Source: Paracoccus sp. (in: a-proteobacteria) (GTDB taxonomy: Bacteria; Pseudomonadota; Alphaproteobacteria; Rhodobacterales; Rhodobacteraceae). Taken from it: a DNA stretch of 64,000 bases. Shown here piece by piece: positions 1 to 64,000 of the stretch (position 1 is the stretch's first letter; the number at the start of each line of letters is the position of its first letter). The notes beneath the pieces were generated by a model that saw only the letters and a program-made list of their open reading frames with translations, did not search any database and was not told the DNA's origin. The DNA lies in the NCBI RefSeq assembly GCF_032007265.1, contig NZ_DALZMB010000008.1, forward strand, positions 616 to 64,615. Reading direction: 5' to 3'. Position numbers and translations under genes: made by a program.

Positions 1-116
1 CCGCCCGGAGTGATCCAAAACGAGCGGCCTTCCAGGCTGAGGCGCATCAGCAAGACCTCGTTTTGCGGCGTGAGCAGGATCGCCCGCACCGAATGCCGCG
101 GGGTTATCCGCTCCAT
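1..116 (-). CDS. NUDIX-family hydrolase, N-terminal fragment (gene runs off the left edge)
   Basis: My own translation from ATG at 116-114, with an AAGGAA SD just upstream, gives MERITPRHSVRAILLTPQNEVLLMRLSLEGRSFWITPGG. This looks like the first strand and W-x-x-PGG lead-in of a Nudix fold. It is absent from the ORF track because the window truncates it. Confidence 0.5.
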   Translation of the reverse strand, partial: MERITPRHSVRAILLTPQNEVLLMRLSLEGRSFWITPG

Positions 117-132
117 CTTGTGGTTCCTTTAC

Positions 133-165
133 AAAAAACCCGCCGTTGTCCCAACAACGGCGGGT
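133..165 (-). terminator. Rho-independent terminator downstream of the CAP-domain gene
   Basis: An 11-bp GC hairpin ACCCGCCGTTG/CAACGGCGGGT (138-165) is followed on the minus strand by a T6 run (plus-strand A-run 133-138). It lies 27 nt past the stop at 192. Confidence 0.7.
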
Positions 166-191
166 CGCATCCCTTTTGGGGAAATTCGTGC

Positions 192-707
192 TTAGCGGCC
201 GGTCAGCATGACCCACCAGATTTTGCCGCCCGGCTCTTGGTACCAACCAAGACCAAGCTGGCTGGCTTGGGGGTCCATGATGTTGTCGCGGGTATCGCGC
301 GACTGCATCCAGGCGCCCAGCGTCGCGATGTCATTCTCATAGGTTTCCGAGATATTCTCGCCGACGAGATGGCCCATATAGCCCTGACGCTGAATCCGGT
401 CGAGGGGCGAGGATCCGTCCGAGCCAAAATGCCACGCGCGGTTTTGCGCGGACATGTCGCGCGCATGCGCAACGGCTGCTGCATCCAGCTGCGGGTTCTG
501 CATCATCGGCACCGCACCCTGCGTACTGCGCAGCGTGTTGACCTGACCCAGAATGCGGCTTGGGATGGCGTTCGCCTCGCGCGGGGTGATCGTATAGGCA
601 ACGGGCAGCGGCTTGCCGTCCGGCCCCAGCTGCGGCTGTCCGCCCATCGGCTGACATGCAGCCAAAGCGAGGGCTGAAAAAACCGCCAGAATTCGAAGAT
701 TCAGCAT
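192..707 (-). CDS. CAP/SCP (PR-1-like) domain lipoprotein
   Basis: ORF 192..812 trimmed to the internal ATG at 707. That start gives the signal MLNLRILAVFSALALAAC with lipobox LAAC. The C-terminal half has the bacterial CAP pattern (HARDMS...WHFGSDGSSPLDR...GENISE...W..S..TRDNI...LGLGW). Confidence 0.8.
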   Translation of the reverse strand: MLNLRILAVFSALALAACQPMGGQPQLGPDGKPLPVAYTITPREANAIPSRILGQVNTLRSTQGAVPMMQNPQLDAAAVAHARDMSAQNRAWHFGSDGSSPLDRIQRQGYMGHLVGENISETYENDIATLGAWMQSRDTRDNIMDPQASQLGLGWYQEPGGKIWWVMLTGR

Positions 708-929
708 GGAAACTGTCCCTGATTTTACTTTGCCCCAGCCATAGCGAAGCGGCCCGCACCATTCAAACCAAAGATTGCGTGAAGGCCACACAGCGTAACA
801 ACCATGTGGCAATGACGCCAGTTTGAATTGCGCGACTCGCGCGGCGGCCCTAAAGGCAAGGTAGAATTCTTAGGCAACCATCGCGCAAGAAGGCCGCGCT
901 ACACGGCCCAAAGTTAGCAGGAGCGAAAC

Positions 930-1595
930 ATGTCCTCTCCCAACCGGCCGACGCTGTCGCGTCGGAATTTTCTGACCTCGGCGGTGGCCGTTGGTGCTGC
1001 TGGTGGCCTTGCTGCCCCAGCTTTTGCGCAGGCGGTTGACGCCTATACCGGTCAGGTGCTGCAAACGGTCGGCCCAACCGGTGCCACGCCGGATGCGGGC
1101 ATGGTGCAATATGACGCGAATCAGGATTCGCGCCGTAACACCTCGAGCTTCCACATGCAGGATTGGCAGCCCTATTTCAACAATCTGACCAATGGCGCCA
1201 TCCTGGTCGATCTGAACTCGCGCGCGTTGCATTTCTGGGGCGAGGACGGTCAGACCTACAAGCTGTTCCCGACCTCGGTTCCCGTCAGCCCCGAGCTGAC
1301 CCGGACCGGCCGGACCGAGATCATCAAGAAGGTCGAGGGCCCAAGCTGGGCGCCCACCCCTTCGATGCGCGAGCGCAACCCGGAATGGCCGGCATTCGTT
1401 CCGCCGGGCGACCCCCTCAACCCGATGGGCACCCATGCTTTGTGGCTTAGCTGGCAGTATTACCGCATCCACGGCACGCATGACACGCGCAAGATCGGCC
1501 GCAAATCCTCGAACGGCTGCATCGGCATGTATAACGAGCATATCAAGCAGATGTACGATCTGACCAAAGTCGGCACGCAGGTCATGATCATTTAA
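930..1595 (+). CDS. L,D-transpeptidase (YkuD domain), Tat-type signal
   Basis: Twin-arginine signal SRRNFLTSAVAVGAAGGLAAPAFA. YkuD catalytic motif HGTHDTRKIGRKSSNGCIGM (His ... SxGC). Confidence 0.85.
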   Translation: MSSPNRPTLSRRNFLTSAVAVGAAGGLAAPAFAQAVDAYTGQVLQTVGPTGATPDAGMVQYDANQDSRRNTSSFHMQDWQPYFNNLTNGAILVDLNSRALHFWGEDGQTYKLFPTSVPVSPELTRTGRTEIIKKVEGPSWAPTPSMRERNPEWPAFVPPGDPLNPMGTHALWLSWQYYRIHGTHDTRKIGRKSSNGCIGMYNEHIKQMYDLTKVGTQVMII

Positions 1596-1611
1596 GCTGA
1601 TCTGACGGCGT

Positions 1612-1649
1612 AAATAAGAAAGGCCCCCAATTGGGGGCCTTTTTCTTTT
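1612..1649. terminator. Bidirectional terminator between the ldt gene and hemH
   Basis: Hairpin AGGCCCCC-AATT-GGGGGCCT (1621-1640) is flanked by an A-rich run upstream and TTTTTCTTTT downstream. It sits between convergent genes. Confidence 0.75.
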
Positions 1650-1691
1650 GTCATTGTCCTTTGGGGCGTGATCTGCCCCGGCTAGCTGGCC

Positions 1692-2726
1692 CTATAGCCA
1701 GCCCCCTAAGTTCTCACCGATCAGCGTCGCCAGCATATCAATATGCGCCGGATCATCGTTGAGGCAGGGGATATAGGTAAAGGTCTTACCCCCGGCGTGA
1801 ACAAAGGCCTCTTGGATCTCGCCCTGAATCTCTTCAAGCGTTTCGACGCAATCGGCGGCAAAGGCCGGTGACATGATCGCAATATCGGTGATGCCCTGTT
1901 TGGCAAGCTCGGCGACATGCTCGACCGTATAGGGCCGCAGCCATTCCTCGGTACCGAAGACCGATTGGAAGGTGGTGTCAATGATGCCATCTGCCCAGCC
2001 CAGCCGCTCTTTCAGCAACCGCGAAGTTTTTTGACATTGGCAGTGATAGGGGTCGCCCTCCATCAAATAGCGTTTGGGCATGCCGTGATAGCTGACGACC
2101 AGCTTGCGCGGCACCTGCCCGCCCAGCTTGCGCTCGACCGATTGCGCCAATGCGTCGATATATTCGGGACGGTCGAAATAGGCCGCAACCGTGCGCGCGG
2201 CGGGCTGCCATTTCTGCGTCATCAGCGCGCGGAAGAACTGGTCATTGGCCGTGGCCGAGGTCGCCCCCGCATATTGCGGATAAAGCGGCAGGAACAGGAT
2301 CTTGTCGCAGCCCGCCTTGACCATGCGATCCACCACATCCGGCGTCGAGGGATTGCCGTATCGCATACAGAAATCAACCATGACACGATCACCCCAAAGT
2401 GCCTCGGCCCGCACCTTCAATGCGGCAAGCTGGGCCTTGGTGATGGTCATCATCGGGCTTTCATTGGCCTCGTTGTTCCAGATCGAGCGGTAGTTGGCCC
2501 CCGAGGTAAAGGGGCGCTTTGTCAAAATGATGCCCTGCAACAGCGGCTGCCACTTCCATGCCGGATAGTCGATGACGCGCTTGTCGGACAGAAACTCGCT
2601 TAGATAGCGGCGCATGGACCAGTAATCCGTGGCATCTGGTGTGCCCAGATTGGCGATCAGCACGCCTATGCGCGGCTTGGCAATGGCGGGATGGTCGGCC
2701 GGGGCTTGTGCTGGGATCTTGCTCAT
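1692..2726 (-). CDS. hemH: Ferrochelatase
   Basis: Full-length ferrochelatase-like sequence (RIGVLIANLGTPD..., LPLYPQYAGATS, VSYHGMP). Its start overlaps the stop of the upstream methyltransferase by 4 nt. Confidence 0.95.
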   Translation of the reverse strand: MSKIPAQAPADHPAIAKPRIGVLIANLGTPDATDYWSMRRYLSEFLSDKRVIDYPAWKWQPLLQGIILTKRPFTSGANYRSIWNNEANESPMMTITKAQLAALKVRAEALWGDRVMVDFCMRYGNPSTPDVVDRMVKAGCDKILFLPLYPQYAGATSATANDQFFRALMTQKWQPAARTVAAYFDRPEYIDALAQSVERKLGGQVPRKLVVSYHGMPKRYLMEGDPYHCQCQKTSRLLKERLGWADGIIDTTFQSVFGTEEWLRPYTVEHVAELAKQGITDIAIMSPAFAADCVETLEEIQGEIQEAFVHAGGKTFTYIPCLNDDPAHIDMLATLIGENLGGWL

Positions 2727-3574
2727 TCTTCTTTCCTCTTGCTGGCCAGTGCCTCGGCCAACGACATACGTGCCGAGCCGGGCTTCAATGGCTGCTGCTG
2801 GTTATCTGCGGGCGCCCATCCGGTCAGGAACACCAGATCAAAGGTAGCTAGCACCCGCGCAGGATCGGCGGGGTCGGCATGATCTTTAGCGTATATCTCG
2901 GCCGCCCGCATCAGGACATCTCGCCGCGTTGGATGGCGCAGCCTTCCGGCCAAGGCATTCGTTTCCCCCATCCCGCGCAAATCAGCGCCAAGGTGAAACA
3001 ACCCCCGGTAGCTGACACGTTGATGCAGCTGGTCGGCAACCGGCAAGGCCAGACCAGCCCGGCCAAGCAACGCGCCAAGATCGCGAATCTCGCCCATGGG
3101 CAAGACCCGAGGCGACAGCCCCGAGGTCACCTCGACCTCGGCACGCGTCAGGCTGTCGCGCAACTCGCCAAGCGTTTCACCGCCCAGACAAGCCACCAAC
3201 AACAGCCCGTCCGGCCTAAGCGCGCGCGCAGATTGAATCATCTGCCCGACCGGATCATCGGCCCAATGCAGCGCCAATACATGGATCACCAGGTCAAAAG
3301 CGCCCGCCTCAAGCGCCAAAGTCTCATTATCTGGGACCACCTGGGCATCGGGCATCGCCGCCTGCCAGAATTGCGGGAATCCGGTGACAATCGCGACGTC
3401 GCTAAACGGCTTGTTAATATCTGCAAGTCTATCCTGAATCTCGTCGAGGGCGATTCGATGCAGGAAATCAACCGGCTCGCCGGACCACGCGCGCGCGCGG
3501 TGTTGCACCAGCGCCTTGCGGTCGGTCAGGCAATGGGACGGATGTGGCGGGGGGGATGGCGAACGCGAATTCAT
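2723..3574 (-). CDS. Class I SAM-dependent methyltransferase
   Basis: 283-aa ORF with a methyltransferase-like core (FDLVIHVLALHWADDPVGQMIQSARALRPDGLLLV). The first 15 aa are Pro/Ser-rich. The conserved-looking LTDRKALVQHRARA begins at a CTG, so ATG 3574 is the only standard start. Confidence 0.75.
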   Translation of the reverse strand: MNSRSPSPPPHPSHCLTDRKALVQHRARAWSGEPVDFLHRIALDEIQDRLADINKPFSDVAIVTGFPQFWQAAMPDAQVVPDNETLALEAGAFDLVIHVLALHWADDPVGQMIQSARALRPDGLLLVACLGGETLGELRDSLTRAEVEVTSGLSPRVLPMGEIRDLGALLGRAGLALPVADQLHQRVSYRGLFHLGADLRGMGETNALAGRLRHPTRRDVLMRAAEIYAKDHADPADPARVLATFDLVFLTGWAPADNQQQPLKPGSARMSLAEALASKRKEE

Positions 3575-4343
3575 GGTGGCTTATCTTAATGGGCTGAAGG
3601 GCCTGATGAAAGGCACTTTACATCTGGTTTTTCCACCCCAATGCATGGGCTGTGGCGAAACGATCAGCAGTGATGGCGCGCTTTGCCCCAACTGCTGGCG
3701 CGAGACCGACTTTATCTCGGGTCTGGCCTGTACAGCCTGTGGCTGCCCCCTGCCGGGAGAGGCCCCAGATCCCGCCCGCGCATCCCAGCCAGATCCGGTT
3801 TATTGCGACGACTGCCTGCGCCAGCCCCGCCCCTGGGTGGGTGGGCGTGCCGCCGTGGTCTATAGCGGCGTCGGGCGAAATTTGTGTCTGATGCTCAAAC
3901 ACGGCGATCGGCTGGATCTTGCGCCTCATCTGGGTGATTGGCTGGCGCGGGCCGCGGCCCCGCTGATCGTCCCCGGGATGATCGTGACCGCCGTACCGAT
4001 CCATCTGCGCAGGCTGTTCAAGCGCAAATACAACCAGGCGTCACAGCTGTCTGCGCGGGTCGCCCGTGCCCATGCCCTGCCTCATCACCCTGACCTGCTA
4101 AAGCGCAGCCGTTATAGCCCACCCCAAGATCGCCGCGACGCGGCTGCGCGCTTTGCCAACCAAGCGGACAGCATCACCCTGCCGTCTCGGCATCTAGCTT
4201 TGCTCAAAGACCGCCCCGTTCTGGTCATCGACGATGTCATGTCCTCGGGGGCAACGCTGACGGCGGTCACGAATTGCCTGATCGCGGCGGGCGCAGGGCC
4301 AATTTCGGTTGCGGTTCTGGCGCGCGCCGTCAAGGACACCTAA
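3573..4343 (+). CDS. ComF-family protein (phosphoribosyltransferase domain with N-terminal zinc ribbon)
   Basis: Double Cys pairs (CMGCGE...CPNCW; CTACGCP...CDDC) and the PRTase motif VLVIDDVMSSGATL. The track ORF was trimmed to ATG 3573. An alternative ATG at 3606 (MKGTLHLVFPPQC) has its own GAAGGG SD. Confidence 0.85.
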   Translation: MVAYLNGLKGLMKGTLHLVFPPQCMGCGETISSDGALCPNCWRETDFISGLACTACGCPLPGEAPDPARASQPDPVYCDDCLRQPRPWVGGRAAVVYSGVGRNLCLMLKHGDRLDLAPHLGDWLARAAAPLIVPGMIVTAVPIHLRRLFKRKYNQASQLSARVARAHALPHHPDLLKRSRYSPPQDRRDAAARFANQADSITLPSRHLALLKDRPVLVIDDVMSSGATLTAVTNCLIAAGAGPISVAVLARAVKDT

Positions 4344-4400
4344 ATACCCATTCAAACCACTGCCTGCGCCGCCGATGCAGCAATCCCTTAAGGAGCCATT

Positions 4401-4658
4401 ATGGCCAAAGTCGAAATCTATCTGACCCCCACCTGCCCGTTTTGCACCCGCGCCAAGGCCCTATTGGTGAAAAAGGGCGTCCCGTTCGAGGAAATCAACG
4501 TTGCAGGCGACCCCGATTTGCGCGCTGCCATGACAGATCGCGCCAACGGCCGCTATACCGTGCCCCAGATCTTCATTGACGACAAACATATCGGCGGCAA
4601 CGACAACATCCAGGCTTTGGAAATGCGCGGTGAACTTGACGCGCTTTTGGGCCTGTAA
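4401..4658 (+). CDS. grxC: Glutaredoxin 3
   Basis: 85-aa thioredoxin-fold ORF with the CPFC active site and TVPQIFI..HIGG.DD. Confidence 0.95.
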   Translation: MAKVEIYLTPTCPFCTRAKALLVKKGVPFEEINVAGDPDLRAAMTDRANGRYTVPQIFIDDKHIGGNDNIQALEMRGELDALLGL

Positions 4659-4934
4659 CCGCCAGAATAACCGCCGCTAGCGCCCTTCCAGCGCGTCGTT
4701 TTGAGGTTGGGCCGTCGCCAATCTGGTCTGGGCCCGCCTTGCTGCGATATCCCCTATCCTACCTGCGACGCGCCAGTTTCGGCACCTCGCGTTAGCGGCC
4801 TTGCAAGAATGCGCGCGTCCGGGTCAACATACCGGCACGCGCGCTCTGCCTTCATTTGGCACCAGCTCGTGCAAGTTGGGCCGCACCTGCGCGCCCGGGA
4901 CACGGTGCAAAAAACTTGGTGCAAGGAACGGCTG

Positions 4935-5804
4935 ATGCTGCAAGACGAAACTTTTAAAGCCGGGCTGATCCAGCTTTGCGTGGGCGATGATCCGGCCGCA
5001 AATCTGCCCATCACCATCTCGTTTATCCGTGATGCCGCCGCGCGGGGCGCGCGCTTCGTGCTGACCCCCGAGGCGACCAATCTGCTTAGCCCGGATCGCA
5101 GCTGGAAAGAGCGCGTCATGCGCACCGAGGCCGAGGACCCCACCCTTGCGGCCTTGCGCGCTTTGGCCGCCGAGCTAGGGATCTGGCTATTGATCGGCTC
5201 GCTTTCGCTGCGCTCGGATGATCCTTCGGATCCGCGCTCAATCAACCGAAGCCTGATGATCGGGCCGGATGGCGCCATTCTGGCGCGCTACGACAAAATC
5301 CACATGTTCGACGTGACGATTTCAGAAAGCGAATCCTATCGCGAATCTGCCTCGTTCCGCCCCGGAGCACAGGCGGTGGTTGTACAAGGTCCGGCGGGGG
5401 CTACGGCGCCGATCGGCCTTTCGATCTGCTATGACGTGCGTTTTGCCTATCTTTACCGTCGTCTGGCCAAGGCCGGGGCACGGATTTTGACAGTTCCTGC
5501 CGCCTTCAACGACACGACGGGCGCCGCACATTGGGAGGTGCTTTTGCGCGCACGCGCCATCGAAACCGGCTCTTTCGTGCTGGCACCCGCGCAATGTGGG
5601 ACCCATGCGACGCCACATACGCCCGATGCGCCCGCGCGCCGGACCTGGGGACATTCGCTGGCGGTCGCTCCCTGGGGAGAGGTTTTGGCCGATGGCGGAA
5701 ACAACCCGGGCGCGACTGTTGTGGCCCTTGACCTTGGCGCAGCTGATAGGGCACGGTCCCGCGTCCCTTCCCTGACGCATGACCGCGATTTTACTGGCCC
5801 ATGA
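4935..5804 (+). CDS. Carbon-nitrogen hydrolase (nitrilase superfamily, Nit-like)
   Basis: Glu-Lys-Cys triad contexts VLTPEATN, YDKIHMFD and LSICYDVRF. Trimmed to ATG 4935 (MLQDETFKAGLIQL), because the upstream 78 codons of the track ORF have no coding character. Confidence 0.9.
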   Translation: MLQDETFKAGLIQLCVGDDPAANLPITISFIRDAAARGARFVLTPEATNLLSPDRSWKERVMRTEAEDPTLAALRALAAELGIWLLIGSLSLRSDDPSDPRSINRSLMIGPDGAILARYDKIHMFDVTISESESYRESASFRPGAQAVVVQGPAGATAPIGLSICYDVRFAYLYRRLAKAGARILTVPAAFNDTTGAAHWEVLLRARAIETGSFVLAPAQCGTHATPHTPDAPARRTWGHSLAVAPWGEVLADGGNNPGATVVALDLGAADRARSRVPSLTHDRDFTGP

Positions 5805-6298
5805 CCAATACAACCGACAGCCCTCCGCGTATCACCTCGGCGAGCGCCGCTTCGACAGATGCATTGGCCGCAAGCCTGTTTTCCGAGGTATTCATTGCCG
5901 ACCAGCTTGCCCGTGAACTGGTCAGCCGTGCCTTGCCCGGCGGGATGCGTATTTCGCATTTTTCGGTGCTGAACCTTTTGGCCCATCTCAATGTCGAGCG
6001 CACCCCAGCCGAACTGGCCGAGGCGTTCCACGTCACCCGCGGCGCGATGACCAATACTTTGTCCAAGCTGGAATGGGCGGGGCATATCCATATCCGCCCC
6101 GATTGGGATGATGCCCGCCGCAAGTTCGTGGGCATCAGCCCGGCAGGTCGCGCCGCACGAGATGCTGCATTGGCCTCTTTGATGCCCCAGATCGCCGAGG
6201 TCGTGCGCGACGTGGGTGCAGATCAGATCCGCACCACGCTTCCTGTGCTCAGGATGCTGCGCAAGCGCTTGGAAGAAACCGACAAATCAGGCAGCTAA
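5801..6298 (+). CDS. MarR-family transcriptional regulator
   Basis: Winged-HTH region ISHFSVLNLLAH...TPAELAEAFHVTRGAMTNTLSKLEWAGHIHIRPDWDDARRKFV. ATGA overlap with the nitrilase stop. Confidence 0.85.
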   Translation: MTNTTDSPPRITSASAASTDALAASLFSEVFIADQLARELVSRALPGGMRISHFSVLNLLAHLNVERTPAELAEAFHVTRGAMTNTLSKLEWAGHIHIRPDWDDARRKFVGISPAGRAARDAALASLMPQIAEVVRDVGADQIRTTLPVLRMLRKRLEETDKSGS

Positions 6299-6342
6299 GC
6301 CCCTAAGCCAAGGAATGGCGCGCCACCTGCGCGCCGATTTTC

Positions 6343-7095
6343 TTAGCCGTGCCGCAAGGCGGTCATGGCGTAATTGACCGACAGATCGCGCGGCGACAGC
6401 GACCAGCTCCAGCCCAAGGGATTAAAGACCATCCCCATGCGATCGGCGACCAGAAAGCCCGCGCCGCCGGCCATCGCACTTAGCTCATCTGGCGTGATGA
6501 AACGGCGCCAGTCATGGGTGCCTTTGGGCAACCAGCGCATCACCCATTCCGCCCCCAAGATTGCCACGGCAAAGCTTTTGGCGGTGCGGTTCAGCGTCGA
6601 GATGACGGACAGACCGCCCGGACGCAGCAAATCATGGCAGGTCTGCACAAAGGCGGCCGGATCGGCAACATGTTCGACGATCTCCAGCGCGACGACGACA
6701 TCGAACTGACGTCCCTCGCTGGCCAGGCTCTCGGCGGTGACGTTGAGATATTCGATCTCAAGGCCCTGCTCTTGTGCATGCAGGGATGCGACGGCGATAT
6801 TGCCCGGCGCGGCATCCGCGCCCGTCACCTTGGCACCCAAGCGCGCCAGGGGCTCCGAGATCAGCCCACCGCCGCAGCCGATATCCAGAATGCGCAGCCC
6901 CGCGAAGGGCTGATCCGCGCGCAGGTCCAGCGAAAACTCGGCGGCAATCTGGGTCACGACATAGTCCAGCCGGGTCGGGTTGAGCATGTGCAGCGGTTTG
7001 AACTTGCCGTTGGGGTCCCACCAGTCACGGGCCATTGCCTGAAACTTGGCGACCTCGGCGGGGTCGATGCTGCTTTGATATTGGGGCGATGTCAT
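6343..7095 (-). CDS. ubiG: Ubiquinone biosynthesis O-methyltransferase
   Basis: N-terminal IDPAEVAKF...[19 protein letters not shown] and SAM motif [20 protein letters not shown]. The 555-aa track ORF was trimmed to ATG 7095 (250 aa). Confidence 0.95.
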
Positions 7096-7146
7096 CTTGC
7101 CGTCCTTGCTGTGGCGGGCGCGCGCAAGGCATTGTATAGTCACCTC

Positions 7147-8115
7147 ATGGACAGATTGGCAGGGCAAATCGGCGGCTATCCGTCGCATGGCAGGCTTCAT
7201 CCGCAGGTCGACCCTTACGACCAGCGCGTGATTGATGTGGGCGATGGTCATCAGATCTACGTCGAGCAATGTGGCAATCCCGATGGGCCTGCGGTCATCG
7301 TGCTGCATGGTGGGCCGGGCGGTGGTTGCAGCCCGTTCATGCGCCGCTTTTTTGACCCCAATCATTACCGCTGCATCCTTTTCGATCAGCGTGGCTGCGG
7401 ACGTTCGCGCCCTCGTGCCCGCGTCGAGGCCAACACCACCGAGCACCTGATCGCAGACATCCAGACCATCCGCGCCACATTGGGAATTGGCCCGGCTGTT
7501 CTGTTTGGTGGCAGCTGGGGGGCAACGCTGGCGCTTGCCTATGCTCAGGCCCACCCCGAGGCGGTGACGGCTCTTGTGCTGCGCGGCGTCTTTTTGGGCA
7601 TGAAACGAGAGCTGGATTGGTTCTACCGGGGCGGCGCCGCGCGCTTTTTCCCGGATCGTTGGGCGCATTTTCTGGCCCCCATTCCCGAAAGCGAGCATGC
7701 CGATCCGATCGCGGCCTATCATCAGCGCCTGTTTTGCGGCGATCTGACCCGCGAGATTCGCTTTTCCCTGCCCTGGATCAACTGGGAAAATGCTTTGGCG
7801 GGCTTGGAAATCACCAGTTCGGGCCATGCACCGCCCGATTACGCCCGCACTTTTGCCCGCCTGGAGAGCCATTATTTCTTCAACAACTGCTTTCTTGCCG
7901 AGGGTCAGCTTCTGCGCAATCTGCACCGCATCGCTCATTTGCCGGCCGTAATCGTGCAGGGGCGCTATGACATGGTCTGCCCGCCCCAAAGCGCCTATGA
8001 GCTTGCGCAAAACTGGCCCGGTTGCGATTTGCGGCTGGTTCCGGCATCAGGGCACGCCCTGTCCGAGCCGCGAATCACCGCCGAACTGGTGCGTGTCATG
8101 GATGCCATGCGCTAG
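7147..8115 (+). CDS. pip: Prolyl aminopeptidase (proline iminopeptidase)
   Basis: Alpha/beta-hydrolase with HGGPGGG and nucleophile elbow [10 protein letters not shown]. The 533-aa track ORF was trimmed to ATG 7147 (322 aa). Confidence 0.9.
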
Positions 8116-8290
8116 CTTGCTGCGCAGTTCGCGCCGTGCGGAACCGCAGATCCGCCGGGGCCGATAACTCTGGCTTGCGACGGGTTTTTCTTGGCCTGCA
8201 CCACGGCAGCCTTGCGCCAGCAGGCCAGTTGCGCTATATGCTAGCCAACAGCGGCGCAGGCTTCCACCCCCTGCCCATCCCAAAATTCGC

Positions 8291-8312
8291 ACGGGCCGCT
8301 CGGCCCGTTTTT
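8291..8312 (+). promoter_or_regulatory. Terminator-like hairpin in the rimP leader (possible attenuator)
   Basis: ACGGGCCG..CGGCCCGT stem followed by TTTTTC. It ends about 17 nt before the rimP ATG, immediately upstream of its GGAGA SD. Confidence 0.4.
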
Positions 8313-8328
8313 CGTATTTGGAGACCAT

Positions 8329-8922
8329 ATGAGCAACCTCGTTGCCAAGACGGCTATCGACCGGCGTTTGGCTGACATCATTCAGCCGGTGATCGAGGAT
8401 CTGGGTTTCGAGCTGGTTCGAGTTCGCCTGCAAGGTGGCAAGACCGCGACGCTCCAGATCATGGCGGACCGTCCCGAAGGCGGTATCAACGTCGACGATT
8501 GCGCCGTTATTTCCACGGCAATCAGCGCGACGCTGGATGTCGAAGACCCGTTGGAAGACGCCTATCATCTGGAAGTATCCAGCCCGGGCATTGACCGCCC
8601 GCTGACTCGCCTCAAGGATTTCGAAACCTTCGAAGGCTATGAGATCCGGCTGGAAACGAATCAGGCCATCGATGGCCGCAAGCGCTTTAAGGGCATGCTT
8701 GCCGGAATCGAGGGCGATGAAGTTCTGATCAATGTCGAAGAAGGCACGATCGGGCTGAACTTCGACTGGCTCAGCGATGCCAAGCTCGTTCTGACCGAAG
8801 AGCTGATCGCCGAAATGCTGCGTCAGAAAAAAGAAGCGGGCATCGAGATCGATAATCTTGACGAAGATGCTTTCGACGAAATCGAAACCGATCCCGGCGA
8901 AGCCGGCGACTCGAAGGAGTGA
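8329..8922 (+). CDS. rimP: Ribosome maturation factor RimP
   Basis: Typical RimP N-terminus ([18 protein letters not shown]) and its position directly upstream of nusA. Confidence 0.95.
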
Positions 8923-8925
8923 GCA

Positions 8926-10548
8926 ATGGCAATCACCTCTGCGAACCAGCTTGAACTGCTGCAGACAGCCGAAGCGGTCGCCCGCGAAAAGATGATCGAG
9001 CCCGAGCTCGTCATCGAGGCGATGGAAGACAGCCTCGCCCGGGCAGCCAAGTCGCGCTACGGCGCCGAAATGGATATTCGCGTCAAGATCGACCGCAAGA
9101 CCGGCCATGCGACCTTTACGCGCGTGCGCACCGTTGTCGAAGATGACGCGGTCGAGAACTATCAGGCTGAACTGACCGTCGAGCAGGCCAAACCCTATAT
9201 GGCCAATCCGCAAGTCGGCGACGAAATCGTGGACGAGGTTCCCCCGGTCGAGCTGGGCCGCATCGCCGCGCAATCGGCCAAGCAGGTCATTTTGCAGCGC
9301 GTGCGCGAAGCAGAACGTGATCGTCAGTACGAAGAATTCAAAGACCGCGCAGGCACGATCATCAACGGTGTCGTCAAGCGCGAGGAATACGGCAATATTA
9401 TCGTGGACGTGGGTCGTGGCGAAGCCATCCTGCGCCGCAACGAAAAGATCGGCCGTGAAAGCTATCGCCCCAACGACCGCATCCGCGCCTATGTCAAAGA
9501 TGTTCGCCGCGAAACCCGTGGCCCGCAGATCTTCCTGTCGCGTACCGATCCGCAATTCATGGCGGAACTGTTCAAGATGGAAGTTCCGGAAATCTATGAC
9601 GGCGTGATCGAGATCAAAGCCTGCGCCCGTGATCCGGGGTCGCGCGCCAAGATTGCCGTGATTTCTTACGATAACTCGATCGACCCGGTTGGCGCTTGCG
9701 TCGGCATGCGCGGCTCGCGCGTGCAGGCTGTTGTCGGCGAGCTTCAGGGCGAGAAAATCGACATCATTCCGTGGTCGGATGATCACGCGACCTTCCTGGT
9801 CAACGCGCTTCAGCCCGCCGAAGTCGCAAAAGTTGTCTTCGACGAAGAAGCCAACAAGATCGAGGTCGTGGTTCCTGACGAGCAATTGTCGCTGGCCATC
9901 GGCCGTCGCGGCCAGAACGTGCGCCTGGCCAGCCAGCTGACCGGTCTGGACATCGACATCTTGACCGAAGAAGAAGAATCCAAGCGCCGTCAGGCCGAAT
10001 TCAACGCCCGCACGCAGCTGTTCGTGAATGCGCTGGATCTGGACGAGTTCTTTGCACAGCTTTTGGTCGCCGAAGGCTTCACCAACCTGGAAGAAGTCGC
10101 TTACGTCGATCTGGACGAGCTGCTTTCGATCGAGGGCGTGGACGCTTCGACCGCAGACGAGCTGCAAACCCGTGCCCGCGAACATCTGGAAGCCGCCAAC
10201 AAGGCTGCTCTAGACAATGCCCGCGCCATGGGTGCCGAGGATAGCCTGATCAACTTCGAGGGTCTGACCCCGCAGATGGTCGAGGCTTTGGCAAAAGACG
10301 ATATCAAGACGCTGGAAGATTTCGCGACCTGCGCCGACTGGGAACTGGCCGGTGGCTGGACCTCGCAGAACGGTCAGCGCGTCAAGGATGACGGCCTGCT
10401 GGAAGGCCTTGGCGTCACATTGGAAACTGCCCAGTCCCTGATCATGACCGCCCGCGTAATGCTGGGTTGGGTCGATCCGACCGAAAACGAAGGCGCGATC
10501 GATGATGAAGAGACTGATGGCGACAACGAAGAGGAGGCCGGGGTGTAA
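8926..10548 (+). CDS. nusA: Transcription termination/antitermination factor NusA
   Basis: S1 and KH domains ([30 protein letters not shown]), C-terminal HhH repeats and an acidic tail. Confidence 0.97.
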
Positions 10549-10563
10549 CGCCCCGGGAACTGC

Positions 10564-11181
10564 ATGACACGCGGGGGCCAAACCAAGGACCGCGAGACGC
10601 CCGAACGGCGCTGCATCGTCACCGGAGAGGTGCAGCCCAAAACTGGGCTGATCCGCTTCGTGGCAAGCCCTGACGGGGACGTAGTACCAGATCTCGCAGA
10701 AAAATTGCCCGGCCGGGGCTTCTGGGTCACGGCCGATCGTACTATATTGACCAGAGCGATGGCCAAGGGACTGTTCTCGCGTGGCGCGAAAGCCCCCGTC
10801 ACCGCTCCCGACGACCTTCTTGATCTTATCGAGGCCGGACTTGCACGACGTGTCGTCGAGCTGATCTCGCTAAGCAGAAAGACAGGCAATGCGGTCGCCG
10901 GATTTGAGAAGGTGAAGGGCTGGCTGGCGCTTGGTAAGGCGAAAGTCTTGCTTCAAGCATCAGACGGATCGGATCGCGGAAAGGGCAAGCTATGGACACC
11001 GGAAGGTGGTCGATGGTTTGGCTGTATGACCGCGTCAGAATTGGGTTTGTCCTTTGGGCGTGATCATGTCATACACAGCGCGCTTGCGCCTGGGGGCCTG
11101 ACCCGCAACGTGATCAGGGACGCGAGCAGACTGCAAGGTCTGCGGGGGCATGACGGCGGGACACCTGCCGGGAAGGAATGA
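10564..11181 (+). CDS. YlxR/DUF448 RNA-binding protein with C-terminal L7Ae-like region
   Basis: ERRCIVTGE motif of the YlxR family. Conserved position between nusA and infB. Its stop overlaps a possible infB ATG. Confidence 0.85.
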
Positions 11182-11189
11182 AAATCGGA

Positions 11190-13733
11190 ATGAGCGATAC
11201 TGACGGAAAAAAACCCCTTGGCGTTGGTGGTGGTGCGGGCCGTTCGGGCCACGTGAAGCAAAGCTTCAGCCACGGTCGGACCCATAATGTGGTTGTTGAA
11301 ACCAAACGCAAGCGCGTTGTTGTGCCGGCTAAGCCTGGCGCAGCCTCGACGGCACGTCCGGGTTCGCCAGCGGCTCTGGCCAGCGACCCCTCCAAGCGTC
11401 CCGCAGGCATCTCCGAAGCCGAAATGGAGCGCCGCCTGAAGGCTCTTGCCGCTGCAAAAGCGCGCGAGGCCTCTGAGGCTGAAGCCCGTGTGGCCGAGGA
11501 AAAAGCTCGCGAAGAAGAGCGTGAGCGCCGCCGCGCCGAGCTGGAAGCCAAAGAACGCGAAGAGCGTGAGCGCGTTGAAGCGCTGCGCCTGAAAGAAGAA
11601 GAAGACGCCCGCCGCGCCCGCGAGGCCGAGCTGCGTGCCCAAAAGCGTGAGGAAACCCGCGCGAAACCGGCCGAAGCCCGTCCCGTGACCCCGGCTGACC
11701 GCGCTGCTGCAGAAATCGCCGCTGCGCGCGCCGAGACCAAAGGTGTGTCCACCGTTGGTCCGCGCGCCAAGACCGAGCGTGAGCGCACCCAAGACGATCG
11801 CGACAGCCGCAACAAGGCGCGCGATGACAACCGTCGCACCACTGGCAAGCTGTCGCTGACCCAGGCTTTGGGTGACGGCGAAGGTGGCCGCCAGCGCTCG
11901 CTTGCTGCGATGAAGCGCAAGCAAGAAAAGGCACGTCAAAAGGCCATGGGCGGTGCGCTCAAGGCTGAAAAACAGGTCCGCGACGTTCAGTTGCCGGAAA
12001 CCATCGTGATCTCGGAACTTGCAAACCGCATGGCCGAGCGCACCCCGGATGTCATCAAATCCTTGATGCGCATGGGTCTGATGGTCACGGCCAACCAGTC
12101 GATCGATGCTGATACCGCCGAGCTGGTGATCGAGGAATTCGGCCACAAGACGATCCGCGTGTCGGATTCGGATGTGGAACAAGTCATCGACACGGTCGAG
12201 GATAAAGCCGAAGACCTGCAGTCGCGTCCCCCGGTCATCACGATCATGGGCCACGTCGACCACGGAAAAACCTCGCTTTTGGACGCGATTCGCAATGCGA
12301 ATGTCGTTTCGGGCGAAGCGGGCGGCATTACCCAGCACATCGGGGCCTATCAGGTCAAAGCCAAGAATGGCTCGATCCTGACCTTCCTCGACACCCCCGG
12401 CCACGCGGCCTTCACCTCGATGCGGGCCCGTGGCGCGCAGGTGACGGATATCGTGGTTCTGGTGGTTGCGGCTGATGACGCCGTGATGCCGCAGACGGTC
12501 GAAGCGATCAACCACGCTAAAGCGGCAAAAGTGCCGATGATCGTGGCGATCAACAAAGTCGATAAACCGGCTGCGAATCCGCAGAAGGTCCGCACCGATC
12601 TGCTGCAGCACGAAGTCGTTGTCGAAGCGATGTCAGGCGATGTGCAGGATGTCGAGATTTCGGCGAAAACCGGTCAGGGCCTGGATCAACTTCTTGAAGC
12701 AATCGCGCTTCAGGCAGAGATCCTCGAGCTGAAATCGAACCCCAACCGCGCCGCATTGGGCGCTGTGATCGAGGCTCAGCTTGACGTTGGCCGTGGTCCG
12801 GTTGCGACGGTTCTGGTTCAGAACGGCACGCTTAAGCGCGGCGATATCTTCGTCGTCGGCGAGCAGTGGGGCAAGGTCCGCGCGCTGATCAACGACAAAG
12901 GCGAGCGCATTGAAGAAGCTGGCCCTTCGGTTCCGGTCGAGGTTCTGGGTCTGAACGGCACGCCGGAAGCCGGCGATGTTCTGAACGTCGTCGAGACCGA
13001 GGCACAGGCACGCGAGATCGCGGATTACCGCATCCAGCAGTCCAAAGACAAACGTGCTGCGGCTGGTGCTGCAACCACGCTGGAACAGCTGATGGCGAAA
13101 GCCAAGGCCGACCAAAGCGTCTCGGAACTGCCGGTGATCATGAAGGCCGACGTGCAGGGTTCTGCCGAAGCCATCGTGCAGGCGCTGGAAAAAATCGGCA
13201 ACGACGAAGTCCGCGTGCGCGTTCTGCACTCGGGTGTCGGTGCGATTACCGAAAGCGATATTGGTCTGGCCGAAGCTTCGGGCGCACCTGTCATTGGCTT
13301 CAACGTCCGTGCGAACGCCCCTGCCCGTGCAGCGGCGAACCAAAAAGGCGTCGAGATCCGCTATTACTCGATCATCTACGATCTGGTCGATGATATCAAA
13401 GCGGCGGCCTCGGGCCTGCTGTCGGCCGAAGTGCGCGAGCATTTCATCGGCTATGCATCGATCAAAGAGGTCTTCAAGGTCTCGGGGATCGGCAAGGTCG
13501 CAGGCTGTCTGGTTACCGAAGGTGTCGCCCGCCGTTCGGCTGGTGTGCGTCTGCTGCGTGACAACGTGGTTATCCACGAAGGCACGCTTAAGACCCTCAA
13601 GCGCTTCAAGGATGAAGTCAAAGAGGTCCAGTCGGGTCAGGAATGCGGTATGGCCTTCGAGAACTACGACGACATTCGCGCAGGCGATGTCATCGAGATC
13701 TTCGAGCGCGAAGAGGTCCAGCGCAAGCTGTGA
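11190..13733 (+). CDS. infB: Translation initiation factor IF-2
   Basis: G domain [12 protein letters not shown] / DTPGH / NKVD, with a charged Arg/Glu-rich N-terminal region. Start placed at [11 protein letters not shown] (ATG 11190). An upstream in-frame ATG at 11178 overlaps the ylxR stop (ATGA). Confidence 0.96.
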
Positions 13734-13752
13734 TCCCCAAGTCGCAAGACAC

Positions 13753-13782
13753 AAAAAGGGCGCCCTTGTGGCGCCCTTTTTC
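13753..13782 (+). terminator. Rho-independent terminator after infB
   Basis: Hairpin AAGGGCGCC-CTTGT-GGCGCCCTT followed by a T-run, about 20 nt after the infB stop. Confidence 0.8.
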
Positions 13783-13946
13783 ATATACGGTCTATTGAGA
13801 CGGCCTTTGCCCGGATGACATCCCATGGGCATTTCCCTTGGCGACGTCCACCCCATCGCTGCCTGATCGCGCAAATGGGCAAAAGAAAAGGGACGCAGCC
13901 TCCCGCCGCGTCCCTTTCGGTTTCATTGGACCGTATCGATCAAGTC

Positions 13947-14078
13947 TTAGACGACTGGCTTGCCAACATAGGTGTTGTTGCCGACCCGAACGACGATATT
14001 TCCATTGGAAACCTGACGCTCGAAGATGCCCTGGACTGAAATACAGCTGCCGATGGTTATCGTGCGAATCATGCCCAT
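13947..14078 (-). CDS. Small hypothetical protein (43 aa), below the ORF-track cutoff
   Basis: My own translation: MGMIRTITIGSCISVQGIFERQVSNGNIVVRVGNNTYVGKPVV. A strong SD GAGGAGAGGAG lies immediately upstream of ATG 14078 (second ATG at 14072). By my count 29 of 43 third codon positions are G or C. It sits in a relatively AT-rich intergenic island. Confidence 0.4.
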   Translation of the reverse strand: MGMIRTITIGSCISVQGIFERQVSNGNIVVRVGNNTYVGKPVV

Positions 14079-14110
14079 TCTCCTCTCCTCTGATGTCTTA
14101 ATTTCGACAT

Positions 14111-14147
14111 AAAAAAATCAGGAAGTTAATAATGTTTCGTTAACTTC
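14111..14147 (-). terminator. Putative terminator of the argJ-mutT unit (AT-rich hairpin plus T7)
   Basis: Perfect 8-bp inverted repeat GAAGTTAA (14122-14129) / TTAACTTC (14140-14147) with a 10-nt loop. On the minus strand it is followed after 4 nt by T7 (plus-strand A7 at 14111-14117). It lies 48 nt downstream of the mutT stop. Confidence 0.45.
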
Positions 14148-14194
14148 TGCTGAGGGGTCAGATTAATTCCTCGGGATCGAGGGGGCGTGTGGCA

Positions 14195-14593
14195 CTAAAG
14201 CAACTCTCTTAGCACAGGAATCAGCGGAAGATCGGCCGGTGGCATAGGATAGCTGCTCAGGTCCTGAGCGCGCACCCAAGCCAGCTTTTGCCCCTCTTGC
14301 GGCTGCGGGATACCGTTCCAGCGCCGACAGGCGTAAAGCGGCATCAGCAGGTGAAAATCGTCATAGCTATGGCTGGCAAAAGACAAGGGCGCCAGGCAGG
14401 ACGCCCAGGTATCGATGCCCAATTCCTCTTGCAGCTCGCGGATCAACGCCTGTTCGGGCGTCTCACCGGGATCGACTTTACCGCCCGGAAACTCCCAAAG
14501 ACCGGCGAGGGATTTCCCCTCGGGTCTTTGGGCCAAGAGAATGCGGCCGTCAGCATCAATCAGCGCCACGGCCGCCACCAGCAAGATTTTCAC
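14195..14593 (-). CDS. mutT: 8-oxo-dGTP diphosphatase-like NUDIX hydrolase
   Basis: Nudix box GLWEFPGGKVDPGETPEQALIRELQEELG. 4-nt overlap with the argJ stop. Confidence 0.85.
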   Translation of the reverse strand: MKILLVAAVALIDADGRILLAQRPEGKSLAGLWEFPGGKVDPGETPEQALIRELQEELGIDTWASCLAPLSFASHSYDDFHLLMPLYACRRWNGIPQPQEGQKLAWVRAQDLSSYPMPPADLPLIPVLRELL

Positions 14594-16029
14594 GAGCGAT
14601 AATCCGCGTTGATGTCGATATAGCGATGGGTCAAATCGCAGGTCCAGACCGTCTTGGTGGCGCGGCCAAGCCCCAGATCCACCCCGATCACCAGCTCCGA
14701 GCGCTTCATATAGGCGCTGGCCTTGACCTCGTCGTAATCAGGCGAACGCCACCCTTTTTCCGCCAAAACCATATCGCCAAAGCGAATGGTCAGCAGATCG
14801 CGGTCCGCCTGCGCACCGGATTTGCCGACCGCCATGACCACGCGGCCCCAGTTGGCATCTTCGCCTGCGATGGCGGTTTTGACCAAGGGGGAATTGGCGA
14901 TTGCCATTGCCACGCGATGGGCATCCAGCTTGCTGGCCGCCCCCGTGACCTTGACCTCGACAAATTTCGTGGCGCCCTCGCCGTCGCGCACGACCTGCTT
15001 GGCCAGATCCTGCATCACATTGGTCAGGGCTTTGGTAAAGTCGCGCACGACCTTGCTGCGCATATCGGTCAAGGCCGCCGCGGTGGATTTCCCAGTCGCC
15101 GCCACGATCAAAGCATCAGAGGTCGAGGTATCGCTATCGACCGTGATGGCGTTGAAGGTCTGATCCAACTGGCGCGAGACGATCTTTTGCAACGCATCCG
15201 GCGCGATTTTTGCGTCGGTAAAGATATAGACCAGCATCGTTGCCATATCAGGCGCGATCATCCCCGAGCCCTTGGCGATGCCCGCGATGCGGATCGGGCC
15301 GCCCTCGCCCATGATCTCGGCCGCCGACCCCTTGGGGAAGGTGTCCGTGGTCATGATGGCCTCGGCAGCGCCGTCGATGGCCGCAGGGTCCAGATCAGCC
15401 GCCAGGGCGCCAATCGCCGCCACGATGCGATCATGTGGCAAGGGCTCGCCAATGACGCCTGTCGAGGACGAAAAGACGCGCGCTTGCGCCACGCCCAGCT
15501 GCTGTGCCACCGCAGCCGTCACCGCATCAACCGAGGCCTGACCAGCTGCGCCGGTAAACGCATTGGCATTGCCCGAGTTGACCACAATCGCGGCACCGCC
15601 CGTGGTGTCTTGCTTGCCCGCCAGCTTGGCCTGACAGTCCAGAATGCTGGCTGCGCGGGTCGAGGATTTCGTGAAAGCGCCCGCGATCGCCGTGCCCGGT
15701 GCCAACTTGACCAGCATGACATCCGTGCGACCTTTGTATTTCACCCCAGCCGCACCGGCGGCAAATTCGACCCCATCGATGACCGGAAGGTCAGGGAAGG
15801 AAACAGGTGCCAGCGGCGAGATGATCTTGGTCTTGGCGGTGGGAACCGCAGCCGAAGCCTGAGCCAAGGGCGCAGCCCCCAGTACCGACCCCGATGCCGC
15901 CCCGGGTGCCGCCACCGGTGCCGCCTCTGCAACGACCCGCGCTGCTTTCAGCTTTTTGATCTTTTTCTTAAGTGACTTCACCTTTTCGGCATCGGTCAGC
16001 TTCTTGTTCTTTTTATCATCGCTAGCCAT
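14590..16029 (-). CDS. argJ: Bifunctional ornithine acetyltransferase / N-acetylglutamate synthase, with a roughly 70-aa Lys-rich N-terminal extension
   Basis: ArgJ core from ISPLAPVSFPDLP onward, with the autoprocessing context DMATMLVYIFTDA. The only in-frame ATG is at 16029, 3 nt after the upstream gene's stop, with a GGAGAAG SD. Confidence 0.9.
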   Translation of the reverse strand: MASDDKKNKKLTDAEKVKSLKKKIKKLKAARVVAEAAPVAAPGAASGSVLGAAPLAQASAAVPTAKTKIISPLAPVSFPDLPVIDGVEFAAGAAGVKYKGRTDVMLVKLAPGTAIAGAFTKSSTRAASILDCQAKLAGKQDTTGGAAIVVNSGNANAFTGAAGQASVDAVTAAVAQQLGVAQARVFSSSTGVIGEPLPHDRIVAAIGALAADLDPAAIDGAAEAIMTTDTFPKGSAAEIMGEGGPIRIAGIAKGSGMIAPDMATMLVYIFTDAKIAPDALQKIVSRQLDQTFNAITVDSDTSTSDALIVAATGKSTAAALTDMRSKVVRDFTKALTNVMQDLAKQVVRDGEGATKFVEVKVTGAASKLDAHRVAMAIANSPLVKTAIAGEDANWGRVVMAVGKSGAQADRDLLTIRFGDMVLAEKGWRSPDYDEVKASAYMKRSELVIGVDLGLGRATKTVWTCDLTHRYIDINADYRS

Positions 16030-16032
16030 GGA

Positions 16033-16875
16033 TCACTTCTCCAGCAGGTCGGTTTTGTTCAGCAATTCGGGGCTAAGATCGGGGGTTTTCTCGATCTTGG
16101 CATCCGCTACGCTTTTTTGGATTTCAGCCTCGACGCGGTCACGGCGGACCTGAACGGCCAGCTGGTCTTTGACCTCTTCGAATTTCGGAGCCTCAAGCTG
16201 GCGCGTCTCGATCAGCTTGATGACATGCCAGCCGAACTGGGTCTCAACCGGCTTGGAAATCTCGCCCGCCTTCAGCGTTTTCACGGCCTCGGCAAAAGGC
16301 GCGACCATCTGTTCGGGCTGGAACCAGCCCAATTCGCCCTTGTTCGGACCCGAGGCCTGATCGGTGGATTTTTCTTCGGCCAGCTTGCCGAAATCCTCGC
16401 CTTTGGCCAGATCGGCCTCGATTGCCTTGGCCTCATCCTCGGTCTTCACCAGAATATGAGCGGCGTGGAATTCGGTTTTGGGGGCAGTCTCTGCGCCAAA
16501 GGCCTTTTCATACACGGCCCGCAGCTCTTCGTCGCTGGGTTCGCTCGCGGCAACTTGTTCCAAAACCGCGCCCGCCAGATAGGCGCGGCGATCCAGCTCA
16601 AGCACCGCGGTATCACGTGCGGTCAATTTATCGGCTTTTTTCTGTCCAACGGCAGTCTGGCGGATCATTTGATCCAGCATCAGATCCCAAAGCGCAACAG
16701 GCGGAAGGTTCGCAACCGCGTCCTCGCCCATGCCGTCTTTCATCGCGATCATCTGACCAAGCGTGATATCTTCGCCATTCACCTTGGCGACAACCGTATC
16801 GGCTGTGGCCTCTGCCGCCTGGGCAAATACAGGTGTTGTGGCCAGAATCGCCAGGACAAGGGCAGGTTTCAGCAT
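16033..16875 (-). CDS. Periplasmic parvulin-type peptidyl-prolyl isomerase (SurA/PpiD-like)
   Basis: PpiC domain (HAAHILVKTEDEA...GELGWF...FGWHVIKL). Trimmed to ATG 16875, which gives the signal peptide MLKPALVLAILATTPVFAQA with an AGGGGA SD. Confidence 0.85.
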   Translation of the reverse strand: MLKPALVLAILATTPVFAQAAEATADTVVAKVNGEDITLGQMIAMKDGMGEDAVANLPPVALWDLMLDQMIRQTAVGQKKADKLTARDTAVLELDRRAYLAGAVLEQVAASEPSDEELRAVYEKAFGAETAPKTEFHAAHILVKTEDEAKAIEADLAKGEDFGKLAEEKSTDQASGPNKGELGWFQPEQMVAPFAEAVKTLKAGEISKPVETQFGWHVIKLIETRQLEAPKFEEVKDQLAVQVRRDRVEAEIQKSVADAKIEKTPDLSPELLNKTDLLEK

Positions 16876-17083
16876 GGATTTCCCCTTTGCGGGACAGGCC
16901 GATCCCCGAGGGTAAAACGGCGCAAGCGTTGACAGATGGGCAGGCGAAGCATACATCCGGCTCAACCGATAATGCGCGCCCGCCGCCGTTATTCCGGTCC
17001 TTTAGATAGGGCATGGGCAATGGTTCGGGCAAGTGGCCGTTAGGGCTGTGCGCTTCCCCGATACACGAATTTTGAAGGCTCAT

Positions 17084-19789
17084 ATGCTCGGCTTCGGATC
17101 TCTGGCGAAAATGGTCTTTGGTACGCCCAATGACCGCAAGGTAAAGGCAACCCGTCCTATCGTCGCACAGATCAACGCTTTGGAACCAAAATTCCAGGCG
17201 ATGTCTGACGAGGACCTTATCGGCAAAACCCGTGAACTTCAGGGTCGCGCCCAATCTGGCGAGTCGCTGGACAAGCTTCTTCCCGAAGCTTTTGCCAACT
17301 GCCGCGAGGGCGCGCGTCGTGCGCTTGGCCTTCGTGCGTTTGACGTGCAGCTGATGGCAGGGATCTTTCTGCATCAGGGCAATATCGCCGAAATGAAGAC
17401 CGGCGAGGGCAAGACCCTGATGGCCACCTTCCCGGCCTATCTGAACGCCCTGGCAGGCAAGGGCGTGCATATCGTCACCGTCAACGACTATCTGGCCAAG
17501 CGCGATGCGGGCTGGATGAGCAAGGTCTATGGCCAGCTGGGCATGACGACAGGCGTCGTCTATCCGTTCCAGCCCGACGACGAAAAGCGCGAAGCCTATC
17601 GCGCCGACGTGACCTATGCGACCAACAACGAGCTGGGCTTTGACTACCTTCGCGACAATATGAAGGGCTCGGTCGAGCAAATGTCCCAGCGTGGGCATTT
17701 CTACGCCATCGTCGACGAGGTCGATTCGATTTTGATCGACGAGGCACGCACGCCTTTGATCATTTCGGGTCCGTCGCAGGATCGCTCGGAGCTTTACCGT
17801 GTGCTGGATAAATATATCCCCGAGCTGACGCCCGAGCATTACAAGCTGGACGAAAAGACCCGCAATGCCACCTTCACCGAAGAGGGCAACGAATATCTGG
17901 AGCAGCGCCTAACCGAGACAGGCGTTCTGCCCGCCGGTCAGACGCTTTACGATCCCGAATCCACGACGATCGTTCACCACGTCAATCAGGCCTTGCGCGC
18001 CCACACGCTGTTCCAGCGTGACCAGCATTACATCGTTCGCGATGGCGAAATCGTTCTGATCGACGAATTCACCGGCCGCATGATGTCGGGTCGCCGCCTG
18101 TCGGACGGTCTGCATCAGGCGATCGAGGCCAAAGAAGATGTCCAGATCCAGCCAGAAAACGTGACGCTGGCCTCGGTCACCTTCCAAAACTACTTCCGCC
18201 TTTATGAAAAACTGGGCGGCATGACCGGTACTGCGGCCACCGAGGCCGAAGAATTTGCCGAAATCTACAAGCTGGGCGTGGTCGAGGTTCCGACCAACCG
18301 TCCGATCCAGCGCATCGACGAACACGACCGCGTCTATCGCACCGCGAATGAAAAATATGCGGCCGTTCTTGAGACGATCAAAGAAGCACATGCCAAGGGC
18401 CAGCCGATGCTGGTCGGCACGACCTCGATCGAAAAGTCCGAAATGCTGTCCGAGATGCTGACCAAAGCCGGCATCCCCCATAATGTGCTGAACGCCCGCG
18501 AGCACGAGCGCGAGGCCTTTATCGTCGCCGAAGCCGGCAAGATGGGCGCCGTCACCATTGCCACCAACATGGCAGGTCGCGGGACCGACATTCAGCTGGG
18601 CGGCAACGTCGACATGAAGGTCATGGAGGCCCTGGCCGCCAACCCCGACGCCGAACCCGATGAGGTGCGCGCCGCCGTCGAAGCCGAGGTCGCTGCCTCG
18701 AAGAAAGAGGTCCAGGAAGCGGGCGGTCTGTTCGTTCTTGCGACCGAGCGCCACGAAAGCCGCCGGATCGACAACCAGCTGCGCGGCCGCTCGGGTCGTC
18801 AGGGCGATCCCGGTCGTTCGCTGTTCTTCCTGTCGCTTGAAGATGACCTGATGCGCATCTTCGGCTCGGAGCGTCTGGAAAAGGTTCTGTCGACGCTTGG
18901 CATGAAGGAAGGCGAGGCGATCATTCACCCTTGGGTGAATAAATCGCTGGAACGCGCCCAGGCCAAAGTCGAAGGCCGCAACTTTGATATTCGCAAGCAA
19001 TTGCTGAAATTCGACGATGTGATGAACGACCAGCGCAAGGCCATTTTTGCGCAGCGCCGCGAGATCATGGAGGCCGAAGAGGTCGCCGAGATCACTGCCG
19101 ATATGCGCGAACAGGTCATTGCCGATCTGGTCGATCAATACCTTCCGCCCAAGTCCTATGCCGAGCAGTGGGATATTCAGGGCTTGAAGGCCGCGACGGT
19201 CGAGCAGCTGAACATGGACCTGCCCATCGCCGATTGGGTTTCCGAAGATGGCGTCGATCAAGATGTCATCCGCGAGCGGATCGAAACCGCGACGGCCGAA
19301 TACATGGCCCAGAAGGTCGAGCAGTTCGGCGCCGATAATATGAACCAGATCGAAAAACAGGTCCTGCTGCAGCAGATCGACGCGAAATGGCGCGAACATC
19401 TGATCAAGCTCGAGCATCTGCGTTCGGTCGTCGGTTTCCGTGGCTATGCGCAGCGCGATCCGCTGTCGGAATATAAGACCGAAAGCTTCCAGCTTTTCGA
19501 ATCGCTGCTTGAAGGGATGCGCTCTGACGTAACCCAACAGCTTGCCCGCATCCGCCCGCTGACCGATGAGGAACGCGAGCAGATGATGCGTGAATACGCC
19601 CAGCAGCAGGCCGAGGCCCAGCAGTCGCTGCAGCCTGAACATGAGGATGCCGAGGTTGTCCCCGTTGCGGGTCGCGTGCCGGGCTTTGATGCCGAGGACA
19701 CAACGACCTGGGGCAATCCCTCGCGCAATGCCCCCTGCCCTTGCGGTTCGGGTGAAAAGTTCAAACATTGCCACGGCCGTCTGGCCTAA
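17084..19789 (+). CDS. secA: Preprotein translocase ATPase SecA
   Basis: Walker [14 protein letters not shown] box and the C-terminal zinc motif [14 protein letters not shown]. Start placed at [13 protein letters not shown] (ATG 17084). Confidence 0.97.
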
Positions 19790-19816
19790 GCCCGCGACGG
19801 AAATGCTGATCAGACT

Positions 19817-19847
19817 CAAAAAGGCGGCCATTATGGCCGCCTTTTTC
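19817..19847. terminator. Bidirectional terminator between secA and the response regulator
   Basis: AAAAAGGCGGCCA-TTAT-GGCCGCCTTTTT, with an A-run and a T-run flanking the GC stem. It lies between convergent genes. Confidence 0.8.
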
Positions 19848-19891
19848 AATTGTTGCCCCGATTGGGGTGGTGCAAGCAAAATCTGATTTGG

Positions 19892-20593
19892 TTAATCGGC
19901 GACCAGCATATAGCCGGTGCCACGCACGGTATGCAAAAAGCGCGGCTCTTTTGGATCTGCTTCGATCTTGCGGCGCAACCGGGTGATCTGCACGTCGATC
20001 GCGCGCTCGAAATTCTCGCTTGGCTCATCCGAAGGGGTGCGCCCCAGCTCTTCGATCAACTCGGTGCGGCTGACCGGCTCGCCCGGCGTATCGGCCAGCC
20101 TGCGCATCAACACCTGCTCGGTTCCGGTTAGCCGCATGATGGTGTCACCCTGCCACAGCTCACCCTTATCGATGTCATACCGCAGCGCGCCAAGCGTCAG
20201 GAACTTTGGCCCGCGCGCCTCGGATGCTGGCATCCGGCGCAAGATCGCGGCAATCCGCAGCAGCAATTCGCGCGGCTCGAAGGGCTTGGCCAGATAGTCA
20301 TCGGCACCGCTTTCCAGCCCGGTGATCCGGTCACCGATCTCGCCTTTGGCGGTCAGCAACAAGATCGGCGTGCTCATGCGTTTGCGCAGATCGCGCGTCA
20401 GCGTGACCCCATCCTCGCCCGGCATCATGACATCCAAAACGATCAGGTCGAAATCCAGCCCCGCCAGCAACCGCCGGGCATGGGCCGCGTCTGCGGCCGT
20501 GCTGACCAGATAGCCGCTGCGAATCAAAAAGCGCCGCAGCAATGTGCGGATACGCTCATCATCATCAACGATTAGGATATGGGCTTCGGTCAC
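19892..20593 (-). CDS. OmpR-family response regulator (PetR/CenR-like)
   Basis: Receiver domain (ILIVDDDERIR, LIVLDVMMPGEDG, LLLTAKG) plus a winged-helix output (IDVQITRLRRKIE...FLHTVRGTGYML). It lies 4 nt downstream of a MarR-like gene, as described for petP-petR in Rhodobacter capsulatus (from memory). Confidence 0.85.
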   Translation of the reverse strand: MTEAHILIVDDDERIRTLLRRFLIRSGYLVSTAADAAHARRLLAGLDFDLIVLDVMMPGEDGVTLTRDLRKRMSTPILLLTAKGEIGDRITGLESGADDYLAKPFEPRELLLRIAAILRRMPASEARGPKFLTLGALRYDIDKGELWQGDTIMRLTGTEQVLMRRLADTPGEPVSRTELIEELGRTPSDEPSENFERAIDVQITRLRRKIEADPKEPRFLHTVRGTGYMLVAD

Positions 20594-20597
20594 AGGA

Positions 20598-21113
20598 TCA
20601 CGCTTCGTTTTCGGGTTTCATCGCACGATACTGGCGAAGCGTGTCGCGGTCCATCATCGCTTCCATGACCTGCCGAAAGCCCGCGACGGCCTGCGGGCCG
20701 ACGGTGCGATAGGCATTGCGCAAACGGGTGCGTTGGGGCTCGGACAGGCGGCGCTCCAGCGCGGTCCCGGCATCTGTCAGGTACAAAAGCCGCTCGCGGC
20801 GGTCGCGCCGGCCCACGCGGCTTTCCACCAGCTTGGCCTCGAGCAGCGCCCGCAGCACCCGGTTCAGCGATTGCTTGGTGACTTGCAACACATCCAAAAG
20901 CGCCGAGACTGTCAGCCCCGGCTCGCGGCCAATGAAATACAAAGCGCGGTGATGGGCGCGCCCATAATCAATCTCGTTCAGGATCTGGTCCGGGTCCGAG
21001 GTGAAGGCGCGATAGGAAAAATAGATCGCCTCGATCCCGCGGCGGATCTGCTCATCTGTCAGAAACAACAAGCTTTCGCTGTTGATCCCGCTCACATTCG
21101 GCTTGTCCTGCAT
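20598..21113 (-). CDS. MarR-like transcriptional regulator (PetP-like)
   Basis: wHTH segment LTVSALLDVLQVTKQSLNRVLRALLEAKLVESRVGRRDRRERLLYLT. Operonic with the response regulator. Confidence 0.8.
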   Translation of the reverse strand: MQDKPNVSGINSESLLFLTDEQIRRGIEAIYFSYRAFTSDPDQILNEIDYGRAHHRALYFIGREPGLTVSALLDVLQVTKQSLNRVLRALLEAKLVESRVGRRDRRERLLYLTDAGTALERRLSEPQRTRLRNAYRTVGPQAVAGFRQVMEAMMDRDTLRQYRAMKPENEA

Positions 21114-21266
21114 GGGCCCCCTCCTGCATCATCTTGCTGATTATTACGTCAGCTTTGTTGACTTTCCAATCATAAATGGATAATGATCCGCCAAGATGCG
21201 CAACTTTCTTTGCCTTGAGGCTTCAGTTTCGCAACAATCATTACCGGATAGCAGGTGGAGTGTATT

Positions 21267-22136
21267 ATGGCAGGCGCATATGATGACCGTGACGGCAAGA
21301 TCTGGATGGACGGCAAGCTGGTGGATTGGCGCGATGCGCAGGTCCATATCCTGACCCATGCCCTGCATTACGCAAGCTCGGTCTTTGAAGGAGAGCGTTG
21401 CTACAACGGCAAGATCTTTAAGGGTCACGAGCATTCTCTGCGCCTGATCGAATCGGCACGTCTGCTGGATATGCCCTCGCCCTATACGGCCGAAGAAATC
21501 GATGCTGCAAAAGCCGAGGTTCTGCGCGCCAACGGCTTTGAAAACGCCTATGTCCGCGCGCTGATGTGGCGTGGTTCGGGCACCGAAATGGGCGTTTCGG
21601 CCAAGGGCAACCCGGTTCGCATGGCGGTCGCGGCCTGGGAATGGGGCGCCTATTATGGCGATGCGAAATGGGATGGCGCCAAGCTGGATGTTGCGAAATG
21701 GAAGCGTCCTGACCCGGAAACCATTCCGGTCGCCGCAAAGGCCGCGGGTCTTTATATGATTTGCACCATGTCCAAACATGCCGCCGAAGCCAAAGGCTGC
21801 TCGGATGCTTTGTTCATGGATTGGGAAGGCAATGTCGCCGAGGCCACCGGCGCGAATATCTTCTTTACCAAAAATGGCGAAGTGCATACGCCGCTGGCCG
21901 ACCGCTTTTTGAACGGCATCACGCGTCAGACAGTCATCGGCCTGCTGAAAGATGCGGGGGTTACGGTCCATGAGCGTCGCATTCGCCCGGAAGAGCTGGC
22001 CGATTTCGATGAATGCTGGCTGACCGGCACCGCAGCCGAGGTCACCCCGGTTGCCCAGATCGGCGATTGGAAATTCGCAATCGGCCCGATCGCGCGCCAG
22101 ACCTCGGACAGCTACGAAAAGCTTGTGCGCGCCTGA
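21267..22136 (+). CDS. ilvE: Branched-chain amino acid aminotransferase
   Basis: Class IV aminotransferase pattern (HALHYASSVFEGERCY, GLYMICTMSKHAA, EATGANIFF). ATG 21267 with a GGTGGAG SD. Confidence 0.93.
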   Translation: MAGAYDDRDGKIWMDGKLVDWRDAQVHILTHALHYASSVFEGERCYNGKIFKGHEHSLRLIESARLLDMPSPYTAEEIDAAKAEVLRANGFENAYVRALMWRGSGTEMGVSAKGNPVRMAVAAWEWGAYYGDAKWDGAKLDVAKWKRPDPETIPVAAKAAGLYMICTMSKHAAEAKGCSDALFMDWEGNVAEATGANIFFTKNGEVHTPLADRFLNGITRQTVIGLLKDAGVTVHERRIRPEELADFDECWLTGTAAEVTPVAQIGDWKFAIGPIARQTSDSYEKLVRA

Positions 22137-22152
22137 TCCCGACATTTGTCAC

Positions 22153-22187
22153 AAAGCCGACCGTGGCATCCGCCCGGTCGGCTTTTT
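22153..22187. terminator. Terminator after ilvE, probably bidirectional
   Basis: AAAGCCGACCG-loop-CGGTCGGCTTTTT. The T-run is on the plus strand and TTTG on the minus strand. Confidence 0.7.
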
Positions 22188-22233
22188 CTATGAAATCACG
22201 CAGTTTATTTGCGCGGCTTGCGCGAATACGGGA

Positions 22234-22425
22234 TCAGACCTCGCGGCCACGCGCGATTCTGGTGAACTCAACGGCGCGATGGTTGGTCTCTTGCGAGCGC
22301 GAATTGGGTCGGGAATGCAGAGCCTTGATCGCGGGATGCACGCCGCCCTCGCGCTCTTGACGCAAATAGCTTTCAAGGCGCGCGCTCGAATGGGGCTGGG
22401 CCTGCTTTGCAGATTGATCAGTCAT
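22234..22425 (-). CDS. Small basic hypothetical protein (63 aa) downstream of ptsN
   Basis: Internal Met of track ORF 22234..22650. ATG 22425 is preceded by GGAAAGG. The protein is MTDQSAKQAQPHSSARLESYLRQEREGGVHPAIKALHSRPNSRSQETNHRAVEFTRIARGREV. By my count 42 of 63 third positions are G or C. It is followed by the bidirectional terminator. I do not recognise a family. Confidence 0.35.
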   Translation of the reverse strand: MTDQSAKQAQPHSSARLESYLRQEREGGVHPAIKALHSRPNSRSQETNHRAVEFTRIARGREV

Positions 22426-22492
22426 AGAAAATGCCTTTCCTGGACCTATGGCAGGTCCAGTATAGCCATTTTCCCATGATGAAGCAGAAGAA

Positions 22493-22957
22493 TTATGCCG
22501 CTTTTGCGCCCGGCGCGCCAACCAGCAGCGCATGCAGCGCGACCGGGTCGTCATTGGCACGCAATTTATTGCGCAGATCCTGATCACGCAACGTCCGTGA
22601 CACCAGCGCAAGCGCCTTAAGGTGGTCGACGCCCGTGCTTTTGGGCGCAAGCAAGGCGAAAATCAGATCGACAGGCTGGCGATCAACAGCGTCAAAATCC
22701 AAGGGCTTTTCAAGGCGCAGGAACAGCCCGACGACGCGGTCAAGCCCATGCAGTCGCGCATGGGGCAAGGCTACCCCGTGACCAACGCCCGTCGGGCCAA
22801 GGCTTTCACGCTCTTGCAAGGCATCCAGCGTTTGAGCGGCATCTACTCGATAAACCGAGCGCGCGAGTTCTGAAATTTCCTGAAAGAGCCGTTTCTTGCT
22901 GGTGGTCTGTGCGAGAGTTTTCACTGCCGCCGGCAAGAGGATGTCGCCAATTTGCAT
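22493..22957 (-). CDS. ptsN: PTS EIIA(Ntr) nitrogen regulatory protein
   Basis: Phosphorylation-site context GPTGVGHGVALPHAR. Conserved position after hpf. Confidence 0.9.
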   Translation of the reverse strand: MQIGDILLPAAVKTLAQTTSKKRLFQEISELARSVYRVDAAQTLDALQERESLGPTGVGHGVALPHARLHGLDRVVGLFLRLEKPLDFDAVDRQPVDLIFALLAPKSTGVDHLKALALVSRTLRDQDLRNKLRANDDPVALHALLVGAPGAKAA

Positions 22958-23024
22958 ATCTTATTATCCCAGTCCCGGCTGCATAAAGCAACCGGGACAA
23001 TTGATCGGCTCAGTGCCGATGGCC

Positions 23025-23606
23025 CTATTGAGCCAAACTGCGAGGGTCGATCCAGCCGACGTTTCCGTCATCGCGGCTATAAACGACGTTCACGCCCCCA
23101 TGTTTTTCGTTCCGGAAGACCAAAAGCGGTTTGCCGGCCAGTTCCATCTGCATCACGGCCTCACCCACCGAAAGAGTCGGCACGCGCGCTTCCATTTCCG
23201 CAATGATCATCGGTTGCGGCTGGCCGTCGCCCTGCGCTTCCCATTGATCATCATCAGAGGCGAGCACATATAGGTCTGCCGTACCGAAGGCAACGGGTTC
23301 CGTACGGTCCTTATAGTGATCTTTCAGGCGGCGTTTGTAGCGGCGAAGCTGCTTGTCCATGCGTTCGCGGCACTGCTCAAACGCGGCATATACCTCTGTG
23401 GCGCGGCCCTGAGCCTGTGCAGTCAGCCCAGTGGAAAGATGTACAACCGTATCACAAAGATATTCATGCGCGCTGCGGGAAAAAACGACGGTGGCATCAG
23501 TCGGACGTTGAGCGTATTTTTCAATCGTCTCACCAAGCTCGGTCTTGACGTGAGAGGCAAGGGCCTCGCCAATGTCCATCTGCCTTCCGCTGATCTGGTA
23601 GCGCAT
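23025..23606 (-). CDS. hpf: Ribosome hibernation promoting factor (long form)
   Basis: Sigma-54 modulation/S30EA N-domain (MRYQISGRQMDIGEALASHVK...) plus a C-terminal dimerisation region (VPTLSVGEAVMQMEL...LVFRN...VNVVYSRDDGNVGWIDP). Trimmed to ATG 23606. Confidence 0.9.
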   Translation of the reverse strand: MRYQISGRQMDIGEALASHVKTELGETIEKYAQRPTDATVVFSRSAHEYLCDTVVHLSTGLTAQAQGRATEVYAAFEQCRERMDKQLRRYKRRLKDHYKDRTEPVAFGTADLYVLASDDDQWEAQGDGQPQPMIIAEMEARVPTLSVGEAVMQMELAGKPLLVFRNEKHGGVNVVYSRDDGNVGWIDPRSLAQ

Positions 23607-23774
23607 GCTGGTCCGTCCTTTCGGTTGCCCCACTCCGACACGCCATGCCGGACATGCCGGTCTGGGGTGGTGACGCAGGACGCCTATTCGCCTGCGCCAT
23701 ACACCTATTTGTGGATAGCAATGCGCTTCTGTCAACGGGCCTAAGGCACAGTTGTTGCAAACAGTCCGCCAGCC

Positions 23775-24563
23775 CTAGCCCAGAGTGAATCCTTCACCCA
23801 GATAGACACGGCGAACCTGTGGATCTGCGACGATTTCTTCTGGTGAGCCCGACCGCAGGACATGCCCATCATGCAAGATATAAGCGCGATCAACGATGCC
23901 AAGCGTCTCGCGAACGTTATGATCTGTGATCAAAACGCCGATGCCGCGCCCCTTCAGGTCCTGCACCAGCCCGCGAATTTCGCCCACGGCAATCGGATCG
24001 ACCCCGGCAAAGGGTTCATCCAGCAGCAGATAGCGCGGATTGGATGCCAGACAGCGTGCGATCTCGACCCTGCGGCGTTCCCCGCCCGACAGGGCCATGG
24101 CAGGCGCCTTGCGCAGATGGCCGATCGAGAAATCGCCCAACAGCTCTTCCAGACGATCGCGACGATCATGGGCATCGCGGGTCACAACTTCCAGAACCGC
24201 TGCAATGTTCTGCTCGACCGTCAGCCCGCGAAAAATCGACATTTCCTGCGGCAGATAGCCGATTCCTAGCTGAGCACGGCGATACATTGGCAGGGTCGTA
24301 GCATCGCGACCGTCAATACGGACCTGCCCGGAATCAGGCGCAATCAGCCCGGCGATACAATAAAAACAGGTGGTCTTGCCCGAGCCGTTCGGCCCCAGCA
24401 GCGCCACCACCTCGCCCGCGCCCAGATCCATCGAGACATCGCGGATCACCGGACGGTTGCGATAGGATTTGCGCAGCCCACGGACCTCTAGCCCCGTGTC
24501 CAAGGACGCCCGCGTCACCTGTTTGGGGGCCGGATTGACAGAAGTCTGAGTCGTGCTCATCAC
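23775..24563 (-). CDS. lptB: LPS export ABC transporter ATPase
   Basis: Walker A GPNGSGKTT, signature LSGGERRRVEIAR and Walker B LLLDEPFAGVD. 4-nt overlap with lptA. Confidence 0.95.
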   Translation of the reverse strand: MMSTTQTSVNPAPKQVTRASLDTGLEVRGLRKSYRNRPVIRDVSMDLGAGEVVALLGPNGSGKTTCFYCIAGLIAPDSGQVRIDGRDATTLPMYRRAQLGIGYLPQEMSIFRGLTVEQNIAAVLEVVTRDAHDRRDRLEELLGDFSIGHLRKAPAMALSGGERRRVEIARCLASNPRYLLLDEPFAGVDPIAVGEIRGLVQDLKGRGIGVLITDHNVRETLGIVDRAYILHDGHVLRSGSPEEIVADPQVRRVYLGEGFTLG

Positions 24564-25054
24564 TGGCTGCCCGGTTGCAGCACGGTCCGCACCCGCCCGC
24601 TGACTTGGGCTGATCCGGTCGCCAGATCCACCTCGACCTTTTCGCCGGCAAGCACGCTTGGGCCTTGGGTCAAGATGACATCTCCGGTCAAAAGAACCTT
24701 GCCGCTGCCAACGCTATAGTCCGCCGCCTGCGCCTCGGCGGCGTCGGGGCCATTGACCAGGGTGACATTTCCACGTGCCTCAAGGCGTTCAATCTTGCGA
24801 TTTGGGCCCTGCGCATAGATCACCGTGACCTTATCGGCAGACAAGCGCATATCCCCCTGCCCGACGACGACATTGCCGCTAAAGACCGCATGGCCGGTTT
24901 TCTGATCCACGCTCAGCTGTTCGGAATTCACCTCGACCGCTGATTTGGGATCGGCCCTTTGGCCGAACTTCACGCTTTGGGCCAAAGCAGGGGCAGCGGC
25001 AAGCGGCATCAGCACAAGCAAAGCGGTGCAGGCAGCGCGAAGCAGTCGGGACAT
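24560..25054 (-). CDS. lptA: LPS transport periplasmic protein LptA (OstA-like)
   Basis: Signal peptide MSRLLRAACTALLVLMPLAAAPALA from ATG 25054 (AGAGGA SD), followed by an OstA-type beta-jellyroll repeat pattern. An alternative ATG at 25102 overlaps the lptC stop. Confidence 0.85.
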   Translation of the reverse strand: MSRLLRAACTALLVLMPLAAAPALAQSVKFGQRADPKSAVEVNSEQLSVDQKTGHAVFSGNVVVGQGDMRLSADKVTVIYAQGPNRKIERLEARGNVTLVNGPDAAEAQAADYSVGSGKVLLTGDVILTQGPSVLAGEKVEVDLATGSAQVSGRVRTVLQPGSQ

Positions 25055-25098
25055 CGGACATCCTCTGTGATCGTCGGAGAGGGAGAACTCCACGCGGG

Positions 25099-25680
25099 TC
25101 ATGGTTGATATACCATCCGTACGCCGCCTGTGAAATCAAGAACATGATCATGCGAGCCATCAGAAAGCCTGCGCAGCTCCATGGCCTGCGCAGTCAAATC
25201 GCCAAAAGGTCCGTGAATATCAACCTGATCGGTTGAAGAGACCCGCCCTTCGGTGACATCAGCCAAAAAGGCCTTGGAGGTCATCGTCCAGCCAGTCGAG
25301 GTGGTCATTGTGACCCCATCGCTTAGGCGAATCGTCGTGCTATCCATCACCCCTGCCCCAGCCACCAGATCAGCGCGCAGGCCCTGCGGGTCGCTCAGCG
25401 TCAGATTGACCGTCTCGATCGTGCCGGGCCGGGTTTCATTGCCCGGATCGGCACTGGTGGCGGTCATATTGATCTCGGTGCCGTCTCGCGACACACCGGC
25501 ATAGGTCGGCGCCACGATCACCGGGCGCTGGTCGATATTTTCGGGTGTAACTTCGGCATAGGGAAGCAGGCTGCTGTCATCGCCCTTATCTCCGCTGAAC
25601 AAGAACAGCGTCGACAACAGCACCAGCGCCGCCAGTGGAAGCAAAATGCGCAGCAAATGAACGATGCGCGTGCGAGACAT
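25099..25680 (-). CDS. lptC: LPS export system protein LptC
   Basis: Single N-terminal TM (LLRILLPLAALVLLSTLFLF) followed by a periplasmic beta-rich domain. Position between kdsD and lptA. Confidence 0.8.
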   Translation of the reverse strand: MSRTRIVHLLRILLPLAALVLLSTLFLFSGDKGDDSSLLPYAEVTPENIDQRPVIVAPTYAGVSRDGTEINMTATSADPGNETRPGTIETVNLTLSDPQGLRADLVAGAGVMDSTTIRLSDGVTMTTSTGWTMTSKAFLADVTEGRVSSTDQVDIHGPFGDLTAQAMELRRLSDGSHDHVLDFTGGVRMVYQP

Positions 25681-25683
25681 GAC

Positions 25684-26628
25684 TTAAACCACCCCGGTCC
25701 GCAAAAAGTCGTGGATATGCAAAAATCCGACGGGCTTGCCGTTCTCGACCACGAAAAGGCTGGTGATCTTGCGGTCCTGCATCTCGGCCAATGCGGCCTC
25801 GGACAGGGCCTGAGGCGAAATCGTACGCGGATTGCGGGTCATCACCTCGGCGGCGGTGCGCGAAAGCAAGCCATCCATGTGGCGACGAAGGTCGCCGTCG
25901 GTGATGATGCCGACCAGCTGGCCTGCCTCATCGGCAACGCCCGTGACGCCAAAGCCCTTTTGGCTGATGGTCAGCAATGCCTCGGACATGGGCGCATCTT
26001 GGCGCACCAAGGGGATGTCGTCATGCATCAGATCGCCCACCTTGGCCAAACGCGCGCCCAGCTTGCCGCCGGGATGAAAGGTGCGGAAATGTTCGGGGGT
26101 GAAGTGGCGATGCTCCATCAGCGCGACCGCCAAGGCATCACCCAGCGCCAAAGTCATCGTAGTCGAGGTCGTCGGCACAATCCCGGACCCGCAGGCCTCG
26201 GGGGCGGTGGGCAAAAGAAGGGCAACATCCGACTGACGCAAAAGCGTGGAATCGGCGCGGCTGGCCACCCCGATCAGCGGGATCGAGAAACGCCGCGTAT
26301 GGGCAACGATATCGGCGATCTCAGGGGTCTCGCCAGAGTTGGACAGCACCAACACGACATCATCCTTGGTGACCATGCCCAGATCGCCGTGGCTGGCTTC
26401 GGCCGGGTGGACGAATTGCGCGGGCGTGCCGGTCGAGGCAAAGGTCGCCGCGATCTTACGTCCAACATGGCCCGACTTACCCATGCCGGATACGATGACC
26501 CGGCCGCGCGCGGCCAGAATCAGATCTGCGGCAGCCGCAAAGCTGTCGTCAAGGCTGTCGATCAACAAAGCCAGACCTTCGGCTTCGGTACGGATCACGC
26601 GTTTCGCGGTTTCAAGATAAGCGTTCAT
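25684..26628 (-). CDS. kdsD: Arabinose-5-phosphate isomerase (KpsF/GutQ family)
   Basis: SIS domain GMGKSGHVGRKIAATFASTGTPA plus tandem C-terminal CBS domains. Confidence 0.9.
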   Translation of the reverse strand: MNAYLETAKRVIRTEAEGLALLIDSLDDSFAAAADLILAARGRVIVSGMGKSGHVGRKIAATFASTGTPAQFVHPAEASHGDLGMVTKDDVVLVLSNSGETPEIADIVAHTRRFSIPLIGVASRADSTLLRQSDVALLLPTAPEACGSGIVPTTSTTMTLALGDALAVALMEHRHFTPEHFRTFHPGGKLGARLAKVGDLMHDDIPLVRQDAPMSEALLTISQKGFGVTGVADEAGQLVGIITDGDLRRHMDGLLSRTAAEVMTRNPRTISPQALSEAALAEMQDRKITSLFVVENGKPVGFLHIHDFLRTGVV

Positions 26629-26637
26629 ATCCGATAC

Positions 26638-27252
26638 CTAATGTTGGAAAATGTCTTTTTCACCCCCCCAGCCCAGCAGATCCAGATGGGCGCGGGCAGG
26701 AAGGAAATCGAAACAGGCCTGCGCCAGACCCAGACGGCCCTCGCGCTCTAGTCGCAACTCAAGCGCATCTTTCAGCGCATGCAGATACAAGACATCGGAT
26801 GCTGCATATTCAAGCTGGGCATCGCTCAGATTGACAGCCCCCCAATCACTGGTCTGCTGCTGCTTGGAAATATCAACGCCCACCATCTCGGATAGCAGGT
26901 ATTTCAGGCCGTGGCGGTCGGTAAAGGTACGCACCATGCGCGAGGCGATCTTGGTGCACCACACCGGAGAGGTGACAACACCAAAGGCGGCCTCCAGCGC
27001 GGCAATATCAAAGCGGCCATAGTGAAACAGCTTCAGCACCGAGGCATCGGTCAGCAGCCGCATCAGATTGGGTGCCTGACGCTGATCCTTGCCGATCTGA
27101 ACCAGATGAGCAGAGCCGTCGCCCGCAGAAAGCTGCACCAGACACAACCGGTCACGCCGGGGATCAAGCCCCATCGTCTCGGTGTCGATGGCCACGATCG
27201 GACCCAGATCCAGGTCGTCAGGCAGATCGTTTTGATAAAGGTTGATGCTCAT
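26638..27252 (-). CDS. Ribonuclease D-like 3'-5' exonuclease (single DEDD domain)
   Basis: Exo motifs VAIDTETMGL, LFHYGRFD and EYAASDVLYLH. Confidence 0.85.
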   Translation of the reverse strand: MSINLYQNDLPDDLDLGPIVAIDTETMGLDPRRDRLCLVQLSAGDGSAHLVQIGKDQRQAPNLMRLLTDASVLKLFHYGRFDIAALEAAFGVVTSPVWCTKIASRMVRTFTDRHGLKYLLSEMVGVDISKQQQTSDWGAVNLSDAQLEYAASDVLYLHALKDALELRLEREGRLGLAQACFDFLPARAHLDLLGWGGEKDIFQH

Positions 27253-27472
27253 CTTACCAGATCCACAGGAATAGAATTAACCCTGCTCTAAACGCTTTCC
27301 CATCGCTTTCGCTACCCCTGATCACCGCAATACCCGATTCCCGCCCCGCAGGCCCCGATCACGCGCAAACGAGGGCCGCCTTGAACGATACGGCCCTTTC
27401 AGAGCGAACAAGCCGCGCATCATCTGCGCGGCTTGGCCAATTTTCAGGTGTTTTTCGCGACAGCTGTCGGAA

Positions 27473-29263
27473 TCAGAAGCCACCCTCGTCAAACAGGCTG
27501 CGTTTGTGGCCACCGCTTGGCACCAAAAGCGCACCAATGACCACGGTCGCACCTGCGATGATGATCGCATACCACAGACCCGCATAGATATTGCCGCTTT
27601 GCGCCGAAATCGCGAATGCCGTCGCAGGCAGCAATCCCCCGAACCAGCCGTTGCCGATGTGATAGGGCAGCGACATGCCGGAATAACGGATGCGGGTCGG
27701 GAACAGCTCGACCAGCGCGGCCGCAATCGGGCCGTAAACCATCGTCACCAAAAGGATCAGATAGGTCAGCAAAGCCACCAGCTTCAACTTTTGCGCCGTG
27801 AAGATGTCAAAGAAGTTGTTGGCTTTGGCCACGGTCGTATTCTCGGCAGCATTCAGCGGATAGCCAGCCGCGCTAAGTGCGGCATTCACCTCGCCCTCAA
27901 AGGTGGCTTTGGCGGCTTTCAACTCATCCCCGGTCAGCGTCCCCTCATACGAGTGGATGGTCTGATCGCCGACCTGCACCGTCGCGGTCGAACCCGCCGG
28001 GCCATCCTCGGTCGTATAGTTGACCGATGACTTTGCCAGCAGCGCCTTGGCGATATCGCAAGACGAGGTAAACTTCGACGCACCCGTCGGGTTGAACTGG
28101 AACGAACAGGTGTTCGGATCCGCCGTCACGATCACCGTGGTGTCATCCTGAGCATGCGCCAAGGCCGGGTTGGCATTGACCGTGATCTGATGAAAGACCG
28201 GGAAATAGGTCAGCGCCGCCAGCAGACAGCCACCCAGAATGATCGGCTTGCGCCCGATCCGGTCCGACAGGCTGCCAAAGAAGACAAAGCCAGCCGTACC
28301 CAGAATCAACGCCCATGCGATCAGCACGTTCGAGGTGAACGTATCCACCTTGACCACGTTATTGATGAAAAACAGCGCATAGAACTGGCCCGAGTACCAG
28401 ACAACAGCCTGTCCCGCGGTCAGACCGAAAAGCGCGATCAGGGCAATTTTTGCGTTTTTCCACTGGCCAAACGCCTCACGCAAAGGCGCTTTCGATGTCG
28501 CGCCCTCTTCCTTCATCTTCTTGAAGGCCGGGCTTTCTTCCATCTGCAGGCGAATATACAGCGAAACCGCCAAAAGTACGACCGAAACTAGGAAAGGTAC
28601 GCGCCACCCCCAGGCCTTGAAGGGCTCTAGCATGACCTGCGCCCCATCCGGACCCAGCAAAGGCTGACCATTGGCGAATTGCGGTACGGGTGCGTAAGCG
28701 CCGTTCACATAGGACTGAACCATCAAGATGATGACCAGCGACAGCAGCAGACCCAGCGTCGCGGTCGTCTGGATCCAGCTGGTGTAATAGCCGCGACGAT
28801 TGGCGGGCGCATGTTCCGCAACATAGGTTGCCGCGCCGCCATATTCCCCGCCAAGCGCCAGACCCTGCAACATGCGCAGGATGATCAAGATGACCGGTGC
28901 CGCGACGCCCCAGGCCTCATAACCCGGCAAAAGCCCGACGATGAAGGTCGAGATGCCCATGATCAAAATGGTCATCAGAAAGGTATATTTACGCCCGACG
29001 ATATCGCCAAGCGAGCCAAAGACCAGCGCGCCAAGCGGGCGCACAATAAAGCCTGCAGCGAATGCAAGCAGCGCAAAGACGTTGCGGGTGGCCTCGGGGA
29101 ACGCGGTAAAGAACTGCGCACCGATGATCGCGGCCAGCGATCCATATAGATAGAAGTCATACCATTCAAAAACGGTGCCTAGCGATGACGCGAGAATGAC
29201 CTTCTTCTCGTCTTTTGTCATGGGCCGGGCGCGCGCGTTTTCCGACGCGGGTGCTATTGCCAT
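27473..29263 (-). CDS. MFS transporter, metabolite:H+ symporter (MHS) type, with a large loop insertion
   Basis: MHS-like motifs GTVFEWYDFYLYG and GALVFGSLGDIVGRK. Start placed at ATG 29263 (MAIAPASEN), which has a strong GGGAGGAAGG SD. A 133-aa hydrophilic insertion is encoded by 27791-28189. Confidence 0.85.
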   Translation of the reverse strand: MAIAPASENARARPMTKDEKKVILASSLGTVFEWYDFYLYGSLAAIIGAQFFTAFPEATRNVFALLAFAAGFIVRPLGALVFGSLGDIVGRKYTFLMTILIMGISTFIVGLLPGYEAWGVAAPVILIILRMLQGLALGGEYGGAATYVAEHAPANRRGYYTSWIQTTATLGLLLSLVIILMVQSYVNGAYAPVPQFANGQPLLGPDGAQVMLEPFKAWGWRVPFLVSVVLLAVSLYIRLQMEESPAFKKMKEEGATSKAPLREAFGQWKNAKIALIALFGLTAGQAVVWYSGQFYALFFINNVVKVDTFTSNVLIAWALILGTAGFVFFGSLSDRIGRKPIILGGCLLAALTYFPVFHQITVNANPALAHAQDDTTVIVTADPNTCSFQFNPTGASKFTSSCDIAKALLAKSSVNYTTEDGPAGSTATVQVGDQTIHSYEGTLTGDELKAAKATFEGEVNAALSAAGYPLNAAENTTVAKANNFFDIFTAQKLKLVALLTYLILLVTMVYGPIAAALVELFPTRIRYSGMSLPYHIGNGWFGGLLPATAFAISAQSGNIYAGLWYAIIIAGATVVIGALLVPSGGHKRSLFDEGGF

Positions 29264-30032
29264 TATGTCCCTTCCTCCCTTTCCGAAATTCCTGTCGAGA
29301 TGGCGCATTTCCGCATGTCCCGACCCGGTCTGTTGCGCACCGCTTGTCACCTTGCCGCCTAGGCAAAAGCCGTCCGATCAGGACGGGTTGGCGGTTTGTC
29401 TCAAACCTTGCCACCGTCCAGCTGGCGCAACCTTTTGCCTTGACTGGGAAAGCTCCGAGAGCTTCGACCGGAAAACTCCCGTGGTGAGCCGCCCTGCGGC
29501 ACCCGTTGCTGCGATGCTTCTTCCCGGCAGTGCTGAGACCCATGCGGATTTTGCGCAAAACATCTGCTCTGCCCGGATTTCCATTCGATCGGCGCGGCAC
29601 ATACCGGCATGTCGAACAGTCAGACTTCCTGGCCTCCTCTGCGCTGCCGCATCGCCGGTGAAACCTCCCGTGTTTCGCAGGCAAGCGGCGGTGTTCACAA
29701 TCATGTTAAACGCAATATTCCCAATGCGTAAATTATAAATTGTCCCATCTCAGCCTAATGACGCTGCGCCAGCTGCGAATATTCGCGATGTCAGATCCGG
29801 CTCGGTGCTTGATCAGCCATTCGACAGCGGCTTGGGCATTGCCGCGAAGCGAGCGACATCTGTGCAGCGTCCTTCCCATGCCTGATGGAAAATCTGGGTC
29901 GCATTTTCGGGGATTTGTGGGGGTTTCAAGGAAACTGGACCAGTTGGCCCGCGCGGCATGTCGCATTTCCACGCCATTTGCAGGGGCGAAGGCACGAAAT
30001 CAGCGAAATGTTCGGATTTCTGACCCTGAAAT

Positions 30033-30070
30033 GAGATCAACCGCCGTCCCAGGGGACGACGGTTGATCTC
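30033..30070 (-). terminator. Long hairpin downstream of tRNA-Leu
   Basis: 17-bp inverted repeat GAGATCAACCGCCGTCC / GGACGACGGTTGATCTC (one mismatch) with a 4-nt loop, 42 nt past the tRNA 3' end. The U-tract is weak on either strand. Confidence 0.45.
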
Positions 30071-30111
30071 GTTTGGGGATAACCCCGGATGACATTGCTG
30101 CCATCGTTTTA

Positions 30112-30196
30112 TGGTGCCCAGAAGAGGACTCGAACCTCCACGCCTTGCGGCACACGGACCTGAACCGTGCGCGTCTACCAATTCCGCCACCTGGGC
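30112..30196 (-). tRNA. tRNA-Leu (anticodon CAG)
   Basis: Reverse complement reads GCCCAGGTGGCGGAATTGGTAGACGCGCACGGTTCAGGTCCGTGTGCCGCAAGGCGTGGAGGTTCGAGTCCTCTTCTGGGCACCA. It has a 7-bp acceptor stem, anticodon loop TTCAGGT, a long variable arm, a GGTTCGAGTCC T-arm and an encoded CCA. Confidence 0.95.
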
Positions 30197-30214
30197 TCAG
30201 GTGCTGTGAGAGGG

Positions 30215-30243
30215 GATTTACCGATGCCCATGGGGGGTGTCAA
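30215..30243 (-). promoter_or_regulatory. Sigma-70-type promoter for tRNA-Leu
   Basis: On the minus strand: TTGACA (30243-30238), a 17-nt spacer, then TAAATC (30220-30215). The -10 ends 18 nt upstream of the mature tRNA 5' end. Confidence 0.45.
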
Positions 30244-30453
30244 CACAGGTTCCGCAGAAAAATTAAGAAAACTTTCGTCGGATGGGATTGGCCAAGCGCC
30301 AGGGCCAGCAATTGCAGGAAATTTCGTGCCATCATTGGGGGATAGCATGCTCACCTGTCCCGAAAGCACGCTGGAAAATGGCGCCACGAGGGCAGCCCTG
30401 CCCCCGAATTTTTTCAGATCACGGGTTTTGATGCGGTTTTTTGATCCGCGGGA

Positions 30454-30639
30454 TCACTCACCACCGCGCCTGAGCCAGAACAGCGCGTAAAGCAAATACA
30501 GTCCTGCCGCAGCAAACAGCGCGGCCCAGCCGACCGCGCCATTGGAATATTCGACGACCGCCCAGATCAAGGGCAGCACCACGCACAACAGGCGAACCCA
30601 GAGGCGGTTAAAAAACGGGTTTTCGGGATCGATCAACAT
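30454..30639 (-). CDS. Small membrane protein (DUF3329-like)
   Basis: 61-aa ORF with two hydrophobic helices (LWVRLLCVVLPLIWAVVEY, WAALFAAAGLYLLYALFWL). It resembles the small DUF3329 proteins of Rhodobacterales as I remember them. Confidence 0.6.
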   Translation of the reverse strand: MLIDPENPFFNRLWVRLLCVVLPLIWAVVEYSNGAVGWAALFAAAGLYLLYALFWLRRGGE

Positions 30640-30952
30640 CGCTGCTGCTTACACGAATTTCCGCCCGATCCAAAGACAAAGCGGCCATCACGCCAAAGCG
30701 CGAGTTTTTGTCGAATAGCAAAGATCGGACACCCCAACTCCCTGTTAAAACATAGCATTATATCAATCTTGAGTTGTGTTAGAAAAATCCACCTGTTCAA
30801 AAGGTCAGCTAACAAACAGACAACTATCCGCGGCGCTTAAGACAGGTTAATTTCATTTTGTTGATCGTTAAATCAATGTGTTATCCCTGTTTGTCTTCGT
30901 GTCGCTGAAGTCCGGGCGATTGTGTTAAGTGCGTTTGTTAACGAGGGTTAGG

Positions 30953-32557
30953 ATGATCGAAGATCTCCAACGCGGGTCTTGGGATGTCATCGTCATCGGT
31001 ACGGGTATCGGTGGCGGACTTACCGCAAGACGGCTCTGCGAATTGGGTCTGAGCGTCCTGATGATTGAGAAAGGCGCCGACCTTGGCGACACAAGGTCCG
31101 GCCTTCCCATGACGACTGCGACAAATCCCCAAGAACGTCTGGAAAGCGGGGCTTGGCCCCAGCCGCTAGAGGCGCAGCTTGATGGCAGCGCCGCCAAGCT
31201 AGAGGGGATGATCGGCGCAGCAGTCGGCGGCACATCGCTTTATTATGCCGCAACATTAGAGCGCCCCGAGCGTCACGATCTGGATCACAGCGCCGAACGA
31301 CCCCATCCAACTGGGGGCTGGCCTGTCGGTTATGCCGAATTCGCGCCCTATTTTGATCGCGCAGAGCGCTATATGCATATCGGTGGCCAAACCGATCCGC
31401 TGGATGCTCAGGCCGCTGCCCTGCCTTTTCCTGCCCGACCCTTTACGGCCACCGATACGGCGCTTTTCACCACATTGCGCCACAACGGCCTGCATCCCTA
31501 TCAGACCCATATGGCCGCGCGCTTTGTTCCCGGCTGCGAAGGGTGTTTTGGCAGGCGCTGCCCGCGGCGCTGCAAGATGGATGGTCGCAGCGCGGGGGTT
31601 TTGCCTGCATTGGAAACCGGCCGCGCCGCGCTGATCGACCGTTGCACGGTTTTATCCATTGATGCCGATGATCAGGTCACTTCGATCCGATGTCGACGCG
31701 ACGATCAGGAATTCACACTGACCGCCCGTGCCTATGTTCTTGCAGGGGGTGGGCTTGGCTCGCCTGCCCTGCTGCTGCGCTCGCGCAATGAGATCTGGCC
31801 CGAGGGGCTGGGCAACCGCCACGATCTGGTGGGGCGCAATCTGATGTTCCACCTCAGCGAGATCATGGCGCTATGGCCGGGAACGCCAAACCGCCCCGAG
31901 GATACCGAGAACCGCTCGATCAGTCTGCGCGATCTGTATTACCGCGCGGGCCAAAGGTTCGGCCTGATTCAGACGATGGGCCTAAGTGCGGGTTATGGTG
32001 AAGTGCTTTATGCCATGCAGGGCCGCTTTGACCGCTCGCGCCTGCGCGGCATCAAGCTGCTGCGTCACGGCTTGCGCATTCCCGCGATGCTGGCGGCACG
32101 GCTGCTGGGCCCGGCCAAGCTATTTGTCGGCGTGCTTGAGGATCTGCCCTATCGTGACAATCGCCTGCTGCACGAAAAGGACGACAACAGCGACCGTCTG
32201 CGCTTTCGTTATGACATCTCGGACGAGCTCAAGTCGCGGCGCATGGCCTTTCGGCGCGAAATGCGTCACGCCTTTCGCGGCAAACGCAGCATGTTCATGG
32301 GCAGCGCGCCCCAACTGAATTTCGCCCATCCCTGCGGTACCCTGCGCTTTGGCGACGACCCGACGACCAGCGTGCTGGACCGCGACTGCAAAGTGCATGG
32401 GCTTACCAACCTTTATGTCAGTGACGCCTCATTCATGCCCACATCCAACGGCGTGAACCCCAGCCTGACCATTGCTGCAAATGCGCTGCGCGTCGCCGAG
32501 CGGATTTCCGAGCAGCTGCAAGCACGGCTTGCCGCAGACCGCCCGCTTAGCTATTGA
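30953..32557 (+). CDS. GMC-family FAD-dependent oxidoreductase
   Basis: N-terminal dinucleotide fold DVIVIGTGIGGGLTARRL...VLMIEKG and a C-terminal GMC region (HPCGTLRFG..., LYVSDASFMPTSNGVNPSLTI). ATG 30953 with a GAGGG SD. Confidence 0.85.
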   Translation: MIEDLQRGSWDVIVIGTGIGGGLTARRLCELGLSVLMIEKGADLGDTRSGLPMTTATNPQERLESGAWPQPLEAQLDGSAAKLEGMIGAAVGGTSLYYAATLERPERHDLDHSAERPHPTGGWPVGYAEFAPYFDRAERYMHIGGQTDPLDAQAAALPFPARPFTATDTALFTTLRHNGLHPYQTHMAARFVPGCEGCFGRRCPRRCKMDGRSAGVLPALETGRAALIDRCTVLSIDADDQVTSIRCRRDDQEFTLTARAYVLAGGGLGSPALLLRSRNEIWPEGLGNRHDLVGRNLMFHLSEIMALWPGTPNRPEDTENRSISLRDLYYRAGQRFGLIQTMGLSAGYGEVLYAMQGRFDRSRLRGIKLLRHGLRIPAMLAARLLGPAKLFVGVLEDLPYRDNRLLHEKDDNSDRLRFRYDISDELKSRRMAFRREMRHAFRGKRSMFMGSAPQLNFAHPCGTLRFGDDPTTSVLDRDCKVHGLTNLYVSDASFMPTSNGVNPSLTIAANALRVAERISEQLQARLAADRPLSY

Positions 32558-32587
32558 ACGGGTAAGCACCTACCGAAGGAGCGGCGG

Positions 32588-33580
32588 ATGTCTGCAGCTA
32601 AACTTGTCACCATTTATGGCGGATCGGGTTTCCTCGGTCGGCAAATCGCCCGGCAACTCGCCTCGCAGGGCTGGCGTGTCCGTGTGGCCGTTCGCCGCCC
32701 GAACGAGGCGATTGCGGTTCGCACCTATGGCGTGCCGGGCCAGATCGATCCGGTCCTGTGCAACGTCCGCGACGATCTTTCCGTCCGCGCCAGCATGACC
32801 GATGCCGATGCCGTGGTGAATTGCGTGGGCATTATGGTCCGCGAAGGCAAAAACACCTTTGACGCCATCCATGTCGAGGCCGCAGCACGCGTCTCGCGAC
32901 TGGCGGCCGAGCTGGGCACCAAGCAATTCGTCCATATCTCGGCGCTTGGCGCTGATCCGCAGGCCAAAAGCGATTACCTCGCCTCGAAAGGGCGTGGCGA
33001 GCAGCTTGTGCTAGAGCATCGCCCCGATGCGGTGATTTTGCGGCCCTCGATCATCTTTGGCTCGGACGATACCTTCTACAACCGCATCGGCGCCATGACC
33101 CGCTTTGGCCCGCTGCTGTTCGTGCCCGGCGCCTCGACACAGGTGCAGCCGGTCTATGTCATGGATGTCGCGCGCGCCGCGGCCATGGCCGTCGAAGGCA
33201 AAGTGCAGGCCGGGATTTATGAGCTGGCCGGCCCCGACGTGCTGACGATGCGCGAGGTCGCGCGTCAAGTGCTGCAGGTCACCGGTCGCCGTCGTGCCAT
33301 CATTGGCATGCCGCATTTCATGGCAGCCCTTGCGGGTTCGGCGCTGGATTTTGGCCAATCGCTGACGGGTGGTCTGATCACCAACCGACTGCTGACCAAA
33401 GATCAGGCGCGCACCCTGCGCCTGCACAATCGCGCCGATGACAAGGCCCGCGGCTTTGCAGATTTCGGGATCGAGCCCACCAACGCCATGGCGATCATCC
33501 CCGAATACCTTTGGCGCTTCCGCCCCTCGGGCCAATATACCGCCATCACTGAATCCGCCAAAAACCTGCGGCGCAGCTGA
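32588..33580 (+). CDS. NAD(P)-binding SDR, complex I NDUFA9-like family
   Basis: Rossmann motif [13 protein letters not shown]. Overall resemblance to alphaproteobacterial NDUFA9/39-kDa-like proteins ([11 protein letters not shown]). Confidence 0.85.
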
Positions 33581-34383
33581 TGGAGCATAATACGATCGTC
33601 GCAGCCATTCTGGGGCTGCTTGAAGGGATGACCGAATTCATCCCGGTGTCGTCGACCGGCCATATCCTTTTGGCAGGCCATTTCCTTGGATTTGACTCGC
33701 CGGGTCGCGCCTTCGAAGTGCTGATCCAGCTTGGCGCGATTCTGGCGGTGCTTGGCGTTTACGCAGGCAGGCTGTGGTCGATCTTTTCCAGCGCACCCCA
33801 TGACCCAAAATCACGCCATTTTATTCTGGCCGTGCTTTTGGCGTTCATCCCGGCGGTGGTGATCGGCGTTCTTGCCCATGACACCATCAAGAATGTGCTG
33901 TTCGAGACGCCAAAGCTGATCGCGATCATGCTGATCATTGGCGGGTTTATTTTGCTTGCGGCAGATCGTCTGGCCAAGAACCCCAAATATCACCGCCCCG
34001 AGGATTTCCCCCTTCCCATGGCGCTGGCGATTGGTCTGATCCAATGCCTGGCCATGATCCCCGGCGTTTCACGTTCGGGCGCCACGATTGTCGGTGCGCT
34101 GGCGTTTGGCGCGGATAAACGTTCTGCTGCGGAATTCAGCTTCTTTCTGTCCATGCCGACCATGATCGGTGCCTTTGCTTACGATTTGATGAAGAACCGC
34201 GATATTTTGGATGGCGCAGCCATGTCGAATATCGTGATCGGCTTCATATGCGCCTTTGTCTCGGCGCTGATCGTGGTGAAATGGGTGTTGGGCTACATCT
34301 CGTCACATGGCTATCGCTTCTTTGCCTGGTGGCGAATCATCGTCGGCAGCGTGGCTTTGCTGGCTCTCACGTTGATTGGGTAA
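33580..34383 (+). CDS. uppP: Undecaprenyl-diphosphate phosphatase
   Basis: BacA/UppP motifs [14 protein letters not shown] and [10 protein letters not shown]. Polytopic membrane profile. Confidence 0.95.
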
Positions 34384-34451
34384 GTATAACTGACCTAATT
34401 AATGATCAAAGCAGGCCAAATTCAGGCGCCTCACCAAACAAAACGTAAAAT

Positions 34452-34474
34452 AGGTCAGTGCGCCTGACTTTTTA
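34452..34474 (+). terminator. Weak terminator after uppP
   Basis: AGGTCAG-TGCGC-CTGACTT followed by TTTTT, about 70 nt after the stop. Confidence 0.4.
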
Positions 34475-34534
34475 TCGCAATAAGCTCGTTTTATTCCTTC
34501 TGACAGTTCCCATTGTCCGGAAGGATGCGCAGCT

Positions 34535-36019
34535 ATGGCCACGCAAAAGATGCTTAAGTTTGTCACCTTGGGTCGGCAGATGCCCGACAAGCGTGACGCA
34601 GCCGACCGCGCGCAGGACTTCCACGAGATCTATCGCGAATTTGCCGAGGTCAAAGCCCAAGAGCAGGCCAGCCGTTGCAGCCAATGCGGCGTGCCCTATT
34701 GTCAGTCGCATTGCCCGCTGCACAACAATATCCCCGACTGGCTGCGCCTGACCGCCGAGGGCCGCACCCAAGAGGCCTATCTGGTCTCGCAAGAGACAAA
34801 CACGTTTCCCGAAATCTGTGGCCGCATCTGCCCTCAGGACCGCTTGTGCGAAGGCAATTGCGTGATCGAGCAATCCGGCCATGGCACCGTCACCATCGGC
34901 GCCATCGAGAAATACATCACCGATACCGCTTGGGAGGAAGGCTGGGTTCGCCCGATTGCTCCGATCAAAGAGCGTGGCGAATCCATTGGCATCATTGGCG
35001 CTGGTCCGGGCGGGCTTGCTGCGGCCGACCGTCTGCGGCGCATGGGCTTTCAGGTCACGGTCTATGACCGCCATGACCGGGCGGGCGGGCTGCTGATCTA
35101 TGGCATTCCCGGCTTCAAGCTGGAAAAGGACGTGGTCGAGCGGCGCAATCGCCTGCTGGCCGATGGCGGCGTCGAATTTGTGCTGGATACCAATATCGGT
35201 GAAGACATCAGCTTTGACGCGATCCGTGGGCGCCATGATGCCGTGCTGATCGCGACCGGCGTCTATAAGACCCGCAACCTGGACATCGACAATGCCGATG
35301 CTCGCGGCGTCGTGGCGGCCCTGGACTATCTGACCGCCTCGAACCGGGTGGATCTGGGCGATGACGTTCCTGATTTCGAGGATGGCGAGCTGAACGCCAA
35401 GGGCAAGCGCGTGATCGTCATCGGCGGCGGCGACACGGCCATGGATTGCGTGCGCACAGCCATCCGCCAAGGCGCACAATCGGTAAAATGCCTGTATCGC
35501 CGCGACCGCGCCAATATGCCCGGCTCGCAACGCGAGGTGCAAAACGCCGAGGAAGAGGGCGTCGAATTCGTCTGGATGACGGCACCGGGCGCATTTCAGG
35601 GCCATATCACGGGCGATGCCGCCATCCAGGAAGAACGCGATGTTGATGGCATTGACCACATCGCCTCGGTGCGAATTCAGAAGATGCGCCTTGGTGCGCC
35701 AGATGTCTCGGGGCGCCAATCACCCGAGCTGATCCCGGGGGCGGACTACCACGAACCGGCCGAGCTGGTGATCAAAGCGCTTGGCTTTGAACCCGAAGAG
35801 ATCCCGCGTCTTTGGGGGGTCGATGGGCTAGAGGTCACGCGCTGGGGGACGATCAAGGCCGATTTCCAAACCCATCGCACCAGCCTGACTGGCGTCTACG
35901 CCGTCGGCGATATCGTACGCGGCGCCAGCCTTGTGGTTTGGGCCATCCGCGATGGGCGCGAGGCCGCAGACAGCATTGCTGAATATCTGACCAACTCGGC
36001 GCGTGTCGCTGCTGAATAG
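34535..36019 (+). CDS. gltD: Glutamate synthase (NADPH) small subunit
   Basis: Fe-S Cys clusters CSQCGVPYCQSHCP and CGRICPQDRLCEGNC. Dinucleotide folds IGIIGAGPGGLAAA and VIVIGGGDTAMDC. Confidence 0.95.
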   Translation: MATQKMLKFVTLGRQMPDKRDAADRAQDFHEIYREFAEVKAQEQASRCSQCGVPYCQSHCPLHNNIPDWLRLTAEGRTQEAYLVSQETNTFPEICGRICPQDRLCEGNCVIEQSGHGTVTIGAIEKYITDTAWEEGWVRPIAPIKERGESIGIIGAGPGGLAAADRLRRMGFQVTVYDRHDRAGGLLIYGIPGFKLEKDVVERRNRLLADGGVEFVLDTNIGEDISFDAIRGRHDAVLIATGVYKTRNLDIDNADARGVVAALDYLTASNRVDLGDDVPDFEDGELNAKGKRVIVIGGGDTAMDCVRTAIRQGAQSVKCLYRRDRANMPGSQREVQNAEEEGVEFVWMTAPGAFQGHITGDAAIQEERDVDGIDHIASVRIQKMRLGAPDVSGRQSPELIPGADYHEPAELVIKALGFEPEEIPRLWGVDGLEVTRWGTIKADFQTHRTSLTGVYAVGDIVRGASLVVWAIRDGREAADSIAEYLTNSARVAAE

Positions 36020-36030
36020 GGGAAAGCATC

Positions 36031-36807
36031 ATGGCACAATCATCACGCACCCACATCAGCTGTCGGCCCCGCCCGAAAGATCATCTGGCGCTGATCATGC
36101 CGGCGTCCATCCTGATGCTGCTTTGCCTGCTGAACCAGCCAGCCCATGCGGGCACATTCACCCCGCCGCAGGGCTGCACGCTTGAGGTGACGATCCAGAA
36201 CCGCAGCTGCACCGTCTCGCAGCATTTTCGGTGCAGCGCCGACACGCCCGGCGATCAGCGTGTCATCTATTTCGACCCCGATGGCCCGACCTTTGAATCG
36301 CGCATCGACAAGGAAACACGCTGGCTTGAAAGCACCGACCTGCGCTCGGGCCTCACCGATCGGCTGTCCTCAGAGGCCGCCGACCCCGCCTCTTTCGCAA
36401 CGCTTTTGTCGCAAGGTCGCGATGAATTCGACTTTTGGACCGAATCCAGCAACGGAGAGCGCCTTCGCCATGTCGGGCATGACCAGCTGACCGGCAAAAG
36501 CGTTCAGATCGGTGGCCAACCGCTAGAAGAGACCGAATTCGACCTGAAAACCTATAATGAGGGCGGTGATCTGCTGATCCATCGCAGCGGCAATCAGTTC
36601 ATCAGCCGTGCCCAGGGCCGCTTTTATGGCGGGGTCGAACATTCCGAGGATTGGACCGGCCAGATCCAGGACAGCAACGACAGCCCGGTGCGCTTTGCGT
36701 TCCCCGGCCAGCCCGGTTTCGGCGAAACCCAGCCCGCCTATGACTGCGATCTGCAGATGGTGCGGGCCTATTCCACCCCGGTCGCGCGCAACCAAGCGCC
36801 GTCCTGA
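36031..36807 (+). CDS. Hypothetical exported protein inserted between gltD and gltB
   Basis: 258-aa ORF starting 12 nt after the gltD stop, with a GGGGAAAG SD. Sec-type signal (basic n-region, LALIMPASILMLLCLL, AHA|G). The mature part has 4 Cys. I do not recognise a family. An alternative ATG lies at 36097. Confidence 0.6.
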   Translation: MAQSSRTHISCRPRPKDHLALIMPASILMLLCLLNQPAHAGTFTPPQGCTLEVTIQNRSCTVSQHFRCSADTPGDQRVIYFDPDGPTFESRIDKETRWLESTDLRSGLTDRLSSEAADPASFATLLSQGRDEFDFWTESSNGERLRHVGHDQLTGKSVQIGGQPLEETEFDLKTYNEGGDLLIHRSGNQFISRAQGRFYGGVEHSEDWTGQIQDSNDSPVRFAFPGQPGFGETQPAYDCDLQMVRAYSTPVARNQAPS

Positions 36808-36839
36808 TCTTTCCCACCTCTTTGACCGAGGGAACCAAA

Positions 36840-39800
36840 ATGAGCGATTTCGAACAGAACTGGGAAGCCCAGGAAGAAGCCCGCCGCGCATGGATGGCCG
36901 AGAATTCCTTGTACCGCGCCGAGGATGAGCATTCCTCTTGCGGGGTCGGCCTAGTCGTGTCGATCAATGGCAAAGCCAGCCGTCAGGTCGTCGAAAACGG
37001 TATCAATGCACTGAAAGCGGTCTGGCATCGCGGTGCGGTTGATGCGGATGGAAAAACCGGCGACGGCGCGGGCATTCATGTGCAGATCCCGGTGCCCTTC
37101 TTTTACGATCAGGTGCGCCGCACCGGCCACCACCCTGATCCCGACAAGCTGATCGCGGTTGGCCAGATTTTCCTGCCGCGCACCGACTTTTCCGCGCAAG
37201 AGCGCTGCCGAACCATCGTGGAAACCGAGGTTCTGCGCATGGGCCATTACATCTATGGCTGGCGCCACGTCCCGGTGAACACTGCCGTTCTGGGCGAAAA
37301 GGCCAATGCGACGCGCCCCGAAATCGAACAAATCCTGATCCGCAACGAAAAGGGCATGGATCAGGAAGCCTTTGAGCGCGACCTGTACATTATCCGCCGC
37401 CGGATCGAACGCGCGGCCGTCGCGTCGCAAATCGCGGGGCTTTATCTGTGTTCGCTGTCGTGCCGCTCGATCATCTATAAGGGCATGATGCTGGCCGAGC
37501 AGGTTGCGGAATTCTATCCCGACCTCAAGGACGAGCGCTTTGAATCGGCCTTTGCGATCTATCACCAGCGCTATTCCACCAATACTTTTCCGCAATGGTG
37601 GCTGGCGCAGCCCTTCCGCATGCTGGCCCATAATGGCGAGATCAACACCCTGAAGGGCAACCTTAACTGGCTGAAATCGCACGAAATCCGCATGGCCTCG
37701 AACGCCTTTGGCGCCATGGCCGAGGAAATCAAACCGATCGTACCCGCAGGCTCGTCGGATTCGGCGGCACTGGATGCGGTCTTTGAGGTGCTGGTGCGCT
37801 CGGGCCGTTCGGCGCCGATGACCAAGACCATGCTGGTCCCCGAGGCTTGGTCAAAGGCCACGACCGACATGCCAAAAGCATGGGCCGATATGTATGCCTA
37901 TTGCAACTCGGTCATGGAGCCGTGGGACGGCCCCGCCGCCCTGGCCATGACCGACGGACGCTGGGTTTGCGGCGGCCTGGACCGCAATGGCCTGCGGCCA
38001 ATGCGCTATGTCGTGACGCGCGACGGGCTGCTGATTGCGGGTTCGGAAATCGGCATGGTTCCGGTGGACGAGGCCAATTTGATCGAAAAAGGCGCACTTG
38101 GACCGGGTCAGATGATCGCGGTCGATATGGTGAATGCCAAATTGTACCATGACCGCGAAATCAAGGATCGCCTGGCAGGCAGCCAGCCCTTTGGCGACTG
38201 GGTCGAAAATGTGGTGCAGCCCTCGGATCTGATGGCGCAACTGCCAGAAGCCGCGCTGTTTAGCGGCGATGAGCTGCGTCGCCGCCAGATTGCCGCGGGC
38301 TTCACCACCGAGATCGTCGAGGGTATCCTTGCCCCCATGGCCGAGGACGGCAAGGAATCGCTGGCCTCGATGGGCGATGATACGCCGCCCGCCGTTCTGT
38401 CGCGCCAGCACCGCCCGCTGTCGCATTATTTCCGCCAAAACTTTAGTCAGGTGACCAACCCACCCATCGATTCCTTGCGCGAATCGCGGGTGATGAGCCT
38501 GCGCACGCGCTTTGGCAATCTTAAGAACATGCTGGACGAAAGCTCGTCGCAGACCGAGATCACCATGCTGGAAACGCCGTTTCTTGCGAATGGCGAATTC
38601 GAAGAGCTGACCCGGATGTTCGCGCATCAGGCCACCACCATCGATTGCACCTTCGCGGTGGATGGCAGTGCCGATGCTTTGGGCGATGCGCTGACCCGCA
38701 TCCGCAATGAGGCCGAAGATGCAGTTCGCTCGGGGGCGGGGCATATTATCCTGACCGATGAGAGCCAATCGGCACATCGCGCGGGCGTGCCGATCATTCT
38801 GGCAACCTCGGCCGTGCACAGCTGGCTGACCCGCAAGGGGCTGCGCACCTTCTGTTCGCTGAACGTGCGGTCGTCGGAATGTATCGACCCCCATGATGTT
38901 GCCGTGCTGATCGGCTGCGGTGCAACCACGGTGAACCCATACCTGGCGCAGGACACGCTGGCCGACCGCATCCAACGCGGCCTGCTAGAAGGCAGTCTGG
39001 TCGATATCATGACCCGATACCGCGAAGCGGTGGACGGTGGTTTGCTCAAAATCATGGCCAAAATGGGGATTTCGGTCGTCTCGTCCTATCGCGGCGGCCT
39101 GAACTTCGAGGCAGTCGGCCTGTCACGCGCCATGGTCGCGGAATATTTCCCCGGCATGCACAGCCGGATTTCAGGGATCGGCCTGCATGGCCTGCAAGCC
39201 AAGCTGATCGAGGCTCATGCGCGCGGCTTTAACGCCGATCATGTCGAGCTGCTTCCGGTTGGCGGCTTTTACAAATCGCGCCGCTCGGGGGAAAAGCACG
39301 CCTGGGAAGCCAATACGATGAAGCTGCTGCAGATGGCCTGCGACAAAGCCAGCTATGACATCTGGAAGCAATTCACCGCCACAATGCGGGCCAACCCGCC
39401 AATCCATATCCGCGACCTGCTGGATATCAAATCGCTTGGCCGCCCGGTCCCGATCGAAGAGGTCGAATCGATCACCTCGATCCGCAAGCGCTTTGTGACG
39501 CCGGGCATGTCCCTGGGTGCCCTCTCGCCCGAGGCGCATATGACGCTGAATATCGCCATGAACCGCATCGGCGCGAAATCCGACAGTGGCGAGGGTGGCG
39601 AAGATCCCGCGCATTCCGTGCCGCTGCCGAATGGCGACAACCCCTGCGCCAAGATCAAACAGGTCGCCTCGGGCCGCTTCGGCGTCACGGCCGAATATCT
39701 AAATGCCTGCGAAGAGCTGGAGATCAAGGTCGCCCAAGGTGCCAAACCGGGTGAAGGCGGCCAGCTGCCGGGCATGAAAGTGACGGATCTGATCGCGCGC

Positions 39801-41387
39801 CTGCGCCATTCGACCAAGGGCGTCACGCTGATCTCGCCCCCGCCGCATCACGACATCTATTCGATCGAAGATCTGGCGCAGCTGATCTACGACCTCAAGC
39901 AGATCAACCCGCGTGCCAAGATCACGGTCAAGCTGGTGGCATCCTCGGGCGTCGGCACGATCGCCGCGGGCGTGGCCAAGGCAAAAGCCGACATCATCCT
40001 GATCTCGGGGCATAACGGCGGCACTGGCGCCTCGCCCGCGACCTCGATCAAATTCGCGGGCCTGCCTTGGGAAATGGGCCTGACCGAGGCGCATCAGGTT
40101 CTGGCGATGAACAAACTGCGCGAGCGGGTGACCTTGCGCACCGATGGAGGGCTTCGCACGGGCCGTGACATCGTCATGGCCGCGATGATGGGCGCCGAGG
40201 AATACGGCATCGGCACCGCCGCGCTGATCGCGATGGGCTGCATCATGGTGCGTCAATGCCAGTCGAACACCTGCCCGGTCGGCGTCTGTACCCAGGACGA
40301 AAAGCTGCGCGCGATGTTCACCGGCAGCGCTGACAAGGTCGTGAACCTGATCACCTTCTATGCCACCGAGGTGCGCGAGATTCTGGCCAGTATCGGTGCC
40401 CGATCGCTGGATGAAATCATCGGTCGCGCCGATCTGCTGACCCAGGTCAGCCGAGGCGACAAGGGGCTGGATGATCTTGACCTGAACCCGCTGCTGATCA
40501 CGGTCGATGGTGCTGACAAGATCGTCTACGACCGCTCCAAGCCGCGAAATGCCGTGCCCGATACGCTGGATGCCGAAATCATCCGCGACGCCGAGCGGTT
40601 TTTCAGCGAGGGCGAGAAAATGCAGCTGAGCTATGCCGTTCGCAATACGTTGCGCACGGTCGGCACGCGGACCTCATCGATGATCGTCCAGAAATTCGGC
40701 ATGAAGAACAAGCTTCAGCGCGACCACCTGACGATCCGCCTGACCGGTTCTGCGGGCCAGTCGCTTGGCGCCTTTGCAGCCCCCGGCCTCAAGATCGAAG
40801 TCTCAGGCGATGCCAATGATTATGTTGGCAAGGGCCTTTCGGGCGGCACGATCGTTGTGCGTCCGCAAATGGGCAGCCCGCTGGTCGCAGCCGATAATAC
40901 CATCATCGGCAATACCGTGCTTTACGGCGCGACCGATGGCTATCTGTTCGCCGCAGGCCGCGCGGGCGAGCGTTTCGGCGTGCGCAACTCGGGCGCCAAG
41001 GTGGTGATCGAGGGCTGCGGAACGAACGGTTGCGAATATATGACCGGCGGCGTCGCGGTGATTCTGGGTCGGATCGGCGCAAACTTTGGTGCCGGGATGA
41101 CGGGGGGCATGGCCTATCTCTATGATCCCCAAGCCGTTGCACCCCAATATATCAACGCCGAGTCGCTGGTCCTATGTGCTGTGACCCAACCGCATTGGGA
41201 GGCCGAGCTGAAAGGCCTGCTCGAGCAGCATTTGAAAGAAACGGGTTCGCAGCGCGCCTGCGAGATCTTGCAAAATTGGGAACAAGAACGCGCCCATTTC
41301 CTGCAGATCTGCCCGCGCGAAATGCTGCCCCACCTCAAGCATCCGATCGCCCCGGTCGATGATGTAACCGCAGTTCCTGCCGAGTAA
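36840..41387 (+). CDS. gltB: Glutamate synthase (NADPH) large subunit
   Basis: Ntn-amidotransferase Cys (EHSSCGVGLV), central, FMN and GXGXG domains along the full length. ATG 36840 with a GAGGGA SD (the track ORF starts at an upstream TTG, 36822). Confidence 0.97.
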   Translation: MSDFEQNWEAQEEARRAWMAENSLYRAEDEHSSCGVGLVVSINGKASRQVVENGINALKAVWHRGAVDADGKTGDGAGIHVQIPVPFFYDQVRRTGHHPDPDKLIAVGQIFLPRTDFSAQERCRTIVETEVLRMGHYIYGWRHVPVNTAVLGEKANATRPEIEQILIRNEKGMDQEAFERDLYIIRRRIERAAVASQIAGLYLCSLSCRSIIYKGMMLAEQVAEFYPDLKDERFESAFAIYHQRYSTNTFPQWWLAQPFRMLAHNGEINTLKGNLNWLKSHEIRMASNAFGAMAEEIKPIVPAGSSDSAALDAVFEVLVRSGRSAPMTKTMLVPEAWSKATTDMPKAWADMYAYCNSVMEPWDGPAALAMTDGRWVCGGLDRNGLRPMRYVVTRDGLLIAGSEIGMVPVDEANLIEKGALGPGQMIAVDMVNAKLYHDREIKDRLAGSQPFGDWVENVVQPSDLMAQLPEAALFSGDELRRRQIAAGFTTEIVEGILAPMAEDGKESLASMGDDTPPAVLSRQHRPLSHYFRQNFSQVTNPPIDSLRESRVMSLRTRFGNLKNMLDESSSQTEITMLETPFLANGEFEELTRMFAHQATTIDCTFAVDGSADALGDALTRIRNEAEDAVRSGAGHIILTDESQSAHRAGVPIILATSAVHSWLTRKGLRTFCSLNVRSSECIDPHDVAVLIGCGATTVNPYLAQDTLADRIQRGLLEGSLVDIMTRYREAVDGGLLKIMAKMGISVVSSYRGGLNFEAVGLSRAMVAEYFPGMHSRISGIGLHGLQAKLIEAHARGFNADHVELLPVGGFYKSRRSGEKHAWEANTMKLLQMACDKASYDIWKQFTATMRANPPIHIRDLLDIKSLGRPVPIEEVESITSIRKRFVTPGMSLGALSPEAHMTLNIAMNRIGAKSDSGEGGEDPAHSVPLPNGDNPCAKIKQVASGRFGVTAEYLNACEELEIKVAQGAKPGEGGQLPGMKVTDLIARLRHSTKGVTLISPPPHHDIYSIEDLAQLIYDLKQINPRAKITVKLVASSGVGTIAAGVAKAKADIILISGHNGGTGASPATSIKFAGLPWEMGLTEAHQVLAMNKLRERVTLRTDGGLRTGRDIVMAAMMGAEEYGIGTAALIAMGCIMVRQCQSNTCPVGVCTQDEKLRAMFTGSADKVVNLITFYATEVREILASIGARSLDEIIGRADLLTQVSRGDKGLDDLDLNPLLITVDGADKIVYDRSKPRNAVPDTLDAEIIRDAERFFSEGEKMQLSYAVRNTLRTVGTRTSSMIVQKFGMKNKLQRDHLTIRLTGSAGQSLGAFAAPGLKIEVSGDANDYVGKGLSGGTIVVRPQMGSPLVAADNTIIGNTVLYGATDGYLFAAGRAGERFGVRNSGAKVVIEGCGTNGCEYMTGGVAVILGRIGANFGAGMTGGMAYLYDPQAVAPQYINAESLVLCAVTQPHWEAELKGLLEQHLKETGSQRACEILQNWEQERAHFLQICPREMLPHLKHPIAPVDDVTAVPAE

Positions 41388-41406
41388 TCCGGCCTGACAA
41401 AGCATC

Positions 41407-41434
41407 AAAGGGCGGCCATGTGCCGCCCTTTTTC
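41407..41434 (+). terminator. Rho-independent terminator after gltB
   Basis: AAAGGGCGGC-CATGT-GCCGCCCTTTTT, about 20 nt after the stop. Confidence 0.8.
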
Positions 41435-41594
41435 GTCTGCATGACATGCGACGGGCAGCCCCCAATCCTGTTTTGGATCAAGGACAGCACAGCTCTTTGG
41501 TGACAAATTCGCTTGGTGGCCACTCTGCCCCCTTGGAACAGGCAGGGCCGCAAGCGCGTTAGCGCTGCAATATGCATATGCAAAGGATTGAACC

Positions 41595-42149
41595 ATGTCA
41601 GACCTGATCGTCGTTGCCTTTGAGGATGAAGCCACCGGATTCGAGCTGCGCGCCGAGCTGGTAAAGATGCAAAAGGAATATCTTCTTGAGCTAGAAGACG
41701 TGGTCGTTGCCACTCGCAGTGCAGAAAATGACATCAAACTGCATCAGGCCATGAACATGACCGCAGCCGGCGCATTGGGTGGTGGTTTCTGGGGCACCCT
41801 CGTCGGGCTTTTGTTTCTGAACCCGCTGATTGGCGCTGCGGTGGGCGCAGCTTCCGGCGCCTTGGCTGGCCGTTTCACCGATATCGGCATCAATGATGAT
41901 TTCATGCGCGATGTCAGCCATGCAATCGTTCCGGGCGGCTCGGCCGTATTTATTTTGGTGCGCAAGATGACGGCCGACAAAGTGCTGGCCCGCCTCGATG
42001 CCTTCCACAAGCGCGGCCGGGTGCTGCAAACCTCGCTATCGGACAGCGACGAGGCCCGCCTGCGCGAGGCCTTTGCCGGTGGCAATCTGGCTGAAACCGT
42101 ACAGTCAGCCCCTCAGGAACCCAGCACCCCCAGCACCACCGCTGGCTGA
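41595..42149 (+). CDS. DUF1269-domain membrane protein
   Basis: Pattern MSDLIVVAFEDE..., a Gly-zipper segment (GALGGGFWGTLVGLLF...GAAVGAASGALAG) and a C-terminal repeat of the first domain. This is typical of DUF1269 as I recall it. Confidence 0.75.
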   Translation: MSDLIVVAFEDEATGFELRAELVKMQKEYLLELEDVVVATRSAENDIKLHQAMNMTAAGALGGGFWGTLVGLLFLNPLIGAAVGAASGALAGRFTDIGINDDFMRDVSHAIVPGGSAVFILVRKMTADKVLARLDAFHKRGRVLQTSLSDSDEARLREAFAGGNLAETVQSAPQEPSTPSTTAG

Positions 42150-42223
42150 TAACTTCGGTTTTTCTGACCCAAAGGCCAGACAAGACTTGACGTAAGCGGC
42201 ATGGGCATGACACGAGCCATCCC

Positions 42224-42949
42224 ATGCCGCGACGCCCCGAAATCCTGGACCTCGACGATAGCTCTCCCCGACAGAACTGGCTGCGAGGGGCCTTTTTTTG
42301 GCTCTGTGGCTGGTTGCGCTGGCTTGGGCTGCGCTTTCTGGCGCTGATGGTCGTGCTGGTGTTGATCTTTTCCTTCATCAACCCGCCAACGACCTGGACC
42401 ATCCTCAGCGAAAGCCGGACCTACCCCGGGACCCCGCATGAATGGACCCCGCTCAGAGAGATCTCCCCTGCCATGATTCGCGCCACCGTCGCTGCCGAAG
42501 ACGCCAATTTCTGCAGCCATTGGGGCTTTGACATGCACGAGATCCGCAAGGTGGTTGCTGCGGGCTCATCGCGCGGCGCCTCGACGCTTAGCCAGCAAAC
42601 GGCCAAGAATGTCTTTCTCTGGCAGGGTCGCAGCTGGCCACGCAAAGTGCTTGAAACCGCCTATACCCCGATGATCGAGGCGCTCTGGTCCAAACGCCGC
42701 ATCATCGAGGTCTATCTCAATGTCGCGGAATTCGGACCGGGCATCTTTGGCATCCACGCCGCCGCCAAGCGCTATTACAAAACCACCCCCGACAAGCTCA
42801 CGGCGCGCCAGTCTGCGGCCCTTGCCGCCATCCTGCCCTCGCCCAAGACCCGCAAGCCCGAGCCCGGCTCACGGCGCGCCCGCGCGATCCAGGATGGAGC
42901 GGCCACAATCGCCCGCGACGGTCGCGACAGCTGCCTCAGGCTCGATTGA
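42224..42949 (+). CDS. mtgA: Monofunctional peptidoglycan glycosyltransferase
   Basis: GT51 motifs RATVAAEDANF, GASTLSQQTAKN and RKVLE. One N-terminal TM segment. Confidence 0.9.
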   Translation: MPRRPEILDLDDSSPRQNWLRGAFFWLCGWLRWLGLRFLALMVVLVLIFSFINPPTTWTILSESRTYPGTPHEWTPLREISPAMIRATVAAEDANFCSHWGFDMHEIRKVVAAGSSRGASTLSQQTAKNVFLWQGRSWPRKVLETAYTPMIEALWSKRRIIEVYLNVAEFGPGIFGIHAAAKRYYKTTPDKLTARQSAALAAILPSPKTRKPEPGSRRARAIQDGAATIARDGRDSCLRLD

Positions 42950-43055
42950 CGTCTTTCATGCCCAAATATCCCCGCCGGAGGCCGCACAGAGTTGAAACGC
43001 GCGCCTGCGCGTCGTATCACCCCAGGCAAGCCAACAAGACCCGAGCCGTCCGCGT

Positions 43056-43745
43056 ATGAACACGCCTTCCCCCTCCTCGACCATCCGCCTCTATCACATC
43101 GCCCTGTCGCCTTTCTGCCGAAAGGTGCGCCTCGTGCTGGCCGAAAAGCGGATCGAGATCGAGCTGGTCGAAGACCGCTATTGGGAACCAGGTTCCGAAC
43201 TGCTGCGCCGTAACCCCGCAGGAAAATTGCCGGTCCTGCGCATGGATGGCCGCCTGATGGCCGAAAGCCAGGCAATCTGCGAATATCTGGACGAGATCAT
43301 GCCGACGCCGTCCCTGATGCCCAGCTCGCCCATTGACCGCTACGAGGTTCGTCGCCTTTGCGCTTGGTTTGACGATAAGTTCAACACCGAAGCCACCCAG
43401 CCGGTCATGTATGAGCGCGTCTGGAAAAAGGTCATGAAAGCCGGTTATCCCGATTCCCGCGCGGTCAAATCGGGCCTCAAGGCGATCAAGGACCATATGG
43501 ACTACATGACCAGCCTGCTGGAAACCCGGCGCTGGCTTGCGGGCAATACGATGTCTTTGGCCGATTTCACGGCCGCGGCGCATTTCTCTTGCCTCGATTA
43601 CATCTCGGACATCGACTGGGACCGCTCTGCCGCCCTGCAGGAATGGTATGCGACGATCAAGTCGCGCCCGGCCTTCCGCAGCCTTCTGGCCGATCATCTG
43701 CCCGGCGTGCCGCCTGCGCCGCATTATGCCGAACTCGACTTCTGA
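43056..43745 (+). CDS. Glutathione S-transferase family protein
   Basis: Thioredoxin-like N-domain ([22 protein letters not shown]) plus an alpha-helical C-domain. Confidence 0.85.
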
Positions 43746-44772
43746 TCCCGCAGCCCTCAAGGCGCGGCTGACCCAGACCGCGCTGGCCGAGGGTTTTTCC
43801 GATATGGGCATCTGCCGCCCCGACGCGGTTCCCGCCCTGCCCGAGCGGCTTGAGCACTTCCTCAAGGAAGAACGCCACGGCCAGATGGAGTGGATGGCCG
43901 AGCGCAGCCATTGGCGCGCCAATCCCGCCGCCCTTTGGCCCGAGGCAAGATCTGTGATCATGCTGGCCGAACTTTATACGCCCGTTCACGATCCCATGGC
44001 GGTCACGCAGATCCCCGACAAAGGCGCGATCAGCGTCTATGCTCAGGGCAAGGACTACCATGATCTTGTGAAGAAACGCTTAAAGCGGGTTGGTCGCTGG
44101 CTGCTGGACCAGGCCCCGGGCGAGGCGATCAAGGTTTTCGTCGACACCGCCCCCGTCATGGAAAAGCCGCTGGCGCAGGCGGCGGGGCTTGGCTGGCAGG
44201 GCAAACACACCAATCTGCTTTCACGTCGTCTGGGCAGCTGGTTCTTTCTCGGCTCGATCTTTACCACCATCGAGCTGCCCATTGACGCCGCCGAGGTCAG
44301 CCATTGCGGCAACTGCCGCGCCTGCCTTGACGCCTGCCCAACCAATGCCTTTCCCAGCCCCTATCAGCTGGATGCCCGGCGCTGCATCTCTTACCTGACG
44401 ATCGAGCATAAAGGCCCAGTCGACCCGGCTTTGCGCCCCCTGCTGGGCAATCGAATCTATGGCTGCGACGATTGTCTGGCCGCATGCCCCTGGAATAAAT
44501 TCGCCCAAGAGGCCAGCGAGCTGCGTTATCTTGGCCCCCATCGCGCGCCGGATCTGGCCGATCTGGCAAGTCTGGATGACGCCACCTTTCGCGAGCGATT
44601 TTCCGGCAGCCCGATCAAACGGATCGGACGGAACCGACTTGTCAGAAACGTGCTTTATGCCATCGGCAATTCAGGTCGCGCCGAATTGCGCGACGATGCC
44701 GCAAGGCTTATCACAGATGAGGACCCTTCGGTTGCGGATGCAGCCCGTTGGGCTTTGGACCGCTTGAAATGA
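43726..44772 (+). CDS. queG: Epoxyqueuosine reductase
   Basis: Ferredoxin-type clusters [16 protein letters not shown] and [11 protein letters not shown], plus C-terminal HEAT-like repeats. Trimmed to ATG 43726, which overlaps the GST 3' end by 20 nt. Confidence 0.9.
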
Positions 44773-45689
44773 ACCCAGGCACCGGCATCCTTTTAAAGCT
44801 GTGCAGCGTCGTGGTCTTTACGATCATGGCAGCGCTGATCAAATTGACGGCCGACGTCACGCCCCCCGGCGAGCAGGTGTTTTTCCGTTCTTTCTTTGCC
44901 ATTCCCGTGATCCTGATCTGGCTGCTTTGGCGCCACGAGGTCAGCACGGGCCTGCGCACCCAACGACCGATCAAGCATTTCTATCGCGGCTTCATCGGCA
45001 CCACGGCCATGGGGCTGAACTTCGCGGCGCTTGGCCTTTTGCCCTTCCCCGAGGTCACTGCCCTTGGCTATGCCGCCCCTTTGTTGACGGTCATCTTTGC
45101 CGCGATGTTTCTGGGCGAAGATGTACGCGCCTTTCGCCTGATCGCCGTGCTGACCGGGCTGATCGGCGTGGTCATCGTCCTGTTGCCGCGCTTCAGTGCC
45201 AGCGCCGAGGCGCTGAGCACCGCCCAGACGCTTGGCGCGGTATTGGCCCTAAGCGGGGCGGCCTGTAGCGCGCTGGCACAGATTTTCGTGCGCAAACTGG
45301 TGATGGAAGAGCGCACCTCGGTCATCGTCTTTTGGTTCTCGGTCACATCGGCGCTGCTGTCGCTGACCACCCTGCCTTTTGGCTGGATCATGCCGCAGGG
45401 CTGGACGCTGGTTTTGCTGATCACCACCGGGCTTTTGGGCGGGGTCGGGCAGATCCTTTTGACCTCATCTTACCGTTTCGCACCCGCCTCGGTGGTGGCA
45501 CCCTTTGAATATGCCTCGGTCATCCTGGCGCTATTGATCGGCTATGTGAATTTTGGCGAGGTTCCGACACTGACCATGCTGCTTGGCTCGGCCATTGTGG
45601 TCGCTGCCGGAATCGCAATCATTCTGCGCGAGCGACAGTTGGGCATTGAACGGACCCGCCAACGCAAGGCCATGACCCCACAGGGGTGA
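44769..45689 (+). CDS. DMT-superfamily (EamA) transporter
   Basis: About ten predicted TM helices in two EamA repeats. ATG 44769 overlaps the queG stop (ATGA). Confidence 0.85.
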
Positions 45690-45693
45690 ATGA

Positions 45694-45721
45694 TGCCTTT
45701 GGGCCCAAATGCCCAAAGGCA
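45694..45721. terminator. Hairpin between the convergent DMT and sulfotransferase genes
   Basis: Perfect 11-bp stem TGCCTTTGGGC / GCCCAAAGGCA with a 6-nt loop. No clear U-tract. Confidence 0.45.
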
Positions 45722-45740
45722 GATCACCGGCTCACGCGCT

Positions 45741-47129
45741 TCACGTGAATCCGAAGGCCATGAAATCGCGCGCATAGACCTGACGCACGATCTTGGCCAA
45801 CCCCTCATCAGCCAAAAATTCCGGCATAACCTCGGCGGGACATTCGGGCACGGTGCCCAGACCGGCATCCGCCGCCAGCCAGCCCAGCCCGGTGTTCAGC
45901 CTGTCCTCGCGCAAGACGAAATCCGGGCTGACGAAATTGCCCATTCCTGCCAGCACATCCACCTGCGAGGCCCAGTATTGCTGGACCGGAAAGCTGGTCT
46001 GACCGTTCAGGTTGCGGCGTAAAAAGCCAAGGAAGGCTTCGAAACATTGCAGCAAAAGCGCCTGATCCATCTCGGCCAATGCGTCTTCGGCGGGCAAGGG
46101 CACACGATGGATGTCACGCAAGATCTGGCGCAGCTTTCCACGATTGCCCTCAATAACCTCGGTGAAAACCGCCCAGGCGCGATGCAGAGGGTGGCGCAGA
46201 ACCGTAAAGCTGCGGTGACCGGGATGGGCGATTTTCCATTTGCGCAAGGGCTGATGGGCAAAGTCACGCGATAGCGCGCCGCGCGCGGCAAGCCAGTCGG
46301 TGACTGTTCGCGTCGGGCCGCTGGACATCGGCAGATAAAGCACACCCGCCCCCGCCTCGCAGGCGATGACATTGCCAAGATTGGCGCCGCGCCGGGGCTC
46401 GAAATTGGGGACCTCATGTAGGGCAAAGGGGTCCATCCGGGCCAGATCGCGCTGCATCTGCGCAAAGTTGGTGACTTTTTCCGACAAGGCTCTCGGATTT
46501 TGCGGCACCTGATCCTTGGCCAGTTCGACCTTCTCCAGATCAGTGCGCCCCAACCAGTGCAGCAGGCCCGTCATAACCCCAGTATCGCGCAGATCGCTGT
46601 AGCCCAGCCAGAAAGCCGTCTGACCGGTGCGCTGCAAGCCGCTTTGGATTTTCTGCTGAAACTCGCTGATCTTGCCGTGAACACGGGTGAATTCTGCGCG
46701 ATCAAAGTGGATTGCGGCCGGAATTGGGGTTTCGGTCTCGTTCAGCTTCCACTGATTGGTCGTACGCGCCAGCTCGGTCGAGACATAGCTATCCAGCACA
46801 TTGCGAGAAAGAATGATTTTCGCGCATTCGCGATCTTGCATGATCAAATCGAAAACCCGCGGATCGTGATCGTGGAAATAACGAAAACCCGGCAGGTGAT
46901 CAGGGATCGCAAAAAGCGCATCCAGCAAGCGCTTGGGGTTCTCGTCACGCTCGGCCTGGGTGACACCGCGCAGCTCGGTCTTGTCGGGCCAGCCCATCAT
47001 ATAGGGGTTAAAGGCCTCGCCAAAGCAGGTGACGCGACGGATGCCGTTCAGCGTCGCTTCCAGGAAGTTCGAGCCCGTACGCATTTCCGCGAAGATGACA
47101 AAGCGCTTGAAAGTCTGATTCTGTGTCAC
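45741..47129 (-). CDS. Fused double sulfotransferase (NodH/Stf-like N-domain plus sulfotransferase-family-2-like C-domain)
   Basis: N-half: a PAPS 5'-phosphosulfate loop-like FAEMRTGSNFLE and RNVLDSYVS, as in NodH-type enzymes. C-half: the SFTVLRHPLHRAWAVF signature typical of Sulfotransfer_2. The GTG start at 47129 overlaps the upstream stop (GTGA). Confidence 0.7.
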   Translation of the reverse strand: MTQNQTFKRFVIFAEMRTGSNFLEATLNGIRRVTCFGEAFNPYMMGWPDKTELRGVTQAERDENPKRLLDALFAIPDHLPGFRYFHDHDPRVFDLIMQDRECAKIILSRNVLDSYVSTELARTTNQWKLNETETPIPAAIHFDRAEFTRVHGKISEFQQKIQSGLQRTGQTAFWLGYSDLRDTGVMTGLLHWLGRTDLEKVELAKDQVPQNPRALSEKVTNFAQMQRDLARMDPFALHEVPNFEPRRGANLGNVIACEAGAGVLYLPMSSGPTRTVTDWLAARGALSRDFAHQPLRKWKIAHPGHRSFTVLRHPLHRAWAVFTEVIEGNRGKLRQILRDIHRVPLPAEDALAEMDQALLLQCFEAFLGFLRRNLNGQTSFPVQQYWASQVDVLAGMGNFVSPDFVLREDRLNTGLGWLAADAGLGTVPECPAEVMPEFLADEGLAKIVRQVYARDFMAFGFT

Positions 47130-48805
47130 TGAAGCTGGTTCTTTTCTTTGGGTTCATCGACAGGGAAATCGCCCATCATCTGTGGTCGCAGGCCAGCATT
47201 GCGCAGGCGCTGGAAAAAACGTCCGATCCCGGTCAGATCTCGCGCGGCAGGTGGCGCGCCGACAAGGGCGGGATCGCCGCCCAAAGCTTGCAGCACCGAT
47301 TGCAGCGCGCCAACGGGGCGGGCGGTAAAATCGGCCAGATCCCAGGTCTGCACGCGCGCCTTTAGCCAGACCGATTGCAATGTGGCGATCTGCTCGACTT
47401 CGGTGCGCTGCAAAACCGCGGCGATGCGGCGGATATTGTCGAAGGGCATCCCCGAGGTCAAAAGCGGCACCGCCCAAGCGCCCGTAATCACAAAAATACG
47501 GGCATTGGGATCGGTGGCCATGAACCAGTTCAGCTCGACGCGGTCGCGGGGGCTGTGCTGAAATACCTGCATCCGGTGCGAGACCCGGATCAGATTGGCC
47601 AAAAAGCCGCGCGGATCCAGATCGCGCATTGCTGCGCTATCGGCCAAGGCCCCCGGCCCAACCGTAGCGCGATCAGCGAATTCGACGCGATCCTCGGCCA
47701 GGATATGGCCATGCACATCCGCATCAAGACGTTTGCCAAGCCATCTTTCGAAATCCGGATAAAGATCGGTAAAGCCGTGCAGCACGCCATAGGCGGCGCT
47801 GGTTTTACCGTTTTCACGATCTTTCAGCGGATAGCGGCTTTGCATGTAAAGGCCCGCCCGCCCAAGGTCTCGCCGCGACACCGCGCGGTTGATCAGCCGG
47901 CCCAAACGTGCGGGCTGGGGCTCAGCAGCCGAGGGCCAGACCATCACCGGGCGCGGGAAATAGGCGTAAAGCCCGCTTGCACGTGGCCAGATCTTGCGCG
48001 CGACAAAACAGCCCGATTCCTCAAGCATCTGTCGATGGTCGTCATAAAAGATATAGGGCTTTCCCTGCCCGTCGAATTTGGCCAGCGTCAGCGAACGGCT
48101 TTCGATCCGCACCGAATGGCGACGTGCCAAGGTCTGGAAATAGCTTTCATCGGGCACCCAGACCTTGGAAAAATAGCGGTCAAATTCGGCCCGGCGCGGG
48201 TCCTCCAGAATGGCGGAAATCGTCTCTCGGGTCAGGCACCACCATTGCGATCCAAGGTGCGGGACCAGCCCGTCGGGGATCTTGCGGTGCAGCTTTAGCT
48301 TGCGCTGAAGTGCCACATATTTGTCAAACAGCAGCCGTTTTCGGCGAAACGAAAAAGGAAAGCGCAGGGTGAAACGCTCTTCGTTCAACCCGCCCACAGT
48401 CCAGCCGACATCTTCGGCGGTAACGCTTTCGATGAAATCACGTTTGGGATGGCGAGACAGAAAGGCCACCAGATCCGCCACCGGACGCAGCGGCAGACAA
48501 GACCCCGAAACCAGCATGACATGGGTGACATCGTCAAAGCGCTCCAGCAGCAGGCTGGCGGCGTCCTGAGTTGCCTCGACCAGCTCGAACATGCCCCATT
48601 CACAGGGCCTGCGGCGGCAAAAGACCACATCCGGCAGATCGGCAAGGTCAGAGTGCATTTTCTGGACATCGACCTCGGGGGCGCGCGCGTCGATATGCAC
48701 CGCAACCGCCGCACCGCCGTCAGCCCAGATCCGCACCATTCGGGCGGCCAGATGCAGTTCGTCGTGACACAAGATCACCACGCCCATCCTGACGCGCATG
48801 CTCAT
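47126..48805 (-). CDS. GT14-like (core-2/I-branching type) glycosyltransferase with a large C-terminal domain of unknown function
   Basis: Branch-domain hallmarks in order: VVILCHDE...AVAVHIDARAP, MLVSGSCLPLRP, GSQWWCLTRE, PDESYFQTL. About 290 further residues I cannot assign. ATG 48805 overlaps the upstream stop (ATGA). Confidence 0.7.
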   Translation of the reverse strand: MSMRVRMGVVILCHDELHLAARMVRIWADGGAAVAVHIDARAPEVDVQKMHSDLADLPDVVFCRRRPCEWGMFELVEATQDAASLLLERFDDVTHVMLVSGSCLPLRPVADLVAFLSRHPKRDFIESVTAEDVGWTVGGLNEERFTLRFPFSFRRKRLLFDKYVALQRKLKLHRKIPDGLVPHLGSQWWCLTRETISAILEDPRRAEFDRYFSKVWVPDESYFQTLARRHSVRIESRSLTLAKFDGQGKPYIFYDDHRQMLEESGCFVARKIWPRASGLYAYFPRPVMVWPSAAEPQPARLGRLINRAVSRRDLGRAGLYMQSRYPLKDRENGKTSAAYGVLHGFTDLYPDFERWLGKRLDADVHGHILAEDRVEFADRATVGPGALADSAAMRDLDPRGFLANLIRVSHRMQVFQHSPRDRVELNWFMATDPNARIFVITGAWAVPLLTSGMPFDNIRRIAAVLQRTEVEQIATLQSVWLKARVQTWDLADFTARPVGALQSVLQALGGDPALVGAPPAARDLTGIGRFFQRLRNAGLRPQMMGDFPVDEPKEKNQLQ

Positions 48806-49827
48806 GCCCAATTCCCTTTCGAGATCAGCCCCAGATCTTCCAACTGGCGCCAATCATGCAATTCCCGCGAATAGTCGCACCACAGATCGACATCCTCCTG
48901 CAGGCCCGACTGATAGGCGCGATATTCCTGACTATTGGCATAGTGCTGCCCGCGATCCAGCTCTTCGGCGGATTTTTCGACGAAAGTGGACAGGAACTTG
49001 GCGTGCAGCAAGCACCCCGAGGCCTTTTCGCCACCATGTTCATCGTAAACCAGGTTCAGCGACCTTGGCAAAAGCATGTGGGTCGAGCTGGCATAGGCAT
49101 AAGACTTTTCCCAGCGCACAAGCGGGATCTTGTTCAGCGCCGGACCCTTTTCCGGCTCATCGGGGAAAAACACCCGCGCGCGCGGACCGCCCTGAATCCA
49201 CAGATTGCCGAATTCGTTATTCTTGCGGATCGCATAATTGGCCGGATCGAACCAACGCGCGATCTCAAAAGGATCTTGCCCTTCTTTATAGGGCTGCGCG
49301 GCAATCGGCCCGCGCGGATACATATCCAGCAGCATCGATGAAAATGAACGGATGGCCGAGGCGTCCAGCCAATCGGTCAAGGCGCGCAGCGGACGGGTGT
49401 CGCAATGGGGATAGACCAGAAACTCATCGGGATCGACAGTCAGGCACCAATGCCCCGCGCCATAACGGCGCAGCAGCCAATTCAGCCAATCCATGCCAAA
49501 GCGCGATTCTTTGTAGCTGGCGGTGGTCAGCCACAGCGACACATCCGGCTGTGCCAGCATGAAATCCCGGCTGCCATCATCCGAGTTGTTGTCCACCACA
49601 AAGAAGTGCTGAACCCCCATTTTCCGGTAATATTCCAGAAAATACGGCAGCCGGACCCGTTCATTTCGCAAGGTTACGAAAAGCAGAATATTGCCGCGCC
49701 TGATCTTGGCGGTTTGATCCGACAAAACCCGCAACCGCCGCCGACGCCTGATCGCGCGCGCCAGCAACCACTGCCGCATCGTGCGCAAGCGGATTCTGCG
49801 TTTCAACTGCCTGATGATCTTCGACAA
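48802..49827 (-). CDS. Glycosyltransferase family 2-like (Glyco_tranf_2_4 type)
   Basis: ILLFVTLRNERVRLPYFLEYYRKMGVQHFFVVDNNSDDGS and the DxD-like TVDPDEF. Confidence 0.75.
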   Translation of the reverse strand: MSKIIRQLKRRIRLRTMRQWLLARAIRRRRRLRVLSDQTAKIRRGNILLFVTLRNERVRLPYFLEYYRKMGVQHFFVVDNNSDDGSRDFMLAQPDVSLWLTTASYKESRFGMDWLNWLLRRYGAGHWCLTVDPDEFLVYPHCDTRPLRALTDWLDASAIRSFSSMLLDMYPRGPIAAQPYKEGQDPFEIARWFDPANYAIRKNNEFGNLWIQGGPRARVFFPDEPEKGPALNKIPLVRWEKSYAYASSTHMLLPRSLNLVYDEHGGEKASGCLLHAKFLSTFVEKSAEELDRGQHYANSQEYRAYQSGLQEDVDLWCDYSRELHDWRQLEDLGLISKGNWA

Positions 49828-49856
49828 ACCGGCCCCTTCCCGAGCTTAGGAATAGA

Positions 49857-51086
49857 CTAAACCTGACGTTGCAGCAATGCGGCCTCGACCACGGCAAAGT
49901 GGCCGGGCCAATCGGGAACCTGCAAGGGCGGCAAACGTCTGGGGGGTGCATCGGCAAGGCGCAAGATCGCCTTGGCCCAAGCCGCCGCATCGTCGGGGTC
50001 CAGATACTCGGCCCCCTCTGCCAGCAGCTCTTGGGTAGAGGGAAGTGGAGTTGCCAGAACCGGGATACCACGTGCCGCGGCCTCGGTCAGCGGCAGACCA
50101 AAGCCTTCGGCGCGGCTTGGCATCAAAAGCGCCTGGCTTTGCATCATCAATGCAGCGACTGCCCCATCCTTCAGCCCCGAAAGCTCGTGGATGGGATCCG
50201 ATGGCGCGAGATTGTCCAGCCGTGCAAAAGTGTCGTGGTTTTCCCAGCCGCGCCGGCCAATGATGAACAATTGTGGCAGATCGGCGGCTGGTCTTTGTCG
50301 GGCCATGATCGCCCAAGCATCCAACAGCACAGCATGGTTCTTGCGCGGCTCGATGGTGCCAAGGCTGATGAAAAAGGGCCGATCCAGCGCGAGACCCGCG
50401 GGGATTTGCGAGGGGTCGGCTGCGCTTAGGCTGGTCCCGATCGGTGCAACGACAACCGGCACGCGGCGATGGATGGCCAAACGCTTGCGCCACAGCTTGA
50501 TCTGAACTGCGCTGGCTTGTGAAATCGTCACAATCAGATCCGACAATCCCGCCGCCTGCAAAAAGCGATCCCGGAATTTCTGGCTTTGGCCGCTCCGGGT
50601 AAATTCGGGGTAATCCAGCGGGATCACGTCATGGATCAACACGACCCTTTGTAAGGCCGACAGACCGGCAAAGACCTCATTGCGCCAATTCGAGTGGCCA
50701 AGGTTCAGATAGGCTGCCCCCTGCCCCAGACGGGCCTGCGCGATCTGGCCCAGCCGCTCGACGCGCCCGCGCGTGAAAGCGATCGCACGACTGCGAAGCT
50801 GTTGGGCGGCGCGATCAGCCAGCGACACTTTGCCAGTCAGTCGCGCCAAAAGGCCGGGCTGGGGCAGATCGCCAAGCTCACCCGCGCTCCAACGCAGAAT
50901 GTCGGCGCCGGCTTCGGCAGGCAAAAGCGCCTGCCCGCCCGCAACCCGGCATAACAGCAGATGCGGACGCGACTGAAGGTGCAAAAGCCATTCAAGTTCA
51001 ACGCGGTCGATCCCCGTCAGGGGACCTCCGCCTAGGCGTGAGACGAGGCGCGAGACATCCAGCAGGAACCCGCGCTCAGCGCTCAT
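49857..51086 (-). CDS. Glycosyltransferase family 4 (GT-B, Glycos_transf_1)
   Basis: E-x7-E region PSRAEGFGLPLTEAAARGIPVL. The start is ambiguous (ATG 51086, 51095 or 51116). I chose 51086 (MSAERGFLLDVSRL); every option overlaps the galE 3' end. Confidence 0.8.
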   Translation of the reverse strand: MSAERGFLLDVSRLVSRLGGGPLTGIDRVELEWLLHLQSRPHLLLCRVAGGQALLPAEAGADILRWSAGELGDLPQPGLLARLTGKVSLADRAAQQLRSRAIAFTRGRVERLGQIAQARLGQGAAYLNLGHSNWRNEVFAGLSALQRVVLIHDVIPLDYPEFTRSGQSQKFRDRFLQAAGLSDLIVTISQASAVQIKLWRKRLAIHRRVPVVVAPIGTSLSAADPSQIPAGLALDRPFFISLGTIEPRKNHAVLLDAWAIMARQRPAADLPQLFIIGRRGWENHDTFARLDNLAPSDPIHELSGLKDGAVAALMMQSQALLMPSRAEGFGLPLTEAAARGIPVLATPLPSTQELLAEGAEYLDPDDAAAWAKAILRLADAPPRRLPPLQVPDWPGHFAVVEAALLQRQV

Positions 51087-52071
51087 ATCCACCATTCTGG
51101 TGCCAGCGCCATGCATCGGTCACCATTTGATCCATGGTTGAACGACGCGGATCCCAACCCAGCAGCGTCATCGCCTTTTCACTTCCCGAGACCAGCTTGA
51201 CCGCATCGCCCGCGCGGCGCGGACCCTCGACGATCGGCACCGGACGGTTGGTGACGTGATGAGATTGGTTAATGACCTCGCGCACGGAAAAGCCATTGCC
51301 CGTGCCAAGGCAGAACACTTCGATGCCCGGTCCGACTTTTCCAGCCTGCAAATGCTTCAGCCCAAGGACATGCGCATCGACCAGATCCATGACATGGACA
51401 TAGTCGCGGATACATGTGCCATCGGGCGTCGGGTAATCCGTGCCGAAAATCGTCAACTCGCCGCGCTTGCCGTCAACTGCGTCAAGAATAAGCGGGATCA
51501 GATGGGTTTCGGGCTGATGGAATTCGCCAACCTCGCCCTCGGGATCAGCGCCCGCAACGTTGAAGTAGCGAAACACCACCGAACGCAGGCCATCCGAGGC
51601 ACCGAAATCCTTGAGCATATCCTCGATGGCGCGCTTAGAGGCACCATAGGCGTTCAAGGGCGTCTGGGCCGTATTTTCATCCAGCACAACGCCATCATGA
51701 TCGCCATAAGTCGCGCAGGTCGAGGAAAAGACGAAATCGCGGATCCCTGCCGCGATCACGGCCTCGATCAGCACCAGCGAGGCCGAGACGTTGCCGCGCC
51801 AGTATTTGCCCGGCTCGCGCATGGCTTCGCCAACCTGGCTAAGCGCGGCGAAATGCATCACGGCAACGGGGCGATGCTTGGCCAAAACTTCGTCCAGTCG
51901 TGCGCGATCACTTAGATCGCCCTGCTCGAACGGGCCGAATTTGACCGCATCCTGCCAGCCTGTGCATAGGTTATCATAAGTGACGGGCTCAAAGCCCGCC
52001 GCTTTCAATGCTTTACAAGCGTGCGAGCCGATATAGCCCGCGCCACCCGTGACCAAAACCCGGTCTGCCAT
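51076..52071 (-). CDS. galE: UDP-glucose 4-epimerase
   Basis: VLVTGGAGYIGSH Rossmann motif and the YGASK catalytic motif. Confidence 0.93.
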   Translation of the reverse strand: MADRVLVTGGAGYIGSHACKALKAAGFEPVTYDNLCTGWQDAVKFGPFEQGDLSDRARLDEVLAKHRPVAVMHFAALSQVGEAMREPGKYWRGNVSASLVLIEAVIAAGIRDFVFSSTCATYGDHDGVVLDENTAQTPLNAYGASKRAIEDMLKDFGASDGLRSVVFRYFNVAGADPEGEVGEFHQPETHLIPLILDAVDGKRGELTIFGTDYPTPDGTCIRDYVHVMDLVDAHVLGLKHLQAGKVGPGIEVFCLGTGNGFSVREVINQSHHVTNRPVPIVEGPRRAGDAVKLVSGSEKAMTLLGWDPRRSTMDQMVTDAWRWHQNGGYER

Positions 52072-52083
52072 GTGTCGAAACCC

Positions 52084-52974
52084 TTACTCTGCCGCTTTGC
52101 GGATCGCAGCCAGATCGTTCAGGTAATCACCGAACTCGTCTTTCAGCTCATCGCGCGCCAGACCAAAGGCCACCGTCGCCTGCAAGAAGCCCGCCTTCGA
52201 GCCGCAATCGAAACGCTGGCCACGGAAGCGCAGGCCAAAGACATCGCGCCCCTCTTCAATCTCGTCAGCGATTGCGTCGGTCAGCTGGATTTCACCACCC
52301 GAGCCCTGACGCAGCTTGTTCAGGTTCTGCATCACGGTGGGCGCAAGGATATAGCGGCCGATCACAGCAAGGTTCGAGGGCGGGTTTGACTGCGGCTTTT
52401 CAACCATGCCTTTGGCGCGCACGATAGCGCCCATATCTTCGGCGATGTCGAGAACGCCATAGGATTTGGTCTTTTCAAGAGCCACTTCCATGGTCGCAAC
52501 CATGCTACCGCCGGTCTCATTATAGGCTTCGATCATTTGCTGCAGGCAGGGCGGCTCGCCCATGATCACGTCATCGGTCAGGATCACGGCAAAAGGCTCG
52601 TCGGCGACAAGGCGACGCGCGCACCAGACGGCATGACCCAACCCCAGCGCCTTGTGCTGGCGGATATAGGCAATCGCGCCCGATTCCATATTGGTCGAGC
52701 GCAGGGTCTCCAGCAGATCGGTCTTGCCAGCTTTCTTGAGGTTGGATTCCAGCTCGTGGGCGTGGTCGAAATAATCTTCCAGCGCACCCTTGCCGCGCGA
52801 GGTCACGAAGATGAATTCAGTGATGCCAGCGGCGCGGGCCTCGTCGATCGCATATTGGATCAGCGGGCGGTCAACCAAAGTCATAATTTCTTTCGGGATA
52901 CTTTTCGTTGCCGGCAGAAAACGAGTGCCCAGCCCTGCGACCGGGAAAATAGCCTTGGTGACCTTACGCGTCAT
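52084..52974 (-). CDS. galU: UTP--glucose-1-phosphate uridylyltransferase
   Basis: AIFPVAGLGTRFLPATKSIPKEIM N-terminal signature. AGGAG SD. Confidence 0.93.
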   Translation of the reverse strand: MTRKVTKAIFPVAGLGTRFLPATKSIPKEIMTLVDRPLIQYAIDEARAAGITEFIFVTSRGKGALEDYFDHAHELESNLKKAGKTDLLETLRSTNMESGAIAYIRQHKALGLGHAVWCARRLVADEPFAVILTDDVIMGEPPCLQQMIEAYNETGGSMVATMEVALEKTKSYGVLDIAEDMGAIVRAKGMVEKPQSNPPSNLAVIGRYILAPTVMQNLNKLRQGSGGEIQLTDAIADEIEEGRDVFGLRFRGQRFDCGSKAGFLQATVAFGLARDELKDEFGDYLNDLAAIRKAAE

Positions 52975-53111
52975 AATCTCACTCCTGCGCCCTATCGCCT
53001 GACTGCAATAGAGTTAATTTTTTCGTGCTTTATCACTGAACATTACGTCATGTCAGTGAAGAGTTATCGTATCTGTACATATTCCTGATCTGTCTGAAAA
53101 TCAGGTCAAAG

Positions 53112-54416
53112 TTAATCCGCAATATCTTTTCGGCAGAATGCCGCATGAATAGGCATATTCCATCGCCGAGTGCCAGCCAGATTGGCCTGCTCCGACCCAA
53201 TATGTCGATGCTTTAAATCGTTAAAAACGCCGGATTTTTGCTCCCACCAGCCACCCTCGGCCAGTTTCAGCCGTGCAGGCAAGCGCGAGGGGGTCCAAAG
53301 CGCCAAATAGGTGATTCGCCCCTCGGCCACCGCCTGTGCCGCCTGACGACGCAGGCGGGCAGCCTGCCAATGCCATCCCGACAAATAGCAATGCGGTTGA
53401 TCGTCCGGTCCCGCCGCTTTCGGGTCTAGCCAGGCCAACAGCGGGGACTGGCTGGGTGCGATGGGCTCAGATGGCGGATCGGGCAGATCCGTTTCAAGAC
53501 CCTGATCAATGCCGCGCTTGAGCCCCGCCAGCAAAGGCCCGACCCGAAACGGGTCAAGTCGCCCCGACACCATCAGCCGCAACAATCGCTTGCGCTGAGA
53601 TACAATCAGCCCCGCCGTGGCATCCGCAAGCAAAGCGGGATTGCCGTGGCGTCTGGCAAAGATCGCGGCCGAGCGACCAACCTGCGTCAGATCAGATGGC
53701 ACACCCGACTGCGCGCGAACCGGGCCTGCCGCTGCGCCGTGGATCACTTCGGCCTGCGGCACGATCGCGGTCAGTCCATCGGGAAAATGCTGCGCAAGAC
53801 GCATATTCACGTCGCTTTCATCCAGATGATAGCGAAAGGCCGGATCAAAGCCGCCGATCTGGCGCAACGAGGCGCTGCGAAAGGCACAATTGGTGCCAAT
53901 CGTGCTGACCGGAGCGCCGTCTTTTGCGGGGCATTTATAAATGCCCGTGTCCGAATTCAGCCCGGTCGCCACACCCTCGACCGGGATAGTCGTGCCCGCC
54001 GCCGTGATACGCTCGGCCCGCGCCTGCCAGCCAAAGCCGTCTGGACCCCGGGTATAGCCCGTTGCGGCGATGACCTGTGGATCGCTGAATGGTGCTGAAA
54101 TCCTCTCGGCCCAGCCCGGCAGGGCCAGCGCGTCATCATCGATGAAAGCGATGACCTCGCCGGATGCGACGGCGATGCCGGCGTTCCGCGCCGCCGAAAT
54201 ATTGGCCTCGTCAAAGGGAACGCGCTTGATCGCCAGGTCAGGACGCAGATCCAGCGAGGCCGGATCTGTAACAAGAATGATTTCCGTTCGGGCACGCCGT
54301 TGGGCGGCCAGGGCCATCAGGCAAAAGCCCAGATGGCCGCGGCGCAGGCGCGACACGACGATAATGCTTAACGAAATCGGGCCCGCGCCTTGGGCAGATG
54401 CCCCGCTATCGGTCAA
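53112..54416 (-). CDS. Glycosyltransferase family 2 with an unassigned C-terminal half
   Basis: GT-A features ISLSIIVVSRLR, ARNAGIAVASGEVIAFIDDD and NCAFR. The track ORF's upstream part overlaps kdsB. I place the start at TTG 54416, which overlaps the kdsB stop (TTGA). There is no in-frame ATG between that point and the GT-A core. Confidence 0.7.
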   Translation of the reverse strand: MTDSGASAQGAGPISLSIIVVSRLRRGHLGFCLMALAAQRRARTEIILVTDPASLDLRPDLAIKRVPFDEANISAARNAGIAVASGEVIAFIDDDALALPGWAERISAPFSDPQVIAATGYTRGPDGFGWQARAERITAAGTTIPVEGVATGLNSDTGIYKCPAKDGAPVSTIGTNCAFRSASLRQIGGFDPAFRYHLDESDVNMRLAQHFPDGLTAIVPQAEVIHGAAAGPVRAQSGVPSDLTQVGRSAAIFARRHGNPALLADATAGLIVSQRKRLLRLMVSGRLDPFRVGPLLAGLKRGIDQGLETDLPDPPSEPIAPSQSPLLAWLDPKAAGPDDQPHCYLSGWHWQAARLRRQAAQAVAEGRITYLALWTPSRLPARLKLAEGGWWEQKSGVFNDLKHRHIGSEQANLAGTRRWNMPIHAAFCRKDIAD

Positions 54417-55213
54417 TCCGCCCCCATACGCAGCATCATCTCTTCGATTTTGGCGACATCCGAGGGGTTGTTCAGCTCCCAAAACTCGCGGCCGCGAGCT
54501 TCGACCTCGACGCAAAGCACCTTACGGCCCCGTTCCAGAAAACGCAGCTGCTCTAGCCCTTCAAGAACCTCGGTGCGGCCCTCGCCCCAGCCCGGATATT
54601 CTGCCAATGCAGCGGGACGATAAGCATAGACGCCGACATGGTGAAAAACCGGCGTTGGCGCATCGGCAGCAAAATCGCCCGCTGCAAAGGGGATCACCTC
54701 TTTCGAGAAATACATCCCGCGCATGTCATGGCCAAAGACTGCCGTCGTGCCGCCAACCCGCCCAGCCGTGCGATCCGCAATCAGATCGGCGCGCATCTGA
54801 CCGTTGCAGCGCAGCACGGGCGTGGCCAGGTCGGCCGAAGCATCGCCTCGCAAGCCCTGGACCAGATCCTCGACGAACCAGGCAGGCGTCAAAGGGGCGT
54901 CGCCCTGCAGGTTCACCACAATCTCGGGGTTGATGCCCAGATTGCTGATGGCTTCGGCGCAACGCTCGGTGCCATTGCGTGCCTCGGGCGAGGTCATCAC
55001 GACCTCGGCGCCAAATGCCTCGGCATGATCGCGAATGCGCGCGTCATCGGTCGCGACCAGAACCCGGTCAATGCCCGAGACCGACTTGGCCGCCTGCCAG
55101 CTGCGACGGATCAGGCTAAGGGCCTGCCCCGAGGCGCCTTTCAGCTCGACCAAGGGCTTGCCCGGATAGCGCGAGGATTGATAGCGCGCTGGAATGACAA
55201 TCACGACCGACAT
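54413..55213 (-). CDS. kdsB: 3-deoxy-manno-octulosonate cytidylyltransferase (CMP-Kdo synthetase)
   Basis: VVIVIPARYQSSRYPGKPL N-terminal signature, then ATDD, NLQGDAP. Confidence 0.9.
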   Translation of the reverse strand: MSVVIVIPARYQSSRYPGKPLVELKGASGQALSLIRRSWQAAKSVSGIDRVLVATDDARIRDHAEAFGAEVVMTSPEARNGTERCAEAISNLGINPEIVVNLQGDAPLTPAWFVEDLVQGLRGDASADLATPVLRCNGQMRADLIADRTAGRVGGTTAVFGHDMRGMYFSKEVIPFAAGDFAADAPTPVFHHVGVYAYRPAALAEYPGWGEGRTEVLEGLEQLRFLERGRKVLCVEVEARGREFWELNNPSDVAKIEEMMLRMGAD

Positions 55214-55216
55214 GAC

Positions 55217-56014
55217 TTAGCCCTTCACCAGCAAGACACCCGGGGTGAAGGCAATGAAAAACGGATTTTCAAAGCCCGGCTTGCCATAAAGCAAAGGCGT
55301 GTGATCATCGAAACGCACGACCTTGCCGCCCGCCCCGCGCAAGACCGCATCGCCCGCTGCCGTATCCCATTCCATGGTCCGGCCCAGACGGGGGTAAAGA
55401 TCCGCCTCGCCCGTCGCGACCAGACAGAACTTCAGCGACGATCCGGCCGAGGTCATGTCCTTGACGCCATAGCGCCCGATATAGTCGTCAGTCGCGGCAT
55501 CGCGATGGGATTTCGAAGCCACCACCATCAGCGCGCGATTGTCGGGCGTTGTGTTCACGCCAATCGGGTGGGTCTGCCCCGGGGTCGGACCAAAGGGGCC
55601 AACCTCTTCGACGGCGCCACCATCGGCCAAAGTATAGAACAGGCGCCCCTTGGCCGGGGCATAAACCACGCCCAGAACCGGGATGCCATCACGGACATAA
55701 GCGATATTGACCGTGAAATCGCCACGGCGCTGCACGAATTCCTTGGTCCCGTCCAGCGGGTCAACGATCAGGAAAGTGCTGACATTTTGACCATGGGTCG
55801 CGGCCTGCTCTTCGGTTACCAGCGGAATATCGGGAAATGCAGCACGCAAACCGGCAGAGATCAGCGCATCGGCGGCCTCATCTGCCTCGGTGACCGGAGA
55901 GGAATCGGATTTTGCGCGTACGTCGAAATCTTCTGCGCCGTAGATCTGCATGATCTTTTCGCCTGCCAGCAGGGCAAGACGCCGGAATTCGGCAACCATC
56001 GGTTCAAATTGCAT
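55217..56014 (-). CDS. cysQ: 3'(2'),5'-bisphosphate nucleotidase (PAP phosphatase)
   Basis: Inositol-monophosphatase fold motifs SPVTEADE, FLIVDPLDGTKEF and EWDTAAGDAVL. Confidence 0.85.
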   Translation of the reverse strand: MQFEPMVAEFRRLALLAGEKIMQIYGAEDFDVRAKSDSSPVTEADEAADALISAGLRAAFPDIPLVTEEQAATHGQNVSTFLIVDPLDGTKEFVQRRGDFTVNIAYVRDGIPVLGVVYAPAKGRLFYTLADGGAVEEVGPFGPTPGQTHPIGVNTTPDNRALMVVASKSHRDAATDDYIGRYGVKDMTSAGSSLKFCLVATGEADLYPRLGRTMEWDTAAGDAVLRGAGGKVVRFDDHTPLLYGKPGFENPFFIAFTPGVLLVKG

Positions 56015-56141
56015 TCATTTTCCTTTCCTGCCGCAGGCATAATCGCCCACACCAGATTGAACCCGCGTTTCATGTCACTTATGGTCCGAGGAACTGCTTT
56101 CGGCAAGCGCCGGGCACCCGAAGGGACACTGGGCGCAGCAC

Positions 56142-56963
56142 ATGTTCACCGCACGGCGAAATCGAAACCTGCTAGAGGCCGCGTTCACGACGCTGGCCCT
56201 GATTTATCACGTCACAGTCTATGACCTGCGCAAGGAACACCGCAACGCGGTCATCGGGCTGGTGATGACAGTGCTGCAATCCATGCTGTTCGTCATGGGT
56301 TTCCTGGGCATGTATATGATCATCGGGGTCAAACACTCTCCCATTCGCGGCGACTTTATTATCTATATCATGTCGGGGATTTTCCTCTTCATGGTCCATT
56401 CGCAGACCGCTGGCGCGGTATCGGGTGCGGGTAGTTCGGTCGATGCGATGGTCAAACACGGCCCGATGAATACCGCCGTGATGATCTGCGGGGCGGCGCT
56501 GGCTGTTCTTTATCGCCAGACTTTCGCGATTTTCGTGATCCTTGCGGGATATAACGCCCTTTTCGCGCCCGTCACGCTTGAGGATCCGATCTCCTGCTAT
56601 GCCATGGTGCTGCTGGCCTGGTTCTATGGCATCTGTATCGGGCTTTTGTTTCTATGCGTGCGCATGTGGTGGCCCCAGGGCGGCAAGGTCGTCACCCAGC
56701 TTTACCAACGCATCAATATGATCGCCTCGGGCAAAATGTTTGTGGCCAATACTTTACCGACATTCATGTTGCACATGTTCGCCTGGAACCCGCTGTTTCA
56801 CATGATCGATCAGGTGCGTGGCTATGCCTTTATCAATTACACACCGCATAACAGCTCGCTCAGCTATGCGATCTATATGACGCTTGCGATGATGATGATC
56901 GGGTTGATGGCGGAATTTGTGACCCGCAATGCGGTCTCGTTGAGCTGGAACTCGGGGCGCTAG
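56142..56963 (+). CDS. ABC-2 type transporter permease (KpsM/Wzm-like)
   Basis: 273 aa, about six TM helices, with an N-terminal cytoplasmic amphipathic segment ending in the basic DLRKEHRN stretch, as in polysaccharide-export ABC-2 permeases. No ATPase gene is adjacent. Confidence 0.75.
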   Translation: MFTARRNRNLLEAAFTTLALIYHVTVYDLRKEHRNAVIGLVMTVLQSMLFVMGFLGMYMIIGVKHSPIRGDFIIYIMSGIFLFMVHSQTAGAVSGAGSSVDAMVKHGPMNTAVMICGAALAVLYRQTFAIFVILAGYNALFAPVTLEDPISCYAMVLLAWFYGICIGLLFLCVRMWWPQGGKVVTQLYQRINMIASGKMFVANTLPTFMLHMFAWNPLFHMIDQVRGYAFINYTPHNSSLSYAIYMTLAMMMIGLMAEFVTRNAVSLSWNSGR

Positions 56964-57116
56964 CCCGAGGCGGGGCGGCTATGCGAGATGTGCGCCGCTG
57001 GATCACCCGCCCGGCCGCTTGGGGCGGGCCATGGCTTAGCGCATGGGGCGGCGCACCCCGCAGCAGACAAAGAAAACGGGCGGAACATAATTGGGCAAAT
57101 CACTATGCACCAGCCG

Positions 57117-57145
57117 CTTGCAGCCCCGTTTCCCCTCCCTATATA
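57117..57145 (+). promoter_or_regulatory. RpoH (sigma-32)-type heat-shock promoter of dnaKJ
   Basis: CTTG (57117-57120), 17 nt, then CCTATATA (57138-57145). This matches the alphaproteobacterial CTTG-N17-CYTATNT consensus, about 110 nt upstream of the dnaK ATG. Confidence 0.55.
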
Positions 57146-57256
57146 GAGACGTGAAACCGGTCCCGGATTAAACTCCGCCCGGCAAATTTAGGGATAGGCG
57201 GCTGAAGGCCGGAATGGATTCAGCGGCCGCAACATCGCCGTAAGAGAGGAAATTGA

Positions 57257-59176
57257 ATGTCTAAAGTCATCGGCATCGACCTTGGCACCACCAACAGCTG
57301 CGTCGCCATCATGGACGGCAGCCAGCCCAAGGTAATCGAAAACTCCGAAGGTGCGCGCACCACGCCCTCGATCGTCGGCTTTACCGACTCTGAGCGTCTT
57401 GTGGGTCAGGCCGCCAAACGTCAGGCCGTCACCAACCCGTCGAACACCGTTTTCGCCGTCAAGCGCCTGATCGGCCGCCGCGTGACCGACCCCGAAGTGC
57501 TGAAGGACAAGAACCTTGTGCCCTACGCTATCGTTGATGGCGGCAATGGCGACGCATGGGTCGAAGTCCATGGCGAGAAATACTCGCCCGCACAGGTCAG
57601 CGCGATGATCCTTCAGAAGATGAAGGAAACCGCAGAAAGCTACCTGGGCGAAAAAGTCGAGCAGGCCGTCATCACGGTTCCGGCTTACTTCAACGACGCG
57701 CAGCGTCAGGCCACCAAAGACGCGGGCAAGATTGCCGGTCTTGAGGTTCTGCGCATCATCAACGAGCCGACCGCAGCAGCACTTGCTTATGGTCTGGACA
57801 AGAAAGAATCGAAAACCATCGCGGTCTATGACCTTGGCGGCGGTACCTTTGATATCACCATCCTCGAAATCGACGATGGTCTGTTCGAGGTGAAATCGAC
57901 CAACGGCGACACCTTCTTGGGTGGCGAAGACTTCGACATGCGCATTGTCCAGTATCTGGCCGATGAGTTCAAAAAAGAGCATGGCGTTGATCTGACCAAG
58001 GACAAAATGGCCCTTCAGCGCCTCAAGGAAGCTGCTGAAAAAGCCAAAATCGAACTGTCCTCGGCATCGCAGACCGAAATCAACCAGCCGTTCATCTCGA
58101 TGGACAAAAACACTGGCACGCCGCTGCACATGGTCATGAAACTGACCCGTGCCAAGCTGGAAAGCCTGGTTGCCGATCTGATCAAGCGCACGATCAAGCC
58201 GCTGCAAGAGGCACTGAAAGACGCAGGCATGTCGAAAGCCGATATCGATGAGGTTGTCCTTGTCGGCGGTATGACCCGTATGCCCAAAGTCATCGAAGAA
58301 GTGACCGCTTACTTTGGCAAAGAGCCGCATAAAGGCGTGAACCCGGACGAAGTCGTGGCGCTTGGCGCGGCGGTTCAGGCTGGCGTTTTGCAGGGCGATG
58401 TCAAAGACGTTGTGCTGCTGGACGTGACCCCGCTGTCCTTGGGCATTGAAACGCTGGGTGGTGTCTTTACCCGCCTGATCGATCGCAACACGACGATCCC
58501 GACCAAGAAAAGCCAAGTGTTCTCGACCGCCGAGGACAATCAGAACGCCGTGACCATCCGGGTTTTCCAGGGTGAGCGCGAGATGGCTGCCGACAACAAG
58601 ATGCTGGGTCAGTTCAACCTCGAAGACATTCCGCCGGCTCCGCGCGGTCTGCCCCAGATCGAGGTGACCTTTGACATCGACGCCAACGGCATCGTCTCGG
58701 TTTCGGCCAAAGACAAAGGCACGGGCAAGTCGCAAAACATCACGATCCAAGCTTCTGGCGGTCTGTCGGATGCCGATATCGAGCAGATGGTCAAAGACGC
58801 AGAGGCCAATGCCGAGGCCGACAAAGCCCGCAAAGAGCTGGTCGAAGCCAAGAACCAGGCTGAAAGCCTGATCCATTCGACCAAGAAGTCGCTGGATGAG
58901 CATGGTGACAAGGTTGACGGCTCGACCGTCGAGGTCATCGAGCTTGCCATCGGCGCATTGGAAGATGCGGTCAAGACCGAAGATGCCGGCAAGATCAAAG
59001 GTGCAATCCAGAACCTGATGGATGCATCGATGAAACTTGGCGAAGCCATCTACAAAGCCAGCGAAGCTGAGGCTGGAAATGCCTCTGCTGAGCGTGACGA
59101 TGAGCCGCGCGATGTGAACGATGATATTGTTGACGCCGATTTCGAAGATCTCGGCGAAGACAAGAAGCGCAACTAA
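57257..59176 (+). CDS. dnaK: Molecular chaperone DnaK (Hsp70)
   Basis: [18 protein letters not shown] and the rest of the Hsp70 architecture over the full length. Confidence 0.98.
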
Positions 59177-59256
59177 TCGCGCGTAACCTGATAGGCCGGC
59201 CCGTCGCAAACCCGCGCGGGCCGGTCCAGTCATAAAAGGCCCGGGACGAATACCAC

Positions 59257-60420
59257 ATGTCTAAACGTGATTATTATGACGTTCTTGGCGTCTCGAAAGG
59301 CGCGTCCCCGGACGAGATCAAGAAAGCTTACCGCGCCAAAGCGAAAGAGCTTCATCCTGACCGTAACCGGGATTGCAAGACCTCTGAGGCGGCGTTCAAA
59401 GATGTCAACGAAGCTTATGAATGCCTGAAGGACGGACAGCGCAAAGCTGCATATGACCGCTTTGGCCATGCGGCCTTTGAAGGCGGCATGGGCGGATTTG
59501 GCGCGCGCGGGGGCCCACAGGGCGGCGATTTCGGCTCGGCTTTCGCAGATGTTTTCGAAGACCTCTTTGGCGATTTCATGGGCGGTCGTGGCGGCGCACA
59601 GGGCGGACGCCCGCGTGCCAGCCGTGGCCAGGATCTGCGCTATAACCTGCGGGTCTCGCTGGAAGATGCCTATAATGGCACGCAAAAAGCGATCACTGTG
59701 CCGACCTCGGTTGCCTGTGGCGGCTGTCAGGGCACCGGTGCCGAAGGCGCGGTTGACCCGGCCACCTGCCCGACCTGTTCAGGCATGGGCAAGGTCCGGG
59801 CAAGCCAGGGCTTTTTCACGGTCGAACGCACCTGCCCGACCTGTAATGGTCAGGGCCAGATCATCAAAAATCCTTGCGCTGAATGCCAAGGCGCCGGCCG
59901 CATCGAGAAAGAGCGCAGCCTTTCGGTGAACATTCCTGCGGGCGTGGAAACCGGAACGCGCATCCGTCTTGCCGGTGAGGGCGAAGCGGGTATGCGCGGC
60001 GGCCCCTCGGGCGATCTTTATATCTTCATCGAGGTGCGCGAGCATCCGATCTTTGTGCGCGATGGTCGTATCTTGGCCTGCCAGGTCCCGGTCAGCATCA
60101 GCACCGCAGCCCTTGGCGGCGAGATCGAGGTGCCCACGATTGATGGGGGTCGTTCGCGCGTAAAGGTTCCGGCGGGCACGCAGTCGGGCAAGCAATTGCG
60201 CCTGCGTGGCAAGGGCATGCCGCCCCTGCGTCACGGGGCCGGAATGCAAGGCGAACATGGTGACATGTTGATCGAGCTGACGGTCGAGACGCCCGTCAAC
60301 TTGACGGCACGCCAAAAAGAGCTGTTGCGGGAATTCGACGGCATTCAGGCCGACAACAACCCACAAACCTCTGGTTTCTTCCAGAAGATCAAGGGCTTCT
60401 GGGACGAAATGAAAGGCTAA
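59257..60420 (+). CDS. dnaJ: Molecular chaperone DnaJ
   Basis: J-domain HPD (ELHPDRN), a G/F region and four CxxCxGxG zinc motifs. Confidence 0.97.
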
Positions 60421-60423
60421 GAC

Positions 60424-60452
60424 AGGCCCGGCACATGCCGGGCCTTTTCTTT
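60424..60452 (+). terminator. Rho-independent terminator after dnaJ
   Basis: AGGCCCGGC-ACAT-GCCGGGCCT followed by TTTTCTTT. Confidence 0.8.
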
Positions 60453-60517
60453 ACCGACCCTTGGGCAGCTGTCGGGCTTTAACCCCATCTTTACCGGTTG
60501 GGTGCAGCCTTGAAGCC

Positions 60518-61306
60518 ATGACAACGAATCGCGCCTTTTCCGAACGTCCGCTGCCGCTTTTCTCGGCCGCGCCGCCACGCGACAGTGATGAATGCCCGGC
60601 AGCCGTCAACACGCCTGCATCTGGCCCCAAATTGCCCAGCTATCTGGCGGATCACCGCAGCCGCCTGCGCGAGCGCTTTATGACGGGTGGCGCAGCGGCA
60701 ATGCCAGATTACGAAATCCTTGAGCTGGTGCTGTTTCGCGCCATTCCCCGCCAAGATGTAAAGCCCCTAGCACGTCGGCTGATCGATAGCTTTGGCGATT
60801 TCAATCGTGTCATTTCGGCAAGCCCGGCACGGCTGTCCGAGGTATCGGGCACCGGCCCTGCAGTCGTTCTCGAGCTGAAACTGATCGAGGCTGCGGCCCA
60901 ACGACTGGCGCGTTCGCGCGTGATCAACCGCCCCGCGCTTAGCGGTTGGGATGCCTTGATCGATTATTGCCACACGACCATGGCCCATTCCGAAATCGAA
61001 CAGTTCCGGGTGCTTTATCTGGACCGTAAAAACATTCTTATCCTTGACGAGGAACAGGCACGCGGCACTGTCGATCACGTGCCGGTCTATCCGCGCGAGA
61101 TCATGCGCCGTGCTTTGGATGTCCATGCCAGCGCACTGATCCTGGTCCATAACCACCCCTCGGGTGATCCGACCCCGTCAGAGGCTGATATCATGATGAC
61201 CCGTCGCATCGTCACCGCCGCCGATGTCATGGGACTGGTCGTGCATGATCATCTGATTATCGGGAAATCACGTGAAATCAGCTTTCGCAGCGAAGGTTTG
61301 CTTTAG
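60518..61306 (+). CDS. radC: RadC-family JAB/MPN domain protein
   Basis: HhH-like N-region (ELLELVLF-type YEILELVLFRAIPRQDVKPLARRLI) and the JAMM motif LILVHNHPSGDPTPSEAD. Trimmed to ATG 60518. Confidence 0.85.
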   Translation: MTTNRAFSERPLPLFSAAPPRDSDECPAAVNTPASGPKLPSYLADHRSRLRERFMTGGAAAMPDYEILELVLFRAIPRQDVKPLARRLIDSFGDFNRVISASPARLSEVSGTGPAVVLELKLIEAAAQRLARSRVINRPALSGWDALIDYCHTTMAHSEIEQFRVLYLDRKNILILDEEQARGTVDHVPVYPREIMRRALDVHASALILVHNHPSGDPTPSEADIMMTRRIVTAADVMGLVVHDHLIIGKSREISFRSEGLL

Positions 61307-61652
61307 TCACAGACGCGAAATCGCTCGAAACAGCCGATCCGTGCGAAAGCCCCCCCTTTTTCCGACCATTTTACCCCGAGTCGCCACGATAGGCTTTTGC
61401 AACCCCCGCTCTGGTAGCTCGATCCTGCCGCCCCACAGCCATGACGGGAAAATGCGCTATGATAGCGCTAGCCGCCTCCTCAAGGCGCAGCGAAAATCCC
61501 ACACCTCATCGGAATACAGCCAATCGTGGGGCCAAGCGCGGCTGGACTGACACAATTTTGATCGCTACAACCGCCCCGCGAGGGCTGCGTCACGCGCGGC
61601 CCACTGTCGTATAGCCGCTTAGCCCCAGGGGGGCAGAATTGGAGATCTGATC

Positions 61653-62225
61653 GTGTCCCACGCAGACGAACACGCAGGCGATCACGGCGCCACCCGGAGA
61701 GATTTTCTTTACTACGCGACGGCCGGTGCCGGTACAGTTGCGGCCGGTGCGGCCGCCTGGACCCTGATCAACCAAATGAATCCCTCGGCCGACGTGCAGG
61801 CGCTCAGCTCGATCCAAGTCGATGTCAGCGGTGTCGAAAGCGGCACCCAACTGACCGTGAAATGGTTGGGCAAGCCCGTGTTTATTCGTCGCCGGACCGA
61901 GGAAGAGATCAAAGCTGGTCGCGAGGTTCAACTGAATCAGTTGATCGATGCCGATGCCGAGAATGCCAATAAACCGGGCGAGCCCGCGACTGACCAGAAC
62001 CGCACCCTTGATGAAGCAGGCGAATGGCTGGTCATGATCGGCGTTTGTACCCATCTCGGCTGCGTCCCGATCGGGAATGGCGCCGGCGACTTCGGTGGCT
62101 GGTTCTGCCCTTGCCACGGATCGCACTACGATACTGCCGGCCGCATTCGGAAGGGTCCTGCACCGCAGAACCTGCATATTCCGGTCGCGGAATTCGTCAC
62201 CGACACCACCATCAAGCTGGGCTGA
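61653..62225 (+). CDS. petA: Ubiquinol-cytochrome c reductase Rieske iron-sulfur subunit
   Basis: Rieske boxes CTHLGC and CPCHGSHY, with the TRRDFL Tat-like N-terminus. GTG start. Very close to the P. denitrificans FbcF sequence as I remember it. Confidence 0.95.
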
Positions 62226-62235
62226 GGAGAGCGCT

Positions 62236-63558
62236 ATGGCTGGAATCCCCCACGACCATTACGAGCCGAAAACCGGCGCTGAGCGCTGGCTGAACCGCCG
62301 CCTTCCGATCGTCGGCCTGCTCTACGACACCCTGATGATCCCGACCCCCAAGAACCTGAACTGGTGGTGGATCTGGGGCATTGTGCTGGCATTCTGCCTT
62401 GCTTTGCAGATTGTTACCGGCATCGTGCTGGTCATGCATTACACCCCGCATGTCAGCCTGGCCTTCTCGTCGGTCGAGCATATCATGCGCGACGTGAATG
62501 GCGGCTATATGCTGCGCTACCTGCATGCAAACGGCGCTTCGCTGTTCTTTGCAGCAGTCTACATCCATATTTTCCGCGGCCTCTACTACGGTAGCTATAA
62601 GGCACCGCGCGAAATCACCTGGATCGTCGGCATGGTGATCTACCTGCTGATGATGGCAACGGCATTCATGGGCTATGTTCTGCCCTGGGGCCAAATGTCC
62701 TTCTGGGGCGCGACCGTGATCACCGGCCTGTTTGGCGCGATCCCGGGCATCGGCGAATCGATCCAGACCTGGCTTCTGGGCGGTCCTGCTGTTGATAACG
62801 CGACGCTGAACCGCTTCTTCTCGCTGCATTATCTGCTGCCTTTTGTGATCGCGGCTCTGGTCATCGTTCACATCTGGGCCTTCCACACCACGGGCAACAA
62901 CAACCCGACCGGTATCGAAGTGCGTCGCACCTCGAAGGAAGAAGCACAGAAAGACACCCTGCCCTTCTGGCCCTATTTCGTGATCAAGGACCTTGTCGGC
63001 CTTGCGATCGTTCTGGTCGTCTTCTTTGCCATCGTCGGCTTCATGCCAAACTATCTTGGCCACCCCGATAACTATATCGAGGCGAACCCGCTGGCGACGC
63101 CTGCACATATCGTGCCGGAATGGTACTTCTTGCCCTTCTATGCGATCTTGCGCGCCTTTACCTCGGATGTCTGGCTGGTTCAGCTGGTCAACTGGGCTTC
63201 GTTCCGCATCATCGACGCCAAATTCTTCGGCGTTCTGGCGATGTTTGGCGCGATCATCGTGCTGGCACTGGTGCCGTGGCTGGATACGTCGCGCGTGCGT
63301 TCGGGCCGTTTCCGCCCGCAATTCAAGTGGTGGTTCTGGCTGCTGGTCGTGGATTTCGTGGTTCTGACCTGGGTGGGCGCGATGCCGACCGAAGGCATCT
63401 ACCCCTATATCTCGCTGGCTGGCGCGACCTATTGGTTCGCTTACTTCCTCGTCATTCTGCCGATCTTGGGCGTGGTTGAGAAACCGCTGCCGATGCCGCA
63501 GACGATCGAAGAAGATTTCGACGCGCATTACGGCGCCAAAACCCATCCTGCCGAGTAA
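62236..63558 (+). CDS. petB: Cytochrome b
   Basis: [14 protein letters not shown]..., heme-ligand His contexts and a PEWYFLPFY motif. Trimmed to ATG 62236 (440 aa) with a GAGGAGAG SD. Confidence 0.97.
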
Positions 63559-63570
63559 GGAGAGGCGACA

Positions 63571-64000
63571 ATGACCATGAGAAATGTTTCGCTCACGGCG
63601 GTTGCGGCCCTGTCCGTTGCTTTGGCTGGCGGGGCAATGGCCCAGGACAACAGCACAGCAGCTGGCACGACCGCACCTGCAGGTTCGAGCTATCACAGCG
63701 GCCAGGCCTCGACGCCTGCCGCTGCAGCCCCCGAAGCCGCGGCCCCCGAGGCCGCAGCGACCGAGGCAGCCCCGGCTGGAGAGGCACCCGCTGCAGCAGC
63801 AACCGAAGCAGCCCCGGCTGCAGAGGCACCCGCCGAAGTAGCGACCGAAGCAGCCCCGGCTGCAGAGGCACCCGCTGCAGCAGCAACCGAAGCGGCCCCG
63901 GCTGCAGAGGCACCCGCCGAAGCAGCAACCGAAGCAGCCCCGGCTGCAGAGGCACCCGCAGAAGCAGCGACCGAAGCAGCCCCGGCTGCAGAGGCACCCG
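63571..64000 (+). CDS. petC: Cytochrome c1, 5' part (signal peptide plus acidic Ala/Glu/Pro repeat domain); runs off the right edge
   Basis: Not in the ORF track because there is no stop in the window. ATG 63571 follows an AAGGAGAGG SD, 12 nt after the petB stop. My own translation: [32 protein letters not shown]...[24 protein letters not shown]... Confidence 0.9.
63760..64000 (+). repeat. In-frame 42-bp tandem repeat (at least 5.7 copies) inside petC
   Basis: Units start at 63760, 63802, 63844, 63886, 63928 and 63970. Each is ACCGAAGCAGCCCCGGCTGCAGAGGCACCCGCNGNAGNAGCN, encoding [11 protein letters not shown](A/E)(A/V)A. Only a few substitutions separate the copies. Confidence 0.95.

What the first reader, a model, noticed from the sequence alone, without database searches (positions are those of the whole stretch)
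45741..56963. Tightly coupled glycan locus that combines sulfotransferases, a eukaryote-type GT14, Kdo activation and PAP recycling, with no recognisable export or polymerase genes
The minus strand carries two compact blocks. The first is cysQ-kdsB-GT2 (3-nt gap, then a TTGA overlap). After a 137-bp AT-rich gap comes galU-galE-GT4-GT2-GT14-like-double sulfotransferase, with one start overlapping the galE end, a 29-nt gap, then ATGA and GTGA overlaps. A lone ABC-2 permease is divergent from cysQ. Together the genes supply UDP-Glc, UDP-Gal and CMP-Kdo, four glycosyltransferases, two PAPS-type sulfotransferase domains, and the phosphatase that removes the sulfotransferase by-product PAP. I infer a pathway for a sulfated Gal/HexNAc-type surface glycan or LPS/CPS decoration. 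The window contains no Wzx/Wzy/Wza, KpsC/S/T/E/D or Wzt partner, so assembly and export are unexplained. Few bacterial carbohydrate sulfation pathways are characterised (NodH, LpsS, mycobacterial Stf).
Basis: partly seen in the sequence, partly recalled or inferred. Interest (0 to 1): 0.75.

Follow-up and report, generated by a model that had tools for sequence, protein, structure and literature searches.

The report
Conserved Rhodobacterales sulfated-glycan gene cluster
This is the Paracoccus copy of an uncharacterised gene cluster, shared by hundreds of Rhodobacterales species, that most likely builds a sulfated cell-envelope sugar chain inside the cell, using one working sulfate-adding domain and probably two degenerate copies of that fold.

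Summary
All ten genes, their order and every junction (3-nt gap, TTGA, 137-bp 40% GC spacer, galE/GT4 overlap, 29-nt gap, ATGA, GTGA) are as described, and profile searches confirm cysQ, kdsB, GT2, galU, galE, GT4, Glyco_tranf_2_4 and GT14+DUF5927.

- The cluster is not a Paracoccus oddity. It is syntenic across Rhodobacterales: at least 594 species carry the sulfotransferase, and cysQ and the divergent permease are present in 62 of 65 full-length loci.
- Only the N-terminal half of the "double sulfotransferase" keeps the PAPS motifs (invariant MRTGSN, R109, S117) and the glutamate that is essential in its closest solved relative, Stam10. The C-terminal Sulfotransfer_2-like half has lost them.
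- DUF5927 is probably a third, degenerate sulfotransferase-like domain.
- All the enzymes lack membrane segments. The only membrane protein is a weakly KpsM-like ABC-2 permease with no ATPase beside it.
- In other genera the cluster abuts kdsD-lptCAB.

Best reading: a sulfated Glc/Gal-containing envelope glycan, probably LPS-linked, is assembled in the cytoplasm and CysQ removes the PAP by-product. The product and its export route are inferred, not shown. I found no paper that characterises the cluster.

The parts
56142..56963 (+). ABC-2-type permease, weakly KpsM/VexB-like, divergent from cysQ; about six hydrophobic segments and no ATPase gene beside it
   Evidence: NCBIfam gives KpsM E = 6e-10 and VexB E = 1e-9, both far below their cutoffs. 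The best PDB match is 8tsh_C 'transport permease protein', E = 0.016, collinear over residues 71-262. Homologues are named 'ABC-type polysaccharide/polyol phosphate export permease' and some carry PF01061. The gene is present next to cysQ in 62 of 65 loci.
56706..56858 (-). Match to Rfam RF02645 (Ruegeria cis2 sRNA), antisense to the 3' third of the permease gene
   Evidence: The match scores 94 bits against a gathering score of 50, and it sits at the same place in 7 of 7 other loci tested. In R. pomeroyi, cis2 is antisense to SPO0040 'ABC transporter, permease' and was validated by RT-qPCR (PMC4809877). Many pairs are non-canonical, so the score mainly reflects conservation of the coding sequence.
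55217..56014 (-). cysQ, 3'(2'),5'-bisphosphate nucleotidase (PAP phosphatase); first gene of the upstream block
   Evidence: TIGR01331 scores 269 bits (cutoff 229) and Inositol_P gives E = 3e-48. Orthologues are 68-89% identical and syntenic in 62 of 65 loci.
54413..55213 (-). kdsB, CMP-Kdo synthetase; 3 nt after cysQ
   Evidence: NF003950 scores 340 bits (cutoff 234). The gene is in the cluster in 29 of 30 Paracoccus loci but only 22 of 35 loci from other genera.
53112..54416 (-). GT2 glycosyltransferase (434 aa from the TTG that overlaps the kdsB stop) with an unassigned C-terminal region of about 170 aa; a variable member
   Evidence: Glycos_transf_2 gives E = 5e-12. The C-terminal 179 aa have no Pfam hit. 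The gene is present in 11 of 30 Paracoccus and 22 of 35 other loci, and in Paracoccus it occurs in the same loci as GT4.
52975..53111 (.). AT-rich 137-bp spacer that separates the cysQ-kdsB-GT2 block from the galU...sulfotransferase block; probably holds an internal promoter (inferred)
   Evidence: GC is 40.1% against 59.5% for the locus; the sequence is. The consensus promoter and terminator scan found nothing above chance.
52084..52974 (-). galU, UTP-glucose-1-phosphate uridylyltransferase
   Evidence: TIGR01099 gives E = 1e-95 (320 bits, cutoff 327). The gene is present in 65 of 65 loci.
51076..52071 (-). galE, UDP-glucose 4-epimerase
   Evidence: TIGR01179 scores 395 bits (cutoff 262). The gene is present in 30 of 30 Paracoccus and 22 of 35 other loci.
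49857..51116 (-). GT4 (GT-B, retaining-type) glycosyltransferase whose start overlaps the galE end; a variable member
   Evidence: Glycos_transf_1 gives E = 5e-21. The nearest solved relatives are MshA and PimA-type GT4 enzymes. The gene is present in 11 of 30 Paracoccus and 25 of 35 other loci. Two loci without it (L010, L067) were examined, and both carry a second Glyco_tranf_2_4 paralogue at that position.
48802..49827 (-). Glyco_tranf_2_4 (PF13704) glycosyltransferase; the most conserved glycosyltransferase of the cluster
   Evidence: PF13704 gives E = 1e-34. Orthologues are 64-91% identical and present in 65 of 65 loci. No solved relative was found by sequence. The gene call on identical contigs starts at 49779 and gives 325 aa.
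47936..48805 (-). GT14 (Branch) GT-A catalytic domain of the 559-aa protein; soluble, with no membrane anchor
   Evidence: Branch gives E = 2e-19. The AF2 model has mean pLDDT 79. Foldseek top hits are human xylosyltransferase-1 6eje (E = 1e-12) and C2GnT-L 3otk/2gak (E = 1e-10). No TM segment was found.
47129..47923 (-). DUF5927 domain of the same protein; probably a degenerate NodH-like sulfotransferase-fold domain without PAPS-binding residues (tentative)
   Evidence: DUF5927 gives E = 1e-103. A DUF5927 HMM hits the sulfotransferase N-domains of about 20 orthologues in the same register: 7 hits at E < 0.01 and 20 at E < 0.1, against 0-1 in reversed or shuffled controls. A Pfam DUF5927 cross-hit on P0161 residues 6-102 has E = 0.027. 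hhalign gives E = 0.008 but probability 5%. The order of strands and helices parallels the N-domain. There was no hit to Stam10.
46425..47129 (-). N-terminal NodH/Stam10-type PAPS sulfotransferase domain (residues 1-235); predicted to be the active one
   Evidence: PDB 9vki 'LPS sulfotransferase NodH' matches at E = 9e-6 with the single sequence and 1e-15 with the profile. M16-R-T-G-S-N21 is invariant or nearly so, and R109, S117 and E38 are invariant in 44 diverse homologues. E38 aligns with Stam10 E34, which is essential by mutagenesis (PMC13291958). The AF2 model has pLDDT 92. Foldseek returns 3-OST, TPST and Stf0.
45744..46397 (-). C-terminal Sulfotransfer_2-like domain (residues 245-462) with degenerate PAPS motifs; predicted non-catalytic
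   Evidence: PF03567 hits 22 of 44 homologues, always from profile position about 61 onward, and the residues covered lie in the C-terminal half. The P-loop position is I/L/V/M instead of Lys. R312 is kept in only 26 of 44 sequences, and the 3'-PB Ser position varies.

Best explanation
This is the Paracoccus version of an ancient, vertically inherited Rhodobacterales gene cluster for a conserved, sulfated envelope glycan.

**Proposed mechanism**
1. GalU and GalE supply UDP-Glc and UDP-Gal.
2. Soluble glycosyltransferases build a short glycan, or a polymer of a short repeat, on the cytoplasmic face of the inner membrane. The invariant pair is Glyco_tranf_2_4 and the GT14 enzyme. GT4 and GT2 are an optional extra set.
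3. The N-terminal NodH/Stam10-type domain of the 462-aa protein transfers sulfate from PAPS to a sugar hydroxyl of the assembled glycan.
4. CysQ, the first gene of the cluster, hydrolyses the inhibitory by-product PAP.
5. The C-terminal Sulfotransfer_2-like domain, and probably DUF5927 on the GT14 protein, are catalytically dead sulfotransferase-fold modules. I infer that they bind the acceptor or hold the GT14 enzyme and the sulfotransferase together.

**Destination of the product**
- Most likely the product is LPS-linked, either as core extension or as a conserved 'common-antigen-like' chain: about 0.45.
- It would leave the cytoplasm on lipid A-core through MsbA/Lpt, or through the conserved KpsM-like ABC-2 permease working with an ATPase encoded elsewhere.
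- A Kdo-lipid-anchored capsule-type product is the main alternative: about 0.3.

**Shown versus inferred**
- Shown: gene identities, operon-like coupling, order-wide synteny, intact versus degenerate motifs, and the absence of TM segments in the enzymes.
- Inferred: sulfation itself, the acceptor, the roles of the degenerate domains, and the export route.
For: - **Gene identities and junctions:**
- **Distribution and synteny:**
  - At least 594 GTDB species encode the two-domain sulfotransferase.
  - In 65 loci with a full upstream flank, galU and GT2_4 are present in 65, GT14 in 64, and cysQ and the permease in 62.
  - The same cluster surrounds a homologue that is only 29% identical.
- **N-domain:**
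  - It matches PDB 9vki (Stam10) at E = 1e-15 with the profile.
  - MRTGSN is invariant or nearly so, and R109, S117 and E38 are invariant.
  - Stam10 is a demonstrated PAPS-dependent oligosaccharide O-sulfotransferase in which E34, the equivalent of E38, is essential (PMC13291958).
  - The model has pLDDT 92 and gives sulfotransferase fold matches.
- **C-domain degeneracy:**
- **DUF5927 similarity to the N-domain, above controls:**
- **GT14 fold:**
- **Topology:** the enzymes have no TM segments and the permease has about six.
- **LPS context:**
  - kdsB sits in the operon.
  - In 41 of 44 non-Paracoccus loci the sulfotransferase gene converges on ptsN-hpf-lptB-lptA-(lptC)-(kdsD).
  - The window has no phosphoglycosyl transferase, Wzx/Wzy or Kps machinery.
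- **Coupling of GT14 and sulfotransferase:** their genes overlap by GTGA, and in one Paracoccus halophilus assembly they lie in a single 1056-aa frame.
Against: - No chemistry is available. I found no report of a conserved sulfated LPS or capsule component in Rhodobacterales. The one sulfated O-antigen found in the family (Poseidonocella sedimentorum, GlcA2S3Ac; PMC9912281) is a single-species report.
- PAPS synthesis genes (cysC, cysNC) are not in the window and could not be searched genome-wide.
- If the product were LPS core, the conserved permease would have no role. If the product is exported by the permease, the missing ATPase and, for a Kps-type route, KpsC/S/E/D are unexplained.
- cysQ and kdsB are housekeeping genes in many bacteria, so their position could be conserved synteny without functional coupling.
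- In three Shimia genomes a Wza-like export protein sits upstream of galU. This favours a secreted polysaccharide over LPS core.
- The DUF5927 assignment rests on weak scores: hhalign probability is 5% and there was no hit to Stam10.
Confidence: 0.6

Rival explanations
1. The cluster makes a capsule-type product. A sulfated polysaccharide is built on a phosphatidylglycerol-oligo-Kdo anchor, as in group 2 Kps systems, and is exported by the KpsM-like permease. KdsB plays the role of KpsU. KpsT, KpsC/S and KpsE/D are encoded elsewhere.
For: - The permease's only family and structure matches are to KpsM, VexB and 8tsh_C.
- kdsB lies two genes from the permease.
- All the glycosyltransferases are soluble, and there is no Wzy or phosphoglycosyl transferase.
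- In three Shimia genomes a Wza/KpsD-like Poly_export+SLBB gene lies directly upstream of galU.
Against: - The KpsM matches are very weak: 39 bits against a cutoff of 300, and E = 0.016.
- No ATPase lies next to the permease in any of about 60 loci, whereas kpsM and kpsT are normally adjacent.
- The window has no Capsule_synth (KpsC/S) or KpsE.
- kdsB is missing from the cluster in 13 of 35 non-Paracoccus loci.
- Capsule loci usually vary between strains, whereas this one is conserved across the order.
Confidence: 0.3
2. The product is not an envelope polymer. It is a small sulfated glycoside, glycolipid or O-glycosylated protein made by two or three glycosyltransferases. GT14 would act like the related peptide O-xylosyltransferases, and the product would be released through the permease.
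For: - Only two glycosyltransferases are invariant.
- The top structural match of the GT14 domain is human xylosyltransferase-1.
- UniRef names some orthologues 'peptide O-xylosyltransferase'.
- The closest solved sulfotransferase, Stam10, acts on a soluble oligosaccharide natural product.
Against: - GT14 fold similarity does not discriminate between acceptors; C2GnT scores almost as well.
- kdsB and the neighbouring lpt/kdsD genes point to the envelope.
- The database names are automatic.
Confidence: 0.1
3. There is no dedicated sulfation pathway. cysQ, kdsB, galU and galE are housekeeping genes that happen to be syntenic with an LPS-core glycosyltransferase set. The 462-aa protein is inactive or acts on an unrelated substrate.
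For: - cysQ also clears PAP made by phosphopantetheinyl transferases (established biochemistry).
- The whole chromosomal region, from dnaK to the lpt genes and gltBD, is syntenic across the order, so conservation of neighbours alone is weak evidence.
- Two of the three sulfotransferase-like domains are degenerate.
Against: - The N-domain keeps every canonical PAPS-binding and catalytic residue in 44 diverse sequences, which implies selection for activity.
- The sulfotransferase is translationally coupled to the GT14 gene through a GTGA overlap, and the two lie in one 1056-aa frame in one assembly.
- cysQ stays at the head of the cluster even where kdsB, GT2, GT4 or galE are lost.
Confidence: 0.1

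Closest known systems
Stam10/Sam10 (PDB 9VKI), fucose-2-O-sulfotransferase of saccharomicin biosynthesis; deposited as 'LPS sulfotransferase NodH'
   Same: - It is the closest solved relative of the N-terminal domain (profile E = 1e-15).
- The 5'-PSB and 3'-PB motifs are shared.
- The essential Glu is shared (E34 in Stam10, E38 here).
- It acts late, on an already assembled oligosaccharide, and is PAPS-dependent (PMC13291958).
   Different: - It is a single-domain actinomycete enzyme from a natural-product cluster.
- Stam10 H37, Q87 and H155 correspond here to N41, H88 and a non-conserved position, so the acceptor differs.
- It has no second sulfotransferase-like domain and no GT14 partner.
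Rhizobial carbohydrate sulfation: NodH (Nod factor), LpsS (LPS sulfation in Sinorhizobium meliloti) and NodPQ for PAPS supply
   Same: - These are alphaproteobacterial PAPS-dependent O-sulfation systems acting on a surface or secreted glycan.
- Database names for the orthologues ('LPS sulfotransferase NodH', 'nodulation protein NodH') derive from this family.
   Different: - I did not compare the sequence with LpsS or NodH directly here; the resemblance rests on annotation and on my own knowledge.
- Those enzymes are single-domain.
- To my knowledge they are not embedded in a cysQ-galU-GT14 operon or paired with degenerate sulfotransferase domains.
Group 2 capsule system of E. coli (kpsFEDUCS/kpsMT) and the KpsMT-KpsE structures (8TSH series)
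   Same: - An ABC-2 permease with weak KpsM similarity.
- A CMP-Kdo synthetase in the cluster, comparable to KpsU.
- Soluble glycosyltransferases and no Wzy.
   Different: - No KpsT, KpsC/S, KpsE or KpsD is in the window or the conserved cluster.
- The permease scores far below the family cutoff.
- The cluster is conserved across the order rather than being serotype-specific.
ABC-transporter-dependent conserved O-polysaccharides, such as the Pseudomonas aeruginosa common polysaccharide antigen (wzm/wzt plus soluble GTs)
   Same: - A species- or clade-wide conserved glycan.
- Assembly by a few soluble glycosyltransferases in the cytoplasm.
- An ABC-2 permease.
- An initiating enzyme encoded elsewhere (analogy from my own knowledge).
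   Different: - wzt is always adjacent to wzm there, whereas here the ATPase is missing.
- No sulfation is known there.
- Ligation to lipid A-core is untested here.
Eukaryotic GT14 enzymes (C2GnT-L, xylosyltransferase-1)
   Same: - The GT-A fold matches (Foldseek E = 1e-12 to 1e-10).
- The Pfam Branch domain scores above its cutoff.
- The invariant D219-E220 and R270-K271 motifs resemble the metal-independent catalytic set of C2GnT-L (from memory, not aligned here).
   Different: - The bacterial protein is soluble and cytoplasmic, with no type II membrane anchor.
- It carries DUF5927 at its C-terminus, not the Xylo_C domain of XT1.
- Donor and acceptor are unknown.

Membership tests
PAPS-dependent sulfotransferase, NodH/Stam10 type (N-terminal domain, residues 1-235) | Sulfotransferase alpha/beta fold | tested here: met
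   The AF2 model has pLDDT 91.7. Foldseek top hits are 3-OST-3, TPST and Stf0, with probability 0.99-1.0 and E = 1e-3 to 1e-2 for the whole two-domain model. The profile matches 9vki at E = 1e-15.
PAPS-dependent sulfotransferase, NodH/Stam10 type (N-terminal domain, residues 1-235) | 5'-phosphosulfate-binding loop after strand 1 (basic residue-x-G-S/T) | tested here: met
   M16-R17-T18-G19-S20-N21 is kept in 41-44 of 44 diverse homologues and follows strand 9-13.
PAPS-dependent sulfotransferase, NodH/Stam10 type (N-terminal domain, residues 1-235) | 3'-phosphate-binding motif (Arg at the end of a strand, Ser eight residues later) | tested here: met
   R109 and S117 are invariant in 44 of 44 sequences.
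PAPS-dependent sulfotransferase, NodH/Stam10 type (N-terminal domain, residues 1-235) | Catalytic or acceptor-activating residue equivalent to Stam10 E34 | tested here: met
   E38 is invariant and aligns with chain residue E54, which is E34 in the paper's numbering. E34A abolishes Stam10 activity (PMC13291958).
PAPS-dependent sulfotransferase, NodH/Stam10 type (N-terminal domain, residues 1-235) | Sulfate transfer from PAPS to a defined acceptor | not testable with these tools
   This needs an enzyme assay or 35S labelling.
Sulfotransfer_2 (PF03567), C-terminal domain, residues 245-462 | Profile match at or above the gathering score | tested here: inconclusive
   The window protein has no hit at E <= 0.1. 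Of 44 homologues, 22 hit. In the ten checked individually, the hits above the 22-bit cutoff score 22.5-31.7 bits. All cover only profile positions from about 61 to 250.
Sulfotransfer_2 (PF03567), C-terminal domain, residues 245-462 | 5'-PSB Lys and Ser/Thr | tested here: not met
   Position 268 is I/L/V/M in 43 of 44 sequences. No Ser or Thr is conserved at positions 269-273.
Sulfotransfer_2 (PF03567), C-terminal domain, residues 245-462 | 3'-PB Arg...Ser | tested here: not met
   R312 is kept in 26 of 44 sequences. Position 320 is A/R/S/D/E. Only the H313-P314 and R317 framework is conserved.
GT14 (Pfam Branch) | Profile match above the gathering score, and a GT-A fold like C2GnT/XT1 | tested here: met
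   Branch scores 70.4 bits against a cutoff of 23.4. Foldseek gives 6eje at E = 9.5e-13 and 3otk at E = 8.6e-11.
GT14 (Pfam Branch) | Metal-independent catalytic set (Glu base, Arg/Lys in place of DxD) | tested here: inconclusive
   D219, E220, R270 and K271 are invariant in 36 orthologues. Their equivalence to C2GnT-L E320, R378 and K401 is from memory and was not checked by structural alignment.
GT14 (Pfam Branch) | Type II membrane anchor and lumenal location (the 'eukaryote-type' aspect) | tested here: not met
   No hydrophobic segment reaches the threshold; the maximum 19-residue hydropathy is 1.53.
CysQ PAP phosphatase | Equivalog model above its cutoff | tested here: met
   TIGR01331 scores 269.4 bits against a cutoff of 228.8.
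Group 2 (KpsMT-type) capsule export system | KpsM permease | tested here: inconclusive
   NF050053 scores 39 bits against a cutoff of 300. The 8tsh_C match has E = 0.016.
Group 2 (KpsMT-type) capsule export system | Adjacent KpsT ATPase | tested here: not met
   Only 293 bp separate the permease from dnaK. In the loci whose flank reaches beyond the permease, dnaK is the next gene.
Group 2 (KpsMT-type) capsule export system | KpsC/KpsS beta-Kdo transferases and KpsE/KpsD | tested here: not met
   None was found among the ORFs scanned: nearly all candidates of 200 aa or more in the window, plus several shorter ones. The rest of the genome could not be searched.
LPS core / LPS-linked glycan locus | Genomic association with Kdo and LPS genes | tested here: met
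   kdsB lies in the operon. In 41 of 44 non-Paracoccus loci the cluster abuts ptsN-hpf-lptB-lptA-(lptC)-(kdsD). In this window, lptA, lptB and kdsD lie at 23.8-26.6 kb.
LPS core / LPS-linked glycan locus | The product is attached to lipid A-Kdo | not testable with these tools
   This needs LPS chemistry on wild type and mutants.

The most novel reading that the evidence does not exclude
Nearly all Rhodobacterales, including the abundant marine roseobacters, carry a previously unrecognised 'common' sulfated envelope glycoconjugate. It would be made by a dedicated complex in which one active NodH-type sulfotransferase domain is flanked by two pseudo-sulfotransferase domains, one of them fused to a cytoplasmic GT14 enzyme. 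It would be exported by an orphan KpsM-like permease that works without a cognate adjacent ATPase. That would be a new architecture for bacterial glycan sulfation and possibly a new export arrangement.
Probability: 0.25. Interest if true: 0.8.

Novelty: new variant of a known kind. Interest (0 to 1): 0.55.

Why it matters
Few bacterial carbohydrate sulfation pathways have been characterised, and none is known to be a core trait of a whole order. Rhodobacterales include the roseobacters, which dominate algal and particle surfaces in the sea, as well as model organisms such as Paracoccus, Rhodobacter and Ruegeria.

A conserved sulfated surface glycan could bear on several things:
- surface charge;
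- attachment to algae;
- recognition by phages and gene transfer agents;
- outer-membrane stability;
- marine sulfur and carbon budgets.

The cluster also gives a first functional lead for DUF5927. It offers a tractable case of pseudo-enzyme domains that accompany an active sulfotransferase. Orthologues exist in genetically tractable strains (R. pomeroyi SPO0035 is the GT14 gene and SPO0040 the permease), so the question can be tested directly.

Tried and rejected
- **Direct Pfam and NCBIfam scans.** The 462-aa protein gave no hit. Its assignment had to come from PDB sequence search, homologue scans and structure prediction.
- **Literature.** Ten full-text searches found no paper that characterises the cluster.
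  - Topics covered: NodH and LPS sulfotransferase, Paracoccus sulfated polysaccharide, DUF5927, Rhodobacterales sulfotransferase and cysQ, model-species names, SPO0032-SPO0041, and 9VKI.
  - The only relevant hits were incidental mentions of SPO0035 and SPO0040, plus the Stam10 paper.
  - The roseobacter phage-resistance paper concerns other genes.
- **DUF5927 as a sulfotransferase fold.**
  - hhalign gave only 5% probability.
  - The DUF5927 HMM does not hit Stam10.
  - Foldseek on the whole GT14 model lists only GT-A hits.
  - The claim therefore stays tentative, resting on same-register HMM hits above reversed and shuffled controls.
- **Promoter and terminator scan.** The locus gave counts at or below chance.
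- **PDB sequence searches.** For GT2_4, GT2 and GT4 they gave nothing informative about the acceptor.
- **Considered and rejected.**
  - A horizontally acquired island. GC is uniform and synteny is order-wide.
  - A strain-specific O-antigen or capsule locus. The conservation is too deep.
  - The sulfonolipid (SAL) pathway. SPO0035 was only a comparative-genomics bystander there, and salA is the responsible gene.
- **Not possible here.** I could not search the rest of the genome for cysC/cysNC, kpsT/wzt, kpsCSED or waaL.

Full report
**1. Observation**

The minus strand between 45741 and 56014 carries nine genes in two compact blocks, and one divergent gene lies at 56142-56963.
- cysQ TAA, 3 nt, then the kdsB ATG;
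- the kdsB stop overlapping a TTG start (TTGA);
- a 137-nt spacer at 40.1% GC, against 59.5% for the locus;
- GT4 start codons overlapping the galE end;
- a 29-nt gap before the TTG start of GT2_4;
- ATGA and GTGA overlaps at the last two junctions.

Profile searches gave these scores.

| Gene | Model | Score |
|---|---|---|
| cysQ | TIGR01331 | 269 bits (cutoff 229) |
| kdsB | NF003950 | 340 bits (cutoff 234) |
| galE | TIGR01179 | 395 bits (cutoff 262) |
| galU | TIGR01099 | E = 1e-95, just under cutoff |
| GT2 | Glycos_transf_2 | E = 5e-12 |
| GT4 | Glycos_transf_1 | E = 5e-21 |
| GT2_4 | Glyco_tranf_2_4 | E = 1e-34 |
| GT14 protein | Branch / DUF5927 | E = 2e-19 / E = 1e-103 |

The 462-aa protein and the permease have no Pfam hit of their own.

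The rest of the window is housekeeping. It includes nusA/infB, secA, hpf-lptB-lptA, kdsD, uppP, gltBD, mtgA, queG, an EamA transporter, dnaKJ, radC and petABC. There is no Wzx, Wzy, Wza, KpsCSTED or Wzt, and no PAPS-synthesis gene.

**2. The sulfotransferase**

*N-terminal domain*
- Residues 6-135 match PDB 9vki ('LPS sulfotransferase NodH') at E = 9e-6 with the single sequence. A profile of 44 diverse homologues matches at E = 1e-15.
- 9VKI is Stam10. It is a homologue of Sam10, the PAPS-dependent fucose-2-O-sulfotransferase that acts late on the saccharomicin oligosaccharide.
- In Stam10, alanine substitution of E34, H37, Q87 or H155 abolishes activity. S17 and H155 were likewise shown to be essential through the corresponding Sam10 mutants (PMC13291958).
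- In the family alignment the N-domain has a nearly invariant M16-R-T-G-S-N21 loop after strand 1 (5'-PSB). R109 and S117 (3'-PB) are invariant, and so is E38, which aligns with Stam10 E34.
- The AlphaFold model is confident (pLDDT 91.7). Foldseek returns heparan sulfate 3-O-sulfotransferases, tyrosylprotein sulfotransferases and Stf0.

*C-terminal domain*
- It is related to Sulfotransfer_2. Of 44 homologues, 22 hit PF03567, some above the gathering score.
- The matches always begin at about profile position 61, after the P-loop.
- The P-loop Lys position is I/L/V/M. R312 is kept in only 26 of 44 sequences. The 3'-PB Ser position is variable.

I conclude that one domain is active and one is degenerate.

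**3. The GT14 protein**

The GT-A domain is confirmed structurally. Foldseek gives human xylosyltransferase-1 at E = 1e-12 and C2GnT-L at E = 1e-10. Unlike its eukaryotic relatives, the protein has no membrane anchor.

DUF5927 looks like a third sulfotransferase-fold module. The evidence for this:
- An HMM built from 71 DUF5927 sequences hits the N-domains of about 20 sulfotransferase orthologues in one register (HMM positions 58-143 against residues 20-104).
- That gives 7 hits at E < 0.01 and 20 at E < 0.1, against 0-1 in reversed or shuffled controls.
- Pfam's own DUF5927 model weakly hits one N-domain.
- The order of strands and helices is the same.
- The positions equivalent to the PAPS motifs are not basic, Ser or Thr.

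The evidence against:
- hhalign probability is low.
- Stam10 is not hit.

This assignment is therefore tentative.

**4. Distribution and synteny**

- The two-domain sulfotransferase forms a family of at least 251 clusters at 50% identity that match at E <= 1e-30, most over nearly the full length.
- It occurs in at least 594 GTDB species, and the 80 loci fetched are essentially all Rhodobacterales.
- tblastn of the window's proteins against those loci covered 65 loci with a full upstream flank.

| Gene | Loci with the gene (of 65) | Identity to the window protein |
|---|---|---|
| galU | 65 | 70-98% |
| GT2_4 | 65 | 64-91% |
| GT14-DUF5927 | 64 | 50-83% |
| cysQ | 62 | 68-89% |
| permease | 62 | 44-78% |

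- kdsB, galE, GT2 and GT4 are variable. In Paracoccus, GT2 and GT4 occur in the same loci. Two loci that lack them (L010, L067) were examined, and both carry a second Glyco_tranf_2_4 paralogue.
- A homologue only 29% identical still lies in the same cluster.
- In 41 of 44 non-Paracoccus loci the sulfotransferase gene converges on ptsN-hpf-lptB-lptA-(lptC)-(kdsD)-rnd. In this window that block lies about 20 kb away on the same strand, so a rearrangement has occurred in Paracoccus.
- In three Shimia genomes a Wza-like Poly_export+SLBB gene and a CapD-like gene replace the cysQ-kdsB-permease end.

**5. Mechanism**

*Shown*
- The enzymes are soluble.
- The cluster supplies UDP-Glc and UDP-Gal, and usually CMP-Kdo.
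- It has two invariant and two optional glycosyltransferases.
- It has one sulfotransferase domain with intact PAPS and catalytic residues.
- The PAP phosphatase sits at its head.

*Inferred*
- A glycan is assembled on the cytoplasmic side and O-sulfated there, because PAPS is cytoplasmic, and PAP is cleared by CysQ.
- The degenerate domains bind the acceptor or tether the GT14 enzyme to the sulfotransferase. Their genes overlap by GTGA, and in one Paracoccus halophilus assembly they lie in a single 1056-aa frame.

*Destination: the case for an LPS-linked product*
- There is no phosphoglycosyl transferase, flippase, polymerase or Kps machinery.
- kdsB lies in the operon.
- The ancestral neighbours are kdsD and lptCAB.
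- Conservation across the order is very deep.

*Destination: the case for a capsule-type, ABC-dependent product*
- The permease is conserved and weakly KpsM/VexB-like.
- Shimia genomes have an OPX-type export gene beside the cluster.

Neither reading explains the missing ATPase. My split is about 0.45 LPS-linked, 0.3 capsule-type and 0.25 other.

**6. Comparison with the known**

- The N-domain passes every testable membership criterion for a NodH/Stam10-type PAPS sulfotransferase.
- The C-domain fails the motif criteria for an active Sulfotransfer_2 enzyme.
- The GT14 domain is a family member by profile and fold, but it lacks the eukaryotic membrane topology.
- The cluster fails most criteria for a Kps system.

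Orthologues are annotated automatically ('LPS sulfotransferase NodH', 'beta-1,6-N-acetylglucosaminyltransferase', 'ABC-type polysaccharide/polyol phosphate export permease'). Ten full-text searches found no experimental work on the cluster. What the literature does hold:
- R. pomeroyi SPO0035 (the GT14 gene) as a bystander in a comparative-genomics table (PMC8319176);
- SPO0040 (the permease) as the target of the antisense sRNA cis2 (PMC4809877);
- a sulfated O-antigen (GlcA2S3Ac) in one member of the family, Poseidonocella sedimentorum (PMC9912281), which shows that glycan sulfation occurs in this family.

**7. Verdict**

  - there is one active sulfotransferase domain, not two;
  - the link to Kdo is uncertain;
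  - the cluster is order-wide rather than a Paracoccus peculiarity.
- It is a new variant of a known kind of system: PAPS-dependent bacterial glycan sulfation.
- The interest is moderate to good, because the product is unknown, the cluster is nearly universal in an ecologically important order, and the question can be tested directly in model strains.

Noticed in passing
window 56706-56858 (-): There is an Rfam RF02645 'Ruegeria cis2 sRNA' match (94 bits) antisense to the 3' third of the ABC-2 permease gene. It lies at the same position in 7 of 7 other Rhodobacterales loci tested. In R. pomeroyi, cis2 is an RT-qPCR-validated antisense RNA to SPO0040. Many model pairs are non-canonical here, so the hit may mostly reflect conservation of the coding sequence.
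   Followed up: partly
window 57188-59233 (-): A 681-aa ORF antisense to dnaK matches PF10712 'NAD-specific glutamate dehydrogenase' at E = 8e-176. This is the well-known ORF on the opposite strand of hsp70 genes, and it is probably not a real gene here. Its GC3 was below the coding-like threshold used, whereas the dnaK frame passed.
   Followed up: no
L040-L083 at about 11400-16000; window 23025-27252 (-): In 41 of 44 non-Paracoccus loci the sulfotransferase gene is followed convergently by ptsN-hpf-lptB-lptA-(lptC)-(kdsD)-rnd. In this window the same block lies about 20 kb away on the same strand as the glycan cluster. This implies an inversion or rearrangement in the Paracoccus lineage.
   Followed up: partly
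L061 549-3916, L064, L079 (Shimia spp.): A Wza-like export protein (Poly_export + SLBB) and a CapD/WbpM-like Polysacc_synt_2 protein sit directly upstream of galU, where other genomes have cysQ-kdsB-permease.
   Followed up: partly
L010 5870-7279 (+), L067 5992-7017 (+): These two loci lack GT2 and GT4, and both carry a second Glyco_tranf_2_4 paralogue between galE and the conserved GT2_4 gene. This suggests two structural variants of the glycan.
   Followed up: partly
L007 8222-11392 (+) (Paracoccus halophilus JCM 14014, NZ_JRKN01000005.1): The GT14-DUF5927 and sulfotransferase genes lie in one uninterrupted 1056-aa reading frame. This could be a real fusion or an assembly indel, and that was not resolved. 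A protein named for the same species (P0023) is 464 aa.
   Followed up: no
R. pomeroyi SPO0035 (literature, PMC8319176): The GT14 orthologue appears in a list of orthologous groups compiled by comparing SAL-aminolipid-producing roseobacters with the non-producers Dinoroseobacter shibae and Stappia stellulata. If the list means 'present in producers, absent from non-producers', D. shibae may naturally lack the cluster and could serve as a control.
   Followed up: no
window 30115-30196 (-): There is a tRNA gene here (Rfam RF00005, 49 bits), between the MFS transporter gene and the GMC oxidoreductase gene.
   Followed up: no
P0121 (826 aa, representative library): The closest 50%-cluster representative of the sulfotransferase is 826 aa. 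It matches the query over its first 460 residues, so it carries an extra C-terminal region of about 360 aa of unknown nature.
   Followed up: no
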